A program made the position numbers and the translations under genes. From a virus, in IMG/VR virus record IMGVR_UViG_3300023179_000011, positions 1 to 64,000 of that record: a DNA stretch of 64,000 bases; one strand, 5' to 3'. Positions 1 through 64,000 of the stretch are shown here, piece after piece. Under the pieces are notes generated by a model, which saw nothing but the letters and a program-made list of their open reading frames with translations, was not told the DNA's origin and did not search any database. Positions within the stretch are counted from its first letter, which is position 1. Each line of letters opens with the position of its first letter.

Positions 1-208
1 GTATTTTACCGTAGTTGTTGAGCGTGGCAACGCCATTTGGAACATTTTTTTCTGCTTGCGTAATGGCATCGAGCGCAGTCAGAAACGACGCCACCGTAGC
101 CCGTTTTGTCTCAAACTTGTTCGGGTTGGCTGTGTCGACAATCGGGACAATGTCGGTACTGCCGGGAACGGGTTTGAGCGGCAGCGCAGAAATTTTTTTG
201 TTAGCCAT
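1..208 (-). CDS. N-terminus of tail fibre/virion structural protein (truncated by window edge)
   Basis: Own translation from ATG at 208: MANKKISALPLKPVPGSTDIVPIVDTANPNKFETKRATVASFL...NGVATLNNYGKI. The KISxLP / D-I-V-P-I-V / TKRATV start and the GVATLxxxGK motif are typical of phage tail-fibre N-termini. Missed by the ORF track. Confidence 0.55.
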   Translation of the reverse strand, partial: MANKKISALPLKPVPGSTDIVPIVDTANPNKFETKRATVASFLTALDAITQAEKNVPNGVATLNNYGKI

Positions 209-274
209 GTGAAAACCCCGCGAGTATGTAGGCGTACTTATTTTAATGTACGCAACGGGCCGGGCAAAAACCCA

Positions 275-589
275 TTAATACCGAGACAAAAAATTGTTGC
301 TGTCGTCTTCGTCGAGGTTCTTGCCGCGTTTATTGTTACGGTGTTTGACGCCGTCCAAGTTGTCGGCGGCTTTTTCCAGCCAGCGGGCTAGTTTACGGGC
401 ATTTGTTGTCGTTAAAAGCGGCATCTGATCGCCAAAAACGTCGACTATAATTCCCGTTTCGGTTTTACCGTCGATCCCCCATTCGCCGGCCTGAAACAAT
501 ACTGTAGGATCGGTTTCTGTTTTTTTTCCGTTGTTCCCAATGTTTACAAATTGCAAAGTATCGTGTGAATTGATTGCCACGTTAGCCAC
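275..589 (-). CDS. hypothetical protein
   Basis: 104 aa ORF colinear with its neighbours; no recognised motif. Confidence 0.6.
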   Translation of the reverse strand: MANVAINSHDTLQFVNIGNNGKKTETDPTVLFQAGEWGIDGKTETGIIVDVFGDQMPLLTTTNARKLARWLEKAADNLDGVKHRNNKRGKNLDEDDSNNFLSRY

Positions 590-595
590 AGAAAC

Positions 596-862
596 TTACT
601 CCTCCGTGAAATCACAGATAATAACTGGCGTATTAGTTCCAGATGCTACACTGATCAGTTTGCCGGCAAAATACTCTTTGGCGTCTTCTCGGGAAAACCC
701 GTCGAGCAGCAATTTGCGAAAAATGAGTTGCTGACTGTATACAGCCACTGGGTCTGCCGTGCCGATTCGGCCGATGCCGACCAGAGCCGTGTGCATATTA
801 TCAAATAAAACAGCCTCGGGATTCAAATCATTTAACTCGGCGAGTATTGTTTCAGAGGTCAT
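596..862 (-). CDS. conserved phage hypothetical protein
   Basis: NPEAVLFD...ALVG...VAVYS...EDAKEYF...TPVI pattern, common in freshwater phage hypotheticals. Start placed at the ATG at 862, overlapping the upstream stop. Confidence 0.6.
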   Translation of the reverse strand: MTSETILAELNDLNPEAVLFDNMHTALVGIGRIGTADPVAVYSQQLIFRKLLLDGFSREDAKEYFAGKLISVASGTNTPVIICDFTEE

Positions 863-1364
863 TTTCATCTCCCGCATTGAAATCGATTAAAAAGTTGGCG
901 GCGATATTGCTGGCCCGGCGATACCCTTCTCGCATACCGGCTTGATAGTCGGCGGAGCCGGTTGCTGTGGGTTTCTCTGTTAGATCAGCCACGGTGGCTA
1001 AACAAGCAATTACTTGATTGCGCAGAGCACGATACTCAAACGAGTTAAACACAAGTTTAGCGTCTACGGCGGTAACATGGGCTGTAGTCGCGCCGTCGAG
1101 GGGTGGGCGTAGCCCTATCTCCTGCAGCATCTTGGCGCACTGCAATAATTCTGAGTAATCGGTGAACGTCTTGGGGGAGTTAGGCACGTATTTTTGAGCG
1201 AGGCTGTAAAGCGCGTAACAAATGTTGCGAAGAGCGGCGACGACGGTTTTGTTTTTAGGGTCGATCAGCAGTTGCTTTTCGCGTCGACGGGCTTCTTGTT
1301 TGGCTGTCAAAAGTGCTTGTTCGCGTTCTTTCTTTTTCATCATTATTTCGGGCGTGGCCGGCAT
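852..1364 (-). CDS. hypothetical protein
   Basis: 170 aa ORF with GGAG upstream of the ATG. Confidence 0.6.
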   Translation of the reverse strand: MPATPEIMMKKKEREQALLTAKQEARRREKQLLIDPKNKTVVAALRNICYALYSLAQKYVPNSPKTFTDYSELLQCAKMLQEIGLRPPLDGATTAHVTAVDAKLVFNSFEYRALRNQVIACLATVADLTEKPTATGSADYQAGMREGYRRASNIAANFLIDFNAGDENDL

Positions 1365-1995
1365 CTTTAGACTCCGTGCTATGTGAGATAACCTTGTACA
1401 CTAAATTACAAATCCGCTCATGCGTGGCTAACGGGTCGAGCGCCGCTGACACAACATGAACGGTTTTAGCGTACGGCCGCTCTTGAGCATGCCGTAAATA
1501 GGCTGCCCGCATACGCTGCCGGTCTTCGATGCAGCGGCGTTCATACCTATCACTCGGTTTCTCGGAGCGGCGCTCCATGCGCACCACCGCTTCTTCGGGA
1601 TCGAGGTCGAGTAAAAAACAAATGTCGGGTTGGACAGCCGATGTTGCCTCAAAAATCTTGAGAATCAAATCGGTGTTGACGTTGTTAATTTCGCCTTGGT
1701 ACACCAACGTCGAGAGCAGCCAACGGTCGCAGATGACTATGTTATCAGCGGCGAGAAGCGCCGCTACGTGGGCCGCGAGTTCCGCGCGGGCAGCGGAGAA
1801 CAACAGCATCTGGGCCGCAGAAGAAATTGGAGCGTCGTTTTGCAACAATATCTGCCGAATGGCTGTGCCGATCTGCGTTGTGCCGGGATCTGCCACTAAA
1901 GTCGCGACAACGCCATCTTTTTGAAGTCGCTGTAGCAGCATGCGCGCCTGCGTCGTTTTACCGGCGCCGTCGATTCCTTCGAAACAAACGAACAC
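1255..1995 (-). CDS. tmk: thymidylate (dTMP) kinase
   Basis: FEGIDGAGKTTQ P-loop; ARAE; ICDRWLLSTLVYQG; PDICFLLDLDPEEA. Confidence 0.95.
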   Translation of the reverse strand: MFVCFEGIDGAGKTTQARMLLQRLQKDGVVATLVADPGTTQIGTAIRQILLQNDAPISSAAQMLLFSAARAELAAHVAALLAADNIVICDRWLLSTLVYQGEINNVNTDLILKIFEATSAVQPDICFLLDLDPEEAVVRMERRSEKPSDRYERRCIEDRQRMRAAYLRHAQERPYAKTVHVVSAALDPLATHERICNLVYKVISHSTESKDAGHARNNDEKERTRTSTFDSQTRSPSTRKATADRP

Positions 1996-2009
1996 TGGAT
2001 TCCTTTCTT

Positions 2010-2324
2010 TTAACGACCTGTAATCTGAAAGCTAGGAGAATCGCCGCCGACTGGTTTTGCAATTTTGCTTTGATTGCCAGTAATACCTACATCGCCGGGC
2101 AGTTGGATTAGCACTTCTTCTGCTGGTTCAAATAAAACCAGTTCGCGCCCGTTTGAGAACCGAAGCGATAAACCACTTTGTGTATGCCCAACACCAACAA
2201 TGTTATTGGTAGCAAACCACGTAGCAGCGTATTCACAAAAAGCTTTTAATTCGGCACTAACAAGTTCGGGTTTTTTTGCTGTAAAATCATCGAGAATGTT
2301 ATTCAACACTTCGCTTGCGGGCAT
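2010..2324 (-). CDS. hypothetical protein
   Basis: Strong RBS AAGGAGG before the ATG at 2324 (MPASEVLNN). Confidence 0.6.
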   Translation of the reverse strand: MPASEVLNNILDDFTAKKPELVSAELKAFCEYAATWFATNNIVGVGHTQSGLSLRFSNGRELVLFEPAEEVLIQLPGDVGITGNQSKIAKPVGGDSPSFQITGR

Positions 2325-3054
2325 ATCGAACCTCCTTTTTTTTCTTTGTCGGCGGCGGTGTTTCTGCTTCTGCTTGTTTGGCGCGTATCCCGGTTGTATG
2401 TTGTGCCACGAGTTTGTCAAGTTTAGCTTTTTGCCTGCACTCTTTTATTGTACGGCTGACATCGCCCAGCAGGTTTCGGGCGGCGTGCGAAAACAACCTA
2501 AGCACGTAAAAACGCTCTGCAGCGCGTAAAGCCAAAAGATCGCCGTCTAGTTGCGTAAGAATTTTTTTGGCCCTTGGTATGGCCGACGTACCGTTTGAGC
2601 CAACAAGAGTAAGTAGATCTTTAGCGGTACAAATAATGTCAGCGAGCACAATAATCTGCGCGCCAACAGGGCTGCTACTTACACGACCGCGAAACTCCAT
2701 GTCGCGTTTTGTTTCAACCATGCGAAAATCTCGACTGATATCGGCCACCATAGCGGCTACCTGTACTGTCGATATTTCGGCTATGTTTTCAAACGCACAG
2801 GCGCTGACATTTAAAACGTCATGTAACAAAGCGCCCTGAATAATCGCTGTAATGCTTTCTTTTGTATCGTCCGGTAAATAATCAGCGCGCACGTCTTGAT
2901 AAAGTTTGTGCGCAATTGTCTCCGCTTGCCGTGCGACCTGCTTGCTATGCTCGACAAGGTTGATGCCGGCGTTTGTGCGTAAATCTCTGTATTGTTGCGC
3001 GGCAAATAACAATATGTGCCGCAGGGGTACATTTGGCGTATCTGATTTTTTCAT
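2299..3054 (-). CDS. HD-domain protein, RelA/SpoT hydrolase (Mesh1/SAH)-like, degenerate
   Basis: EHSKQVA, GALLHDVLNVS, VAAMVADIS and IVLADII match the SAH layout, but ED is replaced by NV and KLAD by VLAD. Start at the ATG after GGAG. Confidence 0.7.
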   Translation of the reverse strand: MKKSDTPNVPLRHILLFAAQQYRDLRTNAGINLVEHSKQVARQAETIAHKLYQDVRADYLPDDTKESITAIIQGALLHDVLNVSACAFENIAEISTVQVAAMVADISRDFRMVETKRDMEFRGRVSSSPVGAQIIVLADIICTAKDLLTLVGSNGTSAIPRAKKILTQLDGDLLALRAAERFYVLRLFSHAARNLLGDVSRTIKECRQKAKLDKLVAQHTTGIRAKQAEAETPPPTKKKKEVRYARKRSVE

Positions 3055-3071
3055 GGCATCTCCATATGCCG

Positions 3072-4124
3072 TCACACAAGTTTGAGCAAAGTTTGCCAGC
3101 CCAGCTCAAACGATTTGCGGCGTGTTGCTAGGTTGTAATTCACCCGGCGGTTAAGGTTATCGATATGCGCCGGCTCTGCAATAAAAGTCTGTAGCGCGGT
3201 AATCAACCGTTCATAGTCTGGCGCAGCGTGAGGAACGCCATTTTCGTCGTAGTCTACACGTGTTTTAACAAGCACGCCATTTGCATCCTGATACACAAAG
3301 TCACTCTGCGGGGACAGCGCAAAAGACAGCACCGGCGTACCGCAATTAATCGACATCAAGGTGCAAAACCCGTAGTTGTCACACTCGGCAGGGAATATCG
3401 TAAGGTCGTGCGCGGTATACATGGCCGGGCGTTTTGCGAGCGGCGTGTTGCGGATAAGTTTTACTCGCCCGCCAGTCTTACGCCCTAACGTCTGAAAAAA
3501 CTTAGCCACGGACGGCGCAAACCGACAAGACGTGATTGCAACAGTAAGCTGCGCGTCGGGCATGCGCTCAAGCAAATAACCGAGTAAGCCTAAAAACTGG
3601 CTATTTGCGCACCGAGCGTTTCTGTCAAACCACGGTAAAAATATCTTTACCTGCCGACCGTTGACTGTTTTTGTTTTCTTCGTCGCCGGTAGTCCAACAT
3701 CAAACGGTATGTATGTAACGTTTTTAAACTTGTAGACCTTTGCGAATAACTCGCGCGCTTCCGAGTTCATAGCTATAACATGATCAGCGCGCTGCATGAC
3801 TTTGCGAAACGGCCGCATTAATTCTTGCCACATGGGCACAATGATTGTTCGTACATTAATGCGGCGCGTAAAATTTAGCGTGTCCAACTTCGGCGGCTGC
3901 GTGTAGATAATCGTGTGACACGTTTTTGCCCAGTGCGTGAACGGGCATTTCTTTTTGTGCGCCACAGCCCGATCGTGGTGTGTGAACAGCTTGGCCGGCG
4001 GCGTGTCAGAGTAGATCGTGTACTCGACGCCCTGCGTGCGCAAAAAGTCAGCAAGCCGCACAGCAAAGTACGCTTCATCGCAGTGGGCGTAGTGTGTGTA
4101 AATACCAATGCGCATATTTATCAA
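3072..4124 (-). CDS. GT-B (GT4-like) glycosyltransferase
   Basis: MRIGIY start; ADHVIAMNSEAREL; HDLTIFPAECDNYGFCTLMSINCGTPVL...NGVLV C-terminal motif. Confidence 0.75.
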   Translation of the reverse strand: MINMRIGIYTHYAHCDEAYFAVRLADFLRTQGVEYTIYSDTPPAKLFTHHDRAVAHKKKCPFTHWAKTCHTIIYTQPPKLDTLNFTRRINVRTIIVPMWQELMRPFRKVMQRADHVIAMNSEARELFAKVYKFKNVTYIPFDVGLPATKKTKTVNGRQVKIFLPWFDRNARCANSQFLGLLGYLLERMPDAQLTVAITSCRFAPSVAKFFQTLGRKTGGRVKLIRNTPLAKRPAMYTAHDLTIFPAECDNYGFCTLMSINCGTPVLSFALSPQSDFVYQDANGVLVKTRVDYDENGVPHAAPDYERLITALQTFIAEPAHIDNLNRRVNYNLATRRKSFELGWQTLLKLV

Positions 4125-7036
4125 GCAGGCGCGCCTTGGCCAAACTGCTGGGCCATAACCATTGCTCCACCCTGAGAACGCGCCTGCTGCCGAATATCGT
4201 CGATTATGCTGGTAACTAATGCGTGCATCGTCGAGTCGGATCGCTTGAGTTTGATCAGTTCCGAGTCTTTCACAGACTCAGGCATAGACAACAACTGGTT
4301 TGCGATAAGTTGAGCTTGTTGCTGCAACTCTTCTGGTGTTCGCGGCACGTTGGGCGAATTTTGCCGCTGCATAAGGAATTGATCGACGGGACTGGGAGCT
4401 TGACCCGGCATGCCGCCAGCCGGAGCTTGAGCCGGCGCGCCACCTCCTTGCGGCATACCCGTAGCGCCGGCACCGGTGTTGCCGACACCTGACATCATGT
4501 CGGGCGCCTGACTCATGTCCTTCATTTGCTGCGCTTGCTGCATCTCTGCCTGCATACGCTCCTGCTCTTCCGCGTAAATCTTTTCCTCTTCGAGCATTTG
4601 CTTGATCTCGTCGCGGTAATCCAAACCGACACTCGATAGCCCAGTGCTTTTGCTGATTTGCTGACCCTGCATGAGCTGCAGTTTGGCCATCTGGCGGTTG
4701 AGGTCGTCGGCGTGCGTGACGCGCATCAGTTTCGCGCTGACGGGCTCCCACGACATTACACGAGAAATAGACGACACCAATTCATTCAAAAACAAGTTCA
4801 TGTTGTGCGGAAGGTGACTCCAGTTTGCCTCAAAAAGGCGCAAGGCCGCCGGAGCAGCTTGGAGAGTCAGCGTGCCGTTAAATAACTCAACGGGCATGCC
4901 AATGCACTTTAACAATGTCTCTAACCCTTGATCGAGTAGGTCGCGCGGAGCGAGTTGCGACGCGTCACCGCCAAGTGCTTGATACTGCACAGGAAACGGA
5001 AGAATGTTCCAGCGCGCGGGGTCCGTTCGGCGGGCGCGGATCATCGCGTTTACGCGCGCCGTAAAACTAGATAAGTTAATTGTGTGAACAGGGTCAGATG
5101 ATTGCGCGTCGCCGCCGCGCGGCATCGGCGTGATAACTCGAAACGGAATAACATAATCAAGCGCTACAGCTTCGTTGTAGCGCTTGAGAATCTGGTAGTA
5201 CCACGCCTCACGAAAATTCGACAGTACGCGCGAAATTCCCCAGCCACGATTGCGCATACCGGACAGCGCATCTTCTTTGAGATGAAAAATAACGCCTTTG
5301 TCAAACATCAGATTCTGGCCGTTTTTAATCGCCTGAATAACTTCCCAGCTTGCACGCTCAAGATGATGAAGATGACCTTGCTTAATCAGCGTGCGATAAT
5401 CTTCGGGAATCTTCCACACATATGAACATTCGCCGGTGTACGGATCCCATAAGATATCAATTTCGTGCGGGCTCCAGCGTTTGACTGTAATATGGCTGGT
5501 ATCGCCGCTGCGCCGGTCTACGTGTTTCCACGGACCGACATATTTGCAATTCGGGCAGGTCGCGTGAAATTGGAAGTTTTGCCACGAAAACGCGCACTGG
5601 TCTGAGTTCACCACCCTGTCTAAGGGCATCTCTAATCCGCATTTAGGGCAGAATAAATATCGGCGGAAGGGCACCAGCAGGCTTGTAAAAGAGTTGCCGT
5701 AGCAATTACCTGTGATAATCCCGTTATCGATTACAAAAGAGTGCGTTTCGGGCTCAACGCAGCAGTACACATCCTCGAAACGACCCGTGGTCCGTACCGA
5801 TTTAACGCCGATAAAACGACCGTAATTTGTGCCACGATTTTTTGCGTTGAAATTTGCCCTATGCTTAGGAATTAAAAAATCCTCTTCACGCATAAACTGC
5901 TTCAACAACGTCATGTAGTGCATCGTCACAGTATGCGGGCGTTGTCGGCCTTTGTGCGGCGGCAGTAACGTATTTTGCGTCTGACTCCGAATAGGCCCTG
6001 CCACCATTCCGACGCGCGGCAGCTGTGCCTCGATCGCGGCCAAGGTTTCGCGCGACTTCTGCGTCAAAATCGCGCAACCGTGCGTGTCAACAGAACCGTC
6101 GGCCGCCAAGAAGCCACAAATGAATCCGTACCAGTAATTTGGCGACGCCTCATTTTCAGGTAAGGCTTTGTACCGCGCGGGCAGGCCATGCACTTTGCGC
6201 AACTCACAGGTAACCGCGGTACCGGCATTGGTTTTTGCCGTCACAGGGGCGCAACCGGCGCCGACAAAATACGGCAACAACGCCGCATCCTTTTGTCCAA
6301 AAAAGTTGGCGACAGCTTTTGTTTGCTTACGTGGATTGTTTTTGTTGTAAAGCGATCCGTCGCCAAATGTAAATCCGTGCCGAACACCTTCAAAAAACTC
6401 GGCGTTCTTTTCGGGGCGCGGGGCTACGGTGCGCTCAATTCGGCGACCCTGCAATTCAGTTGTCGGAACACGTGTCGTTCCGCCGTCTGATTTTTGTACA
6501 AGCCATGAATGTTCTGGCGTGGCGTAAACTACTCGCCCGTCGGCGAACGTTACTTCGAGCAGTTCCTGCTGCCCAAAACATTTGAACTGCGCCAAACGAT
6601 AGACGCCGTTTTCAGAAATGACTTCAACCTTTTGTCCCGCGAGCGCCTTGATCGGGTACACGCCATGTTTTGTCGGTACACGTGTCTCGCCGTGAAAACA
6701 CATGTAATCCATGCCTACGGTTTTCAGCACATTTTTAATGCTTAGCGTTTCAGACAAAAACGTTTCGTACTTTTCTTTTTCTTCACGCCCGGTTTTGTTT
6801 TCGCCAACATCGTGAATTTCAACGTCTGTAATAAAGTACGAGACGACGCGGTCGATGGCCTGCCTATAGGGGCCATTCGCGTTCATGATGTATTCGGTCC
6901 AGCGCAGGGCCGTCTGGATGCTCTCAGGCATCGACAGGCTGGCGACGTCGCAGAACGGGTCCGGGAAGCGCTCGTCGGCCTGCACGCCGCGGCCGAGCGA
7001 GTTATACCCCATAGAAGCGGATGGTAAGAGCGTCAC
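4121..7036 (-). CDS. portal protein with intein and Zn-ribbon insertion
   Basis: After intein removal the sequence reads GMDYM-CYGNSFTSL (portal YGNxF motif), RWSPHEI, IFHLKEDALSG..NRGWGIS. It also has CPKC...CPNC and a Q/M/G-rich C-terminus. Confidence 0.75.
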   Translation of the reverse strand: MTLLPSASMGYNSLGRGVQADERFPDPFCDVASLSMPESIQTALRWTEYIMNANGPYRQAIDRVVSYFITDVEIHDVGENKTGREEKEKYETFLSETLSIKNVLKTVGMDYMCFHGETRVPTKHGVYPIKALAGQKVEVISENGVYRLAQFKCFGQQELLEVTFADGRVVYATPEHSWLVQKSDGGTTRVPTTELQGRRIERTVAPRPEKNAEFFEGVRHGFTFGDGSLYNKNNPRKQTKAVANFFGQKDAALLPYFVGAGCAPVTAKTNAGTAVTCELRKVHGLPARYKALPENEASPNYWYGFICGFLAADGSVDTHGCAILTQKSRETLAAIEAQLPRVGMVAGPIRSQTQNTLLPPHKGRQRPHTVTMHYMTLLKQFMREEDFLIPKHRANFNAKNRGTNYGRFIGVKSVRTTGRFEDVYCCVEPETHSFVIDNGIITGNCYGNSFTSLLVPFRRYLFCPKCGLEMPLDRVVNSDQCAFSWQNFQFHATCPNCKYVGPWKHVDRRSGDTSHITVKRWSPHEIDILWDPYTGECSYVWKIPEDYRTLIKQGHLHHLERASWEVIQAIKNGQNLMFDKGVIFHLKEDALSGMRNRGWGISRVLSNFREAWYYQILKRYNEAVALDYVIPFRVITPMPRGGDAQSSDPVHTINLSSFTARVNAMIRARRTDPARWNILPFPVQYQALGGDASQLAPRDLLDQGLETLLKCIGMPVELFNGTLTLQAAPAALRLFEANWSHLPHNMNLFLNELVSSISRVMSWEPVSAKLMRVTHADDLNRQMAKLQLMQGQQISKSTGLSSVGLDYRDEIKQMLEEEKIYAEEQERMQAEMQQAQQMKDMSQAPDMMSGVGNTGAGATGMPQGGGAPAQAPAGGMPGQAPSPVDQFLMQRQNSPNVPRTPEELQQQAQLIANQLLSMPESVKDSELIKLKRSDSTMHALVTSIIDDIRQQARSQGGAMVMAQQFGQGAPA
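5705..6700 (-). mobile_element. intein (332 aa) with LAGLIDADG homing endonuclease in portal gene
   Basis: N-terminus CFHGETRV; block B ATPEHSW; LAGLIDADG motifs GFTFGDGS and GFLAADGSV; block F DVYCCVEPETHSFVI; C-terminus GIITGN followed by Cys+1. Confidence 0.93.
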
Positions 7037-7048
7037 GGGCGCCTCGCG

Positions 7049-7198
7049 CTATTTAGACGTGGTTTGCACGGCTTCCGCAGCTCGTTTGCGGAAATCACTA
7101 TCGAGCGCCTGAACTTGCGCTTTTTTTTCAGTAGGCTGCTCGGCGTCTTCGTGCTCTGGCGGCGTGACGCCGGCTTTTATAACTCCACACTTTTCCAT
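7049..7198 (-). CDS. small hypothetical protein (49 aa)
   Basis: MEKCGVIKAGVTPPEHEDAEQPTEKKAQVQALDSDFRKRAAEAVQTTSK; GAGG RBS; fills the gap exactly. Confidence 0.55.
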   Translation of the reverse strand: MEKCGVIKAGVTPPEHEDAEQPTEKKAQVQALDSDFRKRAAEAVQTTSK

Positions 7199-7201
7199 CG
7201 T

Positions 7202-8110
7202 TTAAACCTCGCCATAATTTGCCCGAAGGGCGCGCTCAACGAGTAAAATGCAGTACTCGCGGTTATCATAAACATACTGAAATCCCGTCGTATGGACAAG
7301 GTATAAACGGCGGTCGTCGCTAATTTGTACAGCCCAAGGACGCTGGTAAGGATCATTTGACGGCGGAAACCAGCGCGCGGCGTTTTGTTCAAAACGCAGA
7401 TCGTAAATTAGGACAATAAAACCGTTTTCTTCTACGCTGTCAGGGGAAACCTGCCCAACTGAAACAATCACGTCGTGAAAAAAGGCCGGGACAGTTCCAA
7501 TCCCTTCTTTTTCAAAATACAACAACTTCTGCGGCGGGCCAGCCTTGTGGGTTGTAGCCCCCGCGGCCGGTACCGGATTGTTTGATTGTTTTTTCAACCC
7601 AAACGCCGCCATCGGGCTGTAGTTTCGGTCTATTTTCTCGATCGGCGGCATAGACGTCGACGTCTCCGCTTCGGCCATTAACTCATTTACAAGCTGCTCC
7701 TCTTCTTCGTCAGCTGGGGGCGGCGTAGCTACGACCTTTTTCTGCCGCGTCACAGGCACCCGCTGTACGCCGCTGTTCATTTTTGATAACTCTTCAAATA
7801 CCATTGCGGCCCGCTCCCTGATAGAGTTGATGTCCTTGCCCGGTAACGCTGCCATAGCCGCGTCAATTGCCTGTTCAACCGCCGGGCCAGTCATTTGGTC
7901 CAGCGTCAGTCCGCCAACATTTGCGCCGTTTGGATCCACCACGTTTATTTTGATTTTTGTCCGGTCGTGCGGATCGAAGTTCACTGGAATACCGCCCGGC
8001 GTAGACGGCGCAACGATAACGCCTTTAAGCCCCTTACTACCGCGCATAACGTCAAGCATTGTGCGCCCACTCTCTAGCCGCTCGTTCGCAGGATCACGAT
8101 AATCCGCCAT
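7202..8110 (-). CDS. hypothetical protein
   Basis: 302 aa ORF; GGAG RBS; acidic/Pro-rich central linker. Confidence 0.7.
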   Translation of the reverse strand: MADYRDPANERLESGRTMLDVMRGSKGLKGVIVAPSTPGGIPVNFDPHDRTKIKINVVDPNGANVGGLTLDQMTGPAVEQAIDAAMAALPGKDINSIRERAAMVFEELSKMNSGVQRVPVTRQKKVVATPPPADEEEEQLVNELMAEAETSTSMPPIEKIDRNYSPMAAFGLKKQSNNPVPAAGATTHKAGPPQKLLYFEKEGIGTVPAFFHDVIVSVGQVSPDSVEENGFIVLIYDLRFEQNAARWFPPSNDPYQRPWAVQISDDRRLYLVHTTGFQYVYDNREYCILLVERALRANYGEV

Positions 8111-8126
8111 AAAAGCTCCAATAGCT

Positions 8127-8170
8127 AAAAAAAGGGGGCAACGAGTGGCCGAAGCCTAAACGTTGCCCCC
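8127..8170 (-). terminator. intrinsic terminator
   Basis: Minus strand: GGGGGCAACG...CGTTGCCCCC stem, inner GGCTTCGGCC hairpin, then T7. Confidence 0.75.
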
Positions 8171-8443
8171 GAAAGATTCTGAACTCAACTTGGGGCACAC
8201 TGGATACAGCCGCGCTTTCGGAACGTGAAAATACAGCCGCCCCAGCGGCACCCCTCCACCACAAACTAATCTGACATGCTCTTCTGTCGGTAATACCTCT
8301 GCGAGAATCTTACCGGAGAGAAGCTGCGCTACCACTAAACCCACGCCGCTATCGTTTGGAAAGAACGGTAGCGTACTCGGCGCGGCGTCGATGTTTAACA
8401 ACCACGTTAGCGCCGGATCTGCAGGTTTAATGAAATAACGCAT
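8156..8443 (-). CDS. hypothetical protein
   Basis: 95 aa colinear ORF. Confidence 0.55.
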   Translation of the reverse strand: MRYFIKPADPALTWLLNIDAAPSTLPFFPNDSGVGLVVAQLLSGKILAEVLPTEEHVRLVCGGGVPLGRLYFHVPKARLYPVCPKLSSESFGGNV

Positions 8444-8449
8444 ATCAGA

Positions 8450-9769
8450 TTAGAACTTATCTGCAATCCGCATACGCGCGCTTTCGGCGCATTCGACAAT
8501 TGCATTACTACCGGCATCTTCCGAAGAATGATAGTCGCCGGCAATACGCATACGAACGCTTTCTGCGCACTTAACAGTTGCTACAGAGTTATCAGCTTCG
8601 AACGGCTGATAACTCGACCGCTTCGGAACAAACTCTACCGGCGCTAACAGCTCGCCGCGATACGGAAACGGCGTATTCTGCCATTCCGCCGCCCAGTTCA
8701 CCTGAATAGCACTGAGGCGACTCAGTACTAAAGGTTTAGCCGGAAACATTGCGGCTGTAAATAGCTCCTCATCGGTCGCTTCTCGTTGCGCCCGTTTTGA
8801 CGCGTGAAACCGCAAATAGTTTGCAGCTGCAGACGGCATCTGCTCAATAGCCGTTTTGATATCAATCTTTACCTCCAGCGGCTGGTCGGGAGATATCAGC
8901 GCGTCACACATTTCGTCCTCGGCAGGCTTAAGCTCGCCAAGTTCGGCATACATTTCGCGCAGTAAATCATCGACAACAAACTGGGGCATCCCCTCAGCAC
9001 TATCCAGTCCGTTCCGCGCCAGAATCTTGCCGGCCGGATTTGGTAGCGACACCGTAATGTCGCGAACAGTGCCAAACGGATTACGATCCATATCGCCCAA
9101 CACAGGCGAGAAATCTTCAATCGCAGCGTCGTGCTTGATCGCCTTGGTGACGTCCTTAGCCGATTCCTCGGTGAGCGCGGCAACATTAATGTAAGTCTTG
9201 TTGCCAAACTCCCGCAGCATGCTGTCGCGCAGCTTGCGGCGGTAAGTCTCTACCAATTCAGGCGGAGCATTCTGCACGGCCAGCGCGGTCAACTTATCCT
9301 CGTCGATCCGCATGTGGTCACGCACAGGAATGTACACCGCCGGCCAGCGGCAGGGCTCGAACGTTACCGTCTCGCCCCGCTTATCGGCATATCCGTAGTT
9401 GCAGATGTTATGAAGCATGTCACAGCCACGCTTTGCGTTGAGCCTGTGCTTCTGCTTGTTCATATTCAACTGCGCGCCAAAACCCTTGGTCGAAATTGGG
9501 GCACGAAAGTCCCACTTGCCAAGCGTTTCTAGCCATACGTCGCCGGACCGATCTGCCAGCGCCATTGCTGGAGACAGAGTCAGACCGCCATGCCTAGTTA
9601 CTTCAAGCACCAACGCCGAAGGACGAACATTATCGCCAAATCGCCTAATCGGCGAGTCAAACTTTTTGCCTTCGCCGGCCAGCCAGCTTACTGCTACGAG
9701 GTCTTCGCAGCGCGCCGCTACCCGATCGAAAGCCGCGATAATCGTTGCCTGTGTCTTCGCGATATCCAC
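8450..9769 (-). CDS. hypothetical protein
   Basis: 439 aa ORF (GTG start, AGGAG upstream); no recognised motif. Confidence 0.7.
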   Translation of the reverse strand: MDIAKTQATIIAAFDRVAARCEDLVAVSWLAGEGKKFDSPIRRFGDNVRPSALVLEVTRHGGLTLSPAMALADRSGDVWLETLGKWDFRAPISTKGFGAQLNMNKQKHRLNAKRGCDMLHNICNYGYADKRGETVTFEPCRWPAVYIPVRDHMRIDEDKLTALAVQNAPPELVETYRRKLRDSMLREFGNKTYINVAALTEESAKDVTKAIKHDAAIEDFSPVLGDMDRNPFGTVRDITVSLPNPAGKILARNGLDSAEGMPQFVVDDLLREMYAELGELKPAEDEMCDALISPDQPLEVKIDIKTAIEQMPSAAANYLRFHASKRAQREATDEELFTAAMFPAKPLVLSRLSAIQVNWAAEWQNTPFPYRGELLAPVEFVPKRSSYQPFEADNSVATVKCAESVRMRIAGDYHSSEDAGSNAIVECAESARMRIADKF

Positions 9770-10084
9770 TACTAACTCCTTTTCTCAAGTTACCATCCCT
9801 GACGGATTTGGATTCAAAGTGTTTCGACGAATATAAGGCCCAGTCGTTCGGTGATACGACAATTTCCTCATAGTCTCCACTTGAAGTCTTGTCATAAAAC
9901 TGAACGATGGTCCGGGTTACATCGAGAACTTCCTGTCTGCGAACAGGCCGTCCTTTGAATCGCACAACGTTACGCAAACACGCGTTCCCCCTTACAGCTT
10001 TAAAGCTGCAGTTATTAGTGCTGCCCGCGCTCAACGATAAAACGCGGTACAATAAATATGCCAGATTATGCTGAAAAATTTAGT

Positions 10085-10537
10085 TCAGCTATCTGGGTCA
10101 GGCAACACGCCGTCGAAGACGTTTAAAGAGCCGTCGTCTTCGTCAGAAAAGAAGTCGCCAGAGTTCACGGACAATTTTGGCGACGCTGGTGTTTTAATCT
10201 CGGGCGGGGTTTCCAAATGAACCGGATCAATACCTAGATAACCAGTGTCGTCAGGCTCTAGGCTGTCTGTGGATATGTCGAAGAGCGGCATATTGCCCCA
10301 CGGCGTCAACAAATGCCTGAACGGCGGTTTAGATATGTTTAACCGCACGCCGGCAAAGCTGAACACGCTCACGTCTTTGTTGATGAGTTCTTTTAATCGC
10401 GCGGTTAATTTTTCTAACTCGTCAAACTCCTCTACTTTGAAATCACCCTCGGGGCTAAGGATGACAGCATAGTAGTGCCCCGGAGACTCAGCGCCGTCTG
10501 GGGTAATTTTCGGTTCTGTTGCTGGCGCGTCGTCCAT
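10085..10537 (-). CDS. hypothetical acidic protein
   Basis: 150 aa colinear ORF. Confidence 0.6.
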   Translation of the reverse strand: MDDAPATEPKITPDGAESPGHYYAVILSPEGDFKVEEFDELEKLTARLKELINKDVSVFSFAGVRLNISKPPFRHLLTPWGNMPLFDISTDSLEPDDTGYLGIDPVHLETPPEIKTPASPKLSVNSGDFFSDEDDGSLNVFDGVLPDPDS

Positions 10538-10538
10538 A

Positions 10539-11180
10539 TCAGTCTCTCATGTCTAGCGGATCTTTACCGTTAAACCCAGCCATCAGACCAGCCTTGTATA
10601 TGCTCGGCGGGATGAGGTGTGAGTGCGCTGTACTGACTCGGCGGGCAACAGCCGGCCCGTTGAACTGCGGTTCTACATAAACAACAAACTTGTTAGACAT
10701 AACACCCGCAACGTGCACTTCTAACGTCTGACCGGTTCGTGACGTCGGGTCAGGTATCAGAACGGTCTGCATAAACGAACTGGCAAAAACATGCGTGTGC
10801 TGATTCGAGTATGCGATACCGCCAAGAAACTCGAAGCACTCTTCTTTTCGGCGGTGGTCGATGCAGTATAGCCGCTTGTCCCAGTTAACCGCCTGCGGCC
10901 GATTGGGAGCGGGCATAACGCCGAACCCAAAAAAAAATCTTTCTTTGTCCCGCGCAAGATCGACAAAAAACGGCCGTAGATCTTTTGACTCGGCTGGAAA
11001 CCGCGCGTCGAACTCTATTACCGGGTCGCGGTCGAAGCCGCCGTGCGTAAACAACAACGCGCCGGTAAACAAAACAAGCGGGTGCTCGCGTCGGCTAAAG
11101 GCGTCTGCGCACGACAACGGCGCAATCGAGTCAGCGCCGATAACCTCGTCAATTTGAACAAACGTATCCGGCCGTTTCAT
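10539..11180 (-). CDS. hypothetical protein
   Basis: 213 aa colinear ORF. Confidence 0.65.
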   Translation of the reverse strand: MKRPDTFVQIDEVIGADSIAPLSCADAFSRREHPLVLFTGALLFTHGGFDRDPVIEFDARFPAESKDLRPFFVDLARDKERFFFGFGVMPAPNRPQAVNWDKRLYCIDHRRKEECFEFLGGIAYSNQHTHVFASSFMQTVLIPDPTSRTGQTLEVHVAGVMSNKFVVYVEPQFNGPAVARRVSTAHSHLIPPSIYKAGLMAGFNGKDPLDMRD

Positions 11181-11186
11181 TCGGCA

Positions 11187-11828
11187 TCACTGTTTTTTTG
11201 CGTTCGTTAGGCCGGCATTTGTTGTCTGAATCAAAAGCAATAAAACAAACGCCGCGTCCACCACATTGTCGATACCAGTGGATTTATATTTCGCGGAGTC
11301 AAAAGCGGCGCCGAGCGATTTATTTGCAGCAGCAATCATATCTTCTTTGCTTGACTTGCCATTTCCTGTTGCAAATTTTTTGATTGTGCTGATAGCAAAA
11401 CCACTTGATATCAAATCCGCCTCTTCGGCCCACGTCGCTACCGTAACCTTCATGCCGCCCAGCACTTCAGATGCAGTGGCAACACGAGACAGAACCGCAG
11501 GTATACCAAACTTTTTGTTAACAAAGAACTCCCGCGGAGGCGTGTATTTTACGTCCTCGTAACCAATGACATCTGGAGCGACGGTGTTCAAAAACGCGCG
11601 CAACCGCACAAAACGAGCGGCGCCGGATTCGAGCCCTTGTACCGACAAGTCCCACTGAAACAGCTGCAACTTTTCCTGCAGCATCTTCTTGCCCGGAACG
11701 AAGTCATATATGGCGACTCCGCAATTGCTACCCAAGTCAAGACCAAGGAACCTAATCGCGTCGGCCGGCTTTTTATCCAGCTTTGCCCCAAACTGCTTGG
11801 GGTCCTTGTACATCCTGTACTTAGGCAC
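11187..11828 (-). CDS. ruvC: RuvC-like Holliday junction resolvase
   Basis: FLGLDLGSNCGVA (D); IGYEDV (E); IKKFATGNGKSSKEDM; DNVVDA (D..D). Confidence 0.9.
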   Translation of the reverse strand: MPKYRMYKDPKQFGAKLDKKPADAIRFLGLDLGSNCGVAIYDFVPGKKMLQEKLQLFQWDLSVQGLESGAARFVRLRAFLNTVAPDVIGYEDVKYTPPREFFVNKKFGIPAVLSRVATASEVLGGMKVTVATWAEEADLISSGFAISTIKKFATGNGKSSKEDMIAAANKSLGAAFDSAKYKSTGIDNVVDAAFVLLLLIQTTNAGLTNAKKQ

Positions 11829-11837
11829 GCAGCTCTC

Positions 11838-12539
11838 CTATTTCGGGCCAGTGTAATCGGTTTGTGTATTCGACCAATTAACGAAGCGCCGCCATAACGA
11901 CGGGCGCTTTTTTTCACTCTCGGCGAGCGCTTGTTTACACTCGCTGAGTTTTTCGTTAGCGGTCTGCAACTCCTTATACACCACATTCAGCCGAGTCTGC
12001 AATACGTCGTTCATCATTTTCAGGTGCTCAGCCATGAAATTGACGTTATAGGTTGGCGTGCCGTTACGAGAAGCAAACTCAACGACAGTGGCAGCGAAGC
12101 GCGCCATACCAGCGGCGGCCGGAGATTCTTCACCAATCACGGATACTTCACGCACGCCTTTAAACCACGCCGCACAGAACACCTCACCAATAGACGCAAA
12201 CAGCGCTAGCCGCACTGGATATCTAAACGCAAAAAAATCACGACGATTCAGCGCTTGCTCAAACGTGCGCACCGGGTCGGCGCCGTTGACGAAATCGCGC
12301 TGCGCGGCGGCGAGCGCTTCTGCGATTTTGACAATCTCATCCTGCGAGATGTTGTTTTCTTCGTACCACTTTAGCGCGTCATCTGTGCGGGCGGCCGGAT
12401 CAAGATTTTCAATGGCGCGCACCATCAACGTGGGTGTTATGTACGCGTAGTCGCGCTCGGGGTTATACAGGGGCCCGCTGTCACCTTTTTGCCTGTAGCC
12501 AATGCTGCTCATAAAATCCTTTCTATGACGCGGATTCAA
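11838..12539 (-). CDS. hypothetical protein with C-terminal coiled coil
   Basis: 233 aa colinear ORF; heptad-like LNVVYKELQTANEKLSECKQALAE. Confidence 0.65.
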   Translation of the reverse strand: MNPRHRKDFMSSIGYRQKGDSGPLYNPERDYAYITPTLMVRAIENLDPAARTDDALKWYEENNISQDEIVKIAEALAAAQRDFVNGADPVRTFEQALNRRDFFAFRYPVRLALFASIGEVFCAAWFKGVREVSVIGEESPAAAGMARFAATVVEFASRNGTPTYNVNFMAEHLKMMNDVLQTRLNVVYKELQTANEKLSECKQALAESEKKRPSLWRRFVNWSNTQTDYTGPK

Positions 12540-13374
12540 CTTGTCGCGAAGCGGTGTTCCGACAACGGACGCACATTACGCCGGAGTCTCTAGGATCAAA
12601 AAACGCGTCCGTTTGACAGGCCGGGCAGAACCTAGTGACATACGTACGCTGATGCGTAGCAAACATACACTGGTCTGCACCTAACCAGCAATGAACGCAA
12701 GAATGTTCGTACCCTTCTGGACACGGGCGTGCGCGGGTACGGACCTCGATAAGCCCGCGATTGTCACGAAGCATACTGCTACTGACGCTGACTTTGGAAA
12801 ACACGGGCTGCTCGCGACTTCGTTCAGCTTCGACATGCGCGAAAAACAACAAGTTTAAAAAGTGCATAGCCGTCGTGTACGGGTAAGCACCCCACGGGGC
12901 TGAAAAACCGAGTGTCTGCGAGATAGCCCGGCAACTGTTTTGAGAGAAGAACGGCGTAATTAACATAGCCGTAGGCGTACCGCCGACGGCGCGACATTCA
13001 AGAATATACCCCGACGTTGTTTTACGCTTGTAAGGCCGCACACCCTCAACACACACCGGAACGAGTTCGTCTTCGAGCTGGCGCGTCCACGGCAAAACAG
13101 GCAACCCGGCTTTAAGCGTCTCAATATTGCCGGCTAGCCGCCAAGCCAACCCGTAAGCGGCCTGCCGCGAGAGCCGCGTGCCGGCGAGCGCACGAATAGA
13201 ATCAAACACGGCTGGCTGAGATACCGATGCCGGTAGCTCCGCCAGAACGTCGCGACAAATGTCACGCAGCGTCTCTCCGGCCACATTAGCGTCTATGTAT
13301 GGCCGAAGAGCCCGCTCTGCAAGTTTATCGCGACACTGCCGTAATCGCGCATAACTAAACGGAGGGCGTTTCAT
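12523..13374 (-). CDS. hypothetical Zn-binding protein
   Basis: C-terminal CxxxxxxxCxxC and CxxC...CxxC clusters. Confidence 0.65.
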   Translation of the reverse strand: MKRPPFSYARLRQCRDKLAERALRPYIDANVAGETLRDICRDVLAELPASVSQPAVFDSIRALAGTRLSRQAAYGLAWRLAGNIETLKAGLPVLPWTRQLEDELVPVCVEGVRPYKRKTTSGYILECRAVGGTPTAMLITPFFSQNSCRAISQTLGFSAPWGAYPYTTAMHFLNLLFFAHVEAERSREQPVFSKVSVSSSMLRDNRGLIEVRTRARPCPEGYEHSCVHCWLGADQCMFATHQRTYVTRFCPACQTDAFFDPRDSGVMCVRCRNTASRQVESAS

Positions 13375-14038
13375 CAGATCCGCCCAGAGTTATAGGGCCG
13401 GCGGGAACAGTGGCAGCGGCGGTGTCAACCGTCGTGATATCACCTGTCCCGGCACGAACAACAACCTTCCGATCGGGGTTGTTGGCTTCCCACTGCTGGC
13501 GCGCTTTGGTGCAGGTTTCTTCTGCGCTAGTAGCTGTCTCTTTTACAGCCAACGCTTCCTGCTCTAGTGCCAAAATAATCGTACCCAGTTCGCTCGACAG
13601 CAAATTAGAAATGTCGCCGACGCAGACAACATTTTTAATGTGAGCTACGACCGGCTCTGCTTCTTTGCCATCTTTAACTGGGCGGAACGTGATCGCGATG
13701 TCCTCGATTTTGATTGTCTCGGGGATCGGGTCACTCAGCGTTTTGCCGTGTAGTTCAGCGCCAATCTGCCGCAGCGCATTGAACCGCGCATACATTTCTT
13801 CCATGCGTGCGGCAGCGTCCTTAATAAGCGCCGACGGATTTACACGTACTGTTTGCGGCTGTTGATTTGCCGCTGCCTGCAACGCTTTCGCAAGAGACGT
13901 TGCGTCCATCTTGATCGGCACGGTGACGTTTGTGGTACCACCCGTACCAGCCGCCGGCCTGTTGTCTGTCTTAACCGCATCGACAATCGTCGTCTTCGTC
14001 ATTGTTTCGTCCTTAAAAAGTTTTGACCGCGAAACCAA
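13355..14038 (-). CDS. hypothetical protein
   Basis: Colinear ORF; the true start is probably the downstream MTKTT. Confidence 0.6.
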   Translation of the reverse strand: MVSRSKLFKDETMTKTTIVDAVKTDNRPAAGTGGTTNVTVPIKMDATSLAKALQAAANQQPQTVRVNPSALIKDAAARMEEMYARFNALRQIGAELHGKTLSDPIPETIKIEDIAITFRPVKDGKEAEPVVAHIKNVVCVGDISNLLSSELGTIILALEQEALAVKETATSAEETCTKARQQWEANNPDRKVVVRAGTGDITTVDTAAATVPAGPITLGGSDETPSV

Positions 14039-14417
14039 ACCAATAACGTAACCCGCTGTTCAAACCGGTATCGGGATCATACAGCAGCTCAACCGGATTA
14101 CCAGTCGCCACATAAAAATGATTGACCGGTTTGGGGAGATAAGCTGCGCAAGATAGCCCGAGTTGCAGCAGAAATGCCATCGCAAGATCTGCTGCCGGAT
14201 TCAAATCGTACGAAAAAAGCGGAATACGTAAATACTCGTCGTGCTCCGAAAACGCCCAAACGGGCTGCTCGCCGGGGTTATAGGCGGCGTACAAAATATG
14301 CCACTTTGAGCCGCCCACCTCGTCTATCGGCTTTATAAGCGCCGGCTCAAACGGAACGCCCTCGGGCCAGCGCTCTCTTGTTTTTTTCATATCTAAACGC
14401 GCGACTGAGACTTTCAT
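14013..14417 (-). CDS. hypothetical protein
   Basis: 134 aa ORF; its ATG overlaps the upstream TGA. Confidence 0.6.
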   Translation of the reverse strand: MKVSVARLDMKKTRERWPEGVPFEPALIKPIDEVGGSKWHILYAAYNPGEQPVWAFSEHDEYLRIPLFSYDLNPAADLAMAFLLQLGLSCAAYLPKPVNHFYVATGNPVELLYDPDTGLNSGLRYWFGFAVKTF

Positions 14418-15112
14418 GCTGTCATCGTCCTTGGGGCTGCTGTCTCGACGCCGGAGTCATTGACGTTAATTTTTACGCCCTCTCGAAAATGGCAGAACCT
14501 GATGTCTTGGTGTTTAAAGGCAGCACCAAGCACGCGTTCACCATATTTCTGCTGAAAGCCAGCCGGCGGAAAATTGAATTGATACAGCAGCTCTGTTTTG
14601 ATTGCCCACCAGCCGCCGATCACGTACGGCAAGTATGTTTTTTCATACTCCGGGTTAAACCACGGCTGCTGTTCAATCCACCGCAGCTGCTCATCTGGCA
14701 ACTTGGCGCGCTCTACTGACCCAACAAGATTGCACCCGTTTACATGCGTTATTACCCGATCAAGCCAGTTGTGCGCGCCGTCAGTCGGCTCAAGATACGA
14801 ATCGTGATCAAACCACATCGTAATTGGCTCACGAACAGCTGGCTCATACAACATGCGCCGCATCATCGGATACTTCATCAAGTTCTCGGCGCTGTGAAAA
14901 ATTGTGGCCGAGTGAAAATAGTCGGCAATCTGTTGAACTAGAAATTGAGTCGTGTCTGGCCCCACGGCGTTGCAACCAAAACGAAAAGAAACGTTTCGAG
15001 CGGCTAACTCGCGCATAGGTTCGTTAAGAACGCGCTGAGCGAGTTTAAAGTGTTTGTCTTCTGCGCCGTAAAACAAAACGCAGACACAAACAGATGCGGC
15101 TCCATCCGCCAT
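14414..15112 (-). CDS. GT-A (GT2-like) glycosyltransferase
   Basis: VCVCVLFY first strand; FGCNA; KYPMMRRM; MWFDHDS (DxD); GGWWAIKTELL; GERVLG. Confidence 0.65.
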   Translation of the reverse strand: MADGAASVCVCVLFYGAEDKHFKLAQRVLNEPMRELAARNVSFRFGCNAVGPDTTQFLVQQIADYFHSATIFHSAENLMKYPMMRRMLYEPAVREPITMWFDHDSYLEPTDGAHNWLDRVITHVNGCNLVGSVERAKLPDEQLRWIEQQPWFNPEYEKTYLPYVIGGWWAIKTELLYQFNFPPAGFQQKYGERVLGAAFKHQDIRFCHFREGVKINVNDSGVETAAPRTMTA

Positions 15113-15136
15113 ACACGACTCCGTTCAACTAGTTAA

Positions 15137-15685
15137 CTACAACCTCACCGGCGTTAAAGCCGCTTTTGCCACGGCCACCGGCATGACAACCGGCGGTACG
15201 CGCGAACGACCAAGTAGCTTCAGCGCCCGCATCACATTGTGCTGCGAAGGCGGTAAATCCTTCTTGGCGTCTTTGACCATCTTATCGACCAGTTCAAGAA
15301 ACGTCGTGCGTTCTTTCACAGACGAAAAATTAAACCGGACAGAAAACTGAGTTACTGTCTTACCTGCATGCTCGTCAGCGACGTCGCAGCGATCCCACGC
15401 AGACTTATCATCGCCGCGGGTGTATACGCAGGCAATACGACCAAGAAAGTCATAGACTACGATAACAGCCGACTTGTCAACATCACCAACTAACGAAAAG
15501 GCGTGAGGAAACTGAGTCGCCGGGATAAACGGCAATTTCGCGACAACATTCTCGTCAAGTTCGAGACGCTGTAGCTGCAACGGAAATGTGCGATGTCCGT
15601 GCGCATCGTCTTTGATAAAGAATTCAGCCTCCAGCGCGCCAACGCCGGGCTCAATCACAACTGGAACATTACGTACAGAAAACAT
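15137..15685 (-). CDS. hypothetical protein
   Basis: 182 aa ORF; AGGAGG RBS. Confidence 0.65.
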   Translation of the reverse strand: MFSVRNVPVVIEPGVGALEAEFFIKDDAHGHRTFPLQLQRLELDENVVAKLPFIPATQFPHAFSLVGDVDKSAVIVVYDFLGRIACVYTRGDDKSAWDRCDVADEHAGKTVTQFSVRFNFSSVKERTTFLELVDKMVKDAKKDLPPSQHNVMRALKLLGRSRVPPVVMPVAVAKAALTPVRL

Positions 15686-15693
15686 AAAACCTC

Positions 15694-16581
15694 CTAACGC
15701 GTCATATCAGACCGGCGACGCGGCGAAGCTTCATGCTCTTCCGTATCGTCTTCACTCTCTTCCCGCTTGTTCAGCTCTTCCTGAACCTTTGCACACATCG
15801 CGCGGTGATCCGCAACAATGTCAGACATCTTCTCAAAGTTTTCGATGATCTCGGCAAAATAGCCTTGAACAGTTGCATCGAACTTTGACGGCGCAGCATT
15901 CACGATGTCGTCGTAAATGTTGTCGCGCTTTTCGCTAAGCCATAGCGAATCAGAACGAGAAATCCATCGGCGCTGGTGCTGCAGCAAATCATGTAGCTGC
16001 TGCTTGAGCCCCTTTGGCGACTGATGCATGCGGCCGCTGCTCTTCTGTTTGCCCCGCATTTCCTGAAGCTCAGTCGCCAGCGTACGTGCTGTGTAAGCCT
16101 CCTCCGCGCACTTCTCCTCGACCGCAGCGCGCTGCTGATCGTCGGGAATCTGCGTGAGCAGCTGTACGTGCGATGTCGTCAGCCGCCACCGCGGGCGATC
16201 AGGACAACGCAAGCTGAGCAGGCGGATAATTTCCGCCTCGCTCGGATACTTCTCAAAGAAGTTCACGGCACCACGCATCTGCTCGACGGTATAAACCGGC
16301 GCAAAAATCGACATGAGCAGTGACGCCCCGTCGATGTGCTGCGCCTGCTGTTCCGCCGTCAGATAACGCTCTGGATCTCCTTTTACCTCCGAAATAAGCT
16401 TGCCAATCCGCCAGTAAGCGCGCAGGCTAGCTTCCTGCGCGTCACTGAACAAACCGTCGATTTCGGACACGACGTCCTGCAACTCAGGCGTCAAATTCTC
16501 CGTAGCTACTAAGAGCGGCGAGTTACGTGACTCGACCATATCAGCCTGAATCATCGCTGCCGCCTTAGACTTCCTACCCAT
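15694..16581 (-). CDS. DUF1016 (YhcG) N-terminal-like DNA-binding protein
   Basis: AYWRIGKLISE; YTVEQMRGAVNFFEKYP; LTTSHVQLL...DDQQR...YTARTL. Confidence 0.55.
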   Translation of the reverse strand: MGRKSKAAAMIQADMVESRNSPLLVATENLTPELQDVVSEIDGLFSDAQEASLRAYWRIGKLISEVKGDPERYLTAEQQAQHIDGASLLMSIFAPVYTVEQMRGAVNFFEKYPSEAEIIRLLSLRCPDRPRWRLTTSHVQLLTQIPDDQQRAAVEEKCAEEAYTARTLATELQEMRGKQKSSGRMHQSPKGLKQQLHDLLQHQRRWISRSDSLWLSEKRDNIYDDIVNAAPSKFDATVQGYFAEIIENFEKMSDIVADHRAMCAKVQEELNKREESEDDTEEHEASPRRRSDMTR

Positions 16582-16608
16582 TGAATCTCTCCCTATAAGT
16601 GAGGTTAA

Positions 16609-17763
16609 CTATTTTCGCTTTCTGCCTTTTGGGGCAGGAAGCAGCAATTCAAGCGCGGTGGTTTGCAGTAAATCACGCAGGGTGTGGTAATGCCCGCGTG
16701 AACACCGCAACATAGCACAAAACAAGTCGTAGGCAGTGCGCTGCTTAAGCACTTCTTTTGTGTAAACGTCAATGGCATCACGCGGCTCGATGTCCGCGCC
16801 GACCATTGCCGTATTTCGAATAATTTGCTTGGCGTCTTCTCGTGTGATCTTGAACTTCATCAAGTACGAGACCCATTTGTCGTTCGCCGCGTCCGTCGTG
16901 TTTTTGTCCGGCGAAAATTCCATCGACAGCCGCATAAGCGCCGTTACGCGAGCAGCAACGGCGTTCATATCAATACTGCGCTCAGCGACGTTGCCGGCCA
17001 TGATCGCCGTGCGGCCGACCAGATCTGCACCTGTATGATTAAGCCGGCCGCCTTTGCCCGCAGGCGAAAGCGCGGCGCCAAACTTTGTATACAGGCACGT
17101 CGACGCGCGAATGGCGTTTCCGGTGTCTTCACGATTTGAGAAATACCAGCCCGCCGCGAACGTGTGGCGCGGATCAGTATAGATATCTGTACGCCGCGAT
17201 TTAGGGTCTATGAAATATAGCCGGAGTTCTCGCCCCAGCAGCTCGGCCCGAAAAAACTCAGCCTGCGGTTGTTTGTCGTACAGTTCGTTGCTGACGGTTT
17301 CCATAAAAACGCTGTTATCCAGCATGCGGTGATCGAGGCCAAGAAAGCCCTCGACTGACCGTTCTCGATGGTTTACAAGCAGAGTGCGTTCGCGCAGTGC
17401 ATCAAACCTAACACGAAGCGTCGTGTTGTAAATACTGACCGCCGCCGCGATATCTGTCCCGCGTGTGGTCGTCCGCACCTGCCTGACGTTTTCGCCGGAC
17501 AACTCGTTAAACAACTGCGCCAGACCCACAGACAGTACCGAAGCCAACGCCCGAAAACCGATGGCGTTAAACCGGTAACCGTTTTCTACGATGCTCCCGT
17601 CGGGCCCCATAATTAACTGGGACTCCTCGACAACAGGGACCGACTCCGTACTCGCGGAGCGCATCTCAAGAAACTTTCGGCACTCTTCTAGCTGGTTTGC
17701 CGCGAACGAGAACGCCGGCACGGGCGCAAATACACTGCGCACAGTTGTAGTTGCCGACGACAT
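16609..17763 (-). CDS. DUF932-like protein
   Basis: GFLGLDHRMLDNSVF; ELRLYFIDP; AGWYFSNREDTG resemble the DUF932 layout. Confidence 0.4.
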   Translation of the reverse strand: MSSATTTVRSVFAPVPAFSFAANQLEECRKFLEMRSASTESVPVVEESQLIMGPDGSIVENGYRFNAIGFRALASVLSVGLAQLFNELSGENVRQVRTTTRGTDIAAAVSIYNTTLRVRFDALRERTLLVNHRERSVEGFLGLDHRMLDNSVFMETVSNELYDKQPQAEFFRAELLGRELRLYFIDPKSRRTDIYTDPRHTFAAGWYFSNREDTGNAIRASTCLYTKFGAALSPAGKGGRLNHTGADLVGRTAIMAGNVAERSIDMNAVAARVTALMRLSMEFSPDKNTTDAANDKWVSYLMKFKITREDAKQIIRNTAMVGADIEPRDAIDVYTKEVLKQRTAYDLFCAMLRCSRGHYHTLRDLLQTTALELLLPAPKGRKRK

Positions 17764-17781
17764 CCGGGCCTCCGTGCCGAA

Positions 17782-18378
17782 CTAATCGTAATACCAGTCT
17801 GAGCCTATAGCATTAAAAAGCGTCGCGGTGTGTTCAACTGTAAACATATTCTTGACAGTTGGCGGAAAACTGCAGATCCACTGGACTCGGGGGATGCCGG
17901 TATCGTCCGTTATGTGGTTGTGGGCGCACAACATAGTCCGCACCACTGGAAAACACATGATGAACCGGCGCTCTGTGTTTACTTCCATTTTGTGCAGGTT
18001 TTTGGCCACCGCGGCGAGTAATCTGTTTTTACCGTCTTTCGGCAGTTTGAACAGATCGACCAGCGTCAGCTCGTGAAGCCGCGGTATACGTCGCCCGCAC
18101 AATACGCCGGGGAAGCGGTGAAACTCAGAGTTAAACCAGCTAAAGTTCAACTTGTTGTGTCCAGTCATATCGCGACACTCGTTTGCCATCTTACCCCAGC
18201 CAGATATCTTAATCCCGCACTCTTTGAACACTCGCTTGATAATGCGCTCTTCAAAAGCAAGTTGACGCTGAAACCGAATAGCCTCAGCGCCCTGACTGTC
18301 CTGATTGAACAGCTCGTTAAAAAAGTTGTCGCGCGGGTCAGACATCGTCGGCAACTCGGCGATGCGCGATAGCGTCAA
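17782..18378 (-). CDS. hypothetical protein
   Basis: 198 aa colinear ORF. Confidence 0.6.
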   Translation of the reverse strand: MTLSRIAELPTMSDPRDNFFNELFNQDSQGAEAIRFQRQLAFEERIIKRVFKECGIKISGWGKMANECRDMTGHNKLNFSWFNSEFHRFPGVLCGRRIPRLHELTLVDLFKLPKDGKNRLLAAVAKNLHKMEVNTERRFIMCFPVVRTMLCAHNHITDDTGIPRVQWICSFPPTVKNMFTVEHTATLFNAIGSDWYYD

Positions 18379-18565
18379 TAGCCGCGTGCAAACTGGAGAG
18401 AGGCGCTAGCGGCATCCACAAATGTAGAGCCGTGTTAGTCGCCAACTCGCCGCCAGTCACAACAAATTGATCGCCGCTACTTGGATCGGCTGCGAGCACC
18501 CTTTCGTCGCGGCCGGGTAGCCTTTCGTTTACGTGCGTCCACCTTCCGAACTTTGGTTCCTTCAT
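18338..18565 (-). CDS. DUF551-like protein
   Basis: WTHVNERLP...VLAA...LWMPLAPL pattern. Confidence 0.5.
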   Translation of the reverse strand: MKEPKFGRWTHVNERLPGRDERVLAADPSSGDQFVVTGGELATNTALHLWMPLAPLSSLHAAIDAIAHRRVADDV

Positions 18566-18770
18566 ATAGCACCTTATCTACGTTTTGAAGCAATTCTTCG
18601 GCGTCTATGATCTTATCGCACGCCGACTCACCCGCTGGTACGCACTGGTGTGTTTCCAGTACGTCCCGCACCACCCAAGCCAGCCAGTCAACTTCTTCTC
18701 GCGTAAACGAGATAGTGATGCTAGATGGCGCGAGGATGTGTTCAATTACTTTCTTCGTCTTCTTCTTCAT
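18477..18770 (-). CDS. hypothetical protein
   Basis: 97 aa colinear ORF. Confidence 0.5.
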   Translation of the reverse strand: MKKKTKKVIEHILAPSSITISFTREEVDWLAWVVRDVLETHQCVPAGESACDKIIDAEELLQNVDKVLYEGTKVRKVDARKRKATRPRRKGARSRSK

Positions 18771-19107
18771 ATTTGTCCGCGTTGTGTTCTTCGTCGTACT
18801 CGTCTACGGCTTCCATGAACTCGTCAAAGCTCATGCCGGGCGTGTTTACGCACTCCATAAACTGATAAACAAACTTGCGCTCACCCGTCTCGTCGTCAAC
18901 GCGCTCCACGAGCCGATAGTGCATCATGTCGCCGGTTTCGTGGTCGTAGCCGCTAATGATGGTGTCGGCTTCTGGAATAGGTACCGGCAACTTAGAGCCG
19001 TCTACGGGGCCGCCAAAACACTCGGCCAATTGAAACAGTCCTTTTTGCATGCCCGTCAGTTCATGCTCAAAGGGCGTATAATCATCGTCTTCGTTGTCAT
19101 CGTCCAT
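18742..19107 (-). CDS. acidic hypothetical protein
   Basis: 121 aa D/E-rich ORF abutting recA. Confidence 0.6.
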   Translation of the reverse strand: MDDDNEDDDYTPFEHELTGMQKGLFQLAECFGGPVDGSKLPVPIPEADTIISGYDHETGDMMHYRLVERVDDETGERKFVYQFMECVNTPGMSFDEFMEAVDEYDEEHNADKYEEEDEESN

Positions 19108-20477
19108 TAGTCTACCTGACCTAAAGGATCCAGATCCGCTCCGACTACCTCTCCCACAGTGCTAGACGCGGCCATAAGCTCTGGCACGTCAGTCATCTGA
19201 TTCTTCTTCAATTCCTCCATCACCTGCTCACGGTACTTGCGCGCCGGGTCACAGACGGTGTAATCGTTTACGCCGAGTAAGCCGTGCAGCATACCGAGAA
19301 CCTTGGGATTGTCTTCGAGCATGATGGACGCCTCAACTTCCGACACGGCATCCTGCTTGGAAATACCGAGCGCCTTCGAAAAGACGAGCGGTGTTTCGGC
19401 GTTCTTGGTGCCGTGCTTGTACTCCAGATCACACACCTGCTTGAGCAGTCCGGGCAGCTTGGGATCCATGCCCGGAACCGGCTTACCGTCGCCAGCCTGA
19501 AGCTCCATGAGCAACCGGATAGACGCGGTGTGCCAGTCCCAGAAATGAAACTGCTGATTCTTGAACGTCTCGTTACCGTTCTTGTCAACAGCCGGCACGA
19601 TTTCGTTGTACCAGAGCAAATTAACAACGATCTTGCGCCCGGGAGCGCCGAGATTGTTCTTAGTCGCTGTGATACGAATCGAAGAGCCCTCATAGCGCGG
19701 CGGGATGTTCTTCTGCGACGCCTTCGACATGTCGAGGATCAACGTCGGGTAATAGTCGAGGCTTGCGCCGCCCGGGGCGTACTTTTTGGGCGGACCGAAC
19801 CCCATGGAGTTAATTTCCTCCTTGAGGTGGTTTGTCGCAATAAGCGCGATCGGGTAATGACGCAACGTGGGCACTAACGCCGTCCGCATAAAGTCCGAAA
19901 GGTTGCGGGCAAGATACGGATGACCAGCCGCGGCGTGACCCTCGTCGGCAACCTTCTCGACGCGCCGATCGACTTCGACAGCCGAGATAGAGTCGATGCC
20001 GATACAAATAGGAATAACCCTGTCTGGGGCGTTAGCCGCGTCAACCTGCTTGTGGATCGCCTGACAGAACTCCATGTAATGCTTCTGCCATTCTTCCACG
20101 CTCGCCGCCGTCTTGATACGGGTCCGCGAGATGTACTGCTGGTTGTGGCTGAACAAGCCCGACATCATCGTCGGCGAGCCCTTGTTCTCCGTATCGATCA
20201 TGATGGCGCCGCCGCCGTACATGTGGAACCAGCGCATAATCTCGATGAGAAGCGCCGACTTACCGGCGCTGAACTCGCCGCGAAGCTGCGTGAAGCGCGA
20301 CAGCGGGAAAATGTTAGCCTGCAGCAGATAGCGCGCTGCAAGCGTGGGAAGCGGCAAGCCGATCAGCGGATCTTGATCTTCCGCCGTCGCCTTGAGCACT
20401 TCCGTTATAACCGGATGCTCACCGTTGCGGGCGAACACATCAACTTCGTCGTGATCTTCTTTGCGTTTCCTGCCCAT
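19107..20477 (-). CDS. recA: RecA/UvsX-like recombinase
   Basis: QLRGEFSAGKS (Walker A); IMIDTEN; IGIDSISA (Walker B); LIATNHLK; PGGASLDYY; ITATKNN. Confidence 0.88.
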   Translation of the reverse strand: MGRKRKEDHDEVDVFARNGEHPVITEVLKATAEDQDPLIGLPLPTLAARYLLQANIFPLSRFTQLRGEFSAGKSALLIEIMRWFHMYGGGAIMIDTENKGSPTMMSGLFSHNQQYISRTRIKTAASVEEWQKHYMEFCQAIHKQVDAANAPDRVIPICIGIDSISAVEVDRRVEKVADEGHAAAGHPYLARNLSDFMRTALVPTLRHYPIALIATNHLKEEINSMGFGPPKKYAPGGASLDYYPTLILDMSKASQKNIPPRYEGSSIRITATKNNLGAPGRKIVVNLLWYNEIVPAVDKNGNETFKNQQFHFWDWHTASIRLLMELQAGDGKPVPGMDPKLPGLLKQVCDLEYKHGTKNAETPLVFSKALGISKQDAVSEVEASIMLEDNPKVLGMLHGLLGVNDYTVCDPARKYREQVMEELKKNQMTDVPELMAASSTVGEVVGADLDPLGQVD

Positions 20478-21809
20478 TTAATTATCTACCTCTGTATTAA
20501 AGGAGAAAGTAGTCTGAATATTGTTTACCGTATTTTGCTGCGCTGACAATACGGCCGGCGGCGTCGTCAAACTTTGCAATTCTTCAGTCGTCATGGGTTG
20601 ACGCCCACGCGACATGTTGCTCAAAGCGTTTTCCGGTACAGTAGCGCCATCACCGATTCCAATCGGACTTTTATGGCTTTTATGAAAACCCGCTTTCGGT
20701 TCAACACCTGTGGCTTCTGTGCGGCGCTTTGCGATTAAATTAGGCCCGCCGTGTTCTGCCGCCGTTTGAAGCCACGACAAATTCAACTGCGACATACGTA
20801 CAAGTTTTTCAACCCCGGCGGAATCGGCAGAATAAAAACGAGAACACCATTTGTTTTTGTTTACGCATTTATCGAGATACCACGTGACGGCCGCTTCAAA
20901 ATCTTCTAGGTGCAAATCTTTGCGGTTTTTAACGTGAATACCTGCAGCAAAAATAGCGCGAACAGCCTGCTCATCCCATTTCTTTTTTGTCTGTACTATT
21001 CCGCGCTTATAAACAATTTCTTGCACGGTAGCTGACAGCTTTTCCAAATAGTCGCAAAAATTGCGTACTTTTTGTTCCAATTCTTTTCTGGTCATATCTT
21101 TAATGGCCAAAAACGTTTTAACTTCAATTGGTGTAATGTTTGGTCTGATCGCGGCGTTAAATATCTGTGTTTCTTTTTTTCCTGCAGTTTTTCCTGTTAA
21201 CCACATGTAAAACAAACCAAGTGCGCCGCGTGCTAGTTGCCCTGCGCGTTTTCGGTTTTTAGTGTTTGTCATGTCAACAACTTTTGATTTAGAAACAGGA
21301 ATACCAGATATCCGCGACGAAATTTCTGCAACAGCTTGCCGCACAGCCGGATATAAATATTTTCCGTTATCAGTTTTTTCAATTTCCCCACGATAAAGCT
21401 CGTATGGAATTAAACCAGTGCCTTGCGAATTAAGCGCCTGAAAATCGTGCATAGCTTCGTCGTGACTACCCCACACATATTTGTGTACCGATAATTCGCT
21501 TTCCATCAGCGCATCGACGTCTGCCGGCGTTAAATCAAAATCAGCCGGATTTTTTCTGGCTAAACTCAGCGTGGTAATACGTTGTTTACCGTCCTCAAGA
21601 AAAGTCGTTGGATGTTCGTCAATTGTGTAAATTGTTACGGCGGCGGGTACGAATTTATTGCGCAAAATTTTGGCAACAAGAGCTTTTTGCCGCAAAATAT
21701 CCCACACAAATTCGCGCTGATAGTGCGGCTCGGCCAGTGTGCCGCGTTCATAGTCTTCTACGACTTCGCGCACACGGTAATTAACACAACGAACATTGTG
21801 AGAAAACAT
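20478..21809 (-). CDS. DUF262 (ParB/Srx superfamily, GmrSD N-terminal-like) protein
   Basis: PHYQREFVWD; ILRNKFVPAAVTIY; LEDGKQRITTL; F.ALNSQG..L; KY..L. Confidence 0.8.
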   Translation of the reverse strand: MFSHNVRCVNYRVREVVEDYERGTLAEPHYQREFVWDILRQKALVAKILRNKFVPAAVTIYTIDEHPTTFLEDGKQRITTLSLARKNPADFDLTPADVDALMESELSVHKYVWGSHDEAMHDFQALNSQGTGLIPYELYRGEIEKTDNGKYLYPAVRQAVAEISSRISGIPVSKSKVVDMTNTKNRKRAGQLARGALGLFYMWLTGKTAGKKETQIFNAAIRPNITPIEVKTFLAIKDMTRKELEQKVRNFCDYLEKLSATVQEIVYKRGIVQTKKKWDEQAVRAIFAAGIHVKNRKDLHLEDFEAAVTWYLDKCVNKNKWCSRFYSADSAGVEKLVRMSQLNLSWLQTAAEHGGPNLIAKRRTEATGVEPKAGFHKSHKSPIGIGDGATVPENALSNMSRGRQPMTTEELQSLTTPPAVLSAQQNTVNNIQTTFSFNTEVDN

Positions 21810-21857
21810 AAACTAATTTCCTTTCCATGAATTACGTTTAAAACGCAACAAAGTCCC

Positions 21858-21900
21858 GACCCCGGCACACACGAATTGAGTAAAACGCGGTGCCGGGGTC
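21858..21900 (-). terminator. 11-bp stem-loop downstream of SSB-like gene (terminator or processing site)
   Basis: GACCCCGGCAC...GTGCCGGGGTC inverted repeat; the U-tract is weak. Confidence 0.45.
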
Positions 21901-21912
21901 AGAGCGAAAAGA

Positions 21913-23280
21913 TTACTTCTGCGCTGCGCGAGCACGAGCCCGCGCCAGAATGTCAGCAGAATCGCGCTTTCCCGGACCAGCCGACGCCGTTGACGGCGGC
22001 GCTGCCGGCGGAGGAGGCGCCGAGGCAAAGATATCAGCAACGCTGGCATCTACCTCCGGCGAAACTTCAGCCTCCGGCTGCGGGTCCCACGGAGCCACAG
22101 GATCCGGCTGCGGAGCCGGCTTACGCGCGGCGGCTGCGCGGGGAGCCGGGGCTGGAGGGGCTTCCAGATCCTCTACAGCCGTCTCTACGCCCTGAAACGT
22201 CGCAGTACCCTTCGGCAGCGCCCGGAGGTACTGCGGGAAGTCACGCCAAGCGAAATCAAGCGCTTCACGTGGAAACACAGGAGCCAGCATTTCAGCCTGC
22301 TCCTCGTAGGACGGCAGGCGCAGGAAGTCTTCCCACGTGCCCGCCTCCGCGACGATGCGATCAGCGTACGGCTCCAGCGAAATCTCCTGACCGTTAAACG
22401 TGTCATGAAGAATACCGAAGTGCGTGTAGTCACTTCGCGAGTGCGGGTATCCGACAATGTACTTTGCATTTGCCGAACCACGCGCAAACTTCGGGCACTG
22501 GAACGTCGTCGGACCCTCTAGACCTGTCGCGATCAAATTAGCGCCGCCGCTCTTGAACGCTTCGGGTAAAATTGTAAACAACTTTGCCGGGCCCAAAGAC
22601 AGCATGTCGCCGCTCAGGTACTCGCCGGTACTTTCGTCGCGGACGTTGAGCGCCGCGTGCAGAGCTTCAGCCGCGCTGGTCTTCAGGCCGATGATACGAG
22701 CGTTGCGCTTGTTATCATCAGAGAAAGCGCCCAACACAATCTTGCCGTGCTCGTCGACAAACACGGACGTCGCCGAAATAAACAACGTCTTTTCAGGTTT
22801 CTTGAGCGATCCGATGTGGGAGTTGCGAACAAACTCCTTCGACAGCAGCTCGGCAAACAAGCGCCCCAGCGTCGGGTGCGGGTTGTCCTTCGAGCTGTCG
22901 TACGCGACTTTGCGCAGAACGTGTAGCGGGCTCTCGTACAGATTCACGTCGGGATTACCGTCGTGAACGATGAAACAGATACCCGGGTTGCCAACCCAGT
23001 GCGCGCAGGTCAGCAACCGGCTCCAGTCGCCCATAGCAACGTTGTCATGCCCCTCGCGGAAGCTGGCAAACGTTTCACCGTTTTTGCCCTCCTCGTAAAT
23101 GGGGAGCAGCCGAAGGCACAGGCCGTTTCCGAGGAGTTCACCGCCTGCCGCAATCAGAATGTTGTTCTGCTTGCCGTAGGCATAACGACTCTTGCTGTTA
23201 GAGCCGCCAGTACCGATGTTGTTGGCTTTACGGTACTCGGGATCAATCGCCGCAAAATTAGCCGCGTTATAGCGTGGCAT
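21913..23280 (-). CDS. putative single-stranded DNA-binding/recombination protein
   Basis: Lies between PolA and RecA; LRLLP strand near the N-terminus (as in gp32-type SSBs); Pro/Ala/acidic low-complexity tail. Confidence 0.45.
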   Translation of the reverse strand: MPRYNAANFAAIDPEYRKANNIGTGGSNSKSRYAYGKQNNILIAAGGELLGNGLCLRLLPIYEEGKNGETFASFREGHDNVAMGDWSRLLTCAHWVGNPGICFIVHDGNPDVNLYESPLHVLRKVAYDSSKDNPHPTLGRLFAELLSKEFVRNSHIGSLKKPEKTLFISATSVFVDEHGKIVLGAFSDDNKRNARIIGLKTSAAEALHAALNVRDESTGEYLSGDMLSLGPAKLFTILPEAFKSGGANLIATGLEGPTTFQCPKFARGSANAKYIVGYPHSRSDYTHFGILHDTFNGQEISLEPYADRIVAEAGTWEDFLRLPSYEEQAEMLAPVFPREALDFAWRDFPQYLRALPKGTATFQGVETAVEDLEAPPAPAPRAAAARKPAPQPDPVAPWDPQPEAEVSPEVDASVADIFASAPPPPAAPPSTASAGPGKRDSADILARARARAAQK

Positions 23281-23363
23281 AAAAACCTTTCTATGTAATT
23301 GAGGGCCCTATTGCCCTTTGTGGATGTCTGCAACTATAGCAGACAAAACCATTCTGTCTAGAC

Positions 23364-26300
23364 CTACTCGTCACAAAACCAATCGACACCCAAACCCCTA
23401 GCTTTCTCGGGTTTTAGGTTTTCTCCCCAGTGGAAAAATACGTCACGACTCATGCCGAAGTGGTACGGCTCAGCTACTTCGATTTTGGTGCCGTCTAACC
23501 TGTGCGGCCAAAACGGAACACCGTCAATCATGCACGCCGGAATAACTTCTTTATACAGACGTTCAGCGTGCTCTAGCGGAGCGATTAACACAATTGCATC
23601 ATGGATCTGCAGCGCAATTTTGTAATCAATATCCGCATGCTCTTCGCGATACTTGTAGAAGTTATAAAGCGCGATTGACACGGCATCAGCAACTCCGCCC
23701 TGAATCGGAAAGTTCTGGGCTTGCCGTTCTTGCTCGCCGCGTACAGCCCTGTCTTTCGTTGGCATAAACCGACGAAAGCGGCCATACGGCCCGACCAGCC
23801 AACCCGGATCCTGCGAACGCGACCGGCACTCCGCAAGAAACGTTTTAGTTCCGGGGTACGACTGGAAGTACGCGTCGATCATCGCTTGGCACTGATCGGC
23901 TGTGACGTCGTGGCCTTCCTCTTTGCACTGTCTCGCGAGGGCTTCTGAGCCGCGGCCGTACGGAATACCGAAATTCACGTTTTTGGCTGCGACACGCAAA
24001 CCTTTTACACCAGCGTCTGCCATACCTTGTTTTGTAGGCGTGACGCCGCTGAGTCGAAATGTCTTGACCGCCTGCTGGCTGTGAATGTCGTAGTGGTCCG
24101 GGTGATCCTCTGGAAGAAGATTACGCCGGACGTGCTCGATCATATTTTTATCTTGACTCAGCCACGCGAGGACCGCCAGTTCCGCACCAGTGAGGTCCGT
24201 TTCGATCCCGACGCAACCCTTGGGTACACGCAAGATTGAACGGACGGGATGCTGGTACTTGTCTTTTCCGAGGATGCGCTTGTAGTCGTCTTCCCGGCGC
24301 GAACTGAGGTTTTGGAGCGGAGGACGAGACGAAGATGCCCGGCCGGTTTCCTTCGTTTGAAACATGTGCGTACGAACTTTACCGTCGGAGTGAACACAGC
24401 CGACAAGACCTTTTTCGTACGTGTAATTACCGTTTTCATCGAGTTCGTATTCTCCGTCTTCTGTTTCCGAGGGTTTACGCAATACAGACTGCAGCACCTG
24501 ACTAATAAACTTATAGTCACGAATTTTAGCCGCGGTCGAATTGATGTGCCCTAGGATACCCAGACTTTCTTTATCGGTACTGGGTGTCGCAGTGTCGGCA
24601 TTAACGCCACGATACGATAACTCGTTCCACAGTACAGGGCGCTTACCAGTAGTTTTGACCGGACGCAAATCAAGCGTTTGCGCGTCGTCTGGAATGGGCG
24701 GCGCGTTTGTATAGCGATCAGCAAAGTCACGACCAAACAATGCGACGGCCAACTGGGGCTGCGATTTTGGATTGAACGCCGGCCAGTTAAGTTCCGCGCG
24801 AATTTCTGCTAACAGTTGTTCTTGAGTATTCATGAACAGCGTCGTCAGTTCGTCGGCGCGGTTGCGGTCTATTTCGAGCCCTGTCATCTCCATTTCAAGA
24901 AACGCCAGAGATGCGTTATGCGCGGTCCAGTACGGCAACCAGCAGTCGTGCCCTGTGCTTGAGCGTGCAATGATGCCGTCTTTACCGTTCGTGCCGTAAA
25001 ACCGCATCATGATGCGTCGAGTGACGTCAACGTCGTATGACGCGTACGGGTGCAGAATGTGCGCAGGGCATTCGCCGTACCCGCCGACTTCGCTCGCTTT
25101 CAATTTGTTATCAGTACGGTATTTTTTCTTCCAGTGATCAAGCGGCTCCCAGTACGTCGGGGCCGCAGTAAATCGCATGGAACACTCGTCAAGGCCGTAG
25201 CGCGCGCACTCGTTGACGGCGTGATACATGAGACTCGTGTCCCATCCGCCGCGTGTTCGATCGTCGGGATCTTCGGCGGGAGCGTATTCCGCCCGCACAT
25301 CCACGCCAAAATCAAAAAGCCACGGCAAGTCAGCGCGGAAAAAGTGGCCGCCCACGCGAACGTGCCGATCCGGCGTGCTTTTAAGCAGCCGCGTTAGCAA
25401 ACGACGCGCCGCGTCCAAATTCGGTTGAAACGCTTCTGCGCCGCCCTGATGCCGCAGAACGATAGTGCGAGCCCACTTGTCTTTATTTGATATCTGAACA
25501 GTGCGCAGATACGCGCCCTCTTCTGTCGGATAGTCGCCGTGCCATTCACAGTCGATAGCGATGATATTGGAGTTAGGGTCGGGATCAGCGATCATGGCAT
25601 CAACAATCTCAGCCAACGCTTCTTCGGTGTAAACGTCGGCATGATCGACGGCTTCCTCGTCTAAAATCTCGTCGTGAATTAGCGCCTTGAATCGCCTAAT
25701 TTGTCCAACGAAATCTTCTGTCGCCTCTGGCTTGCGCACAACGAAAGCCGGGTGCATAACCGACATGGCTTTCATTGTGCGTGACGCGCCGGCAGAGTCG
25801 GGCGCCGATACATCCAAGATACGCCCGGCTAAACCTGTGACAGCGCCTGTTGTGCGCATCACCGCTTTTGTCGCCTCGTTGCCGAGACACAAAATAAACT
25901 CTGGCTGCACGATACGCAGTTCCTGTTCGAGAAGAATTGCGCAGTTCTTGATCCACGCCGCCGGCACAGCTGTGATCTCCATCGGCGGAGCAAACTTGCA
26001 GGCAAACGTGACGTACCAGTCTTCGTACATCTCGGGACTGATGCCGCAATCCTCAAAGATATCGGCCAGCGCGAGCATCGCCGGCCCGGCGGTCGCGTTG
26101 AGGCTTTCCATTTCGTAGTAGCCGGGGAGCTTGCCAACTACCATCACCTTCGCTTTGCGCCAAGGACCGTAAGTCTCTACTGCGGCGCCGCGTTTCCCCC
26201 AACGATGCCCGGGAAGAAACGGTACCGGAATAAGTTCTTTAGACGACTTGTGCGAAATCGGTAGATGAAAGTCTGGACGATAAAGCGCGTTCCGATACAG

Positions 26301-26525
26301 GTTGGTCAGATGCGTACCAACCGGAACGTTTTTCTTTTTCTTTGCGGCCGTCTCGTCAATTTCGTCGCCGAGCGCTACGGCATGCGCAATAAAATCTGGC
26401 CCTGCGGGCGGCATACCCGGTTCCGTAAGCGGAATGAACGGGTATGCCGCTGCAGTAAAATCTTCCGTATTCGGGTCATACAGCGTCTGCGTGAGACGAT
26501 GCGTGAGCGAAATACCCTGTGTCAT
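23364..26525 (-). CDS. polA: family A DNA polymerase with N-terminal uracil-DNA-glycosylase-like domain
   Basis: UDG-like: VVGKLPG, QELRIVQPEFILCLG, HPAF. 3'-5' exonuclease: AIDCE, HFFRAD, YASYDVD. Polymerase: TGRASSSRPPLQN, ETDLTGAE (motif A), RVAAKNVNFGIPYG (motif B), LQIHDAIV (motif C). Confidence 0.95.
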   Translation of the reverse strand: MTQGISLTHRLTQTLYDPNTEDFTAAAYPFIPLTEPGMPPAGPDFIAHAVALGDEIDETAAKKKKNVPVGTHLTNLYRNALYRPDFHLPISHKSSKELIPVPFLPGHRWGKRGAAVETYGPWRKAKVMVVGKLPGYYEMESLNATAGPAMLALADIFEDCGISPEMYEDWYVTFACKFAPPMEITAVPAAWIKNCAILLEQELRIVQPEFILCLGNEATKAVMRTTGAVTGLAGRILDVSAPDSAGASRTMKAMSVMHPAFVVRKPEATEDFVGQIRRFKALIHDEILDEEAVDHADVYTEEALAEIVDAMIADPDPNSNIIAIDCEWHGDYPTEEGAYLRTVQISNKDKWARTIVLRHQGGAEAFQPNLDAARRLLTRLLKSTPDRHVRVGGHFFRADLPWLFDFGVDVRAEYAPAEDPDDRTRGGWDTSLMYHAVNECARYGLDECSMRFTAAPTYWEPLDHWKKKYRTDNKLKASEVGGYGECPAHILHPYASYDVDVTRRIMMRFYGTNGKDGIIARSSTGHDCWLPYWTAHNASLAFLEMEMTGLEIDRNRADELTTLFMNTQEQLLAEIRAELNWPAFNPKSQPQLAVALFGRDFADRYTNAPPIPDDAQTLDLRPVKTTGKRPVLWNELSYRGVNADTATPSTDKESLGILGHINSTAAKIRDYKFISQVLQSVLRKPSETEDGEYELDENGNYTYEKGLVGCVHSDGKVRTHMFQTKETGRASSSRPPLQNLSSRREDDYKRILGKDKYQHPVRSILRVPKGCVGIETDLTGAELAVLAWLSQDKNMIEHVRRNLLPEDHPDHYDIHSQQAVKTFRLSGVTPTKQGMADAGVKGLRVAAKNVNFGIPYGRGSEALARQCKEEGHDVTADQCQAMIDAYFQSYPGTKTFLAECRSRSQDPGWLVGPYGRFRRFMPTKDRAVRGEQERQAQNFPIQGGVADAVSIALYNFYKYREEHADIDYKIALQIHDAIVLIAPLEHAERLYKEVIPACMIDGVPFWPHRLDGTKIEVAEPYHFGMSRDVFFHWGENLKPEKARGLGVDWFCDE

Positions 26526-26531
26526 AACGCC

Positions 26532-27617
26532 TCATAACAAAAATGAAAGATCTGCCGTAACATCAACAGCGTCAGCGGCAGATGACAACATCTCAAACAA
26601 TTCCGCGCGCGAATAGTCAGCCGGATCACGATCGTCCGGGAGAATAACCGGAACGACGTTAACGTTTCTTTGGCAAAGCGCCGCCACAACATGCTCAAGC
26701 TCGGTCTGCGCGTCGTGATCAAGAACGACAAACACAGGCTTGTTTGCCCATGTCGTCGCGATCGTGTTGCACTGCCACGCAGATAACGTCTTACCAAAAA
26801 TGCAGACGCCTGCAACTCCCAAGCGCCACACGCTCGGTACGCCCTCGACAACAACGGCAACAGGTTGTTCGGCCGCATTATCGTAGTTGTAAAGGACCTG
26901 ACTCTTGCGCATGCCGTTGTAGTATTTGACGGTGTTTTTGCCCTCTCCAACTACACGACCCTGCCAGCCAACCAGCTGGCCGTGAAAATGCACAGGAATG
27001 TAAATTCGCCCGTGCATGATCCGGTGCTTATCTAGCCGCGGCTTTACACACACGCCGATTTTGAACATGTCGGCAAGTTCACGAATATTTGTAAATCCGC
27101 GAGACGCCAAATATTCGACAGCCGGATGATACTCAGGCAGCGAATCAATCGGTAGAATCTCGCCGGGTGGTTCAATCGTTTCGTGTGCGGTGTCGAGCGG
27201 CACTGACCGAATCGGCGTCCGCATAAGGATCCGCCGGCCTGCGCCAAAAACCATATCTTCAAACTGCTCTAGCCGGCCGGGCTTATCAAGACAGTTTTCG
27301 TTGTAGCACACGACGAGATGCGTGTTTGCCCGACGACCGTTGCGAATGTCTGCTCCGTACCGGTGATTTACCCACAGACGATTTCGCTGATCACGACAAA
27401 ACGGACAACACACGCAGTAATACTCACCCCAACTGCCACGATAAGTAGACTTGCCGCGGCGAAGGGGATCATCAAATTGTTCGACCTGCGCGGGCACACC
27501 TTCGTTTGCGATATTCACTTCGCCGAATTTGTGCGCGAGCAGGCCATACAGTACGGGATTCAGGGGATTTGAACTTGGCGCTTTTGAAACCGCCATTTTC
27601 ATACTGACTCCTCTCAC
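26532..27617 (-). CDS. dnaG: DnaG-type DNA primase
   Basis: Zn finger CPFCRD...CYNENC; GRIYIP...GWQGR; LYNYD; VVVEG; VLDHD; DPAD. The start may be the downstream MAVSK. Confidence 0.9.
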   Translation of the reverse strand: MRGVSMKMAVSKAPSSNPLNPVLYGLLAHKFGEVNIANEGVPAQVEQFDDPLRRGKSTYRGSWGEYYCVCCPFCRDQRNRLWVNHRYGADIRNGRRANTHLVVCYNENCLDKPGRLEQFEDMVFGAGRRILMRTPIRSVPLDTAHETIEPPGEILPIDSLPEYHPAVEYLASRGFTNIRELADMFKIGVCVKPRLDKHRIMHGRIYIPVHFHGQLVGWQGRVVGEGKNTVKYYNGMRKSQVLYNYDNAAEQPVAVVVEGVPSVWRLGVAGVCIFGKTLSAWQCNTIATTWANKPVFVVLDHDAQTELEHVVAALCQRNVNVVPVILPDDRDPADYSRAELFEMLSSAADAVDVTADLSFLL

Positions 27618-29275
27618 GACATCATGTCTTCAGCAAATGTGTCTACCGGCATAATCCGCCGGGGTGTGGAGCGCGGACGCGTGAGCGCCTGCGCTTCTTC
27701 TGGCGTAACGGGAGCAATGTCACCACGCTGGATGATTCGCTTAGCGGCTTCAGATGCAGTGTACTCGTCATTCACAAGACGAATCTCCGCGACTCTGTCG
27801 TCGATTTTAATTAGCCCCTTGAGATTATCCGCCCGAAGATACCGCAACTTAGACCAATAAATCGTCGATACATGGCACGACTCGTCTCGCGCGTTGACGC
27901 AGAGACACGCGTGAAGGTTCTCCGCGAATGACTTTGAACCGGATGCGTCGGCGTGCGAAACGTACCGATATGACGGAATGTTCTTGACCTCACCTTGCGC
28001 AAGCTGATGCGCCAGCATGATCACCGCACCTGTAGGCACAGCAATCCGTGCACGCAACTGATCAACAGCGTTTTTGATCGGCCGCGCCAACGACTCTGCG
28101 TACTTTGTCTTGGCGTTTGCGTTCATTTCACGCTCCACCATGACACCGCAGTAATCAATGGCAACAAAACCAATTTCCATTCCACGCTCGCGCGCTAACT
28201 GCTCAAGCGCGATAACAATCTCCGCTACGCCGCCCGCGCCGCGGTTGCCGGTCTTTTCGTTTTGCGAAAAGTCCAGATACATAAAGTTATTATTGAACCA
28301 CGAACTGGCCGCGACCCAGCGTTCACGCTCGCCAAACATTACTTCGCCGTTTCTGTTTACAGGCAACTCTCGATCGTAGTCTTTGAGGTTTTCAGCTGTA
28401 GACAGTTCCGACCAGAAGTCGCGACCGACGGCGAATAACGAACGGTCAATCTGCGCCGCGGCAGACCAAAACGTCGGATTCATTTTTTCGGCCGGATCTT
28501 CGTAGCCGATAAACACGGACAGCTTGTTGGGCGAGTGTGCGGCGTACTGTTGCGCCATACGCACAGCCGTAACTGCCAGAAGTGTTGTCTTACCGCCGCC
28601 ATACGGCCCTAAGACGCCAATAATGTCACCTTGCCGAAAGCCCTGCAGATACTCATCAATAAACGGAAGCGTCGTGGGCACAGCAACTGGCGGGAGCGCA
28701 ATGGGCTGCCCGATTTCAGGCATCATGGCCGCATTCTCGAAGCTCTTGCCAAGAGCGTCGACCGATTGCGCTTTCCTTGTCCACTGCGCTAACTGCGCCT
28801 CTAAATTATCTGGCGCGCCGCCAAACGTATTCAATACCGCTTGCGCCTCGCCTTTGATCATCCGCTCCCGAATAAATCGCCGAACAATATCCTCGATGTA
28901 TGACTTTTCAGCGCGGGCTTCGACTTCCGCGAGCGGCGCAACACTGAAGCACTCGTCGACAAATCGCACCAGCGCGTCAACGGCATCGTTGCTTAGTGCG
29001 ATCGCCGCTGTCCCTGCAACAGCGTTATCACGCCACGCGAGCAGTCGGGTGGTGAGCATGTCGGCAGTAAGTGCACCAAACTGCTCACTAAGTTCTTTCA
29101 TTGCCGCGAACAGGTAATAAAACGGCAGCTCGTCGATCGATTGTCCAAAATGACCGTGTGAAAGCCCGACACGCAACGAGTCACGCAGCAGCGCCGGATA
29201 CCGCAAAAGACCAGAAATCATTGTGCCGATCTCTGGCGCGGTTACCGCGTCAACTGTTTTTGGCTTTTCATCCAT
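27614..29275 (-). CDS. dnaB: DnaB-like replicative helicase
   Basis: GDIIGVLGPYGGGKTT; IGYEDP; VAIDY; MLAHQL; KLRY. Start placed at MDEKPK. Confidence 0.88.
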   Translation of the reverse strand: MDEKPKTVDAVTAPEIGTMISGLLRYPALLRDSLRVGLSHGHFGQSIDELPFYYLFAAMKELSEQFGALTADMLTTRLLAWRDNAVAGTAAIALSNDAVDALVRFVDECFSVAPLAEVEARAEKSYIEDIVRRFIRERMIKGEAQAVLNTFGGAPDNLEAQLAQWTRKAQSVDALGKSFENAAMMPEIGQPIALPPVAVPTTLPFIDEYLQGFRQGDIIGVLGPYGGGKTTLLAVTAVRMAQQYAAHSPNKLSVFIGYEDPAEKMNPTFWSAAAQIDRSLFAVGRDFWSELSTAENLKDYDRELPVNRNGEVMFGERERWVAASSWFNNNFMYLDFSQNEKTGNRGAGGVAEIVIALEQLARERGMEIGFVAIDYCGVMVEREMNANAKTKYAESLARPIKNAVDQLRARIAVPTGAVIMLAHQLAQGEVKNIPSYRYVSHADASGSKSFAENLHACLCVNARDESCHVSTIYWSKLRYLRADNLKGLIKIDDRVAEIRLVNDEYTASEAAKRIIQRGDIAPVTPEEAQALTRPRSTPRRIMPVDTFAEDMMS

Positions 29276-29279
29276 GAAT

Positions 29280-30050
29280 TCACTCGGCATCGTAATTTCT
29301 CCAATGCTGCCGTATCGCGACAACGCCTGATTTAATTTCGTTCTCTATCCACCATTTGTATTCTGGATGCGCTGCTATTACAGCATCATACGACCGTTGC
29401 TGCGCTTCATAATCGAGCGCAGCTTTCCACAAATAGCGTTCTACCGCTTTTTCACAGTTACGGCTGGCCGCAAACGCGTTTCGAAAAAACGGCGTTGCTG
29501 TAACGTAACTTTCGTCGCAGAGTACGTACAGCTCCTGCGCGACCGTAGGCATTTTGTATATCGCAGTTGTCGCTATTCGTAGCTGCAGGGTCTCTGCCGC
29601 CACGTGAAAACGATTTTTGATTATCCGCGGCATATGCGTCACATAATCGCGGTAAATCTCGGCAGATTTGGCGCTGTATAAAACAGACGGCCGCATCTCC
29701 GTTAAACGCTGCTGCCCCGTCGAAATACGCTCTGTAGCGAGCGCAGAGAAGTGCGCATAAACCCAACCACCAAGATCAGCGCCTGCGCGCTCAGCGGCGC
29801 GTAGAATTTTGCCCCAAACTGGCGTGTGTTTTACGCCAAAGTTATCTTTACCGCCGTCCCACATCGGGCGTCTTTTAATATGCGCCCGAGCTTCCCAATC
29901 GTGAACACGTTCGTTCAGATGGATGTACTGGTATCGGATGTAGGCAGCTTTTTGCGCCGGCGTAAGAAATCGATACCAGTCGACTGACAAAAGATCTGAA
30001 TCATTCCCCGCTGTCAGTTCCGCGGGATCGCCAAGAGCGCTGCGCGTCAT
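29280..30050 (-). CDS. hypothetical replication-operon protein
   Basis: Colinear ORF between the SF2 helicase and DnaB; start placed at MTRSALG. Confidence 0.65.
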   Translation of the reverse strand: MTRSALGDPAELTAGNDSDLLSVDWYRFLTPAQKAAYIRYQYIHLNERVHDWEARAHIKRRPMWDGGKDNFGVKHTPVWGKILRAAERAGADLGGWVYAHFSALATERISTGQQRLTEMRPSVLYSAKSAEIYRDYVTHMPRIIKNRFHVAAETLQLRIATTAIYKMPTVAQELYVLCDESYVTATPFFRNAFAASRNCEKAVERYLWKAALDYEAQQRSYDAVIAAHPEYKWWIENEIKSGVVAIRQHWRNYDAE

Positions 30051-32556
30051 GCCAATTCTGCTCCCATCCGAGGAGTTTATAGCTGTTTCGTCGACCAAGA
30101 CTCTTCCTGTAGAAGATCGGGTCAAACGTGTCCATGCAATCCAGTACTTCACCAAATTCTTTTCGTGTGCCGTCTGGAGCCGTGTAAATTCGGCTTACAC
30201 GCCCCGGGCCTTGCACATCGACAATATCGCTATCCCGGTCATCGGCGCGGACAAGAACGTTTAACTGTTCAAAGTCAACGCCGGTGGCCCATACATCCGT
30301 GGCGATTACGCGCTTGAGTTGTCCAGACTCGAACTGTGAACGCATGTCGTATTTCTGTATGTCCGTGAGCGGTTTGTAGTCGGCGGGCAATAAGCCCTTT
30401 TTCCGATACCCCGCGCAGTCATACGGCGACATGTTTCCATAGACGAGACTGAAATCAGGCAATTGCGCGCCGAGATGAACAGCGTGTTCAATCGTCTCTA
30501 CGAGGATCAGAATCTGATGCGATTCTGGATATCCCCGCACGGCTTCGGCGATGATACGATTCCGCTCGTGGTTTGTCCAGATGCCGTATCGCTTGCGCGC
30601 CACGCGGTTGCTGTAGCGTTCTGCGGGATTCGACCGCAAGCGCATTGGCAGCCAATTGACCCGAACCGGCACGACAAGCCCAAGCTCGACGGCCTGCTGA
30701 TAAGTCAACTCAAACACCATAGGACCGAACATAGGCTCAAGCACAGCATGAGCGTTGTCCATCCGCGCATATGGCGTTGCGCTCAGACCGAAGTTGCGGC
30801 TCGTCCGATAACGCGCCGCCAACGCCGTAGAAAAGTTCAGCGTGGCAAGCTGGTGAACTTCGTCGGCAAACAAGAAATCAGCGTCACCGTCGGAGTGCGC
30901 CAAACTGCCGGCGGTGATTACGGTCACGCGTTCCCACTGTTTCCATCCGTCGCCTACGCGGCCCACTTTCGGCAAAAGCCGTTTCAGGCTGCGCACGATT
31001 CGGTCGGCCACGTCTACTGATTTGGTGACTACGTGTATTTTGGCTGTCGGAAATAGCAGGGCGGCGGCGCCAATCAGGGTTGTGTTGTGCGTGACGGTGT
31101 AATCGCGCGTCAAATACAGCCCGTCATCGGCACTAACGGAAATACAGGCACACGGCGTCACTCCGGCAGGCCGAATATCGACAATCGCTTTGGTTTTGCC
31201 CTGCTTCGTGTGCCTGCGCCACAACCGCGCTTTCCGCGGCAGGCGAAACGGATTGACCGACAAATTGACCGCCACACGCCAATAAGTCTTTCCGGGTTGC
31301 GCAGCGTACTCTTGGGCTTTTACGCGCGTAACGCCGCCGAGTGAACGCACTAGGTCGCACACATCTTCAGCCAGTTGCTTTGACGCCACAGCGCCAAACT
31401 CTACATGGTAGGCGTTTTTGCGCACAGTGCCGTCCGTGTCCATCAAACCACGCAACAACGCCAACCGCTGCTCAAAACTACCGTACTTGTACATGTGCGG
31501 AATGTGCTTGTCTTGAGCCAGCACGCACACGCCAAGTTTTTCAAGCTCTGTTTTTAGCGGGTTTTCTCGTTTTTTGACGCCGTGCGTGATTCTCCAGTCG
31601 TAGGCTGCGGCATAAACAGGATAAAGTCCGAGCGGCGCCACAGCTTGTTCAACAAAAGCAACCATTTCCAAATCACTCGTGCTAAACATGACGCTGTTTT
31701 GCGTCAAACCACCGTCACCGAGAAGCACGCCCAACAAATAAGGATCAACTGGCAAGTCGCGCTGTTCAAAATGCACCGGTTCAGTCACGGGAACAAACCA
31801 TTTACGCTCGCCGCGGTTGTTGACCAGATCGCCGATCAGCGACCCGATAGCGACCGTGCGGTATCCCGTTTCGCGGTACTTGTGAGCTTTAGTCTGAACG
31901 TTCCAAAGATGTTCTTTGCAGCACTGCACTACAGAACCGTCCGAAAATTCAACCTCGACAATCTCTTTCACGCCCTGCAGATAAACGCCTGTCACTTCCG
32001 TGGGGTAACCGTTTGCTCCGATGACGTAATCGCCGGGTTGCAACGCGCCGAGCGGTACGGGACCAATCGGCGTGTAAACGGTTTCAGTTAAAGGTTGCGC
32101 TTTCCCGAACCCCGTGACTGCTTTAATAATGCCGCACGGAACACGCGAAATTGTGCGCAAACATTCTTCCTGTCGAGCACGAAACGTAATACGCCCGGCT
32201 AGATTTTCCCACTGTGGCGTGTAACATTCTGGACGTTTACGCAAACCAGACCGATCAATAAGCACTGTCGGGCACCCGAGCTTTTTGAGGCGGTTCACCA
32301 TGCGGGCTAAATACCCGCTAAGAACAATCACATGTCCGTTCTCGACGCGGTGCAACTTGTATTCTTTCGTTTGAAAGAACATTCGCTGCCCTGTAATTGG
32401 GTCTCGGCGCGCCTGCCCGTGAACCTGCTCAATATGTGAGTACCGTAAATCGTGCGTCAGGCGCTTGATCAGCGCATCATTTAAAGGCGCGTTATCCGCG
32501 CCAGTAATCGTTAAAACGTTTCCAACGCGTGTAATGGTTACGGGTTGGGCAATCAT
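30001..32556 (-). CDS. superfamily 2 helicase (UvsW/XPB-like) with intein
   Basis: After splicing: KAVTGFGK-TTL (Walker A); FADEVH (DExH); GLSATP; IATDVWATGVD; QGPGRVSR. Start is MIAQP at 32556, one base after the upstream TAG. Confidence 0.92.
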   Translation of the reverse strand: MIAQPVTITRVGNVLTITGADNAPLNDALIKRLTHDLRYSHIEQVHGQARRDPITGQRMFFQTKEYKLHRVENGHVIVLSGYLARMVNRLKKLGCPTVLIDRSGLRKRPECYTPQWENLAGRITFRARQEECLRTISRVPCGIIKAVTGFGKAQPLTETVYTPIGPVPLGALQPGDYVIGANGYPTEVTGVYLQGVKEIVEVEFSDGSVVQCCKEHLWNVQTKAHKYRETGYRTVAIGSLIGDLVNNRGERKWFVPVTEPVHFEQRDLPVDPYLLGVLLGDGGLTQNSVMFSTSDLEMVAFVEQAVAPLGLYPVYAAAYDWRITHGVKKRENPLKTELEKLGVCVLAQDKHIPHMYKYGSFEQRLALLRGLMDTDGTVRKNAYHVEFGAVASKQLAEDVCDLVRSLGGVTRVKAQEYAAQPGKTYWRVAVNLSVNPFRLPRKARLWRRHTKQGKTKAIVDIRPAGVTPCACISVSADDGLYLTRDYTVTHNTTLIGAAALLFPTAKIHVVTKSVDVADRIVRSLKRLLPKVGRVGDGWKQWERVTVITAGSLAHSDGDADFLFADEVHQLATLNFSTALAARYRTSRNFGLSATPYARMDNAHAVLEPMFGPMVFELTYQQAVELGLVVPVRVNWLPMRLRSNPAERYSNRVARKRYGIWTNHERNRIIAEAVRGYPESHQILILVETIEHAVHLGAQLPDFSLVYGNMSPYDCAGYRKKGLLPADYKPLTDIQKYDMRSQFESGQLKRVIATDVWATGVDFEQLNVLVRADDRDSDIVDVQGPGRVSRIYTAPDGTRKEFGEVLDCMDTFDPIFYRKSLGRRNSYKLLGWEQNWHDAQRSWRSRGTDSGE
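31084..32100 (-). mobile_element. class 3-type intein (339 aa) with LAGLIDADG endonuclease
   Basis: Starts with Ala (AQPLTETVYTP); block B CCKEHLW (Trp); block F PCACISV (Cys); block G VTHN (Thr); +1 Thr; LGVLLGDG and LRGLMDTDG. Confidence 0.92.
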
Positions 32557-32557
32557 A

Positions 32558-33055
32558 CTAGCCGTCGCTTCCCGGTCCTGAGACGGGCTCGACGGAAAGG
32601 ACTTCAAATGTCCCATATTTTTCCTGCGCGTTGTTGAACGGAGAGAAACCCCGATATTTTCCAACTAAAGTAAGTAAGTGCACAAAATCGCCCAACGGAA
32701 TCTCCTCTGGAAGCACCGCCGACACTATCACAATGTCGCCGGGTCGAAAAGCCTCGTGCAGCGCATAGTGGCTACGAATCTGAGTGTCCGGCTGCTGTGT
32801 CAAAATTGTGCGGCGCCAGTCGTTTCGCGGCTCGCCCATAACAATAGGGCACCAGTCGATTTTTTTAACGTCACTGTGATGACGATTAGCGATCTTGGCC
32901 GCATATCGCATACATGACAACCACGCCGACGGTAGAAACATGACGCGCTGACTTGGATCACGGTCGAAGCAAAAAATGACTTGGCCGTGACGTCGCTTTT
33001 TTGCAGCACCAAGGCACACACGGTTGAACCGGATTTTGATAGTTATTTCTTGCAT
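32558..33055 (-). CDS. minimal RAMP (Cas7-like RRM fold) protein
   Basis: ITIKIRFNRVCLG (beta1+G); FDRDPSQRVMFLPSAWLSCMRYAA (FxRD...helix1); HEAFRPGDIVIVSAVL; LLTLVGKYRGFSPF...KYGTFEV (eroded G-loop plus last strand). Confidence 0.6.
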   Translation of the reverse strand: MQEITIKIRFNRVCLGAAKKRRHGQVIFCFDRDPSQRVMFLPSAWLSCMRYAAKIANRHHSDVKKIDWCPIVMGEPRNDWRRTILTQQPDTQIRSHYALHEAFRPGDIVIVSAVLPEEIPLGDFVHLLTLVGKYRGFSPFNNAQEKYGTFEVLSVEPVSGPGSDG

Positions 33056-33056
33056 G

Positions 33057-33998
33057 TCACTGCTGCTTCTTGCTCATATGCTCTGCATACGCTGCGCGTT
33101 CCGCCGGTGTTTTAAAAAACAAGTTTGGCGCAAACAAACCGTCTTTTGCGCCCCGCCGGTTTTCTAACCCGTCGAGCCAGTTGTAGCGTAAATAACGTAC
33201 AAACGCTTGCGACGCCCGCAGATCACCTTTCACGCCGCCACGAACGGCTTTGTGAATACGGTACAAAAAGTTAGCAGGATTTTGTAGATCAATTTCTGCC
33301 AGATCGACTGTTTTCCAAGCACGTAAAACATTTGCACAACGCAGTTCTCGACTCTTGTGCAATAAACTTGTCGGCGTTGATACGTTTTCTTGCACTTGCG
33401 GCGTCAAACCTAAAAACAATTCAAGTTTTGCCGCGCGGTCTGGCGACTTGCGGTCAACATACCAGCGCGGGTCAACAATTGTAGCGAGTAGTTGCGCGGC
33501 TACTTCTTCTGACAACGTTGGTATAAATGTCAACGCTTTGTGCGCCGGGTGCATCCGAAAGTAAGCTTTTGCTGCGTCATCAAAAACAAAGTTAGTTCGC
33601 TGCATACGGCCAAGAATGGCATACGTTGGGTAATCATGCGCTGAGAGCTTGTGCCAACCTCCGGCGGCAGGAGATACATCAACACCGCGCATATGACGTA
33701 AAACAATTTGAGGATCGCTGATATCTTCTGCGGCGTGTAGTACATTTGGCCCGGCTATTTCGACGCGATTAATCTCGTTTTTGTAGTGTCGCAAATATAG
33801 TGCTGAAATAAGCTCAGCGTTCTGCGGCAAGCCTAGAACACGAACCTGAACGCCCATACCGTGCAGCACTGGAGAAAGTAAAAACGAATCTAACACCTGA
33901 TCTGAATTTGTAGCCGGTCCGATGCCGACAGAAAACCAGATCCGACCGTCAGTGTGGGTGTGGAGTTTGATTACGTTTTCATCAGCTACGTTGTACAT
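33057..33998 (-). CDS. IS110 transposase/Nop-domain-like protein, catalytic residues apparently lost
   Basis: HPAHKALTFIPTLSEEVAAQLLATIVDPRWY...KLELFLGLTP matches the IS110 C-terminal/Nop signature; the C-terminal KGDLRASQAFVRYLRYNW helix also fits. The N-terminal part has an RNase-H-like strand/helix order without the DEDD set. Confidence 0.65.
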   Translation of the reverse strand: MYNVADENVIKLHTHTDGRIWFSVGIGPATNSDQVLDSFLLSPVLHGMGVQVRVLGLPQNAELISALYLRHYKNEINRVEIAGPNVLHAAEDISDPQIVLRHMRGVDVSPAAGGWHKLSAHDYPTYAILGRMQRTNFVFDDAAKAYFRMHPAHKALTFIPTLSEEVAAQLLATIVDPRWYVDRKSPDRAAKLELFLGLTPQVQENVSTPTSLLHKSRELRCANVLRAWKTVDLAEIDLQNPANFLYRIHKAVRGGVKGDLRASQAFVRYLRYNWLDGLENRRGAKDGLFAPNLFFKTPAERAAYAEHMSKKQQ

Positions 33999-36135
33999 GC
34001 CGCAACTCCGGGGCCTCTAGTTCGATTGCAGATTCAAACAAATGCGAAAGATTGATTGCATGCGTGACAAGCAAGCATTGCAACCCTTTCGCGGTAGACA
34101 GCTCGCGTAATTTTTCAAGAACAGGCGCTAAAGCCTGAATACGCGGCTGATCCAAAGACGCAGTCGGCTCATCCAATGCAAGGAGGCCGATTTCTTCGGC
34201 AAACATGGCGTTGACGGCGACTCGAAACGCAAGAGCCAAGACTGTTTTTTGTCCAATTGACAGTCGTTGTGCGACCTGTCTTCGTCCGTCAAAGAACTCT
34301 GCGATAAATGTAGGTGTTCCATCCGTAGCAACCTTAATAACAAAGTTTACACGAAACACCTGCAACAATTCGTTGATCGCTGATTCGAGCCGCTGCAAAT
34401 TACGTTGCGCAACGAGTCGTGGAGCGTTTTTCAACGCTTCGCGCGTTGTTTCCGCCAAACCAACCCAGCGCCGCAACTTACCGGCAAGCACCTCTTGCGC
34501 CCGCACTTCTGCGCACTGCTCATCAAACCGCTTCTTTTCGAACAGGATCTGCGCCCGCTGGTCTGTCAAGCCGGCGCGCGTTTTTAATTGTTCCTGTAAC
34601 TGCTGCAGCCTCGTTTGCGCAAGATGCGCGTCAGCGTGCGTTATTGAAATCTCGGCTAATTCTTCTTCGAGCTGCTTCTTGCGAGTTTTAAGCGCTTCGA
34701 TTGCGCCGGTAACCTGCGCTCGTTCTTCACGGGCTTTTTGCGCTAACGGTTCAATCTCTTTTTTGACTCGTTGAAATTCTTCGTAGTCCACAACCGCTTG
34801 CTGTAGCTCGTCTTCGCTCAGATCCGGCGGTTTGACAGCCAGTAAATCTTTTTCAGCCGCGTCAAGCTGCTGTTCTTTTGCGTCGCGCGATTTCTGCCGC
34901 TTTTCCCAGTCGGCCCACACACCCTCTTTAAACGTCTGCTGATTAGCGGCTTTTTTCCATTCCACCAAATCTTCTTCCATTGTCACGAGGTCCAGCTTGT
35001 ATTGCTCGACCTGCGCGGCCAACCGCGAAGACGGCGTATGGCACGTGGGGCACTCAGCGCAACCGTCGGCCGAAAACATATCAATAAATCGTTTGATTTC
35101 TTTGATACGCTGTTCACGCGAATGCTGGTCACGGCGCATTTCTTCGGCAGTAGGCAATCCCGGTTTTTCGGGCTGCGGGTCTTTTTCCCGCTCTGTCGCC
35201 AGCTGTGCTCGTGTCGTTTGAAAGTTCTCTTTTGCCTTCGCTACGCTCTTGTAACTCGCCCAGTGGCCCAGCGCGACACGCGCGGCCGCATGCGACTCTT
35301 CTTGCCCGTCAGCAGCTTTCGTCAACGCTAGCAGATCCTCGTCGTACTGCGCGGAGGAGTTTACAAGCGTTTCCAATTTCTGCTGCTGTTGCTCAAGCTG
35401 TTTCTCCAGTTTTGACAACTCGCCAGCGCCGCGTTCTCTAGCGTCCCACTGCTGAATTGTTGTCTGCGCGGCGCGCATGAGCGTCAGAATGTTATCTGGA
35501 TTTGGCAACTGCGCGATCTGTTCTTCCAGTGCGTGAGCGAGCTTTGCGGCGTCATTAGACTGCGCCTCCAGCTCGTCGGCTGTGTGAACAATTTCTGGAA
35601 TGCTAAGTTTTGATAGCGCTTTGCCAATAACGTCCTGACACTTGTCAGCACGCGCCGTGTTAAACAGCCGCTGAAAAAACTTATCAGTATCGGTTTGATT
35701 GTCGTCGATAAACGAAAAAATCTCGGTCTGCGCGACGATAATAAACCGACTGATAAACTTAGCGTCAACGCCTAGCAGTTTTTCAATGCCGGCCGTCACG
35801 CTTTTATCGCCACGCCCTATTTCCTTGCCGTCCACAAGCAGTGTGGACTGCTCTTTCTCCGGTAATAAGTGGCGCGTCACAACGGCAATATGCCCGTTAT
35901 GCTCAAACTCTAGCGTAGCGTACGCAGGTTCACCTTCGCGAGCGTATTGCGAAATGTTGTCAGATTTCACACCAAAATTTGGGTTCTCGCCGGTAAGCAA
36001 CCATCGAATCGCGCCAAACAAACTGCTCTTACCAGAACCGTTTTCACCGAGAATTGCCACCAGCCCGCGCGTGAACTCACACACTCGATAGCGGTGATGT
36101 ACCCAATTCTTTACTTTCAATTTCAAGAGCTGCAT
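33982..36135 (-). CDS. sbcC: SbcC/Rad50-like SMC ATPase
   Basis: ILGENGSGKSS; long coiled coil; CPTC Zn hook; LSIGQK; LALDEPTASLD; LVTH. Confidence 0.93.
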   Translation of the reverse strand: MQLLKLKVKNWVHHRYRVCEFTRGLVAILGENGSGKSSLFGAIRWLLTGENPNFGVKSDNISQYAREGEPAYATLEFEHNGHIAVVTRHLLPEKEQSTLLVDGKEIGRGDKSVTAGIEKLLGVDAKFISRFIIVAQTEIFSFIDDNQTDTDKFFQRLFNTARADKCQDVIGKALSKLSIPEIVHTADELEAQSNDAAKLAHALEEQIAQLPNPDNILTLMRAAQTTIQQWDARERGAGELSKLEKQLEQQQQKLETLVNSSAQYDEDLLALTKAADGQEESHAAARVALGHWASYKSVAKAKENFQTTRAQLATEREKDPQPEKPGLPTAEEMRRDQHSREQRIKEIKRFIDMFSADGCAECPTCHTPSSRLAAQVEQYKLDLVTMEEDLVEWKKAANQQTFKEGVWADWEKRQKSRDAKEQQLDAAEKDLLAVKPPDLSEDELQQAVVDYEEFQRVKKEIEPLAQKAREERAQVTGAIEALKTRKKQLEEELAEISITHADAHLAQTRLQQLQEQLKTRAGLTDQRAQILFEKKRFDEQCAEVRAQEVLAGKLRRWVGLAETTREALKNAPRLVAQRNLQRLESAINELLQVFRVNFVIKVATDGTPTFIAEFFDGRRQVAQRLSIGQKTVLALAFRVAVNAMFAEEIGLLALDEPTASLDQPRIQALAPVLEKLRELSTAKGLQCLLVTHAINLSHLFESAIELEAPELRHVQRS

Positions 36136-37255
36136 CGTTCGATTCTCCGGTCATGTATTTTGAAAACTGTACATCAAGCTCTTTGTTTGCATCATCCGCC
36201 GCAAGCAATGCCGCGGCCAACTTATACGCATCTGTACCTTCACCCATCAAATCGCCCAGCGCTGACAGCAAATCGTTCTTGGCGGCATCACGTGTGCCGG
36301 CGCGCCTGTCACTGTCATCTTTACTTGTCAGAGCTTCACAAAACACGTGCGCTGACTCGCCAAGCGCTGTGACAAGGCGGATATATGCGTCGGGTAGTTG
36401 CTTGTTAAACTTGATCCTCACAATTGGTTTAGAAATTTCAGCCGGTAGGTCGGCAAATTCGCACACATCTTTGATATCGCGTTCAAACTGACCGGCGCAG
36501 AGGCTATCCAACAGATCCTGCTCGCGCACGGTGTAGTTAATAAACCGGCGTGTTTTAAGCGGAACAGGAGCAAACTCAAAGCCCAAAACACCGTCAGTCC
36601 GTTGCCCGATAACAAAGAAAAATTTTGACGGGTCTTCGCCGCAGTCCTGCATGCAGATAGAGCCGGGCGACAACATCCGAATTGGTTGTCCGTGCGCGTT
36701 GACACTTTCTACGGTCTTAGTGACGTGAAAGTCGCCGGCCAGCACAGTTTGAACATAGTGCACGTCGGTTAGCTCACACTCGGTGCGACCGACGTTGCCC
36801 ATAAAGTCTTTCCAGACCTGATGCGCGATTAAGATATCTGTGTCAACCGGAACTTCTTTAAACGCGGCTTGAATCTCGCCGCGCGGAAGCCAGTCAAGTC
36901 CGTATACGCGCGCACCGTTAATATTTACGGTTTGCTTGTGAATATGATTGGACCATTTGTGCACGCTTAACCACGGCGCGTTTCGGTCGTACTCGTGATT
37001 GCCCTGAATGTAGTGCACAGCTAAATTTGCCGCCTGCATACGGCTCAGCCCGTTACACAGCTGAGCGATTGGGCGCGCAGAATTGCTTTTCTTTTCCAAC
37101 ACGTCGCCGCCAAGTATCAGCGGCAGATGATGCTCAATGCAGTAATCGATGATTTGATTGAAACTGTAATACGCGTCGCCATAAATACCGGGACGCGTCG
37201 ACCACGCACCATCTTCAAGGTGCAAGTCAGCAGTAAAAACAAAAAGCGGCCTCAC
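36077..37255 (-). CDS. sbcD: SbcD/Mre11-like metallophosphoesterase nuclease
   Basis: TADLHL; LGGDV; GNHE; IAHQ; LAGDFH; SPGS. Confidence 0.93.
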   Translation of the reverse strand: MRPLFVFTADLHLEDGAWSTRPGIYGDAYYSFNQIIDYCIEHHLPLILGGDVLEKKSNSARPIAQLCNGLSRMQAANLAVHYIQGNHEYDRNAPWLSVHKWSNHIHKQTVNINGARVYGLDWLPRGEIQAAFKEVPVDTDILIAHQVWKDFMGNVGRTECELTDVHYVQTVLAGDFHVTKTVESVNAHGQPIRMLSPGSICMQDCGEDPSKFFFVIGQRTDGVLGFEFAPVPLKTRRFINYTVREQDLLDSLCAGQFERDIKDVCEFADLPAEISKPIVRIKFNKQLPDAYIRLVTALGESAHVFCEALTSKDDSDRRAGTRDAAKNDLLSALGDLMGEGTDAYKLAAALLAADDANKELDVQFSKYMTGESNDAALEIESKELGTSPLSSV

Positions 37256-37264
37256 GCACTGCTC

Positions 37265-37882
37265 CTAGTCTTCGTCGTCGTTTTCATAATCAGCGTCTTC
37301 ATCGTCTTCAAAATACTCTTCCTCGTCGTATTGTTTGCTGTTGTTTTTCGTGTTGTGCGGCAACTGCCAATACGGATTAACAGGCACGTCGGCCATGCCG
37401 GCGCCGTAATCAAACGGTTTGAACAGTTTCATTAAAGTTGCAACATAGGCGCCGATTATTTTTGGCAACTTGTTTACGTCAATAGATTGAATAGTGTGCG
37501 CCATTTCTTTCCACGACGCCGGTTCACCGCTAAAAAACCCGTCGTCTTTCTTTTTACCCTTTGGCGTTTTTGTTACAACTTTAAAAAACGACAGCGTAAA
37601 CAACTCGGCTAGGTCGTCGGTAGTCGGCACTGGGGCGCTGAACGACTTGTGCTTCAGTCTGTGCTTTTTTTGCAGCGCCATCAACTCGCTATCAAAATCG
37701 GCCTGCATCTGCTGCAAAGCCTTGGCCAACCGAGAGGCAGCCACGACCTCTTTCACGCCAAGATTAGCCGGGTTCATCAGATCGAGAACCGACCACAGTA
37801 GATGGTAGTCGCGCCGCATTGCCGCAACGTAAGTCTGAATAAACTGGCGCTCTGTTTTAGATATGTTATTCAGATCAAACAT
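37265..37882 (-). CDS. hypothetical protein
   Basis: 205 aa colinear ORF with acidic tail. Confidence 0.65.
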   Translation of the reverse strand: MFDLNNISKTERQFIQTYVAAMRRDYHLLWSVLDLMNPANLGVKEVVAASRLAKALQQMQADFDSELMALQKKHRLKHKSFSAPVPTTDDLAELFTLSFFKVVTKTPKGKKKDDGFFSGEPASWKEMAHTIQSIDVNKLPKIIGAYVATLMKLFKPFDYGAGMADVPVNPYWQLPHNTKNNSKQYDEEEYFEDDEDADYENDDED

Positions 37883-37913
37883 GCGGCAGCCTTTATTACA
37901 CGCACGTAACTAA

Positions 37914-38156
37914 TCAGTCGCTTTCGGGCGGCGGCTCGTCAGCGACCTTTGCAATAATACCATCTCGCTCAAGATCTTGCAGCAGCGGTTCAAGCCGGCG
38001 CAGGTATCCGCACAACATGCTCATCCAGTTAACAAGTTCTTCCGGCGTCCGCTGCAAAAACTTTTCTTTAAGCTCTTCCTCAGTGAGATGTTCGACCTCG
38101 ATGTTCTCAAATTTGTCGCCGCGCTTTGCACGTAAATAAGCACCGGTCATTCGCAC
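37914..38156 (-). CDS. hypothetical protein
   Basis: 80 aa colinear ORF. Confidence 0.55.
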   Translation of the reverse strand: MRMTGAYLRAKRGDKFENIEVEHLTEEELKEKFLQRTPEELVNWMSMLCGYLRRLEPLLQDLERDGIIAKVADEPPPESD

Positions 38157-38380
38157 GACTCCGTAGAAACACAGCCATCAAGATGAAATACCGCCTTGAA
38201 CGTATCAAACGCTTTTTCAACACGCATGCGAGTCATTACAGAAACGCCAATCAGCGCGTTTGCAATTTCGTCGATGTTAACGTCGTCTTTTTCCAGTATG
38301 CGCTCTACCAGCAGGTCGAGATCGTCTGCCGTGTTGTAAATGTTTGTGATATCCGTCTCAAGTTGAAAGCGATCAGCCAT
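38147..38380 (-). CDS. hypothetical protein
   Basis: 77 aa ORF; AGGAG RBS. Confidence 0.6.
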   Translation of the reverse strand: MADRFQLETDITNIYNTADDLDLLVERILEKDDVNIDEIANALIGVSVMTRMRVEKAFDTFKAVFHLDGCVSTESCE

Positions 38381-38431
38381 TTTTAGCTCCTAGTAAACAA
38401 AACAATAAGTAGCCCAACCGTCAGCCGCCGA

Positions 38432-38502
38432 ATGCCCGACTAGGATTCGAACCTAGACAAAGAGAATCAAAATCTCTTGTGCTACCGTTACACCATCGGG
38501 CA
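38432..38502 (-). tRNA. tRNA-Gln (anticodon UUG), no encoded CCA
   Basis: Acceptor TGCCCGA/TCGGGCA (U1-A72); D stem GTG/CAC; anticodon stem AGAGA/TCTCT with loop TTTTGAT; T arm CTAGG-TTCGAAT-CCTAG. Confidence 0.95.
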
Positions 38503-38675
38503 ACCGCGCATTGAATCCTTTCATTTACGATCTTCTGGCGCCCACCTCGGATACCGTCATGACAAGCGTCGCCAGCTCGTGGTTATGACCCACTCACGGT
38601 TTGGGTGCCGGACCGTCAACATGCGTAACGGCTTCAGGCGCGATAACCGGGGCACCGGCATGCCCGCCGGGATAC
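38503..38675 (-). ncRNA. candidate structured ncRNA directly upstream of tRNA-Gln
   Basis: No RBS-bearing ORF. Stems CCGGC/GCCGG, GGTGCC/GGCACC, CCGTTA/TGACGG, ACCGT/ACGGT, GTGG/CCAC and GAGC/GCTT. Confidence 0.4.
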
Positions 38676-38954
38676 CTAGTCTTCTTTGATTATTGCGTTG
38701 TCCGTGAAACTGACAAACTCGCCGCCGTCATCATCAAAAATTAAACCGGGTTCGCCGCCGTCTAATCCTTGTGCCGCACGCGTTGCATATTTTTTCAGCA
38801 AGCGATAAATCCTAGCTCCTCGTCGATCGCCAAACTTGATGCAAAGCAACGCTTCTACTGTCAAGTACTCTTCGTATCCCTCCTCGACGTCATCCTCTTC
38901 GTACGGGTTCTCGTCGTCGATAAACCCGCCGAAATCAAAATTTTCGTTTTGCAT
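38676..38954 (-). CDS. acidic hypothetical protein
   Basis: 92 aa ORF; GAGG RBS. Confidence 0.55.
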   Translation of the reverse strand: MQNENFDFGGFIDDENPYEEDDVEEGYEEYLTVEALLCIKFGDRRGARIYRLLKKYATRAAQGLDGGEPGLIFDDDGGEFVSFTDNAIIKED

Positions 38955-38963
38955 GGTATCGCC

Positions 38964-40124
38964 TCAATAAATAACGGTCAATGAAACAACGCAATCAGTT
39001 AGCGGAAACAAATACACGCCACGAGCTGAAAACTGGCGTGGCCGCTCCAATCGCATTACGACGCGGTCGGCATGCAGCAACGTCGCCACAACATATGGGC
39101 CGGTTGACGAAACCGCCGCGGTAATTGAAATAACATAATCGGTAGCTGGAACAGGAACCTGAATAGCTGCGCCGTGCGCGCCAGTAGCGCCTGTAATTCC
39201 GAGCGTAGCAGCTTCTTTTGCGCCGGCAATAACGCGCTCTAGCGACGCCACGTCATCCCGGAGCACGACGGCAAAGTGCGCTGGTTTTGTAAACTCGCCA
39301 AGATATCCCGGACGTTCAATTTGTTTGCGTTGCTCTTCGCTGATCACAGCGGCAATCTCTAGATGCCGCGCGGCGATACTGACATACGCCAATAACGCCG
39401 GGCAGATCGACGCGTAATCTTCTGCGGTGTTGGTTCCGGTGACCGCCGGCGAAGACCGCGGTGAAACAGGAAAAAACTCACCTGTCTCAAGCAACAAAAA
39501 ATGCGTGTTTGTGCCGTTGTCAAACGACAGGCCGCGATATGCCGGACCAATTTCGCCGCTCGGTAACTTGTCGCGAAAACTGACAAGACTTGCCGATAGT
39601 GCTGCCGCCATTGTGTCTGTGAACTGCGCCGGATTGAAAACGCGCGCTAACATACGCTCGTTGTAAATCTCTGGCGCAACCGGGTTCACCGTCAGCGGAT
39701 TTTTTGGAGATTCAACTACCTCCGCAATAACGGCGTCAAAGATATCTTGAGCAGATACGTCAGAGTCAGCCAATCCATTCTCGATCAGATCAGCAAACAG
39801 AATAAGCGCGGCGCTGACCATTGGCGCGGCGGTCTTGTCGGTGGCGCCGTATTCTTTTGCAACGTTTAGCCCGCGGCTGAGCGCCGCTTGCGTAATTGAA
39901 AACGGCACGGCGCCCCAATTGATGTCGCCGGCTTTTTGCGTTAGCTGCGCAAGCGCGCGGAAAAACGCCGGATCTTTCTTCGGCGTAGACGCCTGTCGAA
40001 ACAGCTCCAGCGTACAAGCAAGGAGACGTAGCTGGCCGGCGTCGTCTGACGTACGAAACTTTCCTAAAAACTCTCTAAGCAGAACAGACGGTTTTTGTGA
40101 TTTGTCCACTGAATACTCCATCAC
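38964..40124 (-). CDS. hypothetical protein
   Basis: 386 aa colinear ORF. Confidence 0.7.
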   Translation of the reverse strand: MMEYSVDKSQKPSVLLREFLGKFRTSDDAGQLRLLACTLELFRQASTPKKDPAFFRALAQLTQKAGDINWGAVPFSITQAALSRGLNVAKEYGATDKTAAPMVSAALILFADLIENGLADSDVSAQDIFDAVIAEVVESPKNPLTVNPVAPEIYNERMLARVFNPAQFTDTMAAALSASLVSFRDKLPSGEIGPAYRGLSFDNGTNTHFLLLETGEFFPVSPRSSPAVTGTNTAEDYASICPALLAYVSIAARHLEIAAVISEEQRKQIERPGYLGEFTKPAHFAVVLRDDVASLERVIAGAKEAATLGITGATGAHGAAIQVPVPATDYVISITAAVSSTGPYVVATLLHADRVVMRLERPRQFSARGVYLFPLTDCVVSLTVIY

Positions 40125-41277
40125 AAGCGTTTAAAAGTGTCATCACGTTCGATTTGAAGGTGCCTGAAATTGTGTGAGCTGTGCCGCTGTGGCTATTCAC
40201 ATATGGCGCAAAAGAAGGTTGAACGTGATTGTCGATAAGGACAGCGTGAAAATTCGACGCGCACTCGCTGGCCTGAAGTGCGCACCGTGACTGAAGAAAC
40301 AAATGTAGGCCGCGCATAACGTCGCCTATAAGCAACACTACACCGTTTTGTGTTGCACATACCTGACGTACTTGCTCGGTAAAAACCAGCAAATCGACAT
40401 ACGTGGCGGCGCCAAAAGCAGCGCCGATCTCTGCGCCCGGCCCGTCCGGGTAGACGTGCCCGGCCATCTCGCCCAACTCTACGTGCACTGTAGCGGGTAC
40501 GCCAAGCGTGTATGCCGAATGCAGCAAGCTACGGTCTTTTTCTGCTCGCGGTGAGTACGCCCAGCGGCCGACAGCCTCGCCGTAACCGAGTCCCTGATTC
40601 GCGGCCAAGCGCGCCACATAATTCAGGTCGTGCGTCAGGCCCCGTTCAGAGACGCGAATGTCCGCTACAAGTCCGGCGCCTGTTGTGGCAATCGCTGTCA
40701 CATACTTCTTTCGCAGCAACTCTATGGCCGTAATACCCGCGCCCGCATGAATCGCCGGCGCTGATATAAACAACAAAACAGGCGTGTCGCCGCTGCGCGC
40801 GGTGTGAATAAGACTTGCGACGTCAGTGTGTGCGGCGGCGATCAAACCGGGTTTATCTTCTACAAGAGGCGGCATTGCGTCACATGGCGGCGTCACCGCC
40901 CTCAGCGTGTCGAAAACAGGAAACGAGCTGCGCAGCTGCGCCGGGAGCGTTAAAGGACCAGCGTGTTCCACAGCGGAGCCGCGCAACATCGGACCGCTGC
41001 CCCAGAGCAACCAATCAGCGCTGACGTGCGTATGGCTAAGCACCTGCGCCAACAACTGCGCCGAGACGGAGTACTGGCGCTTGAATACTTTGCCAAGATG
41101 CGTCGAATCTAGCTCGATGGCTCTGGCAAACGCTGGGATATTGTTATCAAAGAGCGTTGCGCATATGTACTCAAGTCTCTGCACCCACGGCTGGTCCGAG
41201 TGCACAATTTTCCGCCTGTTCTCGTCGCGCTTCTGCCGCTGCAATTCGCTGAGGTGACTGCTTTTTCTTCTTGGCAT
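40075..41277 (-). CDS. XRE-like HTH fused to a deoxyhypusine-synthase-like domain
   Basis: N-terminal AFARAIELDSTHLGKV...VSADWLLWGSGPM (XRE HTH). C-terminal VTAIATTGAGLVAD, GLGYGEAVG, SLLHSAYTLGVPATVHVELG, GAATYVD, GVVLLIG (DHS-like). Confidence 0.6.
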   Translation of the reverse strand: MPRRKSSHLSELQRQKRDENRRKIVHSDQPWVQRLEYICATLFDNNIPAFARAIELDSTHLGKVFKRQYSVSAQLLAQVLSHTHVSADWLLWGSGPMLRGSAVEHAGPLTLPAQLRSSFPVFDTLRAVTPPCDAMPPLVEDKPGLIAAAHTDVASLIHTARSGDTPVLLFISAPAIHAGAGITAIELLRKKYVTAIATTGAGLVADIRVSERGLTHDLNYVARLAANQGLGYGEAVGRWAYSPRAEKDRSLLHSAYTLGVPATVHVELGEMAGHVYPDGPGAEIGAAFGAATYVDLLVFTEQVRQVCATQNGVVLLIGDVMRGLHLFLQSRCALQASECASNFHAVLIDNHVQPSFAPYVNSHSGTAHTISGTFKSNVMTLLNACDGVFSGQITKTVCSA

Positions 41278-42268
41278 TTTCTGCCTTTCGTTTCTGCTGC
41301 GTAACTAACCGGCGCCCGGCTTTTCTTAAAATACCGGTGCCAGCAAGCAAGCGCATCCCGTGTACAGCGCGCAACACAGCGGCCACAAGCTCATCATATC
41401 CATCCAGCAATTGCATCGGGTAGCGATTGAACTCGCCAAACAGATAGAAGAACTCCGTGTCAGGCTGCTCGTGACAATCGGAAACTTTGACAGACTTCAG
41501 ATACGTTACCCGACTACCGCGCACACGGACCGCCGGTAGTTTTGTCTTAGGCGCGTGCAAGAAAAACTGCCGAGCCTCAATAAACCATCCGTTGTCGTGC
41601 GGAACTACGGCAAGCCGCCAAAGAGAGCCGAGTGTATTACGATTTAATTGTTTAGTGAGTTTGCTGTAAGCGTCGCGCTCTTTTTGTATTTCACCCCACA
41701 GTAGCCGCTCATATGTGCGCACTACGTCCAGCCCGCAACCAATTCGCGGATCCCAATCTGGCGCAGCAATAAATCGAGACGTCACACGACACGTCGCGAT
41801 AAGTTTTGTGTCCTTATTGTGCCGGCCGATTGCCCGCAGTTTGTTTTTTACGCTGCGATACTGCGCAGCCGTGATCCGGGCGTAGCAAAACGGACACACA
41901 TGCGATCGGTTGCACGGGCGAAAAACCGCTGCGTTTTTCCAGCGAAAAAACATATAGGTCGGTCGGCAAAACAGACAACGCTGAAAAGACAGCCGAAAGT
42001 TTTTGAAATCAAAATCAGGCGCGTATGGATCTGTACCGCGACCGACGGGAAACCACAGCGCACGGATCGCCAACTCTTTTAGCTTGAGCACCCACCGCTG
42101 CCGCACCGTGTTTGTGCGGCCGACTACAGCGTCGTGAGTCTTTGCGCCTGCAAGCCCCAGCACAAACTGCTGCGCGAACACGTGCGCCATTCGCACGCTG
42201 ACGCGATGCACACGCCATTTTTTTATCTGATATCGCCGGATGAATTCGGCAAAATCTATCAGCGCCAT
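41171..42268 (-). CDS. hypothetical Zn-binding basic protein
   Basis: CLFC...CNRSHVCPFC cluster; start placed at MALIDF. Confidence 0.65.
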   Translation of the reverse strand: MALIDFAEFIRRYQIKKWRVHRVSVRMAHVFAQQFVLGLAGAKTHDAVVGRTNTVRQRWVLKLKELAIRALWFPVGRGTDPYAPDFDFKNFRLSFQRCLFCRPTYMFFRWKNAAVFRPCNRSHVCPFCYARITAAQYRSVKNKLRAIGRHNKDTKLIATCRVTSRFIAAPDWDPRIGCGLDVVRTYERLLWGEIQKERDAYSKLTKQLNRNTLGSLWRLAVVPHDNGWFIEARQFFLHAPKTKLPAVRVRGSRVTYLKSVKVSDCHEQPDTEFFYLFGEFNRYPMQLLDGYDELVAAVLRAVHGMRLLAGTGILRKAGRRLVTQQKRKAENAKKKKQSPQRIAAAEARREQAENCALGPAVGAET

Positions 42269-42372
42269 TTTACTTCTTTTTCTTTGGACATTCCTTGTAG
42301 CCGCACACAGAGCATTTGCCCCACTGCCCGACACGGTTCTGATCGCAACTGCTGCACCAAAACGTGCCGCGC

Positions 42373-43910
42373 TTAGGTCGCTGCGCCTTCTGCCGGTTGT
42401 TCAGGGTCTTGTCGTTTCGCATGCTCTGGCTCTGCCGCGTCTAACAAATCACGAAGTACTGTACGCATCGCGGGAGTTATTGCCACGGTTTTTGACATAT
42501 CTGAGAACTCACCCGGCGTTTCAGCGGCTTCCTTAATCGTCGCCCGCTCCGAGTCGGTGAGCGTGGGCGGCAAATAACAAGCCTGTACGTGCTCCAAAAA
42601 GTGCTGCCACGCGTTATCTGTACCGGGCGGCATTGTGGTGTTTTTGCACAGAACAGGTTCGTGTTGCGCAATATACGGGCGCATGCCGTCAATAATCGCA
42701 ATAGCCGCTTTAATTGTCGTGCTTATTTCGTAACTATCCGCTTCGGGCGGCGGGCCGGGGTGCCGCATAGTGTCCATAAAGCCTTTGTGTGCCCGCCACA
42801 ACAGATTGCGAGCGACTGAAATTAAATGCCGAGCGTCGGGGTGTGCGTGATTGTTTTCACTCATTTTGTTGTCACTATTTCGCCGCTAGAGTAATCGCCG
42901 CCTGTCGTCACGGTTTTTGTTAACACCTGCACCTTTGGCTTCGGCGGAATACGACCGAACCAAATGCCGCAGCCGAACAGGCAAAGCCGCATAGCCGGGG
43001 CAGACGATACGCCAATGTGCAGTACATAACCCAGCCCCATCCATTCAAATCTAGCGCCCCAACGCCGCGTCGTATCAAAGTGCGTTGTTGTAACAGTCCA
43101 TGCGTTTGCAGTCATTGCTTATACCTTTTTACGTTTTCGTGGGGGTTTGACGGCTGCGTACATTTGATCGATCAGGTCGTGCACCATCGGGTCGCAGTCG
43201 ACGTAGCGATACGGTACGCAGCGTGTGTTTTTCAGAAACTTGCGGACGAGCGTTTTCAGTTGACGCAGCTCTTCTTTTGCGCTGTGCATGTCACGCGTCT
43301 CCAACAATTTCTACGGATATTTGCTTTCTTCTTGTTTCCCGCTCTAGCCACGCGCGCTCTTTCTCAAGATGGCGCTTGGCCGCGTCAATCGAATCAAACG
43401 TCATGGGGCTTCCCGTGACCGAGCCGCTATAGTGCTCGCACAGCCGTTTTAAATAACAAGTCCACCAGCCCCAGCGATACGCAATCTTCCACCACTCTTC
43501 GCCGTTGCCGTCCGTGAACTTGACGAAAAAGTATTTTCTTGTCGGGCAGTAGTCGGTCCACAGGTAAGACTTTTCACCCGTCACGACGTACATTGATTGT
43601 CTCCAAGTTTTTTCAGCAGGCCGCGAAGCGTAGCGGCATGAGACTCAAAAAAGGCTTTTCGCGCCACCGAAACAACCTCTAACGCCCAGTCTGCCAGCGC
43701 GTCTTCTCCGGCAATAATAGCTTCACGCTCTTTGTCAGTAATTGGCGCGTCTATCTGAACAATCACTTTACCGCAACACGCCGACAACGTGGCGTCCTGC
43801 GCCGCAAGGCGGCGGATGGCTTCCGTAAGTCTGGCGATCTCGGCCCGCTGATCTTGAATAATCTGGTCGGCCTGCTCCCAAGACATAATCGCAGCATTCG
43901 GGTCAAGCAT
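42373..43910 (-). other. run of five small hypothetical CDSs (42373-42864, 42861-43115, 43119-43307, 43291-43593, 43581-43910)
   Basis: Abutting or overlapping minus-strand ORFs with GGAG-type RBSs; no function recognised. Confidence 0.55.
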
Positions 43911-43999
43911 TGTTCACCTGTCGTATCCGCGAAAGTAAAAATAGATAAACGCAATCGCGATAGCCGCACCGCAAATCTCAGATAGCCAGCTATACATAA

Positions 44000-44341
44000 T
44001 CACGACGCCTCCTTCACAAAAATCCCTTCGGGTGTCAACGTGCCTTTGCGGTCTTTGATCTGCTCGTACGCCATCGCGAGGCAGTAGTCCATCGTGATGC
44101 CGTGCAGCTCGCAATACAGAATGAGCGTCACGAGCACGTCGCCCACGCCGTCGACGATCGCGGTGTCGTCGCGCTTGAGCGTGGCGTCAGCTAGCTCCCC
44201 TAGCTCCGACATTGTTTTCATTAGCTGCGCTGTCGGATTGCTGTTCGGGATAATTCGGCGCTCCCGGGCCCACTGCACCACGCGCTCCTGCAGTGTCGAA
44301 AACGTCGGAGCCTCTTGCGCCAATTCTTGTGTTTGCGTCAT
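44000..44341 (-). CDS. mazG: MazG-like nucleotide pyrophosphohydrolase
   Basis: QWARER; QLMKTMSELGELA...DGVGDVLVTL (ExxE...D); AYEQIKDRKG. Confidence 0.85.
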   Translation of the reverse strand: MTQTQELAQEAPTFSTLQERVVQWARERRIIPNSNPTAQLMKTMSELGELADATLKRDDTAIVDGVGDVLVTLILYCELHGITMDYCLAMAYEQIKDRKGTLTPEGIFVKEAS

Positions 44342-44830
44342 TGCCTTTTAACTCCATGATTTCTTTCGTTAAGGTTTCGACCTGCGCCTCAAGCTGTTTG
44401 ATGCGCTTTCTAAATTGAACTTCAGATGGGTCGTCGTGCAGGCCCCAATCCTGTTCGTGAACTGATAACAAATCGAGCGCGTACAGCCGCAGCTGCTTGC
44501 GCGTGTCTTCACGCTCTTGGCGCAACAAATTAAGCAGCGCGAGCACAGTCCGCATTTCTTGCGGAGTCAGCTCGCCCATCGCCAACCGTATCGCCTGCCT
44601 GTCGCCGGCCCAGATAGCGCTTAAATCAGTCGGCACGAAAATACTCCAAAGCCGTTTCCAGTTCGTCGTTTTTTGTACCTTCGGGCGCTAGGTACTGACG
44701 CCCCACGCTACGCACAGCAGAATCAATCAAACCAGCTCGCCGTTTAATAGAGGCAAGCTTGTCACGAACCGCTGATAACTCAGCTCTCAGTTTCTTCAAT
44801 TTGCGCAGTTTCTTTTTCTGCGCTAGCTCC

Positions 44831-45298
44831 CTAGCTTTCTTTTTCTTGACTTTCTTGGCCACTGATCTGCTCCTGCAATTTTGCAATTCGAGCACGCACG
44901 AACTCCATAGCCTGCTCGACGCTTTCAACTTCAATAAAGGGAAGCTTGGACTGTAGGTGCTCCCACTTGGTTGCACCCACGCCGGCGACATTAATCTCGC
45001 CCGGCTCTTGGTTGGCGAACTCTTCCATCAGCGCCACAGCTGTTGCGGCGTCACGAGACGGAAACACCAGAATTTTGTTATCGACGTCTGAAAAAAACTT
45101 AACGCCGGTACGGTCGCAAATGACGTACCGAACGGCCGACTCGCCGGTGTCGATATAACTCATGGCTCGCTGCGGCGCGACATAGTTTTCGCGGTTCTGT
45201 GGTGCGTCAGGGCTGTGACACGTTTTAAACTTTTTGCCGCTGCCGCACGGGCACCTGTCATTACGGCGGATAATGCTATTATTGTGAATCGTGCTCAC
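44831..45298 (-). CDS. SEC-C motif protein
   Basis: RNDRCPCGSGKKFKTCH. Confidence 0.85.
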   Translation of the reverse strand: MSTIHNNSIIRRNDRCPCGSGKKFKTCHSPDAPQNRENYVAPQRAMSYIDTGESAVRYVICDRTGVKFFSDVDNKILVFPSRDAATAVALMEEFANQEPGEINVAGVGATKWEHLQSKLPFIEVESVEQAMEFVRARIAKLQEQISGQESQEKES

Positions 45299-45871
45299 GA
45301 AAAACCTCCGTGTCGCCGTTGAGCTGAATTAAACGCCGGCCAGCTATACCGGGTTGGGCCATTGTCTCTTTTTCTTTAGACGGTGCAAGACGCAGCCAGT
45401 TCAACCGAAACTCTTCAATCGTGACCTCTTCTCGCGGCAGCAACAGGTCGAGCGACATGCGCGTTTGTCGAGCGCTGACGTCGTAGTTCATTGCCACGCC
45501 AATAACGTGAGCATTGAACAATAGCGCTATACCTTCCTGAAGCTGCGCTAGCGGGTCCGGGTTTGACTCGAACGGCGTCCTCACGGCTCTACCGTTACCT
45601 GCGCGTTGGTCATGATCAGCCCGGCGCGCATGGTTGATAGTCCGTGGATCGTCACGCGCTCGCCGATCACGAGAGTCGTCCCCTGCTTGACTGCCAGCCG
45701 CTCAGGATTCGCCTCGTCCGGCTGTATCATTTTGGGAAGCCCCGCCGCAAAAACGGTCGGCGTGCTTGTCGGCGCTGGTTTCTCGATTGGAATCGTCACT
45801 ACGCCGGGCGTTGTCATTGTTGAGACCTCGGTTGAAAAAGACGTGAAAGCATAACCGGCCGGGAGGGCCAT
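45279..45871 (-). other. two small hypothetical CDSs (45279-45584, 45581-45871)
   Basis: Overlapping ATGA junction; colinear. Confidence 0.55.
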
Positions 45872-46256
45872 ACAACGTATCGTTAGAAGGAAACGGGCTG
45901 TCGGGGTGGTCTGAATTTTTAGCGGAAAACTGATGAACCGTGTGAAACGTGTTTTGGTTGTCAGACATGCTGCACTCGTGTGGCGCGGATTATGTTGTCA
46001 TAATCCACGATTTGCCAAATGTAGGGGGGTAAATTGGGTCAAAAATTGCGCGTATCTCCTTGAAATTACGGGACTTACGCGCAGCGCTGTGATCAATTGT
46101 TGTCCGAATTGTGTGGACCTAGAGTAAGTCCTTCGGACTTACAAGGACGCTTTTTTTTGATTATGTAGGCATCATTTTGGATGGCTACTGCATGATCGGG
46201 GGGTTGTTCAATTTACGTTGGGCAAAATAGGTAATTTGCCCTAACGTTTGGATAGC

Positions 46257-46310
46257 AAAAAAAGAGATTGCGTAGGGGCGGGTTTTTGCCCGCCCCTACG
46301 CGTAATCTCT
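46257..46310 (-). terminator. intrinsic terminator
   Basis: About 20-bp stem AGAGATT-GCGTAGGGGCGGG / CCCGCCCCTACGC-AATCTCT followed by a U-run on the minus strand, just after the 46317 stop. Confidence 0.8.
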
Positions 46311-46316
46311 GTCGTT

Positions 46317-47483
46317 TTACTTATTGCCGCGGTCGCGCTTCAGAATGCTGTTGCGCTGAGATTGTCGCCCGGTACGCCTGACGTTGTTTTCGGTCAGATA
46401 CACGTCCAGATCTACGCCAATGACGTTTTCAATGGCAATAGCGGGCTGGTACGTGCTCTTTCCCTTTTCGTCACGGGGAAACGCAGTCGGATTTCCACGC
46501 ATGTAGATTTCAATCGCACCAAGAAGCTTGACCACGCATTCAAAGTGCTCCTTACGTGCGCCGCCTTCGCGCTCGTTAAGAACCCACTCTGCGTACCCAA
46601 TCGGGTCGCGCTTCTTGCCGTTTTTCATTCCGCAGTTGCCGTCCTGCATCTTTTCAAAGAAAGACGACACAGCGTCGGCGCCGTACTTCTTTGCAGACAG
46701 CAAGTAAGCCGTCAGCAGCGGAGACCTGAAGAGCATTGTGGTGCCCCGCTTGGCGCCGGGGTTCAGCCCGTCAAGCGCGGTCAGTTCGTCCTTGAACGCC
46801 GCGACGTAATCGATCGCGGTGGCACGGCTGACAGGCGCAAGCTCAGTAGCCAGCGCCTGCAACCGCCGCTGCGAACTCTGCCGGTAGCACGACAGCATGA
46901 TTTCGTAGGCGTAGGAAAGCGGCGTCGGAAGTCCGACTGAGCGCTGCAGCAGGGGCGACGTCATCGGGATTTTGTGATAGGTCAGCGCGCCGTGAATCAG
47001 GTCTGCAGACGTATTCACAGCCTCGCGGCTGTCGTGCATCAGGCAGAGCTGACCCGCGTGCTCAGCATCACGCACCGGGATAACCGTAACGCATACGCGC
47101 TCCGGGATTACGTCCGAAAATCCGCCCAGCCACACTTCGGGGCGTGTGTGTCCGGTAATCTTCCACTGATTACCGTGCTGGTCTTCACCCATGCGAACCT
47201 CTTCGTGGAGGTTTGGCACAAACTTGTGCAGATGCTTCGCCTTGGATGCGCGAAGAACCTGATCACGCGGCTGCCGCGGATTAGCCGGTACGGCGTGCCA
47301 CTGCGCTACCGACATGTAGCGCACTTCCTTCTTGCGGGTGCCGATCTTAGGCGGCTTCGGCCGCAGCTGCTGCTGCATCTTGATCTTGCGCGCCGCACGC
47401 CGGCTACGCTCTTCGTCGCCCGGATTGTCCGGGTTGTCCGGGTTGTCCGGGTTGTCCGGGTTGGCAATCGTTGTCTTTGACAT
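46317..47483 (-). CDS. hypothetical protein, possible ParB/Srx-like N-terminal domain
   Basis: NPRQPR...KHL...KITGHTR...W resembles the DGHTR-type ParB-like motif; N-terminal NPD repeats. Confidence 0.5.
   Translation of the reverse strand: MSKTTIANPDNPDNPDNPDNPGDEERSRRAARKIKMQQQLRPKPPKIGTRKKEVRYMSVAQWHAVPANPRQPRDQVLRASKAKHLHKFVPNLHEEVRMGEDQHGNQWKITGHTRPEVWLGGFSDVIPERVCVTVIPVRDAEHAGQLCLMHDSREAVNTSADLIHGALTYHKIPMTSPLLQRSVGLPTPLSYAYEIMLSCYRQSSQRRLQALATELAPVSRATAIDYVAAFKDELTALDGLNPGAKRGTTMLFRSPLLTAYLLSAKKYGADAVSSFFEKMQDGNCGMKNGKKRDPIGYAEWVLNEREGGARKEHFECVVKLLGAIEIYMRGNPTAFPRDEKGKSTYQPAIAIENVIGVDLDVYLTENNVRRTGRQSQRNSILKRDRGNK
47420..47463. repeat. 9-bp tandem repeat (GGGTTGTCC)n encoding (NPD)n
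   Basis: About 4.5 copies, in frame within 46317..47483. Confidence 0.9.
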
Positions 47484-47497
47484 ATCAGTCCTTTAAG

Positions 47498-50400
47498 TCA
47501 GTTACCTACAGCTACTTCCGGTTCGCTGTTGTCGGGTTCTGGCGTTGCCGGTATTTCTATTTCCGGCAGCATTTCGTACAGATCCATTGCCATATCAAGA
47601 ATCATGCGTTCTGGTACGTCGGGGCCGCCATAAATAATGCAGCGCACATGCGGTTCTGCCGGCTTGCCCGCGATGTGTTCGTGCAGCATCGCAAACGTAA
47701 CGCCAAAATGCGTGTCTTCTGGCAAACTGTCAATAAGCTCTTGCGGCAGCGAGCGATTGTATTTCATTACCTCGCGAGAGATGTAATTGATCTTATCGAG
47801 CATGTCCTTGTTCAGGTACTTGTATTTTTTGGTTTCAGCCATTGCTGTTAGCGTTTACGCGCCTGTTGTGCGTTGTGAAATTTGAGGATTGCGTCAGCGG
47901 CTTGCTTAGATTCTGCGTCGCTATAGCCTTCGAGCTTAAACCGCTCCTTGACGTACCGGTGTTCAACGGACGACCTATCCGGCTCAAACGTCGCGGATTG
48001 GTGCGGCATGTTTGCCGAACCTATAAATGCGGCAATGATTCCGATAATTAACATTACGATAAATACGGGGCCAAAACCGCCGCCGGAACTGTTGTTTTGC
48101 TTCATGCTTGTGCCTTTCTATGCGCTTTGTCCAGCGCGTCAATAGCTTTTGTTAGCTCTGGCATGCGCTCGTCGTCGTCGAACATGCCGTCGCCTTTTGT
48201 GTCGGACTCGTAGACCGTTCCGTCGCCGCAATCTGGATAGTCAGCGCGAAAATGGCCGTGACGTAACCGCAAATACCCCGCCTGTTCGCCGTTCTGATCA
48301 AACACGTCATATTGCTCTGGGCAGGCGCTGCACGTCATTCGCAGCGTGTAGCCTTTGATTTGCAGGTCGCAACGCTCGTCAAAGTTCGGGTCGTGCGTCG
48401 TCATTCGTTGGTCCTATGTCGCCGATGATGATGTTTGGAAACTGCTCTTGAAATTGCCGCTTCGTCCAGAAGATATCTTTATGCCCTTCGGCTGCCAGCT
48501 CCATGTCACTTTCCATCGGATAATGGCGCAAAACACGAAGCGCACGCTGTCTGATTTCTTTGGGCACTTTTGGCGTTTTCTTTGGGTCCAGCAGGTCGTA
48601 TAAGAATTCGCGCGCGTATTTAACAGCGCGGAATCTTTCGTCGGGCATAGTCATTTTTAATCTTCTTCCTCGTCTTCGTCGTTGCGGTAATAACCTTCGC
48701 TGGCGTCTACAAGTTCCATAACGCACGCCGAGTGTTCTACGATATTTTGCTCTTCAATCCAGTCAAGTGCTTGCGGTTGATGCGCAAACGGTCCGTGAAC
48801 TGAATAACCCATTTCAGGGTTGCCAACAACTGCTACCCATCTAGGCATTATGTTTCCTCTTTTGTTTCGTTTTCTAGTTCATCGCCTTTGCGGTTTTTCA
48901 CCGGTGTGAAGCCGTTTTTTTCGGCTTGCGCTGGCGACAAAGTGCGCAGCCAGTACCCGGTTGAGCACAGCTGCCCGCGCTCACCCGTGACTTCACAAAT
49001 CTTGTACGACATCGCCTCGGCCATGTTGCACACGCCAAACGTGAAATCGTCTCCGCCGTAACTGTACAGACGCAGCCCGCCAAACTTTTCTTTGATTTGG
49101 CTGAAACGAAACGGTGGGCATTCCGGTCTGTATTTGATGTGATTCTGAATTACGCTGCACGCGGTGTAAATCAAATCAAACCAGCCGTCGGAGCACTCGC
49201 AGCCAAAGCAAATTAGGGTTTCTGTTGGCGGCTTGTCATGATCTTTGAACAGCTCTGGGAATTTTGTAACAAGCCGATGTTCAAGTTCGTCTCTCATTTT
49301 TTCCGTCCTTGGGTTTACGTTTTTTAGCTGGTTTTTCTACCGCACGTTCAAATTTTAGCAGCAGGTCCACAATAGCGTCCTGCACGTCAAATGTCTTACC
49401 TAGCTCGTCAAACGCAGATGGTTCGCGTAAATATGGATCTTCTTTGCAGCCTTTAAACGCCGCGTTGTACTCGCGAATCAGCTCAACTTTACGCGCGCCA
49501 AGTGCCGTATTAACAACTCTGAGTGCTTCGTAAGCTAACTGCGCTTCTTGCGCTGTGAGTTTCATGTTATTCAGCCATCGCGACAACGCGCCGACTGTTT
49601 TTCTTTTCTGTTAAGATGGCTGGAGCAACGTGTTGGAGTTGCGAACCGGGGATCAGTGCTGCCATGTGCCTCAAGAACGTTTGCTCAAATTCGGCTTTGG
49701 TCAAATCTGAGTAGGTGCCCATGCTGCCTTTGTGATAAACCATTTCGCCGCGATAAAGCAGCTTTCCTTCTTTGGTCACTCTGCATTTCCACGAGCACAA
49801 ACAACCAGATCGCCGGTTCCACACTTCAAGACCAACTACGACGTCTTCTTTTCTGACGTATTTACCGCACTTGCTGACCGGTATTTCTAGCTCTTCGAGA
49901 TCCTGATCGTAGTGCGGGACAATGATATCTTTGGCGCTTTCCCATACATCAGGAATGCACGTGGCCATAAAAGCTGCGTGCTGCCGGGCAAGCTGGTCGT
50001 CTTTCTTTTTTTCTTTAGCTATCAGCTCATCGCAAATTTTTCTTTGCGCAGCAACAATTAAACCTAAAAGCTCATGGTTCTGTTGTTCCACTTTTGTCCT
50101 CAATGACGTCCCAGCCGATATGCCGAAAAACTCGCTGCGTCGCGCGAAAATCGTCGCCGTCGTCGAGTCCGGGTACTATCAGCACGAGAGTTTTGTTTTT
50201 CTTATCAATACGGAACGTGGTGCCAGATCTAGGAATTCCCCACACCGCGTCTTGCGCGGCAGCCGCTACGAGACCGCGGCACCACATCAGCACTGACTCA
50301 GACGGGTTATCAAGCTCAAAATTGTTATTGAGCGCTACCATCGGATTTCGTTTCTCCGGCGGTCAAGGGTTCAGTTTTAAAGTAGTTGTTAGCGACCGCG

Positions 50401-51476
50401 GACCTTAAATAGTCTCCTACCAAAAGGTCGTGACCAACTTCGATTTTTGCGAACTTGCGCAGCGTGTCTTCCGTGTATTCAGCGTCCATAACGAGCACGT
50501 CCGGCCACGAAGCTGCCTCTTCTGCGTACAGCTGGTCAGCGCCGTTAGCTTTGTATAGTTTTATTGCTTCGTTGCGGTAAAACTCTTCGGCTGCTGGTCC
50601 GCGTAAAATCTTGGACTCAACAGCGGTTTCGGCGCTGTCGTCATCGTCGTCGTGTGCCGCGGCTATATCGAGCGTACAAAGGCAGCCCGACAGCTGCGCG
50701 ATGATCGTCGATATAGTTTCATCGTCTTGATTCTCGCAAAAGCTGTTTGCAAATGCGCGCAGCAGCAGCTCCTCAATAAGCTCCGCAGTTACGGGTTCTT
50801 TGTTTGCAACCAGATACTGCAGCCGTAAATCTTCTCTGCTCATACAGAACTCGCTTCTGGTTTAGGATCGAGGCGTTTGTGAAGCTCGTCGCGCCATACA
50901 TATGCCTGCGACCCGCGGCCAAACTTGGTCGGGCAGTTGATATCAAAATCTCGGATCATGCTGGACAGCGCGTCGAGTCCGTAGATTCCGCGCATCTGGT
51001 TGACCGGTTTGCCGTCAGGCCCGGAGATGGTGTACTTCGGATTGCTGAAATCGCTCTCATAAATCGTGGTGCAGCGATCGACCATTTCTTGCGGTACGCC
51101 AACGTCCAAAAACGCCTGCGGCTCGAATATTGTGTGGCCGTCGCACATGTCTGCCGCGGCGAGAACGATGTGCGCGGGAATGTCGGTCCATTTGATTGTG
51201 TGGCCTTTAGTCATCTGTTTGCTCCTCGCATACGCTGTCATAGTTTTGCTCGTCGTCGCTGCTGAGCCCTTCGTATTCGGCAATGCAGCAGCCACACACA
51301 AGCCGATTGATCCATCGATGTGCGGCGTCTACCTCGATTTCTTCGCCGCATGCGGCGCACGGAATGATCGTGTCTTCTAGGTAGGCTAGCAGGTTTTCTT
51401 CATCCTGCAACGCCACGTCTTCGATCGTGTCGTGAATGGAATTCATGGTTTTCTCCAGCGCCCGGGCGGTAGCCAA
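47498..51476 (-). other. run of about 12 small early hypothetical CDSs
   Basis: ORFs 47498-47842, 47848-48105 (N-terminal TM helix), 48102-48404, about 48379-48654, 48657-48848, 48848-49297 (GWFDLI...QIKEKFGGLRLY family), 49281-49586, 49567-50103, 50072-50341, 50325-50843, 50840-51301 and 51207-51476. Confidence 0.55.
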
Positions 51477-51511
51477 AAACTACCGCCCGGGCAGAGACTT
51501 CGGTTTAGATA

Positions 51512-52135
51512 TCAGTCCCAGACGCGGATGACGGTGTTGTCCCGCGCAACCGTACGCTGGTACGTAATCCGATATGTGCCCGGCGGCAGCAGCCAGTCGC
51601 CGTGCTCCGGGTGCGTGATCGTATTGGCCTTGGTCAGCCGAAGAATTGGACCCGCAAACGTGAGCATTGCGATCGCGTCTTGCGCCGTTACCCTGTTCGA
51701 CGATGCGTTTGGGTTGGCCCGTTGTTCGGCCCGCTCCGATTCCTGCAGGCGCGGCCGCCAGTTCGGCTCCGCTGTGGAGATACCGCGCATCTCGGCCAGC
51801 TGCGCAAACATCTCGCGAGAGCCAGATTCCACTGGGCTGTAAACAGTTACGCCGTCGCCGTGCGCAAGGCAGTGCCGGCTGCCCTTGGTGTTGCCCTCAG
51901 CAAGCTGGAGCGGGAAGACCGGCTGCAGCGTGCGCGTGTAAAGCAACGGCGTTTCCGAAACGTCATCAATCTTCTGAATATAAATATCGCCCTGCCGGAC
52001 GGCGTCGCCTACGCTCGCCGCCTCGGGAAACTGCTGCTGGGCGTCGTTCTTAATCTTCTCAACAGCCGCGGCGGCGGCGCGAAGCCGAGCCACCGTGGCG
52101 TGCGAAACCGGGGCGTCAATAACAGCTGTACTCAT
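51512..52135 (-). CDS. RQGD/HxEH-motif protein (usual partner of DUF6745)
   Basis: VRQGDIYI; LAEG...SRHCL; ITHPEHGDWLLPPGTYRITYQR. Start placed at MSTAVI. Confidence 0.7.
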   Translation of the reverse strand: MSTAVIDAPVSHATVARLRAAAAAVEKIKNDAQQQFPEAASVGDAVRQGDIYIQKIDDVSETPLLYTRTLQPVFPLQLAEGNTKGSRHCLAHGDGVTVYSPVESGSREMFAQLAEMRGISTAEPNWRPRLQESERAEQRANPNASSNRVTAQDAIAMLTFAGPILRLTKANTITHPEHGDWLLPPGTYRITYQRTVARDNTVIRVWD

Positions 52136-52155
52136 GAAAAACTTCTTTGTGTGAT

Positions 52156-53586
52156 TTAAGATGCACCAATAACTCGAACCTGATGGGCGGCGTACGGAAC
52201 ACGCGAAGTAGTTCCGGCGTCGGCCATCCACCGCTGCGCTTCTACGCAGGTGTTAACATCACGCGGCACGCTGATGAAGTAACGCCGCCCGGTGGAGCGG
52301 CAGAACAACACCATTCGATTTTGACCGGCGTTGTTTTCATGCCCCCGCGGCGGACCAACCAGCATCTCGGTCGTGTTATCAATATCGTTAACACGACTAT
52401 CGAGAACCGGGCAGTCTGCCTCGGCAATAAATCGATCCCAGCCAAACTTTTCGATAGCAAGCCGGCGTGTTTCTTCGTTACGAATGCGCATGATGTGCGC
52501 TGTCGACAGCCGCTCAGGCTTTTCGACAATCGTACGGCCACCTTCGTTCATAAAGTGCCCGTCGTTGAACCACAGCTTTACGCCGTCAGCCCACTGTACG
52601 GCCGGCCCAGTCGTGCTGTGCAGGTTGTCAGACTCGTTCAACTCGATACGCGGACGATCGGCAAGAATAATGCACGACGTCTGAAACGCGGCAAACGCCG
52701 TGCAATGATGGAACACTTCGTGCTCCCATGTCGTTGCCGGGTCGTCGATCTTCAACATCTTGCACAGAATTTCGGCGTCGAGGGCCTGCGGTACGCTGCC
52801 AAGAAACACGTTGTCGTTAGAAATTGAATTAGCCGGATTGATTAATTCATTCAGTGACATAGCGCGATTCAGCTCGCCAATTGACCCCGCAGTCGAACTG
52901 CTGTCAAAAATAATTTTGTTGCTAATTTCAGCTATTTTCTTTGTACTTTTTAACACTTCATTGTTGCGGATTGTTCCGTCCCAGCTACGAAAACTTTCTG
53001 TGATCGATTCGAGGCCGACGGTGTCGTTAAGCACGGATCGGAAAATTTCGACTGTGGCGGTCAAGTGGTTTGTCTTGTACATGACAACATCTTCTAAGCC
53101 CTCGCCGCGGTTTCTCCACCATCGCCGCGATAACCCAAAAGAATTAGCTACAAGCTTTTCGTTGGACATATACTCTTCGCGAATTGCTCGCAACCACGTT
53201 CGGGTAAACTCGTTGTTCTGCATGTTGCTCCACCAGCGCCGGCGATCGCTATTCCAGCCGAGCAACGAGTCTTTACGCAGCGGGCGAAGAAACGCGCTAT
53301 CGATTTCAAGCTGCTGGCACAGCTCTTTTGCGTATGTCTTTGTCATCCGGCCGCGTACTACAGCCATTGAAATCATGAACGTGACTGGAGACGCAGCTAC
53401 GTGAAAAGTTACTTGGCTTTTCTTATAGCGGTCTGAACGAAACGAACCTAAACCGCCTTCGTAACCAGCGCGAAGTATTTCTGCGGCTTTATTGTGATTT
53501 GGCTGGCCTGTGTGAATAGTCTCAAGCCAGCGATTGATCGTGTTTTCAACAATGGTTCGAGTTGCTTTGGAGATTTTGGACTTCAT
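52156..53586 (-). CDS. DUF6745-domain protein
   Basis: LHSTTGPAVQWADGVKLWFNDG; IRNEETRRLAIEKFGWDRF; CRSTGRRYFISVP...AQRW. Start placed at MKSKISK. Confidence 0.7.
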   Translation of the reverse strand: MKSKISKATRTIVENTINRWLETIHTGQPNHNKAAEILRAGYEGGLGSFRSDRYKKSQVTFHVAASPVTFMISMAVVRGRMTKTYAKELCQQLEIDSAFLRPLRKDSLLGWNSDRRRWWSNMQNNEFTRTWLRAIREEYMSNEKLVANSFGLSRRWWRNRGEGLEDVVMYKTNHLTATVEIFRSVLNDTVGLESITESFRSWDGTIRNNEVLKSTKKIAEISNKIIFDSSSTAGSIGELNRAMSLNELINPANSISNDNVFLGSVPQALDAEILCKMLKIDDPATTWEHEVFHHCTAFAAFQTSCIILADRPRIELNESDNLHSTTGPAVQWADGVKLWFNDGHFMNEGGRTIVEKPERLSTAHIMRIRNEETRRLAIEKFGWDRFIAEADCPVLDSRVNDIDNTTEMLVGPPRGHENNAGQNRMVLFCRSTGRRYFISVPRDVNTCVEAQRWMADAGTTSRVPYAAHQVRVIGAS

Positions 53587-53587
53587 G

Positions 53588-54043
53588 TTAGGTAGTGGTT
53601 GCCATGACGGGGTCAATAAACCCACAGTTCAGCGTGCTGTCGGTCAGCACAATTTCAAAGGTTTCAAAGTGGTCGCAGTTGTGTACCCAGCTGCGTGGAA
53701 TATTAATTACTTCAGCAAAGTCGTCGCCGCCAACTAGTTCGCGGCTATTTTCGTAGTATTTGTCATCTGTATTTGGGTTGCAGTGTTCAGCGTACACAAC
53801 GTGTGCGCCGCTAGCGACACTCTCAACGTCTCGCGGAATACCGTTGCTCATGAGATATACGCCGCGGTCGTGCACAAACACTAATCCGGGGCCGACGGGC
53901 GTGCGCGTTTCCGGCGGCTCTAATCCAAGCTCGCGAAACTGCTCGTCCGTCATGTTCTCGTGGCCCATATCAAACTCTGTCGCGGCGTATGCGTGCTCAA
54001 GGCAGCGCTTTACTTCCGCGGCTTTAAACCGTAACACTGGCAT
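53588..54043 (-). CDS. DUF3085-like protein
   Basis: LVFVHDRGVYLMSNG...YAEHCNP...GGDDFAE. Confidence 0.7.
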   Translation of the reverse strand: MPVLRFKAAEVKRCLEHAYAATEFDMGHENMTDEQFRELGLEPPETRTPVGPGLVFVHDRGVYLMSNGIPRDVESVASGAHVVYAEHCNPNTDDKYYENSRELVGGDDFAEVINIPRSWVHNCDHFETFEIVLTDSTLNCGFIDPVMATTT

Positions 54044-54398
54044 CGTCTAGCTCCTTCTCTAGGTTTTTACCTCTACCAAACATCCACGAGTCGCCGTCTT
54101 CTGGTTGAATGCGGCGCAGCCAGTCTGCCACGCTTGGGATGCGGCCAAGGTCTTCGTTGACGTGCTGTTCGCCGATATACCGTACCGGCACGACGCGCCC
54201 GTCAGAATTAGTGATTACTTTTCCGAAGATCTGTTCTGATAAGAAAATACCTTCGGAGTGATGCCGCAGCGCTCGGTGACGAAAGTCCGCCATGTGCGCC
54301 TTGGATCCATCAAACCATTCGTGGATTGCGAGATAATCGTCTACCTCGCCGCCCCACTTGCGCACTGACGACAGCGCGTGATGGTACGGATGTGCCAC
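54024..54398 (-). CDS. DUF6915-like protein
   Basis: HPYHHALSSVRKWGG...IHEWFD.SK...RHRALRHHSEG...VRYIGEQHV.ED; GTG start after GGAG. Confidence 0.75.
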   Translation of the reverse strand: MAHPYHHALSSVRKWGGEVDDYLAIHEWFDGSKAHMADFRHRALRHHSEGIFLSEQIFGKVITNSDGRVVPVRYIGEQHVNEDLGRIPSVADWLRRIQPEDGDSWMFGRGKNLEKELDDASVTV

Positions 54399-54400
54399 AG

Positions 54401-54634
54401 TTACTCCACTACAGTTGCTGACGACCATACGAAACGCTCAAACAACCAATCTGGTCCGTCGTACTCGTCGAAGACAACAAACGGCGCCTCGTAACCCTCA
54501 GCGGTGGCGGCGTTAATTGCATCTTCATAGTGACCGCCGTCGTTGTAGTCCGGGTCGGTGCACCTGACTTTACAGAAGTAAAAATCCGGTTCGCCGGCCG
54601 CGTTGTGCGCGGCTACGACGCATTTGATGTCCAT
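54401..54634 (-). CDS. small protein, paralog A
   Basis: KCVVA...GEPDFYFC...VVFDEYDGPDWLF. Confidence 0.7.
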   Translation of the reverse strand: MDIKCVVAAHNAAGEPDFYFCKVRCTDPDYNDGGHYEDAINAATAEGYEAPFVVFDEYDGPDWLFERFVWSSATVVE

Positions 54635-55024
54635 CTAGCTCCTCGTTGCTTTTTCGATGGTAGCAATCGCGTGGTCGATAACGAGTGTCGTATCGTTTTC
54701 TGCCTCGTCGTCTGGATACAGTCGCTCGTATAGCGCAATTAGTTCGTCTTTGGTGTTACGCAACGCTTCCAGTAGTTCTGGCGCCGCGGCTATTAAACGC
54801 CCGTTAGCGCGGTCTTCGTCTGTGATGACTTCAGCGCCGTATCCGTCGTCTGCAGTATCGTCAAACGTATTGCACGTCCACGCAATAACGCGTCTGCCGC
54901 CAGACGCGACAATTTCTTCAGCTTCGGCTTCGTTACCAGAGTCGCCGCCGACTTCCCACGGTCCGGGTGTGTGCATTGCTAGTCGTCGTCTCCGGCGGCC
55001 CGAACAGTTGTAGCCGTGTGCCAC
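54635..55024 (-). CDS. hypothetical phage protein
   Basis: HTPGPW...ANGRLIAAAPELLEAL motif; the true start is probably MHTPGPW. Confidence 0.7.
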   Translation of the reverse strand: MAHGYNCSGRRRRRLAMHTPGPWEVGGDSGNEAEAEEIVASGGRRVIAWTCNTFDDTADDGYGAEVITDEDRANGRLIAAAPELLEALRNTKDELIALYERLYPDDEAENDTTLVIDHAIATIEKATRS

Positions 55025-55236
55025 GCAAAATACTTAAACAACCAATCTGGGCCGTCAAACTCGTCAAACACAACCATATTGTCTGGTTCAAAGCCGCTGT
55101 TCGCCTCGGCTTCTGCCTCTGCGGTGGCGCAATGGTCGCGGCTATCAAACTCTTCTTTTGTGCATTCGACGTTACAGAAATAAAAATCGGGTTCGCCGGC
55201 AAGTGTGTAACCAGCGACAACACATTTAACAATCAT
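54979..55236 (-). CDS. small protein, paralog B
   Basis: KCVVA...GEPDFYFC...VVFDEFDGPDWLF. Confidence 0.7.
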   Translation of the reverse strand: MIVKCVVAGYTLAGEPDFYFCNVECTKEEFDSRDHCATAEAEAEANSGFEPDNMVVFDEFDGPDWLFKYFAWHTATTVRAAGDDD

Positions 55237-55238
55237 TT

Positions 55239-55493
55239 TTACTCGCTTGTGTACAAGTCAAGCACAGAGGTTAGATCGCTGTGCGTAGCGGACCAGTCCA
55301 TTTTTTCTTCGGCTATTTCGGCCGAGCGTTCCCAGTCAGCGTCGTCGGATCTGTCGAACATATCGGCGCTCCACCAAGCCAGAATGACGCTTTTGACGCC
55401 TTTTTTCTTTGCGCGTTCTAAATTGTCAATAGCTTCGTCGATGGTCATGTCACCACTCATTTTCCGTGGTGTTTGTTTCCATGATGCGCTCAT
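55239..55493 (-). CDS. hypothetical protein
   Basis: 84 aa colinear ORF. Confidence 0.5.
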   Translation of the reverse strand: MSASWKQTPRKMSGDMTIDEAIDNLERAKKKGVKSVILAWWSADMFDRSDDADWERSAEIAEEKMDWSATHSDLTSVLDLYTSE

Positions 55494-55893
55494 TGTGCTG
55501 CTGCTTGATCTTGCATTTGAGCGTGTCGATCTCTATCTCGCCGAAGCTGCCTTCGTTGATCTCCCAGCCGCCCGGCAGCAAATGCCAAAGTGTTTCTGTG
55601 AACTCTTCGAGTTTTTCTGGCGAAATAATCGGCGTTGGGTTAGGTCCGCTCGGCTCTACATGCAGCCGTTTAAAGTCACTGAGATACATTCGCCGGCCGT
55701 TCGTCGCTGTATCCATGGCGTCTTGATCGTTTTCTGCCACTGGGTCACAAAACCAGAAGCAAATTTCTTGAAAGTCGCCGGAGTCGCCGCTGCCGTCATA
55801 TGACGCAACCACCCGTGTCACGCCAACGGCAGTAAATAGCGGACAGATTTCTTTGAGCGTTTCAATCGGCGTTTTGACTTTGGTTTTTGCCAT
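55450..55893 (-). CDS. DUF6878-like protein
   Basis: VVASYDGSGDSG...GWEINEGSFG; start placed at MAKTK. Confidence 0.7.
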   Translation of the reverse strand: MAKTKVKTPIETLKEICPLFTAVGVTRVVASYDGSGDSGDFQEICFWFCDPVAENDQDAMDTATNGRRMYLSDFKRLHVEPSGPNPTPIISPEKLEEFTETLWHLLPGGWEINEGSFGEIEIDTLKCKIKQQHNERIMETNTTENEW

Positions 55894-55894
55894 G

Positions 55895-56625
55895 TTAGTA
55901 GGACGCGTACACCGTACAGGGTTTACCGGTTTTCTTTTCCTTTTCTTCAGCAAGCGCGACAAAATTTTGAAACGACTCGACCACTCGGTCCGCAAGATCT
56001 GACTGGTCGCCGTATAGCCGCGCTTGCCTCTCACGCACGGCCTCTTCGACAGTCATTGGTCTAGTTGTGTCGCTTCTGATGTTTCCGCCCTCCACAACTT
56101 CGGCGCCGGTTGACTGCACCATATTCAAAAACATTTTAGCCAGCTGATGGCCTGCAGCTGTCATCGCGGGCTCTGTAACACGCGTCAGCCGCTCTCGCAT
56201 GATTGCGGCTGGAATTTCCGCGCGGCAGTCGTCGGCCTCGAACGCTTCACGAACAAGAATTCGTGTGGCATATGGGCCTCCGTGATACGCCTCGCGGAGA
56301 TAGCCGACGTGGCCCGACGTGGTAGAGAAGCCGGTGGCTTGCGCTTCCTTTTCTTCTTCTTTCATTCCGTCCCACTCCAGATAGATATCAATACCCATTA
56401 CTTGTCTCTCCTCTTCTTGCAGTTGAGGGCGGCGGTCATGTCAGACTTTTTGGCGTCACTCATGTCAATTGAGCAACTGGCGTTTTTGTGCACAAGTACG
56501 ACTTTTTTATCCGGCTTTTTGATGTCGGCTAGTACGGCCGCGGTCTCGGCGGCACCCTCGTCAGAGGCTTCGATTACGTACGTTTCTGCGTGAGTTCGAG
56601 AAATGCGAACATGGAAATAAGGCAT
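55895..56625 (-). other. two hypothetical CDSs (55895-56398, 56398-56625)
   Basis: MGIDIYL...GYLREAYHG family ORF plus a 75 aa ORF; stop/start overlap. Confidence 0.6.
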
Positions 56626-56637
56626 TGTGTCCTCGTT

Positions 56638-56681
56638 AAATAAAGAGAGGGCGCCGGGAGAACTAACCCCCGGCGCCCTCT
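56638..56681 (-). terminator. intrinsic terminator
   Basis: 13-bp stem AGAGGGCGCCGGG/CCCGGCGCCCTCT followed by CTTTATT on the minus strand. Confidence 0.7.
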
Positions 56682-56713
56682 ACAACTAGCTGTTGTTAAT
56701 TACTGCCGGCAGT

Positions 56714-57025
56714 TCACTGGCAGCAGCAGCCGCGGCAGCCGCGAGCGCGAACCACACGGGCCGGCGCCGTCACAACGCGTACCGGAACCTCAACGACCGC
56801 GCTAGTGACCGTACGCGTCCGTTCGATCGTCCGACCGAACAGGCCAGCGCGGCACGCGCCGCGGCACGAGCTTTCCGTGCAACAGGTGCCATTGGCGCAC
56901 GCGGGCTCAGCCGCAATCGCCGGGGCGGCGGGCTGCACCAGCACGCTCTTCGGCTCACCGGCGTCGCCGGCAAACGCAACGGACGAAACGAACGCAAGGA
57001 CCACAGCCGCAAAACAAGACTTCAT
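56714..57025 (-). CDS. secreted Cys-rich small protein
   Basis: Signal peptide MKSCFAAVVLAFVSSVAFA; CANGTCC...CRGAC; terminal GCRGCCCQ; AAGGAG RBS. Confidence 0.75.
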   Translation of the reverse strand: MKSCFAAVVLAFVSSVAFAGDAGEPKSVLVQPAAPAIAAEPACANGTCCTESSCRGACRAGLFGRTIERTRTVTSAVVEVPVRVVTAPARVVRARGCRGCCCQ

Positions 57026-57169
57026 GTCAATCTCCTTGAACTACCGAACACATATCACCGCACGCGCGGCGATAACCTGCTCAGCGATACTCTCTGTATA
57101 GCTGAACAGGATTTTGTTGCAACCCCAAAACCCAAAAGGGAATCTGGGGAGTTTTGTAAAAATGCGTAA

Positions 57170-57439
57170 TTATTCACGCACTACATGCACGTTGTACCAG
57201 AACATTTTGTCGTTGAGCCATTTGGCCTCGGCGGCGAGCGCGTCTGCGCGCGATTCAAAATTGCGCAAAAACGGCCCGCCGACTGGCGATAAGTCTGCAA
57301 TCCACTGTCCCGGAATTGTCGGGTCAGGCTCAACATGACTGGCACGTTTGATATCAAGCTCACCCAGCGCTTTTAAATTGATCTCTTCGCCATAGAGACA
57401 CTGCGCTGAGCCGTTTGGGCGAATGTATAGTTGCAGCAT
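57170..57439 (-). CDS. hypothetical protein (often found with DUF1257/AAA clusters)
   Basis: IRPNG..QCLYGEEI.L..LG.L.I.RASHVEP...W.ADL.PV.GP.L..F..R..AL.AE..WL pattern. Confidence 0.65.
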   Translation of the reverse strand: MLQLYIRPNGSAQCLYGEEINLKALGELDIKRASHVEPDPTIPGQWIADLSPVGGPFLRNFESRADALAAEAKWLNDKMFWYNVHVVRE

Positions 57440-57440
57440 G

Positions 57441-58442
57441 CTACATCGACAACAAACGGCGGGACGGTACCAACTCGTTCATATTGACCGGTCGCGGCAT
57501 TTGCGCCGCAGTAGTTGGCGTGTAAAGATTTTGTCGCCGCCGTTCTGAACGCGACACGTTGTACGCAGCAAATTGCGTAATGTTTTCAATTATGGCGCCA
57601 GCAAACAACGAGTCTTCGTGTGTTTCCGCGCGCTCGTATCGTTGACTGTTTTGTTCGTATGCCGGCCTGAACATAATCCGACCGCCGGCTGCAACCGCGT
57701 GTCCCGTGAAAGAAATCAACGCGTTTAGCTGCTCGACATTAACAATAATCGCGTAATCAAGCACCTTCAAACGCGACAACTCAAATGTCGGATCATCCGG
57801 CTCGCGCGAGTAAATAGACACCTGCACAAGTTTGCTGCCGACTACTTGTGCTTTACCGGCAACAGTAACCCAACCAGTAATTGCTGAGTTGCTAACCTGC
57901 GCTTCGCCGCCTATGTAGGCTTGCCCGTCCAGTGATGTTTGAATTGCAATAGCGCGTCCCGAAATTCCGCTGTTTCCGCGTAAAGTGCAATTGATGACGC
58001 GGGCGTTATCGCGTACAAAAGCGTGCCCGTAAGCAGTCGTCGAGCCAGAAACGATGCCGCCGTAAATTTTTGCGTCGTTGCAGATCTGACAATTATCGCC
58101 AACACTGGCGCGACCGCTGATCCACGCATTTTGGTTCAACTGCACGTTGCCGCTTACATGCGCGTAACCACAAACATGTGCGCGGTGGTTTACTCGCACC
58201 CGACCGTCTATTTGCGCGCTGTGATAAACCTGCGCAAATTTGTTTACAAACACAGAGTCAGCCACTTTCGCCGTGTCGGCAACCCAGCCGTTTCCGTTAA
58301 CGTGGCGATGCGCGAATACGCGACCGTTGCCGTCTTTAAAATCATGCTTTGACGCCCGCTTCTTTTTTGGTTTAACCTCGGGCATCACAGCTATTGGCGC
58401 GTCCAGTACGCCGATAGCACCGTCTTTCTGTTCCTCCATCAC
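57441..58442 (-). CDS. left-handed beta-helix (hexapeptide-like repeat) protein
   Basis: GWVADTAKVADSVFVNKFAQVYHSAQIDGRVRVNHRAHVCGYAHVSGN-type repeats. Confidence 0.75.
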   Translation of the reverse strand: MMEEQKDGAIGVLDAPIAVMPEVKPKKKRASKHDFKDGNGRVFAHRHVNGNGWVADTAKVADSVFVNKFAQVYHSAQIDGRVRVNHRAHVCGYAHVSGNVQLNQNAWISGRASVGDNCQICNDAKIYGGIVSGSTTAYGHAFVRDNARVINCTLRGNSGISGRAIAIQTSLDGQAYIGGEAQVSNSAITGWVTVAGKAQVVGSKLVQVSIYSREPDDPTFELSRLKVLDYAIIVNVEQLNALISFTGHAVAAGGRIMFRPAYEQNSQRYERAETHEDSLFAGAIIENITQFAAYNVSRSERRRQNLYTPTTAAQMPRPVNMNELVPSRRLLSM

Positions 58443-59386
58443 GACTCCATCGGAAGGACACGCCGTCTGGGCGCGTTTGTAATCATGTTGTCGAGCGCCG
58501 TCTTTACCTCACCCATTTGCTGCGTCAGGCTTTGACGCAAGTTGGTGTTCTTGCGCAGATCCGCAACGTCCACGCCGGAAACAATGTTGGTTGCCTGCTC
58601 AATGAGCCTGTCGAGCTGTGCGTTAGACCGCACGTTCATACGCCGAAAGTTTTCAGAGAACTCTTTGAAGTTCTCGATTGCCGACGCCTTGAACGTTTTC
58701 TTTGTGCCGTCGGGTTCGTCGGTCAGCCGTTCGATAAGGTGCGCGATCATGTCCTGCAGCTGCTCCGCAAACGCGTTTTCAGCCATGACTACCGCCGTTT
58801 CAAACCGATGCTGCACGCGCTGCTGCTCCTGCTGATACAGCTCAGGATTGAAAGTCATGAGATAGTTTGGCGGATCAACTGGCGGATACTCCCACCTGAT
58901 ATCAAAGACGCCTTCTAACGACGGCGGATAATCTGCCGCGTTATACAGATCGCCAAGCTTTTCGCGCGCGGCGGTTTTGATAGTTTCATACTCCAGCTGC
59001 AGATTTGCGGCAGCGGCGACCAGCTGCTCTTTATACTCGCGCATCCTATCCTCGAACGCGCCAATGTCAGACTGCTTGATTAGCCGAACACCGTCTTGCG
59101 GATACGGTAACGTCATTGAACGCCAATACGCTGACGCCTGACTCTTGAGCGTCGTAAGCACACGATACGTCGTGTTCTTAGTATCAATCAGGCGCTTCGA
59201 CGCTGTGACCAGATCAGTAGCCGCGTGAAACGTGTCAGCAGCCTGCTTGGTTTGCGCGTCCGAAAGTTTGCGCTGCGTTCCCAGCCATGAAAACGACAGC
59301 TTTACGGCGCCCATAGTCTGGCGTAATTCGCTTGCTGTTTGTTCAACCGCTGTATTTTCTGCGGACACTGTGTCTGTTGTATTCAT
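58439..59386 (-). CDS. DUF3150-like protein
   Basis: VKLSFSWLG.QRKL; ASKRL; WRSMTLPY..DGVRL; LYNAADYP; F.I.W.YP. Confidence 0.5.
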   Translation of the reverse strand: MNTTDTVSAENTAVEQTASELRQTMGAVKLSFSWLGTQRKLSDAQTKQAADTFHAATDLVTASKRLIDTKNTTYRVLTTLKSQASAYWRSMTLPYPQDGVRLIKQSDIGAFEDRMREYKEQLVAAAANLQLEYETIKTAAREKLGDLYNAADYPPSLEGVFDIRWEYPPVDPPNYLMTFNPELYQQEQQRVQHRFETAVVMAENAFAEQLQDMIAHLIERLTDEPDGTKKTFKASAIENFKEFSENFRRMNVRSNAQLDRLIEQATNIVSGVDVADLRKNTNLRQSLTQQMGEVKTALDNMITNAPRRRVLPMES

Positions 59387-59971
59387 TCAGTCTTCCTCTT
59401 CGTCTTGTTCAACGTTGGCAACCCACTCGTCGAGCGCAAACGCGTGTACAAGTCTTTTTGGTAGTTTTTCTAATTCAGCCAGATTGGTTGGCACGCTAAA
59501 CTCTTGAATGTCACCGTTGCTATAAATTCCGCAAAAACCTACGCCCGGCTCAAAGCAGTAGGCGGTGATATCAAAACTCTCAACAATACGCAGGTGGTCG
59601 AAAAATTGAATCGGGGGCGACCAAGCCGTATCGAAAACGAGTGTAATGTGCTTGGCTTTTGATGGCACGCGTTTTGGCGTTTGATCCGTCTCGCGCCCGA
59701 CATCCCATTTCGTACCCCAATGACCGACTTGCCAGTCGTACCAATTTTTGGCCCCGTACAACGCAATGTTTTGCTGCTCTTGTGCTTCTAGCGCGAGTTG
59801 CGCAGCAGACCCGGCAGGTCCGACGCAACCAGCGACTGTAGCTTTTAATTCAGCTGGGCACGGTAAAAACGTACCCATAAGACAACCACTGTTCCATGCG
59901 CGCACCAACTTGTGCAACTGCTCCGGGTCGTTGTGTTTAAACGTAACTTTGTTGGCGCACCAGTTAGGCAT
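59387..59971 (-). CDS. DUF1281/YubB ferredoxin-like protein
   Basis: MPNWC.N; NWYDWQ..HWGTKWD; FDTAWSPP; Y.FEPG..FCG. Confidence 0.8.
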   Translation of the reverse strand: MPNWCANKVTFKHNDPEQLHKLVRAWNSGCLMGTFLPCPAELKATVAGCVGPAGSAAQLALEAQEQQNIALYGAKNWYDWQVGHWGTKWDVGRETDQTPKRVPSKAKHITLVFDTAWSPPIQFFDHLRIVESFDITAYCFEPGVGFCGIYSNGDIQEFSVPTNLAELEKLPKRLVHAFALDEWVANVEQDEEED

Positions 59972-60034
59972 GATTTGGCGTGCAATCCGCAGCTGCGGGG
60001 CGCTTCCGCCCCGCAGCCGCAGTATTGCTAGCAC

Positions 60035-60571
60035 TTAGCCCTTTGCAGGAGCCGCGACGCGACGCGGACGTGACGACGTGACAGCCGGCTTACCAACACG
60101 CGTGTAAATACCGCGGTTGTCAGCCGACAGGCAGCGACCCTCAGCCCAGTTCCGCAGCCGCTCGATCTGCTCAGCCGACGTCACCGAAATCGGTACGACG
60201 TTCTGGGCAGCTTCGACGAGCGGGATATCAAGCAGCGCAGCGAGCCTGCAGCACGACTTGATCTCGGCGCCGGTCCAGTTGGCGTCGTCCGGCTTTTCCT
60301 GCGACGCATCGACACCGAAGTGCTTGAGGTAAATATCCCAGATCGCTGCGCGCTGGTCGGCGCCGGGCAGATCCACGAAGAAGATACCGTCGAAGCGCTC
60401 GGCGCGGGCAAACGGCGCCGGCAGCTGACTGGCGTCGTTACAGGTACCGATAAAAAACACATCCGACGTATGATCGTTGAGCCATGTCAGCAGCGTGCCG
60501 AACAGCCGGGCGGAGACACCCGAATCGGTCTGCCCGGAGCTTCCAACGCCAGCAAGACCCTTCTCGATTTC
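60035..60571 (-). CDS. AAA+ ATPase (Ycf46-like), exon 2
   Basis: Begins GAA ATC GAG AAG: EIEKGLAGVGSSGQTDSGVSARLFGTLLTWL...FFIGTCND...RAERFD..FFVDLP...WTGAEI. Completes Walker B. Confidence 0.92.
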   Translation of the reverse strand, partial: EIEKGLAGVGSSGQTDSGVSARLFGTLLTWLNDHTSDVFFIGTCNDASQLPAPFARAERFDGIFFVDLPGADQRAAIWDIYLKHFGVDASQEKPDDANWTGAEIKSCCRLAALLDIPLVEAAQNVVPISVTSAEQIERLRNWAEGRCLSADNRGIYTRVGKPAVTSSRPRRVAAPAKG

Positions 60572-61380
60572 CGTTGATGTTACGAATTAGCCGTTTCCGC
60601 TAATTCTCCTGTATTTTCATACAGGACCAGACTATGTCATCTTGTAGCGTCGCACGTTGCATCTGTTGCACAAACCTTTTGATGCGTGCGGCGAAGTGGT
60701 TAGCCCGCAGGAAACGCACGCGTCGTATTGCGTGCTCCAGCGGCCGGACTTTAATAATTTTGGCGTGGCGTATTTTGCTGTGCGTGCCGCCTGTAGTTCT
60801 GTTTTGTGTTCTAACAAATGACAGCGTCTACAAACAGTTTCAAGATTGTTTAATGCGTTGTTTGGATTTTTATTTCCACGCCCTAAACGATCTTTGTGGT
60901 GTACGACAAGTTTTTTCTTTTTGCCGCAACGAAAACATTGTTGTTCGTCGCGTTCAATTACGGCTGTTCTTTTGCCGTTAAAATGTCGTTGTTCGCGGTA
61001 ATTTTTTCGATACTGCAAACAATCGGCATGGTTGTCGTAATACCATTGTTTTTTGGTTTCGGCTATGCGTTGATGATTCTTGTCGTCATTGCGATAGCGT
61101 TCCAAATAACAAATTTTGCACAGTTCTTTTGCCATATGCGGACGCTCAGTCAGGCCGCACGATTGGCAACAGGAACATTTTTTTGACCACATCTCAAAAC
61201 TCTACTACAAGGCCCCCATTTCGAACCCACTTGGGTCCTACGATCTTTCGATCTAGTCGTTGAACCTTCCAAGTATATGAGTACTTGGCTTGGCTGCAAG
61301 TTGCCCGGCTTACGCTGAGGGGTTTCTTGCAATTAAAGGGCTTTTCACTGATTTGTCGCCAAATCAGGGGACTGAATTCA
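60572..61380 (-). mobile_element. group I self-splicing intron (IA-like, 809 nt) carrying an HNH ORF in L8
   Basis: 5' exon ends ...GGAU; P1 GGAU/GUCC has a U-G wobble. P4 UGCAAG/CUUGCA; P6a CCAAGUA/UACUUGG; R GUUCAACGACUA; P7 GACUA/UAGUC; P7.1/P7.2 hairpins; P8 CUUGUAG/CUACAAG; P9 hairpins; terminal G at 60572. Confidence 0.93.
60632..61192 (-). CDS. intron-encoded HNH homing endonuclease
   Basis: RDEQQCFRCG...VVHHKD...NALNNLETVCRRCHLLEH core. The stop codon lies inside the P7 3' strand. Confidence 0.9.
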   Translation of the reverse strand: MWSKKCSCCQSCGLTERPHMAKELCKICYLERYRNDDKNHQRIAETKKQWYYDNHADCLQYRKNYREQRHFNGKRTAVIERDEQQCFRCGKKKKLVVHHKDRLGRGNKNPNNALNNLETVCRRCHLLEHKTELQAARTAKYATPKLLKSGRWSTQYDACVSCGLTTSPHASKGLCNRCNVRRYKMT

Positions 61381-62328
61381 ATCCACGAACAGGACGCACG
61401 GAGCCATCGCGTCAACCTGCTTGAGCGCGCGGCGCATGTTACCCTCGGACTCACCCACGAACTTACCCATGAGCGAACCGAAATCCAGCATTACGGTCGG
61501 ACGACCGACCTCATTGCCAAGTGCTTTGGCAAACTGCGACTTGCCGCAGCCCGGAGGCGACAGCAGGAGAACGCCCTTGGGGCGCTTGTCTACGTTGGTT
61601 TCTCCCTGCCGCCGCATAGCGCGCAGGCAGAAACTCTTCAAGTTTTCTAGGCCGCCAAGATTCTCGAAATTGGCGTCGCCACGATAGAGCGTCATCGTAC
61701 CGCTCTTTTCAAGCGTCTGCGCCTTGATACCCCAGATCGTATCGGGCGACAGCTTGTTGTTGCGTACCAGCGACAGCGCGAACGCATTCTCGGCTTCCTG
61801 CCGAGTCAGGCCGCGGGAGGCGTCAACCACCGCCGCAACTTCATGCTCGGTCGGCTTGGCGAACGGGGAGCCGTCAGGAAACAGCTCGTTGCAGACGGTC
61901 TTGAGTTGTTCCAGATCTGGCAGCTCGTGATGAACTACCGTAAACAGCTTCTCGACCTCGGGCTGCAGCTGCAGCACCGGCGCGACGATAATGATATGTT
62001 TACCTTCGCCCTTACCCTGCACGACGCGGTTTGCAAGTGCCTGCAGCACTTCCGGGTTGCCGAGAAACCGGTGAAAGTTCTTTAGCACAATAAGCATGGG
62101 CTGCTTGGGTTGCGGCTGATCAAGAAACCGCAACGCCTGCAGCGGACCGGGAGCCTGTGCGTTCCCCGAATAAAGCTGGCGGTCGATGTCCCAGACATCG
62201 AATCCCCATTCCTTCTCTTCCGTTACACGACGAATCGACGCAATCGCGTCGTCGCACTCCTGCGATTCAACCCAGATGCCGGAGAAGCCGGCGCATACCA
62301 GCTCCTTGATTTCTTTTTCGAGCGACAC
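61381..62328 (-). CDS. AAA+ ATPase (Ycf46-like), exon 1
   Basis: GGLENLK; PKGVLLLSPPGCGKS (Walker A); VGESE.NMR.AL; APCVLFVD, with Walker B cut before its Glu. Spliced product is 494 aa. Confidence 0.92.
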
Positions 62329-62367
62329 TTGTGACCTTTGATGTTGTGTTGTGGGTACTAGTTACTG

Positions 62368-62559
62368 TCAGTTGCTTTCGGCGATCTGCTCGTCGTTACT
62401 GGTTGTGTAAAACTCGCCGGTTAGCTGCTCGTCTACCTTTGCGCCCAGCGCCTGCTCCAGCGCGCGGGTTGCGTCCTGACAAGAGCTGCCCGTAAAGCCG
62501 CTCGTTTCAATCTTGGTGCCGCCCTTCGGGTCAACAATGATTTCGATAGTCTTCGACAT
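62368..62559 (-). CDS. DUF2997-like protein
   Basis: IEIIVDPKG.TKIETSGFTGSSCQDATRALEQALG. Confidence 0.8.
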   Translation of the reverse strand: MSKTIEIIVDPKGGTKIETSGFTGSSCQDATRALEQALGAKVDEQLTGEFYTTSNDEQIAESN

Positions 62560-62561
62560 GT

Positions 62562-62927
62562 TTAGAAACCTCCCGTCAGGCTGAGTTTGACCGAACCGTC
62601 CGGCAGCATTTCCTCAAACACCGAGTAGCCGCCCTTCTGCGCCTCATAAATCGCTTTCTCGACCGCATACGCCTGCAGGAACCTGTCCAGCTCTTCCTGC
62701 TTGCCCCACGCGCCGTTGTAGTTGTCATAGTTCGCGGCGCCGGTTTCCGTATTGAACACAGCCGGGAACTGCCAGCCGGGAAGCTTTACAGCGAGACCGT
62801 CCGCCGACTGCCCGGCGAAAAGAACGTGATGACCGGCCTTCGGCGCCTCAAGGCCGAGACGCTTGCAGGCCGCTTCGACGGCAGCCGCGTCTTTTACTTC
62901 CGTCTTGATTTGAACGATATGAGACAT
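62562..62927 (-). CDS. DUF1257 (Ycf35-like) protein
   Basis: MSHIVQIKTEVKD..AVEAACKRLG...LQAYAVEK. Confidence 0.8.
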   Translation of the reverse strand: MSHIVQIKTEVKDAAAVEAACKRLGLEAPKAGHHVLFAGQSADGLAVKLPGWQFPAVFNTETGAANYDNYNGAWGKQEELDRFLQAYAVEKAIYEAQKGGYSVFEEMLPDGSVKLSLTGGF

Positions 62928-62928
62928 G

Positions 62929-63958
62929 TTAGCCTCGATGATCCTTTTCTTTTAGGTAGTGTTGAAGTGCGCACACAATTGTGCTTTCAAATATCTCGGG
63001 CGTTATGTAGTCAGTGCCCGCAAAATACGCTAATACTGCGACCGCAGCGTCGCGGTCATATATCGATTTAAAAACGCGCGGACCGTGCGGCGTGTCCAGC
63101 CGATACTCTGCGATGTCGTGTAGCGTAACGACTTCGGGTACGGCTATTATTTCGCCGTGTTTACGCCGCAACTCGTTTAATTCATCGAGTGCCGACAAGA
63201 TCCGTTCGCGATCGTCGTCGAAACTGCTCTCGTCGGTATATGGCGTCATCGATACGCCACAACCTCTGCGCGCGTTTCCACCCAGACATGCGCGCCACAA
63301 GCAAGCGGAGCGTCAGGAGAGTAGACCACGCAAGACTTGCCGCGCACGTCTACGTTTTTTGCCGCGTACGTTTTGTTTCGCCATTTTATTGTTAGCGGCG
63401 GAACACGTATGTTTTGCTTTTTATTGTCGCGAATAATGTGCTGGTTAACGTGAATACGTTTGATCGTACCAGCCGGCATTGTCATTTCATCAGCGTCGCC
63501 CGGGAAACGCAGCGGAATACGGGGCTCAAGTAGGCAGACGTCTTCTGTCGCCATTGGTAAAGATATTTATCCGCGTCGGTGCGGTCGTCCGTGACCGCCA
63601 CCGCCCGCGGAAAACTTTACTAAGACATCATGGAGCGCAGCTGCTTGTGCTCCGCCAAGATTTCTCCGGCGGTGTCGTAGCAACCGTCGCACGCCGCCAG
63701 AAACGCCGTGGCAGCCTTCAGCTGGTCCATCGGCAGCGTTGTCGAGCCGGTCGGGCCCTTCGCTACCGGGCGCTTCGGCGCAACCTTGGCGGGTTCCGCC
63801 TTGGCGTGCTTCCTACGCGCCGCGTCGCGGCTACGTTCTTCTCCGGCCGCAACAGCAGTCGCCGGGCCGCGCTTTCCAGAAGCGACGCCCGCCTTTTTCA
63901 ACAGCTGGCTCACCTGAGCCGGGCTGACCGTTACACGCTTCTTGGCGAGCGCTGCCAC
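62929..63958 (-). other. three small hypothetical CDSs (about 62929-63249, 63246-63554, 63620-63958)
   Basis: Colinear ORFs; 63246-63554 has the IHVNQH.I..N......PPLTIK...Y.PD.PL.CGA.VW.ET phage motif. Confidence 0.6.
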
Positions 63959-64000
63959 GATATCAACACCGCGGAGCGAATCGCCAGACTCCTGCCGACG

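Follow-up and report, generated by a model that had tools for sequence, protein, structure and literature searches.

Predicted Nop-type and RAMP-type proteins encoded as a conserved pair in the SbcCD/helicase operon of large uncultured phages

The recombination and replication operon of a large freshwater phage (IMG/VR record IMGVR_UViG_3300023179_000011, genome of 199,845 bp) carries two small genes, here called X and Y, between its SbcC/Rad50-like ATPase and its SF2 helicase. Judged from predicted structures, X is a degenerate RuvC-like plus Nop-type scaffold related to TasR and IS110, and Y is a Csm3/Cmr4-type Cas7 RAMP. The interpretation we favor, at a probability of about one half, treats X and Y as co-translated core genes passed on by vertical inheritance, domesticated and very divergent derivatives of these scaffolds, which act as a nucleic-acid-binding accessory pair of the recombination/replication machinery. 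The original prediction had named such domesticated accessory factors as its alternative to an RNA-guided module, and it is this alternative that fits the evidence best.

The window analysed, the first 64,000 nucleotides of the record, contains the whole block, which runs on the minus strand in the order SbcD, SbcC, X, Y, SF2 helicase (Table 1). The genes overlap or abut, leaving no intergenic space: the SbcC stop (33982) overlaps the ATG of X (33998) by 17 nt, X passes into Y through TGA-C-ATG (33059..33053), and Y into the helicase through TAG-T-ATG (32560..32554). All three junctions, as well as the gene coordinates, had been proposed before and are read directly from the sequence. Likewise, the identification of the flanking genes as a Rad50/Mre11 nuclease and an SF2 helicase agrees with their Pfam and PHROGs matches. 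A UvsX-like recombinase is also encoded in the nearby operon, beside the DnaB-like helicase, primase and DNA polymerase, while two neighboring proteins of no known family, p291 and p205, have no match in PDB or Pfam.

Table 1. Genes of the conserved five-gene block and of the region downstream of it.
Feature	Coordinates	Strand	Basis or remark
SbcD/Mre11-like nuclease	36077..37255	-	Pfam Metallophos E 7e-5; phrog_100; opens the conserved five-gene block
SbcC/Rad50-like ATPase, 717 aa	33982..36135	-	Pfam SMC_N 1.6e-18, AAA_23, SbcC_Walker_B; phrog_77 2e-33
X, 313 aa	33057..33998	-	predicted degenerate RuvC-like N-domain (~1-112) and Nop-type helical domain (~128-309)
Y, 165 aa	32558..33055	-	predicted minimal Cas7/Csm3-type RAMP
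SF2 helicase, XPB/Rad25-like by sequence	30001..32556	-	Pfam ResIII, Helicase_C; span assumes that the ATG right after TAG-T is the start
291-aa conserved protein of no family, and DnaB-like helicase	27614..30155	-	downstream context; PHROGs matches of this row and the next two: phrog_19, phrog_47 and phrog_17
Primase	26532-27617		after the DnaB-like helicase, downstream of the block
DNA polymerase	23364-26525		after the primase

The AlphaFold (AF2) model of X has a pLDDT of 95.9 and a pTM of 0.93, and its best full-length structural match is TasR (9mty_B; VIA Z 10.5, 233 residues aligned, model residues 8-309). The Nop domain of TasH superposes on residues 128-308 at VIA Z 8.2-8.4 and IS621 on the model at 7.7-7.9; in the N-domain, RuvX, YqgF and RuvC (VIA Z about 5-6.8) indicate an RNase H-like fold. 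In Foldseek, the top ten matches are chains of IS621, TasR and ISCro4, except for a low-probability Csm6 at rank 7; the IS110 structures that lead them (IS621 8wt6/8wt9, ISCro4 9t56; probability 0.93-0.98) cover about 225-234 residues at VIA Z 6.5-7.9. The Nop-like fold first suspected from the sequence is thus supported, with TasR, TasH and IS110 as its closest relatives. Profile-profile comparison by hhalign connects the C-terminal half of X, and only this domain, with IS110 (probability 83.7-91.4%), at a score of 48, whereas 20 block shuffles reached no more than 34.8 and the reversed template scored 14; residues 138-274 align to the Transposase_20 region, including the DPRW/GD-x-RF and GLTP motifs. 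The N-domain has no such profile similarity to DEDD_Tnp (hhalign P 0.6). Otherwise, X has no match in Pfam, PHROGs or NCBIfam, a profile search of PDB sequences gave nothing meaningful, one of 83 family members reaches E 0.16 against PF02371, and the models PF02371, PF03787, PF01798 and PF01248 have no matches on the genome. An assignment to DUF4123, offered by ESM-Atlas features (0.91), was dropped, as Pfam finds this domain in 0/83 members and the fold searches lend it no support.

The residues that would make X a RuvC-like enzyme of the known kinds are absent. Neither a DEDD tetrad nor a catalytic Ser is present, the Ser-aligned columns after GLTP holding no conserved Ser, and residues 1-112 contain no conserved acidic residue. 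Instead of an acidic tetrad, the family conserves a polar set, H13, N60, H116 and D122, of which N60 is invariant. Position 13 lies at the end of β1 and is offset-matched to D11 of TasR, an equivalence derived from alignment ranges; it is His in 68 of 83 members and Asp or Glu in none. D11 is the catalytic RuvC aspartate of TaTasR in nuclease-active forms. Like X, TasR (PDB 9mty) has about 300 residues and is phage-borne, and TasR clades with an inactive RuvC domain have been described (Faure et al., 2025; PMC12045711). X differs from TasR by this probable exchange of Asp for His, by the lack of a match to the Pfam Nop model or any other Pfam model, by its pairing with a RAMP, and by the absence of a TIGR array, either adjacent or anywhere in the genome. 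From IS110 it differs by the missing DEDD residues, catalytic Ser and PF01548/PF02371 matches, and by being a single-copy operon gene with no upstream space for a bridge RNA and no element ends.

For Y, the AF2 model has a pLDDT of 91.7 and a pTM of 0.83 and leads to the CRISPR RAMPs. Foldseek against PDB returns 116 matches at E<=1e-3, headed by Csm3 at 8e-7; the best 28 VIA matches are all CRISPR RAMPs, with Z 12.2 for Csm, 11.6 for Cmr-beta and 10.8 for Csm3, as the original prediction of a RAMP fold had anticipated; and BFVD yields a 'Cas system-associated RAMP' at 2.8e-7. Type III Cas7 (Csm3/Cmr4), type VII Cas7, type IV Csf2 and Cas7-11 domains superpose on the whole chain (VIA Z 9.5-12.2, 137-159 of 165 residues aligned). 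ESM-Atlas features give a weak RAMP lead (0.75). The predicted fold comprises an RRM-like core, a basic β-hairpin (residues 18-29) and a C-terminal Gly-rich loop, G132-Y-x-G-x-S-P, in which residues G132, Y134, G136, S138 and P139 are invariant; with a pI of 9.2, Y is basic, as is X (9.3). Sequence profiles recover little of this: none of 42 family members matches the RAMP/Cas7 models of Pfam or NCBIfam at E<=5, there is no PHROGs match, and the PDB sequence-profile search gave nothing meaningful. Longer, fused versions of Y were looked for without success, which is weak evidence.

Four residues of Y, R82, H100, E101 and S138, are invariant in 42/42 sequences. D31 and D33 are found in this clade, whereas distant members have Pro, Ser, Ala, Gln, Thr or Asn instead; the catalytic aspartates for cleaving target RNA are D32/33 in Csm3 and D26 in Cmr4. 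The proposal that both proteins are catalytically dead therefore holds for X, as far as canonical residues go, and is less firm for Y, on account of D31 and D33 in this clade and the family-invariant H100 and E101. Y differs from known Cas7 proteins in its size (165 residues compared to about 200-300), in lacking a RAMP HMM match, in that its family does not conserve an Asp at the Csm3-like position, and in its surroundings, which contain no accompanying cas genes or CRISPR array but SbcCD, helicases, primase and polymerase.

The helicase that follows Y is closest by sequence to archaeal XPBII. Here it is interrupted by a LAGLIDADG intein of ~339 aa (~residues 153-491; Pfam LAGLIDADG_3 6.9e-10), a feature absent from the original prediction, which is missing in close relatives, for example at locus L001, whose intein-less 512-aa orthologue matches ResIII at 5.9e-8 and archaeal XPBII at 5e-8 (phmmer). 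Archaeal XPBII acts with a partner, Bax1, encoded next to it; no likeness of X or Y to Bax1 was seen, and the analogy is to a helicase with a dedicated nucleic-acid-binding partner.

X and Y are real genes, as is evident from their many homologues, their maintained gene order and their high-confidence predicted folds. A database of 90%-identity clusters contains 326 homologues of X and 230 of Y, and a profile search puts the X family at 1016 clusters at 50% identity. Of 49 IMG/VR loci, 48 keep the order SbcD-SbcC-X-Y-helicase (SbcD being upstream of SbcC in 47/49), including eleven at 25-33% identity; two more contigs, from Logan, have it too, so that the synteny expected across relatives is found. 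Across loci, the identity of X and of Y correlates with that of SbcC (r 0.95-0.98), which is the behavior of core genes, unlike that of mobile islands; the median identity of Y is 76%, compared to 44-63% for SbcC, SbcD and DnaB. X is single-copy and has a fixed place in the syntenic operon. In at least two lineages (L039 and L078) X is present and Y is not; the two are thus not an obligate pair. The carriers form a broad lineage of large uncultured phages of about 160-225 kb: X matches none of 50,697 records of isolated phages (tblastn), among which the polymerase and helicase have only relatives of ~22-27% identity, and its sole match in prokaryote genomes is a single MAG contig, apparently of a mis-binned phage.

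Nop-type proteins (TIGR-Tas, IS110, box C/D) and RAMP-type proteins (CRISPR class 1) represent the two great guide-RNA scaffolds, and to our knowledge every characterised close structural relative of X and Y (TasR, TasH, IS621, Csm3, Cmr4, Csf2) is an RNA-guided subunit. A literature search turned up no description of the two scaffolds side by side, in line with the original prediction, to which no such system was known. A parallel is the haloarchaeal HRAMP, which is likewise array-less and nuclease-associated, contains highly diverged Cas7-type proteins, and is predicted to differ in function from CRISPR immunity; it is archaeal, includes Cas5 in addition to Cas7, counts as a defence module, has no known Nop/Tas-like partner, and lies outside viral replication operons (Makarova et al., 2019, as summarised in PMC8730458).

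Given these relatives, X, Y or both might load a guide RNA that does not come from an array. An sRNA encoded in trans, a transcript of phage or host after processing, or an RNA from an origin or primer could play this part, and the guide would steer SbcCD and the helicase to defined sequences, for example in origins, in host DNA or in competing elements. The ATP-driven nuclease and helicase that adjoin the pair are plausible effectors, and in this clade a conserved RNA of ~165 nt with covariation support is found on the same strand, 1.2 kb upstream. This reading is nevertheless unlikely. TIGR arrays are built of dual-repeat or stem-loop units of about 36 nt, and scans of the 199,845-bp genome by TRF, k-mers and lag autocorrelation revealed no interspaced array of CRISPR or TIGR type; every periodic region is a coding repeat whose period is a multiple of 9 nt, and the tightly packed operon leaves no place for an array between its genes. 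Nor did PF01248 detect an L7Ae-like k-turn binder in the genome. The upstream RNA is kept in 24 close loci but is absent from five distant genomes with X and Y, two of them at least 98% complete, and is also missing next to tRNA-Gln in some closer loci; because of the five distant genomes, it was rejected as a family-wide partner of the pair. The occurrence of X without Y and a spread that is core-gene-like rather than patchy also speak against a guided module. The notion of two unrelated guide-RNA scaffolds is thus upheld for the folds and not for a guide RNA, and with no array and no co-distributed RNA an RNA-guided function is unproven. A related, array-less form, in which X and Y jointly hold an RNA (for example a transcript from an origin or primer, or an sRNA encoded in trans) that directs or licenses Mre11-Rad50 and the XPB-like helicase, is similarly doubtful; if true, it would amount to RNA-guided or RNA-templated control of phage replication and recombination, not defence, and to a possible evolutionary link between the two scaffolds.

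The conserved polar residues raise a different prospect, that X or Y keeps a non-canonical activity on primers, R-loops or branched DNA, X as a structure-specific nuclease (H13/N60/H116/D122) or Y as an RNase (H100/E101). The four residues of X are the best-conserved polar ones of its N-domain and, by secondary structure only, would correspond in topology to the RuvC tetrad (they lie at the end of β1, at the start of the helix after β4, and just before the last helix), while Y has its four invariant residues, H100, E101, R82 and S138. A set of His, Asn, His and Asp is, however, unable to bind two Mg2+ as DEDD does, and there is no known active relative with such a site, which makes an enzymatic role decidedly improbable. 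More improbable still is a role in anti-defence, with Y mimicking Cas7 and X mimicking Tas/IS110 to sequester host crRNA or tigRNA or to poison effector assembly. Phages do encode Cas-like and repeat-like decoys, and X, and perhaps Y, is without the catalytic residues canonical in its relatives; anti-defence genes, however, are typically patchy and fast-evolving, whereas X and Y are very highly conserved, hold a fixed position in a core replication operon, are inherited vertically down to 25-30% identity, and extend over ~1,000 clusters at 50% identity, presumably in hosts with diverse defence systems.

Under the favored interpretation of X and Y as accessory core proteins, their nucleic-acid binding and their partnership with SbcCD and the helicase, as we infer them, would take the following form. 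X and Y would act as non-nucleolytic nucleic-acid-binding subunits together with SbcCD and the XPB-like SF2 helicase; that they are non-nucleolytic is an assumption, since H13/N60/H116/D122 of X and H100/E101 of Y might form active sites of a non-canonical kind. With its RAMP face and basic hairpin, Y would grip or coat one strand, be it RNA, ssDNA or the RNA strand of a hybrid, and X would bind nucleic acid that is structured or branched. The pair would help to recognise or to stabilise R-loops, primers, ends, branches and similar intermediates, and SbcCD and the helicase would then process these in recombination-dependent replication, with no dedicated guide array. An RNA partner may still be involved, whether its gene lies elsewhere or it derives from transcripts, because all characterised relatives with either scaffold bind guide RNA.

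In widespread uncultured phages, then, scaffolds predicted to be of the Nop and RAMP types form a conserved, co-translated pair in an Mre11-Rad50/helicase/replisome operon, with the canonical catalytic residues gone (apart from Asp31 and Asp33 of Y, still present in this clade) and no array. As Pfam does not detect the X family, the profile searches for Nop domains by which TIGR-Tas was defined have probably overlooked it. X and Y are both small, so that the question of their function is easy to test in vitro. The pair would be either a clean exaptation of guide-RNA scaffolds into DNA metabolism or a guide-dependent replication/recombination device, and either outcome bears on the origin and recycling of RNA-guided systems.

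X (P0001, the TasR/IS110-like protein) and Y (P0002, the Cas7-type RAMP protein) are encoded between SbcC and an SF2 helicase that by its sequence appears XPB-like, in a virus record of 199,845 bp (53.6% GC, estimated completeness ~98%). Read straight from the sequence, the genes are joined as the original prediction had claimed: SbcC and X overlap by 17 nt, X leads to Y through TGA-C-ATG, and Y to the helicase through TAG-T-ATG; the operon contains no intergenic space. Located 3' of the helicase are a conserved 291-aa protein, a DnaB-like helicase, a primase, a family-A-like DNA polymerase and a UvsX-like recombinase, which mark the surroundings as the core replication and recombination operon. 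The 291-aa protein and a second conserved protein of the operon, of 205 aa, match nothing in Pfam, PHROG or PDB.

Features of the operon and of the record (window coordinates unless marked C1)
Feature	Position	Strand	Basis or remark
291-aa protein	29280-30155	-	conserved
SF2 helicase	30001-32556	-	ResIII and Helicase_C matches
Y, P0002, 165 aa	32558-33055	-	ORF
X, P0001, 313 aa	33057-33998	-	ORF
SbcC-like	33982-36135	-	SMC_N, AAA_23 and phrog_77 matches
SbcD-like	36077-37255	-	Metallophos and phrog_100 matches
205-aa protein	37265-37882	-	conserved
tRNA-Gln	38432-38502
Structured RNA, GC-rich, ~165 nt	38503-38668	-	directly 5' of tRNA-Gln
Group I catalytic intron	60608-61390	-	Rfam RF00028, 68.6 bits, E 2.8e-15
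Tandem repeat, 180 nt, 5.7 copies	C1 86300-87346		outside the window

The helicase carries a LAGLIDADG intein of ~339 aa at about residues 153-491, which is the source of its PHROG 'terminase/primase' matches; the intein is present in this genome and in three related loci (L016, L023, L028), and close relatives such as L001 have a 512-aa helicase without it.

Homologues are numerous (326 for X and 230 for Y in a 90%-identity cluster database), almost all of them unnamed proteins from metagenomes, whose contigs reach ~205 kb; a profile search with X reaches 1016 clusters (50% identity), of which 593 have E<=1e-30, and all measure ~300 aa. The synteny raised in the original prediction is deep: the order SbcD-SbcC-X-Y-helicase is kept in 48 of 49 X-encoding IMG/VR loci, 11 of which have only 25-33% identity to X, and SbcC-X-Y recurs in two more Logan contigs. 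In a few loci a gap of 0.1-1.7 kb is inserted between X and Y, and translational coupling of the two is therefore common, not universal; the insertions (L028, 8911-10645; L024, L026, L044) are variable and contain ORFs without assigned function. Y is missing beside X in two loci: in L078 the helicase follows X directly, and in L039, the sole IMG/VR locus without Y, X is followed by three tandem paralogous ORFs (~110-118 aa) and a metallophosphoesterase (8891-9917), then the helicase. The identity of X and Y rises and falls with that of SbcC and SbcD (r 0.95-0.98, a descriptive correlation among related loci), and the median identity of Y, 76%, lies above that of SbcC, SbcD and DnaB; core genes passed on vertically would behave in this way, and a mobile island would not.

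Neither protein, nor its family, has a match in Pfam, PHROGs, NCBIfam or PDB-sequence profile searches, and Transposase_20, Nop, RAMPs and L7Ae models find nothing in the whole genome; the folds proposed originally are borne out by predicted models. For X (83 diverse sequences; pLDDT 95.9, pTM 0.93), the best ten Foldseek rows are IS621, TasR and ISCro4 chains (probability 0.93-0.98, E ~1e-2), except for Csm6 in row 7 at low probability. VIA, a separate structure search, aligns the X model to TasR 9mty_B (Z 10.5, 233 residues over 8-309), the TasH Nop domain (Z 8.2-8.4 over 128-308) and IS621 (Z 7.7-7.9, ~225 aligned); the remaining rows cover the N-domain only (RuvX, YqgF, RuvC, pox resolvase, the Spt6 YqgF-like domain; Z <=7.3). 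Z-scores of 8-10.5 are good, not overwhelming, for a partly helical predicted protein; the match is firmer because of its full-length coverage, its family-specific top ranks and a model-independent hhalign comparison with 12 IS110 transposases drawn from genomes. The latter matches residues 138-274 of X to the Transposase_20 region (probability 83.7%, P 8e-6), or with C-domains alone at 91.4% (P 9e-7), scoring 48 against at most 34.8 for 20 block-shuffled templates and 14 for the reversed one; no such similarity appears between the N-domain profiles (P 0.6). For Y (42-sequence alignment; pLDDT 91.7, pTM 0.83), Foldseek gives 116 PDB matches at E<=1e-3, led by Csm3 (6xn3_F, 8e-7), with type VII Cas7, Cmr4 and Cas7-11 among the leaders; VIA, independent of Foldseek, ranks Csm (Z 12.2, 148 aligned), Cmr-beta (11.6), a Csm3 crystal (10.8) and type IV Csf2 (9.5-9.6), rows 1-28 being CRISPR RAMPs without exception; and the BFVD fold library holds a viral 'Cas system-associated RAMP' match (2.8e-7). 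On these matches of its model, Y is a minimal Cas7-type RAMP.

Of the two proteins, both originally described as apparently catalytically dead, X has lost its canonical catalytic residues, and Y may be either active or inactive. The only conserved acidic positions of X are D122, D176 and E300, and residues 1-112 contain none of them; position 13, which lies where beta1 ends and is offset-matched to the catalytic RuvC Asp D11 of TasR and IS621, is His in 68/83 members and Asp/Glu in 0/83, and no conserved Ser follows GLTP, the place of the IS110 nucleophile. By topology, position 13, the invariant N60, H116 (80/83) and position 122 (Asp/Glu in 81/83) would occupy the places of the RuvC tetrad, so that the site looks remodelled and conserved rather than simply decayed. 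In Y, E3, R82, H100, E101 and S138 are invariant, as is a Gly-rich loop (G132, Y134, G136, S138, P139); D31 and D33 are kept in this clade and substituted in distant members, and residues 18-29 form a basic hairpin (KKRRHG).

The whole-genome array scan proposed originally (TRF, interspaced k-mers, lag autocorrelation) found nothing beyond coding repeats with periods in multiples of 9 nt. Outside the window, long coding repeats at C1 82.6-84.8 kb and 195.2-196.8 kb (9/18/27-nt periods) look collagen-like. The ~165-nt element beside tRNA-Gln is a real structured RNA, with several helices, many compensatory pairs and a likely pseudoknot between a GCCGG loop and a downstream CCGGC, and has no Rfam match; processing of the tRNA by RNase P would fix its 3' end. 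In 24 close loci a covariance model locates it upstream of the operon and on the operon's strand; it is ruled out as a family-wide X-Y partner because five distant genomes with X and Y lack it, two of these being complete to at least 98%, and because it is missing beside the tRNA in some closer loci.

X resembles TasR and IS110, and Y Csm3, yet neither qualifies as a member, given the arrays and sequence-model matches looked for and not found and, for X, the missing catalytic residues. The nearest precedents are, for X, TasR clades with inactive RuvC (PMC12045711) and, for Y, array-less RAMP derivatives such as HRAMP (summarised in PMC8730458). Published Nop-domain mining is profile-based, with profiles that do not detect X; our literature search, in line with the original prediction for the pairing itself, found no description of the X-Y pairing or of its operon context.

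With no array found in the genome, a true RNA-guided or RNA-dependent module is an unlikely reading of the pair. Non-canonical catalysis, set beside the conserved residues of both proteins and the lost canonical ones of X, is slightly less likely still, and an anti-defence decoy, set beside the CRISPR-like fold of Y and the vertical inheritance of both genes, very improbable. The analysis shows, for X and Y, two folds predicted with confidence, genes closely coupled in translation, an order with SbcCD and the XPB-like helicase that persists in distant loci, core-gene behaviour, the loss of canonical catalytic residues in X and no array. We infer that both proteins are nucleic-acid binders that assist the nuclease and helicase, and favor, at a probability of about one half, that they are domesticated accessory factors; as such, X and Y would act on recombination and replication intermediates in the service of the SbcCD nuclease and the helicase.

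Follow-up and report, generated by a model that had tools for sequence, protein, structure and literature searches.

An AAA+ ATPase gene is interrupted inside its Walker B motif

The window analysed in this study is the whole 64,000-nucleotide stretch covering positions 1 to 64,000 of IMG/VR virus record IMGVR_UViG_3300023179_000011. The record is 199,845 bp long with a CheckV completeness of 98%, and it represents a freshwater phage of approximately 200 kb. On the minus strand of the window, we found a gene for an AAA+ ATPase in which a group I intron separates the Asp codon of Walker B from the adjoining Glu codon (D316|E317), and a further ORF lies within the intron (Table 1). The GC content of the intron was 44.9%, compared with 59.8% for the exons.

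Table 1. Positions of the ATPase exons, the intron, its ribozyme elements and its ORF in the window
Feature	Position	Strand	Description
Exon 1 of AAA+ ATPase gene	61381..62328	-	316-aa ORF; ends GTG GAT (...CVLFVD); N-terminal domain, Walker A (GCGKS), Walker B strand through its Asp
Group I intron, IA2-like, 809 nt	60572..61380	-	RF00028; starts with in-frame TGA (61380..61378), terminal G at 60572
Exon 2	60035..60571	-	178 aa plus stop; starts GAA ATC GAG (EIEKGLAG...); Walker B Glu, sensor 1 (TCND), Arg-finger region, C-terminal lid
5' ribozyme core	61204..61384	-	P1, P2, P3, P4, P5, P5a, P6, P6a, P7 5' strand, P7.1, GUA, P7.2, P3 3' strand, P8 5' strand
P1	61384-61379 / 61374-61369	-	GGAU|UG with CAGUCC; U.G pair at splice site
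P7 5' strand	61258-61254	-	P7 = GACUA/UAGUC
P7.1	61253-61242	-	followed by GUA linker
P7.2	61238-61223	-	directly past GUA linker
P8 5' strand	61208-61204	-
Intron ORF	60632..61192	-	186-aa HNH endonuclease; in P8 loop; PF01844 and HNH PHROGs
3' ribozyme core	60572..60648	-	P8 3' strand, J8/7, P7 3' strand, P9, P9.1, 3' tail ending in G
P8 3' strand	60648-60644	-
P7 3' strand	60634-60630	-
P9	60625-60608	-	GAAA loop
P9.1	60606-60584	-

Both exons were recognised by the AAA profile PF00004, with residues 253-316 of exon 1 matching profile positions 1-64 (53 bits) and exon 2 matching positions 72-130 (29.8 bits). The match to phrog_8638 (PHROG 8638) was contiguous across the junction, exon 1 reaching profile position 371 and exon 2 continuing from 372. 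Joining the exons gave a protein of 494 aa (...APCVLFVD|EIEKGLAG...), and the intron-less homologues P0121 to P0126 were likewise 494 aa long, 86-98% identical and colinear, with no indel at the junction. Exon 1 was 98% identical to residues 1-316 of P0121, and in tblastn searches the exon 2 alignments started in all relatives at residue 1, directly past the intron. The intron boundaries are unique because a one-base shift of either boundary alters the product, and they are fixed because the host protein is colinear with the intron-less alleles.

A preliminary description of this locus, made from the letters alone, had read the exon ends, the in-frame TGA and the first codons of exon 2 in this way, and all of them were confirmed at their positions. 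Its prediction that splicing would yield a 494-aa AAA+ protein with a restored Walker B agreed in length and colinearity with P0121-P0126, and its suggestion that intron-less alleles be sought in related phages was answered by alleles that are up to 98% identical and gap-free at the junction. It had also pointed out that ORF callers break the gene. This was indeed the case, since the call in the window itself was a 239-aa exon-1 piece (P0165), and on related contigs the 316-aa, HNH and exon-2 pieces were called separately. The HNH ORF inside the intron was absent from that description.

An intein reading of the insertion was considered and rejected, as the first codon of the insertion is an in-frame TGA and a ribozyme lies within it, while an intein is recognised by a Hint domain and the absence of stops.

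The intron contains a complete ribozyme core supported by covariation

A search with the Rfam group I model RF00028 matched positions 61390..60608 over the full length of the model (1-253) with 68.6 bits (E 2.8e-15), compared with a gathering score of 50 bits, and this was the only RF00028 match in the whole 199,845-bp genome. The result upheld the earlier call of a group I intron at the Walker B D|E boundary, and the elements that had been described as readable, namely P1 with its U-G pair, P4, P6, P7, P7.1/P7.2, P8, P9 and the terminal G, could all be placed. P7.1 and P7.2 joined by GUA define subgroup IA2 among phage introns (PMC3428280), and on this arrangement we regard the intron as IA2-like. 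The loops of P2 and P5a were GNRA tetraloops. [quoted passage not shown]

To assess covariation, we trimmed the ORF loops from eight different copies of the intron in related phages and aligned them, which gave 75 pairs and 600 pair cells. Standard pairs filled 585 of the 600 cells (~98%), and compensatory double changes occurred in 17 pairs. Moving the 5' strand of P5 by one base removed the mismatches and added one further compensatory pair (C-G to U-A), giving 18/75. The compensatory changes were located in P3, P5, P6, P6a, P7.1, P7.2, P8, P9 and P9.1, while P4 and P7 were invariant across the copies and therefore uninformative for covariation. When the 3' partners were slid by 1-3 columns as a control, 29-44% standard pairs and 0-4 compensatory pairs were obtained; the structure was derived from the same aligned sequences, so its pair counts are favoured over the slid controls, whereas the compensatory changes are free of this bias. 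RNAalifold and single-sequence folding recovered each helix from P1 to P9.1 but the pseudoknotted P7. A P10 helix was not claimed, as it comprised at most 3 bp and was broken in the related copy L007.

On seven assembly-derived related contigs, six of the RF00028 matches scored 57-80 bits, and that of L007 was lower. The divergent copies fell below the gathering score, with 38 bits for L007 and 40 bits for L102.

An intact HNH gene lies in the P8 loop

The ORF in the P8 loop matched PF01844 with 26.0 bits against a cut-off of 21.4, and the motif CxxC...HH...N...CxxCH..EH was readable in its translation, with CxxC pairs flanking the HNH core. Its TAG stop codon falls inside the 3' strand of P7. 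The ORF was intact (186-188 aa) in all six other copies of the HNH type, and the dN/dS ratio was 0.10-0.19 in the five comparisons for which dS could be estimated. An identical HNH protein occurred on 5 contigs, the longest being 204 kb (P0241). Because an HNH gene is carried inside it, the intron has the appearance of an ordinary mobile intron.

The HNH family was small, with ten clusters by word-indexed search, and a PDB sequence search with the protein yielded no informative homing-enzyme relative and nothing beyond weak similarity of the HNH core to an IscB construct (E 0.002). We further observed that a Cys-rich motif, C..CG.T..PH.AKGLC..C..R.Y, is repeated at the N and C termini of the protein, with no Pfam model over it. 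These repeats may be paired zinc-ribbon DNA-binding modules. The enzyme is a candidate nuclease of new specificity for Walker B-encoding DNA.

Intron-bearing alleles are scattered among related phages

Insertions at the same codon boundary were found in the related metagenomic contigs L002, L003/L004, L005/L006, L007 and L008, which were reached via exon-1-only proteins of 316-320 aa, and two IMG/VR scans yielded the further copies L016/L073, L022/L081 and L033/L092. We then placed the host protein in a maximum likelihood tree of 34 alleles. The window fell in a clade of seven members (support 100/98), the other six of which have no intron, and the intron-bearing alleles were scattered over at least five places on the tree. 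Between the window and L002, dS was 0.55 for the HNH gene and 1.55 for host exon 1, and DNA identity was 90% for the intron and 75% for the exon.

The sequences flanking the insertion site also distinguished the two types of allele. The junction was GTGGAT|GAAAT in each of the 9 intron-bearing alleles and GT(C/T)GAC|GAGATC in 30 intron-less alleles. The two synonymous differences in the upstream flank coincide precisely with the exon bases of P1, where G-4 pairs with C and U-1 with G. This pattern is consistent with co-conversion of the flanks as the intron homes, with selection that favours pairing in P1, or with a combination of the two (PMC2988022), and hitch-hiking by co-conversion alone could explain it without selection on P1.

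An allele of a different kind was observed in L083 (IMGVR_UViG_3300027777_001718), which has no intron although its flanks are of the intron type (GTGGAT|GAAATT), and whose sister on the tree is the intron-bearing L081 (support 100/99). Its sequence is probably the footprint of a precise intron loss, and because L083 has this appearance, losses probably occur in these phages. The intron-bearing, intron-less and probable loss alleles together form a natural data set for the homing cycle.

A mobile self-splicing intron best explains the locus

We consider it very probable that the insertion is a mobile, self-splicing phage group I intron of the IA2 type, which carries an HNH homing endonuclease gene in its P8 loop and is lodged inside the Walker B motif of an AAA+ gene. 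The data contain a ribozyme structure with covariation, exact restoration of the reading frame, an intact HNH gene under selection and a patchy, horizontal distribution. Splicing of the intron and nuclease activity of the HNH protein are predictions.

In group I chemistry, an external guanosine attacks the 5' splice site and the freed exon then attacks the 3' splice site. In the window, the pre-mRNA would fold such that the exon end GGAU and the guide GUCC form base pairs in P1, and the external guanosine would attack past the U of the U.G pair. The freed exon 1 would then attack past the terminal G, joining GTGGAT to GAAATC, and the spliced mRNA would encode the intact 494-aa ATPase. During co-infection, the HNH protein would nick or cut intron-less alleles (GTCGAC|GAGATC), and repair from the intron-bearing genome would copy in the intron along with a short stretch of adjacent exon sequence.

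If the intron had instead decayed and no longer spliced, the ATPase gene would be a pseudogene in this phage, which would be in keeping with closest relatives that live without the intron. We judge this very unlikely, as the core helices are all intact and are kept by compensatory changes, both exons are open with a dN/dS of 0.017 against the nearest intron-less allele, the exon bases of P1 are present, and the same HNH protein is found on 5 contigs. A mere split of the gene was also considered. Some T4-like split genes have halves that are made as separate polypeptides and then assemble, and the two ATPase halves might be produced in the same manner on either side of a free-standing HNH gene, as the separate pieces reported by the gene callers and the free-standing HNH relative beside an uninterrupted AAA gene in L104/L105 would allow. 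However, the HNH gene is enclosed in a complete ribozyme, exon 2 has neither a start codon nor a ribosome-binding site at the junction, its first possible start lying 37 codons downstream, and a D/E split would part catalytic residues located on one beta-strand. This arrangement is therefore extremely improbable in our view.

Another possibility concerns the history of the intron rather than its nature. It could have been inherited vertically and lost many times, with no recent horizontal homing into this phage, and L083, with its intron-type flanks and its intron-bearing sister (100/99), does look like one such precise loss. However, when the window is compared with L002, the dS of 0.55 for the intron's HNH gene is about a third of the host dS of 1.55, a difference that is not expected under vertical descent, and the six alleles closest to the window have GTCGAC|GAG flanks, which are not loss footprints. 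We regard a purely vertical history as improbable, and we retain horizontal homing of a self-splicing intron as the explanation for its presence in this phage.

Comparison with known mobile introns

The DNA polymerase introns of phages SPO1 (I-HmuI), SP82 (I-HmuII), Bastille (I-BasI) and the cyanophage Pf-WMP3 (I-PfoP3I) resemble the intron of the window in several respects (PMC3428280). They occupy a conserved site in a phage protein gene, contain P7.1/GUA/P7.2, carry an HNH ORF in a peripheral loop that enters core helices, and have a patchy distribution among related phages. However, these introns sit in DNA polymerase genes, while that of the window sits in an AAA+ ATPase gene, and the Pf-WMP3 ORF starts in P6a, while that of the window lies in P8. 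Unlike the enzymes of these introns, the HNH protein of the window has Cys-rich repeats at both ends, and it has about ten relatives by word-indexed search.

I-TevI, the endonuclease of the T4 td intron, is a GIY-YIG enzyme, unlike the HNH protein of the window. The td intron is otherwise similar, as it belongs to IA2, follows the self-splicing chemistry predicted for the window, occupies a critical conserved insertion site and homes with co-conversion of its flanks (PMC2988022). The splicing and homing of td are experimental results, whereas those of the window are deduced from its sequence, and the host genes of the two introns differ.

Jug phages, which are huge phages of the gut (PMC12880540), and Bastillevirinae (PMC11878797) are likewise large phages in which conserved genes look broken through group I introns or inteins, often accompanied by HNH genes. 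In Jug phages, 2,513 introns were reported, and introns are now known from many essential genes of large phages (PMC12880540). The genes named in these reports are terL, nrdD, DNA polymerase and similar ones, whereas the genome of the window has a single intron, located in the AAA+ gene of a DUF1257-DUF2997 module.

The class of intron described here is well known and our understanding of group I introns is unchanged; its host gene is one that we did not find reported. In practical terms, the annotation of the locus should be corrected, as the two 'broken' ORFs and the 'McrA-like' gene represent one 494-aa AAA+ ATPase and a mobile intron. At least six related phage lineages from metagenomes need the same correction.

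The host ATPase is conserved and its catalytic motifs are repeatedly targeted

The host protein is an AAA+ ATPase of the classical clade, with Walker A (GCGKS) at residue 260, Walker B at D316|E317 and sensor 1 (TCND) in canonical order. In an NCBIfam scan of the protein for Ycf46, no curated model reached its cut-off, and the best partial matches were to CDC48, CdvC, FtsH and PAN; some homologues bear the generic JGI name SpoVK/Ycf46/Vps4. The 'Ycf46-like' label of the preliminary description thus gained no support from curated models. The neighbouring genes encode a DUF2997 protein (59.8 bits), a weak DUF1257 match and a DUF1281_C-like protein. In cyanobacteria, a pair of DUF2997 and DUF1257 genes is known beside fed7 (PMC4284462).

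The preliminary description had also argued that an insertion in the most conserved codons of the gene implies strong selection on it in this phage. The argument was not supported in this form, because conserved sequence is a known target of both introns and homing endonucleases (PMC2988022) and the position of the insertion alone is insufficient. Strong purifying selection on the host gene was shown independently of the insertion site by a dN/dS of 0.017-0.13, the lowest value being that against the nearest intron-less allele. This intron extends the list of intron host genes to an AAA+ ATPase whose phage module is widely conserved and uncharacterised.

In homologues of the host ATPase, we additionally observed inteins at three catalytic motifs. 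At Walker A, the insertion PPG|C...HN|xGKS was found in P0013, P0055 and P0069; in the Walker B strand, at a point 15 nt upstream of where the intron sits, SP|C...HN|CVLW was found in P0030 and P0031; and at sensor 1, IGT|C...HN|CND was found in P0009 and P0023. The codons of the catalytic motifs of this ATPase are thus repeated targets of introns and inteins.

A sizeable sister family of AAA+ proteins of about 500 aa (P0252, P0255, P0256, P0263 and many others, as well as the exons of L102) was found to have its core segments swapped. In these proteins, the Walker B strand and the next helix (..IVF(M/I)DEIEK.F.G...SG.SQ..) precede Walker A (GPPGTGKS), and the usual position of Walker B is skipped, the sequence passing directly to sensor 1 (FIATCN). 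When mapped onto P0252, the segments of the window protein appeared as A, C, B, D, and the Pfam AAA model covered only profile positions 1-54 in this family. By a simple motif test, the swapped order was present in at least 69 of 131 full-length representatives. A literature search, which was not exhaustive, found no direct report of a segment-swapped AAA+ domain.

A wider phage lineage includes the ribozyme

The exact 28-nt core spanning P7-P7.1 was found in 46 IMG/VR contigs (L011-L056), and in only 5 of these was it located in the AAA gene. Approximately 30 of the other contigs share one different exon and intron sequence, the tested example of which interrupts a major capsid gene of the SU10 type, and two further tested contigs carry the core in family-B DNA polymerase (PolB) genes. 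Among the 41 contigs outside the AAA gene, the capsid and PolB assignments are based on Pfam searches of six representatives and on the shared exon and intron sequence. A heuristic that names the interrupted gene from the upstream ORF was discarded for these 41 contigs as imprecise.

Outside the metagenomic contigs, the 3' domain of the intron (P7'-P9-P9.1) shared 84% identity across 66 nt with DNA of Vibrio phages 1.187.O and 1.193.O. This 66-nt stretch was the only match when phage-record DNA was searched with the whole intron, and the search gave no close relative among cultured phages. In Vibrio phage 1.193.O (L057; MG592562.1 58035-63100), we observed that the annotation breaks the terminase large subunit into several separate CDSs around the 66-nt match, which suggests that this cultured phage has introns that are missing from its annotation. 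Because of the capsid, PolB and terminase-region matches, the ribozyme can be assigned to a wider phage lineage that resides mostly in classical host genes.

That the AAA gene is an unusual intron host, as the preliminary description had proposed, is supported for this ribozyme lineage by the 5 of 46 contigs that carry the same core in it, and no publication on an intron in this AAA gene was found. The underlying literature search was not exhaustive and gave no direct report for this host gene.

Related arrangements at and near the insertion site

In L007 (2474-3201; ENA ERZ27313610, contig k141_1101555), the D|E site is likewise occupied by this ribozyme, with P8 reduced to a short hairpin. 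Its P6 loop contains a 189-aa ORF of the LAGLIDADG type on the opposite strand, which matched PF00961 with 23.7 bits and had weak PDB matches to the I-CreI family. One ribozyme lineage therefore carries nuclease cargoes of two different kinds. A bottom-strand LAGLIDADG ORF is also known from the capsid-gene intron of mycobacteriophage LittleE (PMC3706429), which is a precedent for L007 and not for the window, and its host gene and ribozyme differ from those of L007. Promoter and terminator scans around the window intron and the antisense ORF of L007 gave nothing above chance.

A second, different group I intron was found in L102 (1562-2382) and L103 (ENA ERZ27254231 and ERZ27247314), with an RF00028 E value of 1e-7 at its 40 bits. 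It is inserted in a distant AAA homologue 5 nt downstream of the site used in the window, at GACGAGAU|...G|C GAA (GAC GAG AU|...G|C GAA AAG). Its P1 is 7 bp long and includes a U.G pair. The HNH protein that it encodes is 46-48% identical to that of the window. In L104 (2186-2725) and L105, another HNH relative (42% identical) is free-standing just downstream of an uninterrupted 526-aa AAA gene, where no intron was detected. A free-standing, 'pre-adapted' endonuclease is expected under collaborative homing (PMC2988022), and L104/L105 show that arrangement.

Two cargoes occur at one site (a sense HNH gene in P8 and an antisense LAGLIDADG gene in P6), HNH genes occur at two sites 5 nt apart as well as free-standing, and inteins occur at three motifs. 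Because of these observations we tentatively raise the possibility, which we ourselves rate as rather doubtful, that the AAA+ gene of the DUF1257-DUF2997 module and its segment-swapped sister family form an unrecognised hotspot for self-splicing elements in which several stages of mobile-intron evolution are preserved. If this were true, the locus would provide a natural series in which to test whether mobile introns arose through 'collaborative homing'.

Several other RNA features were observed in the phage genome. At least seven tRNAs were present, one of them in the window (38432-38502) and several in L095, L099 and L101. Beyond the window, L101 contained a tmRNA (RF00023, 149.5 bits) at 775-1131 and a match to the abiF RNA motif (RF03085, 44.6 bits) at 17091-17126.
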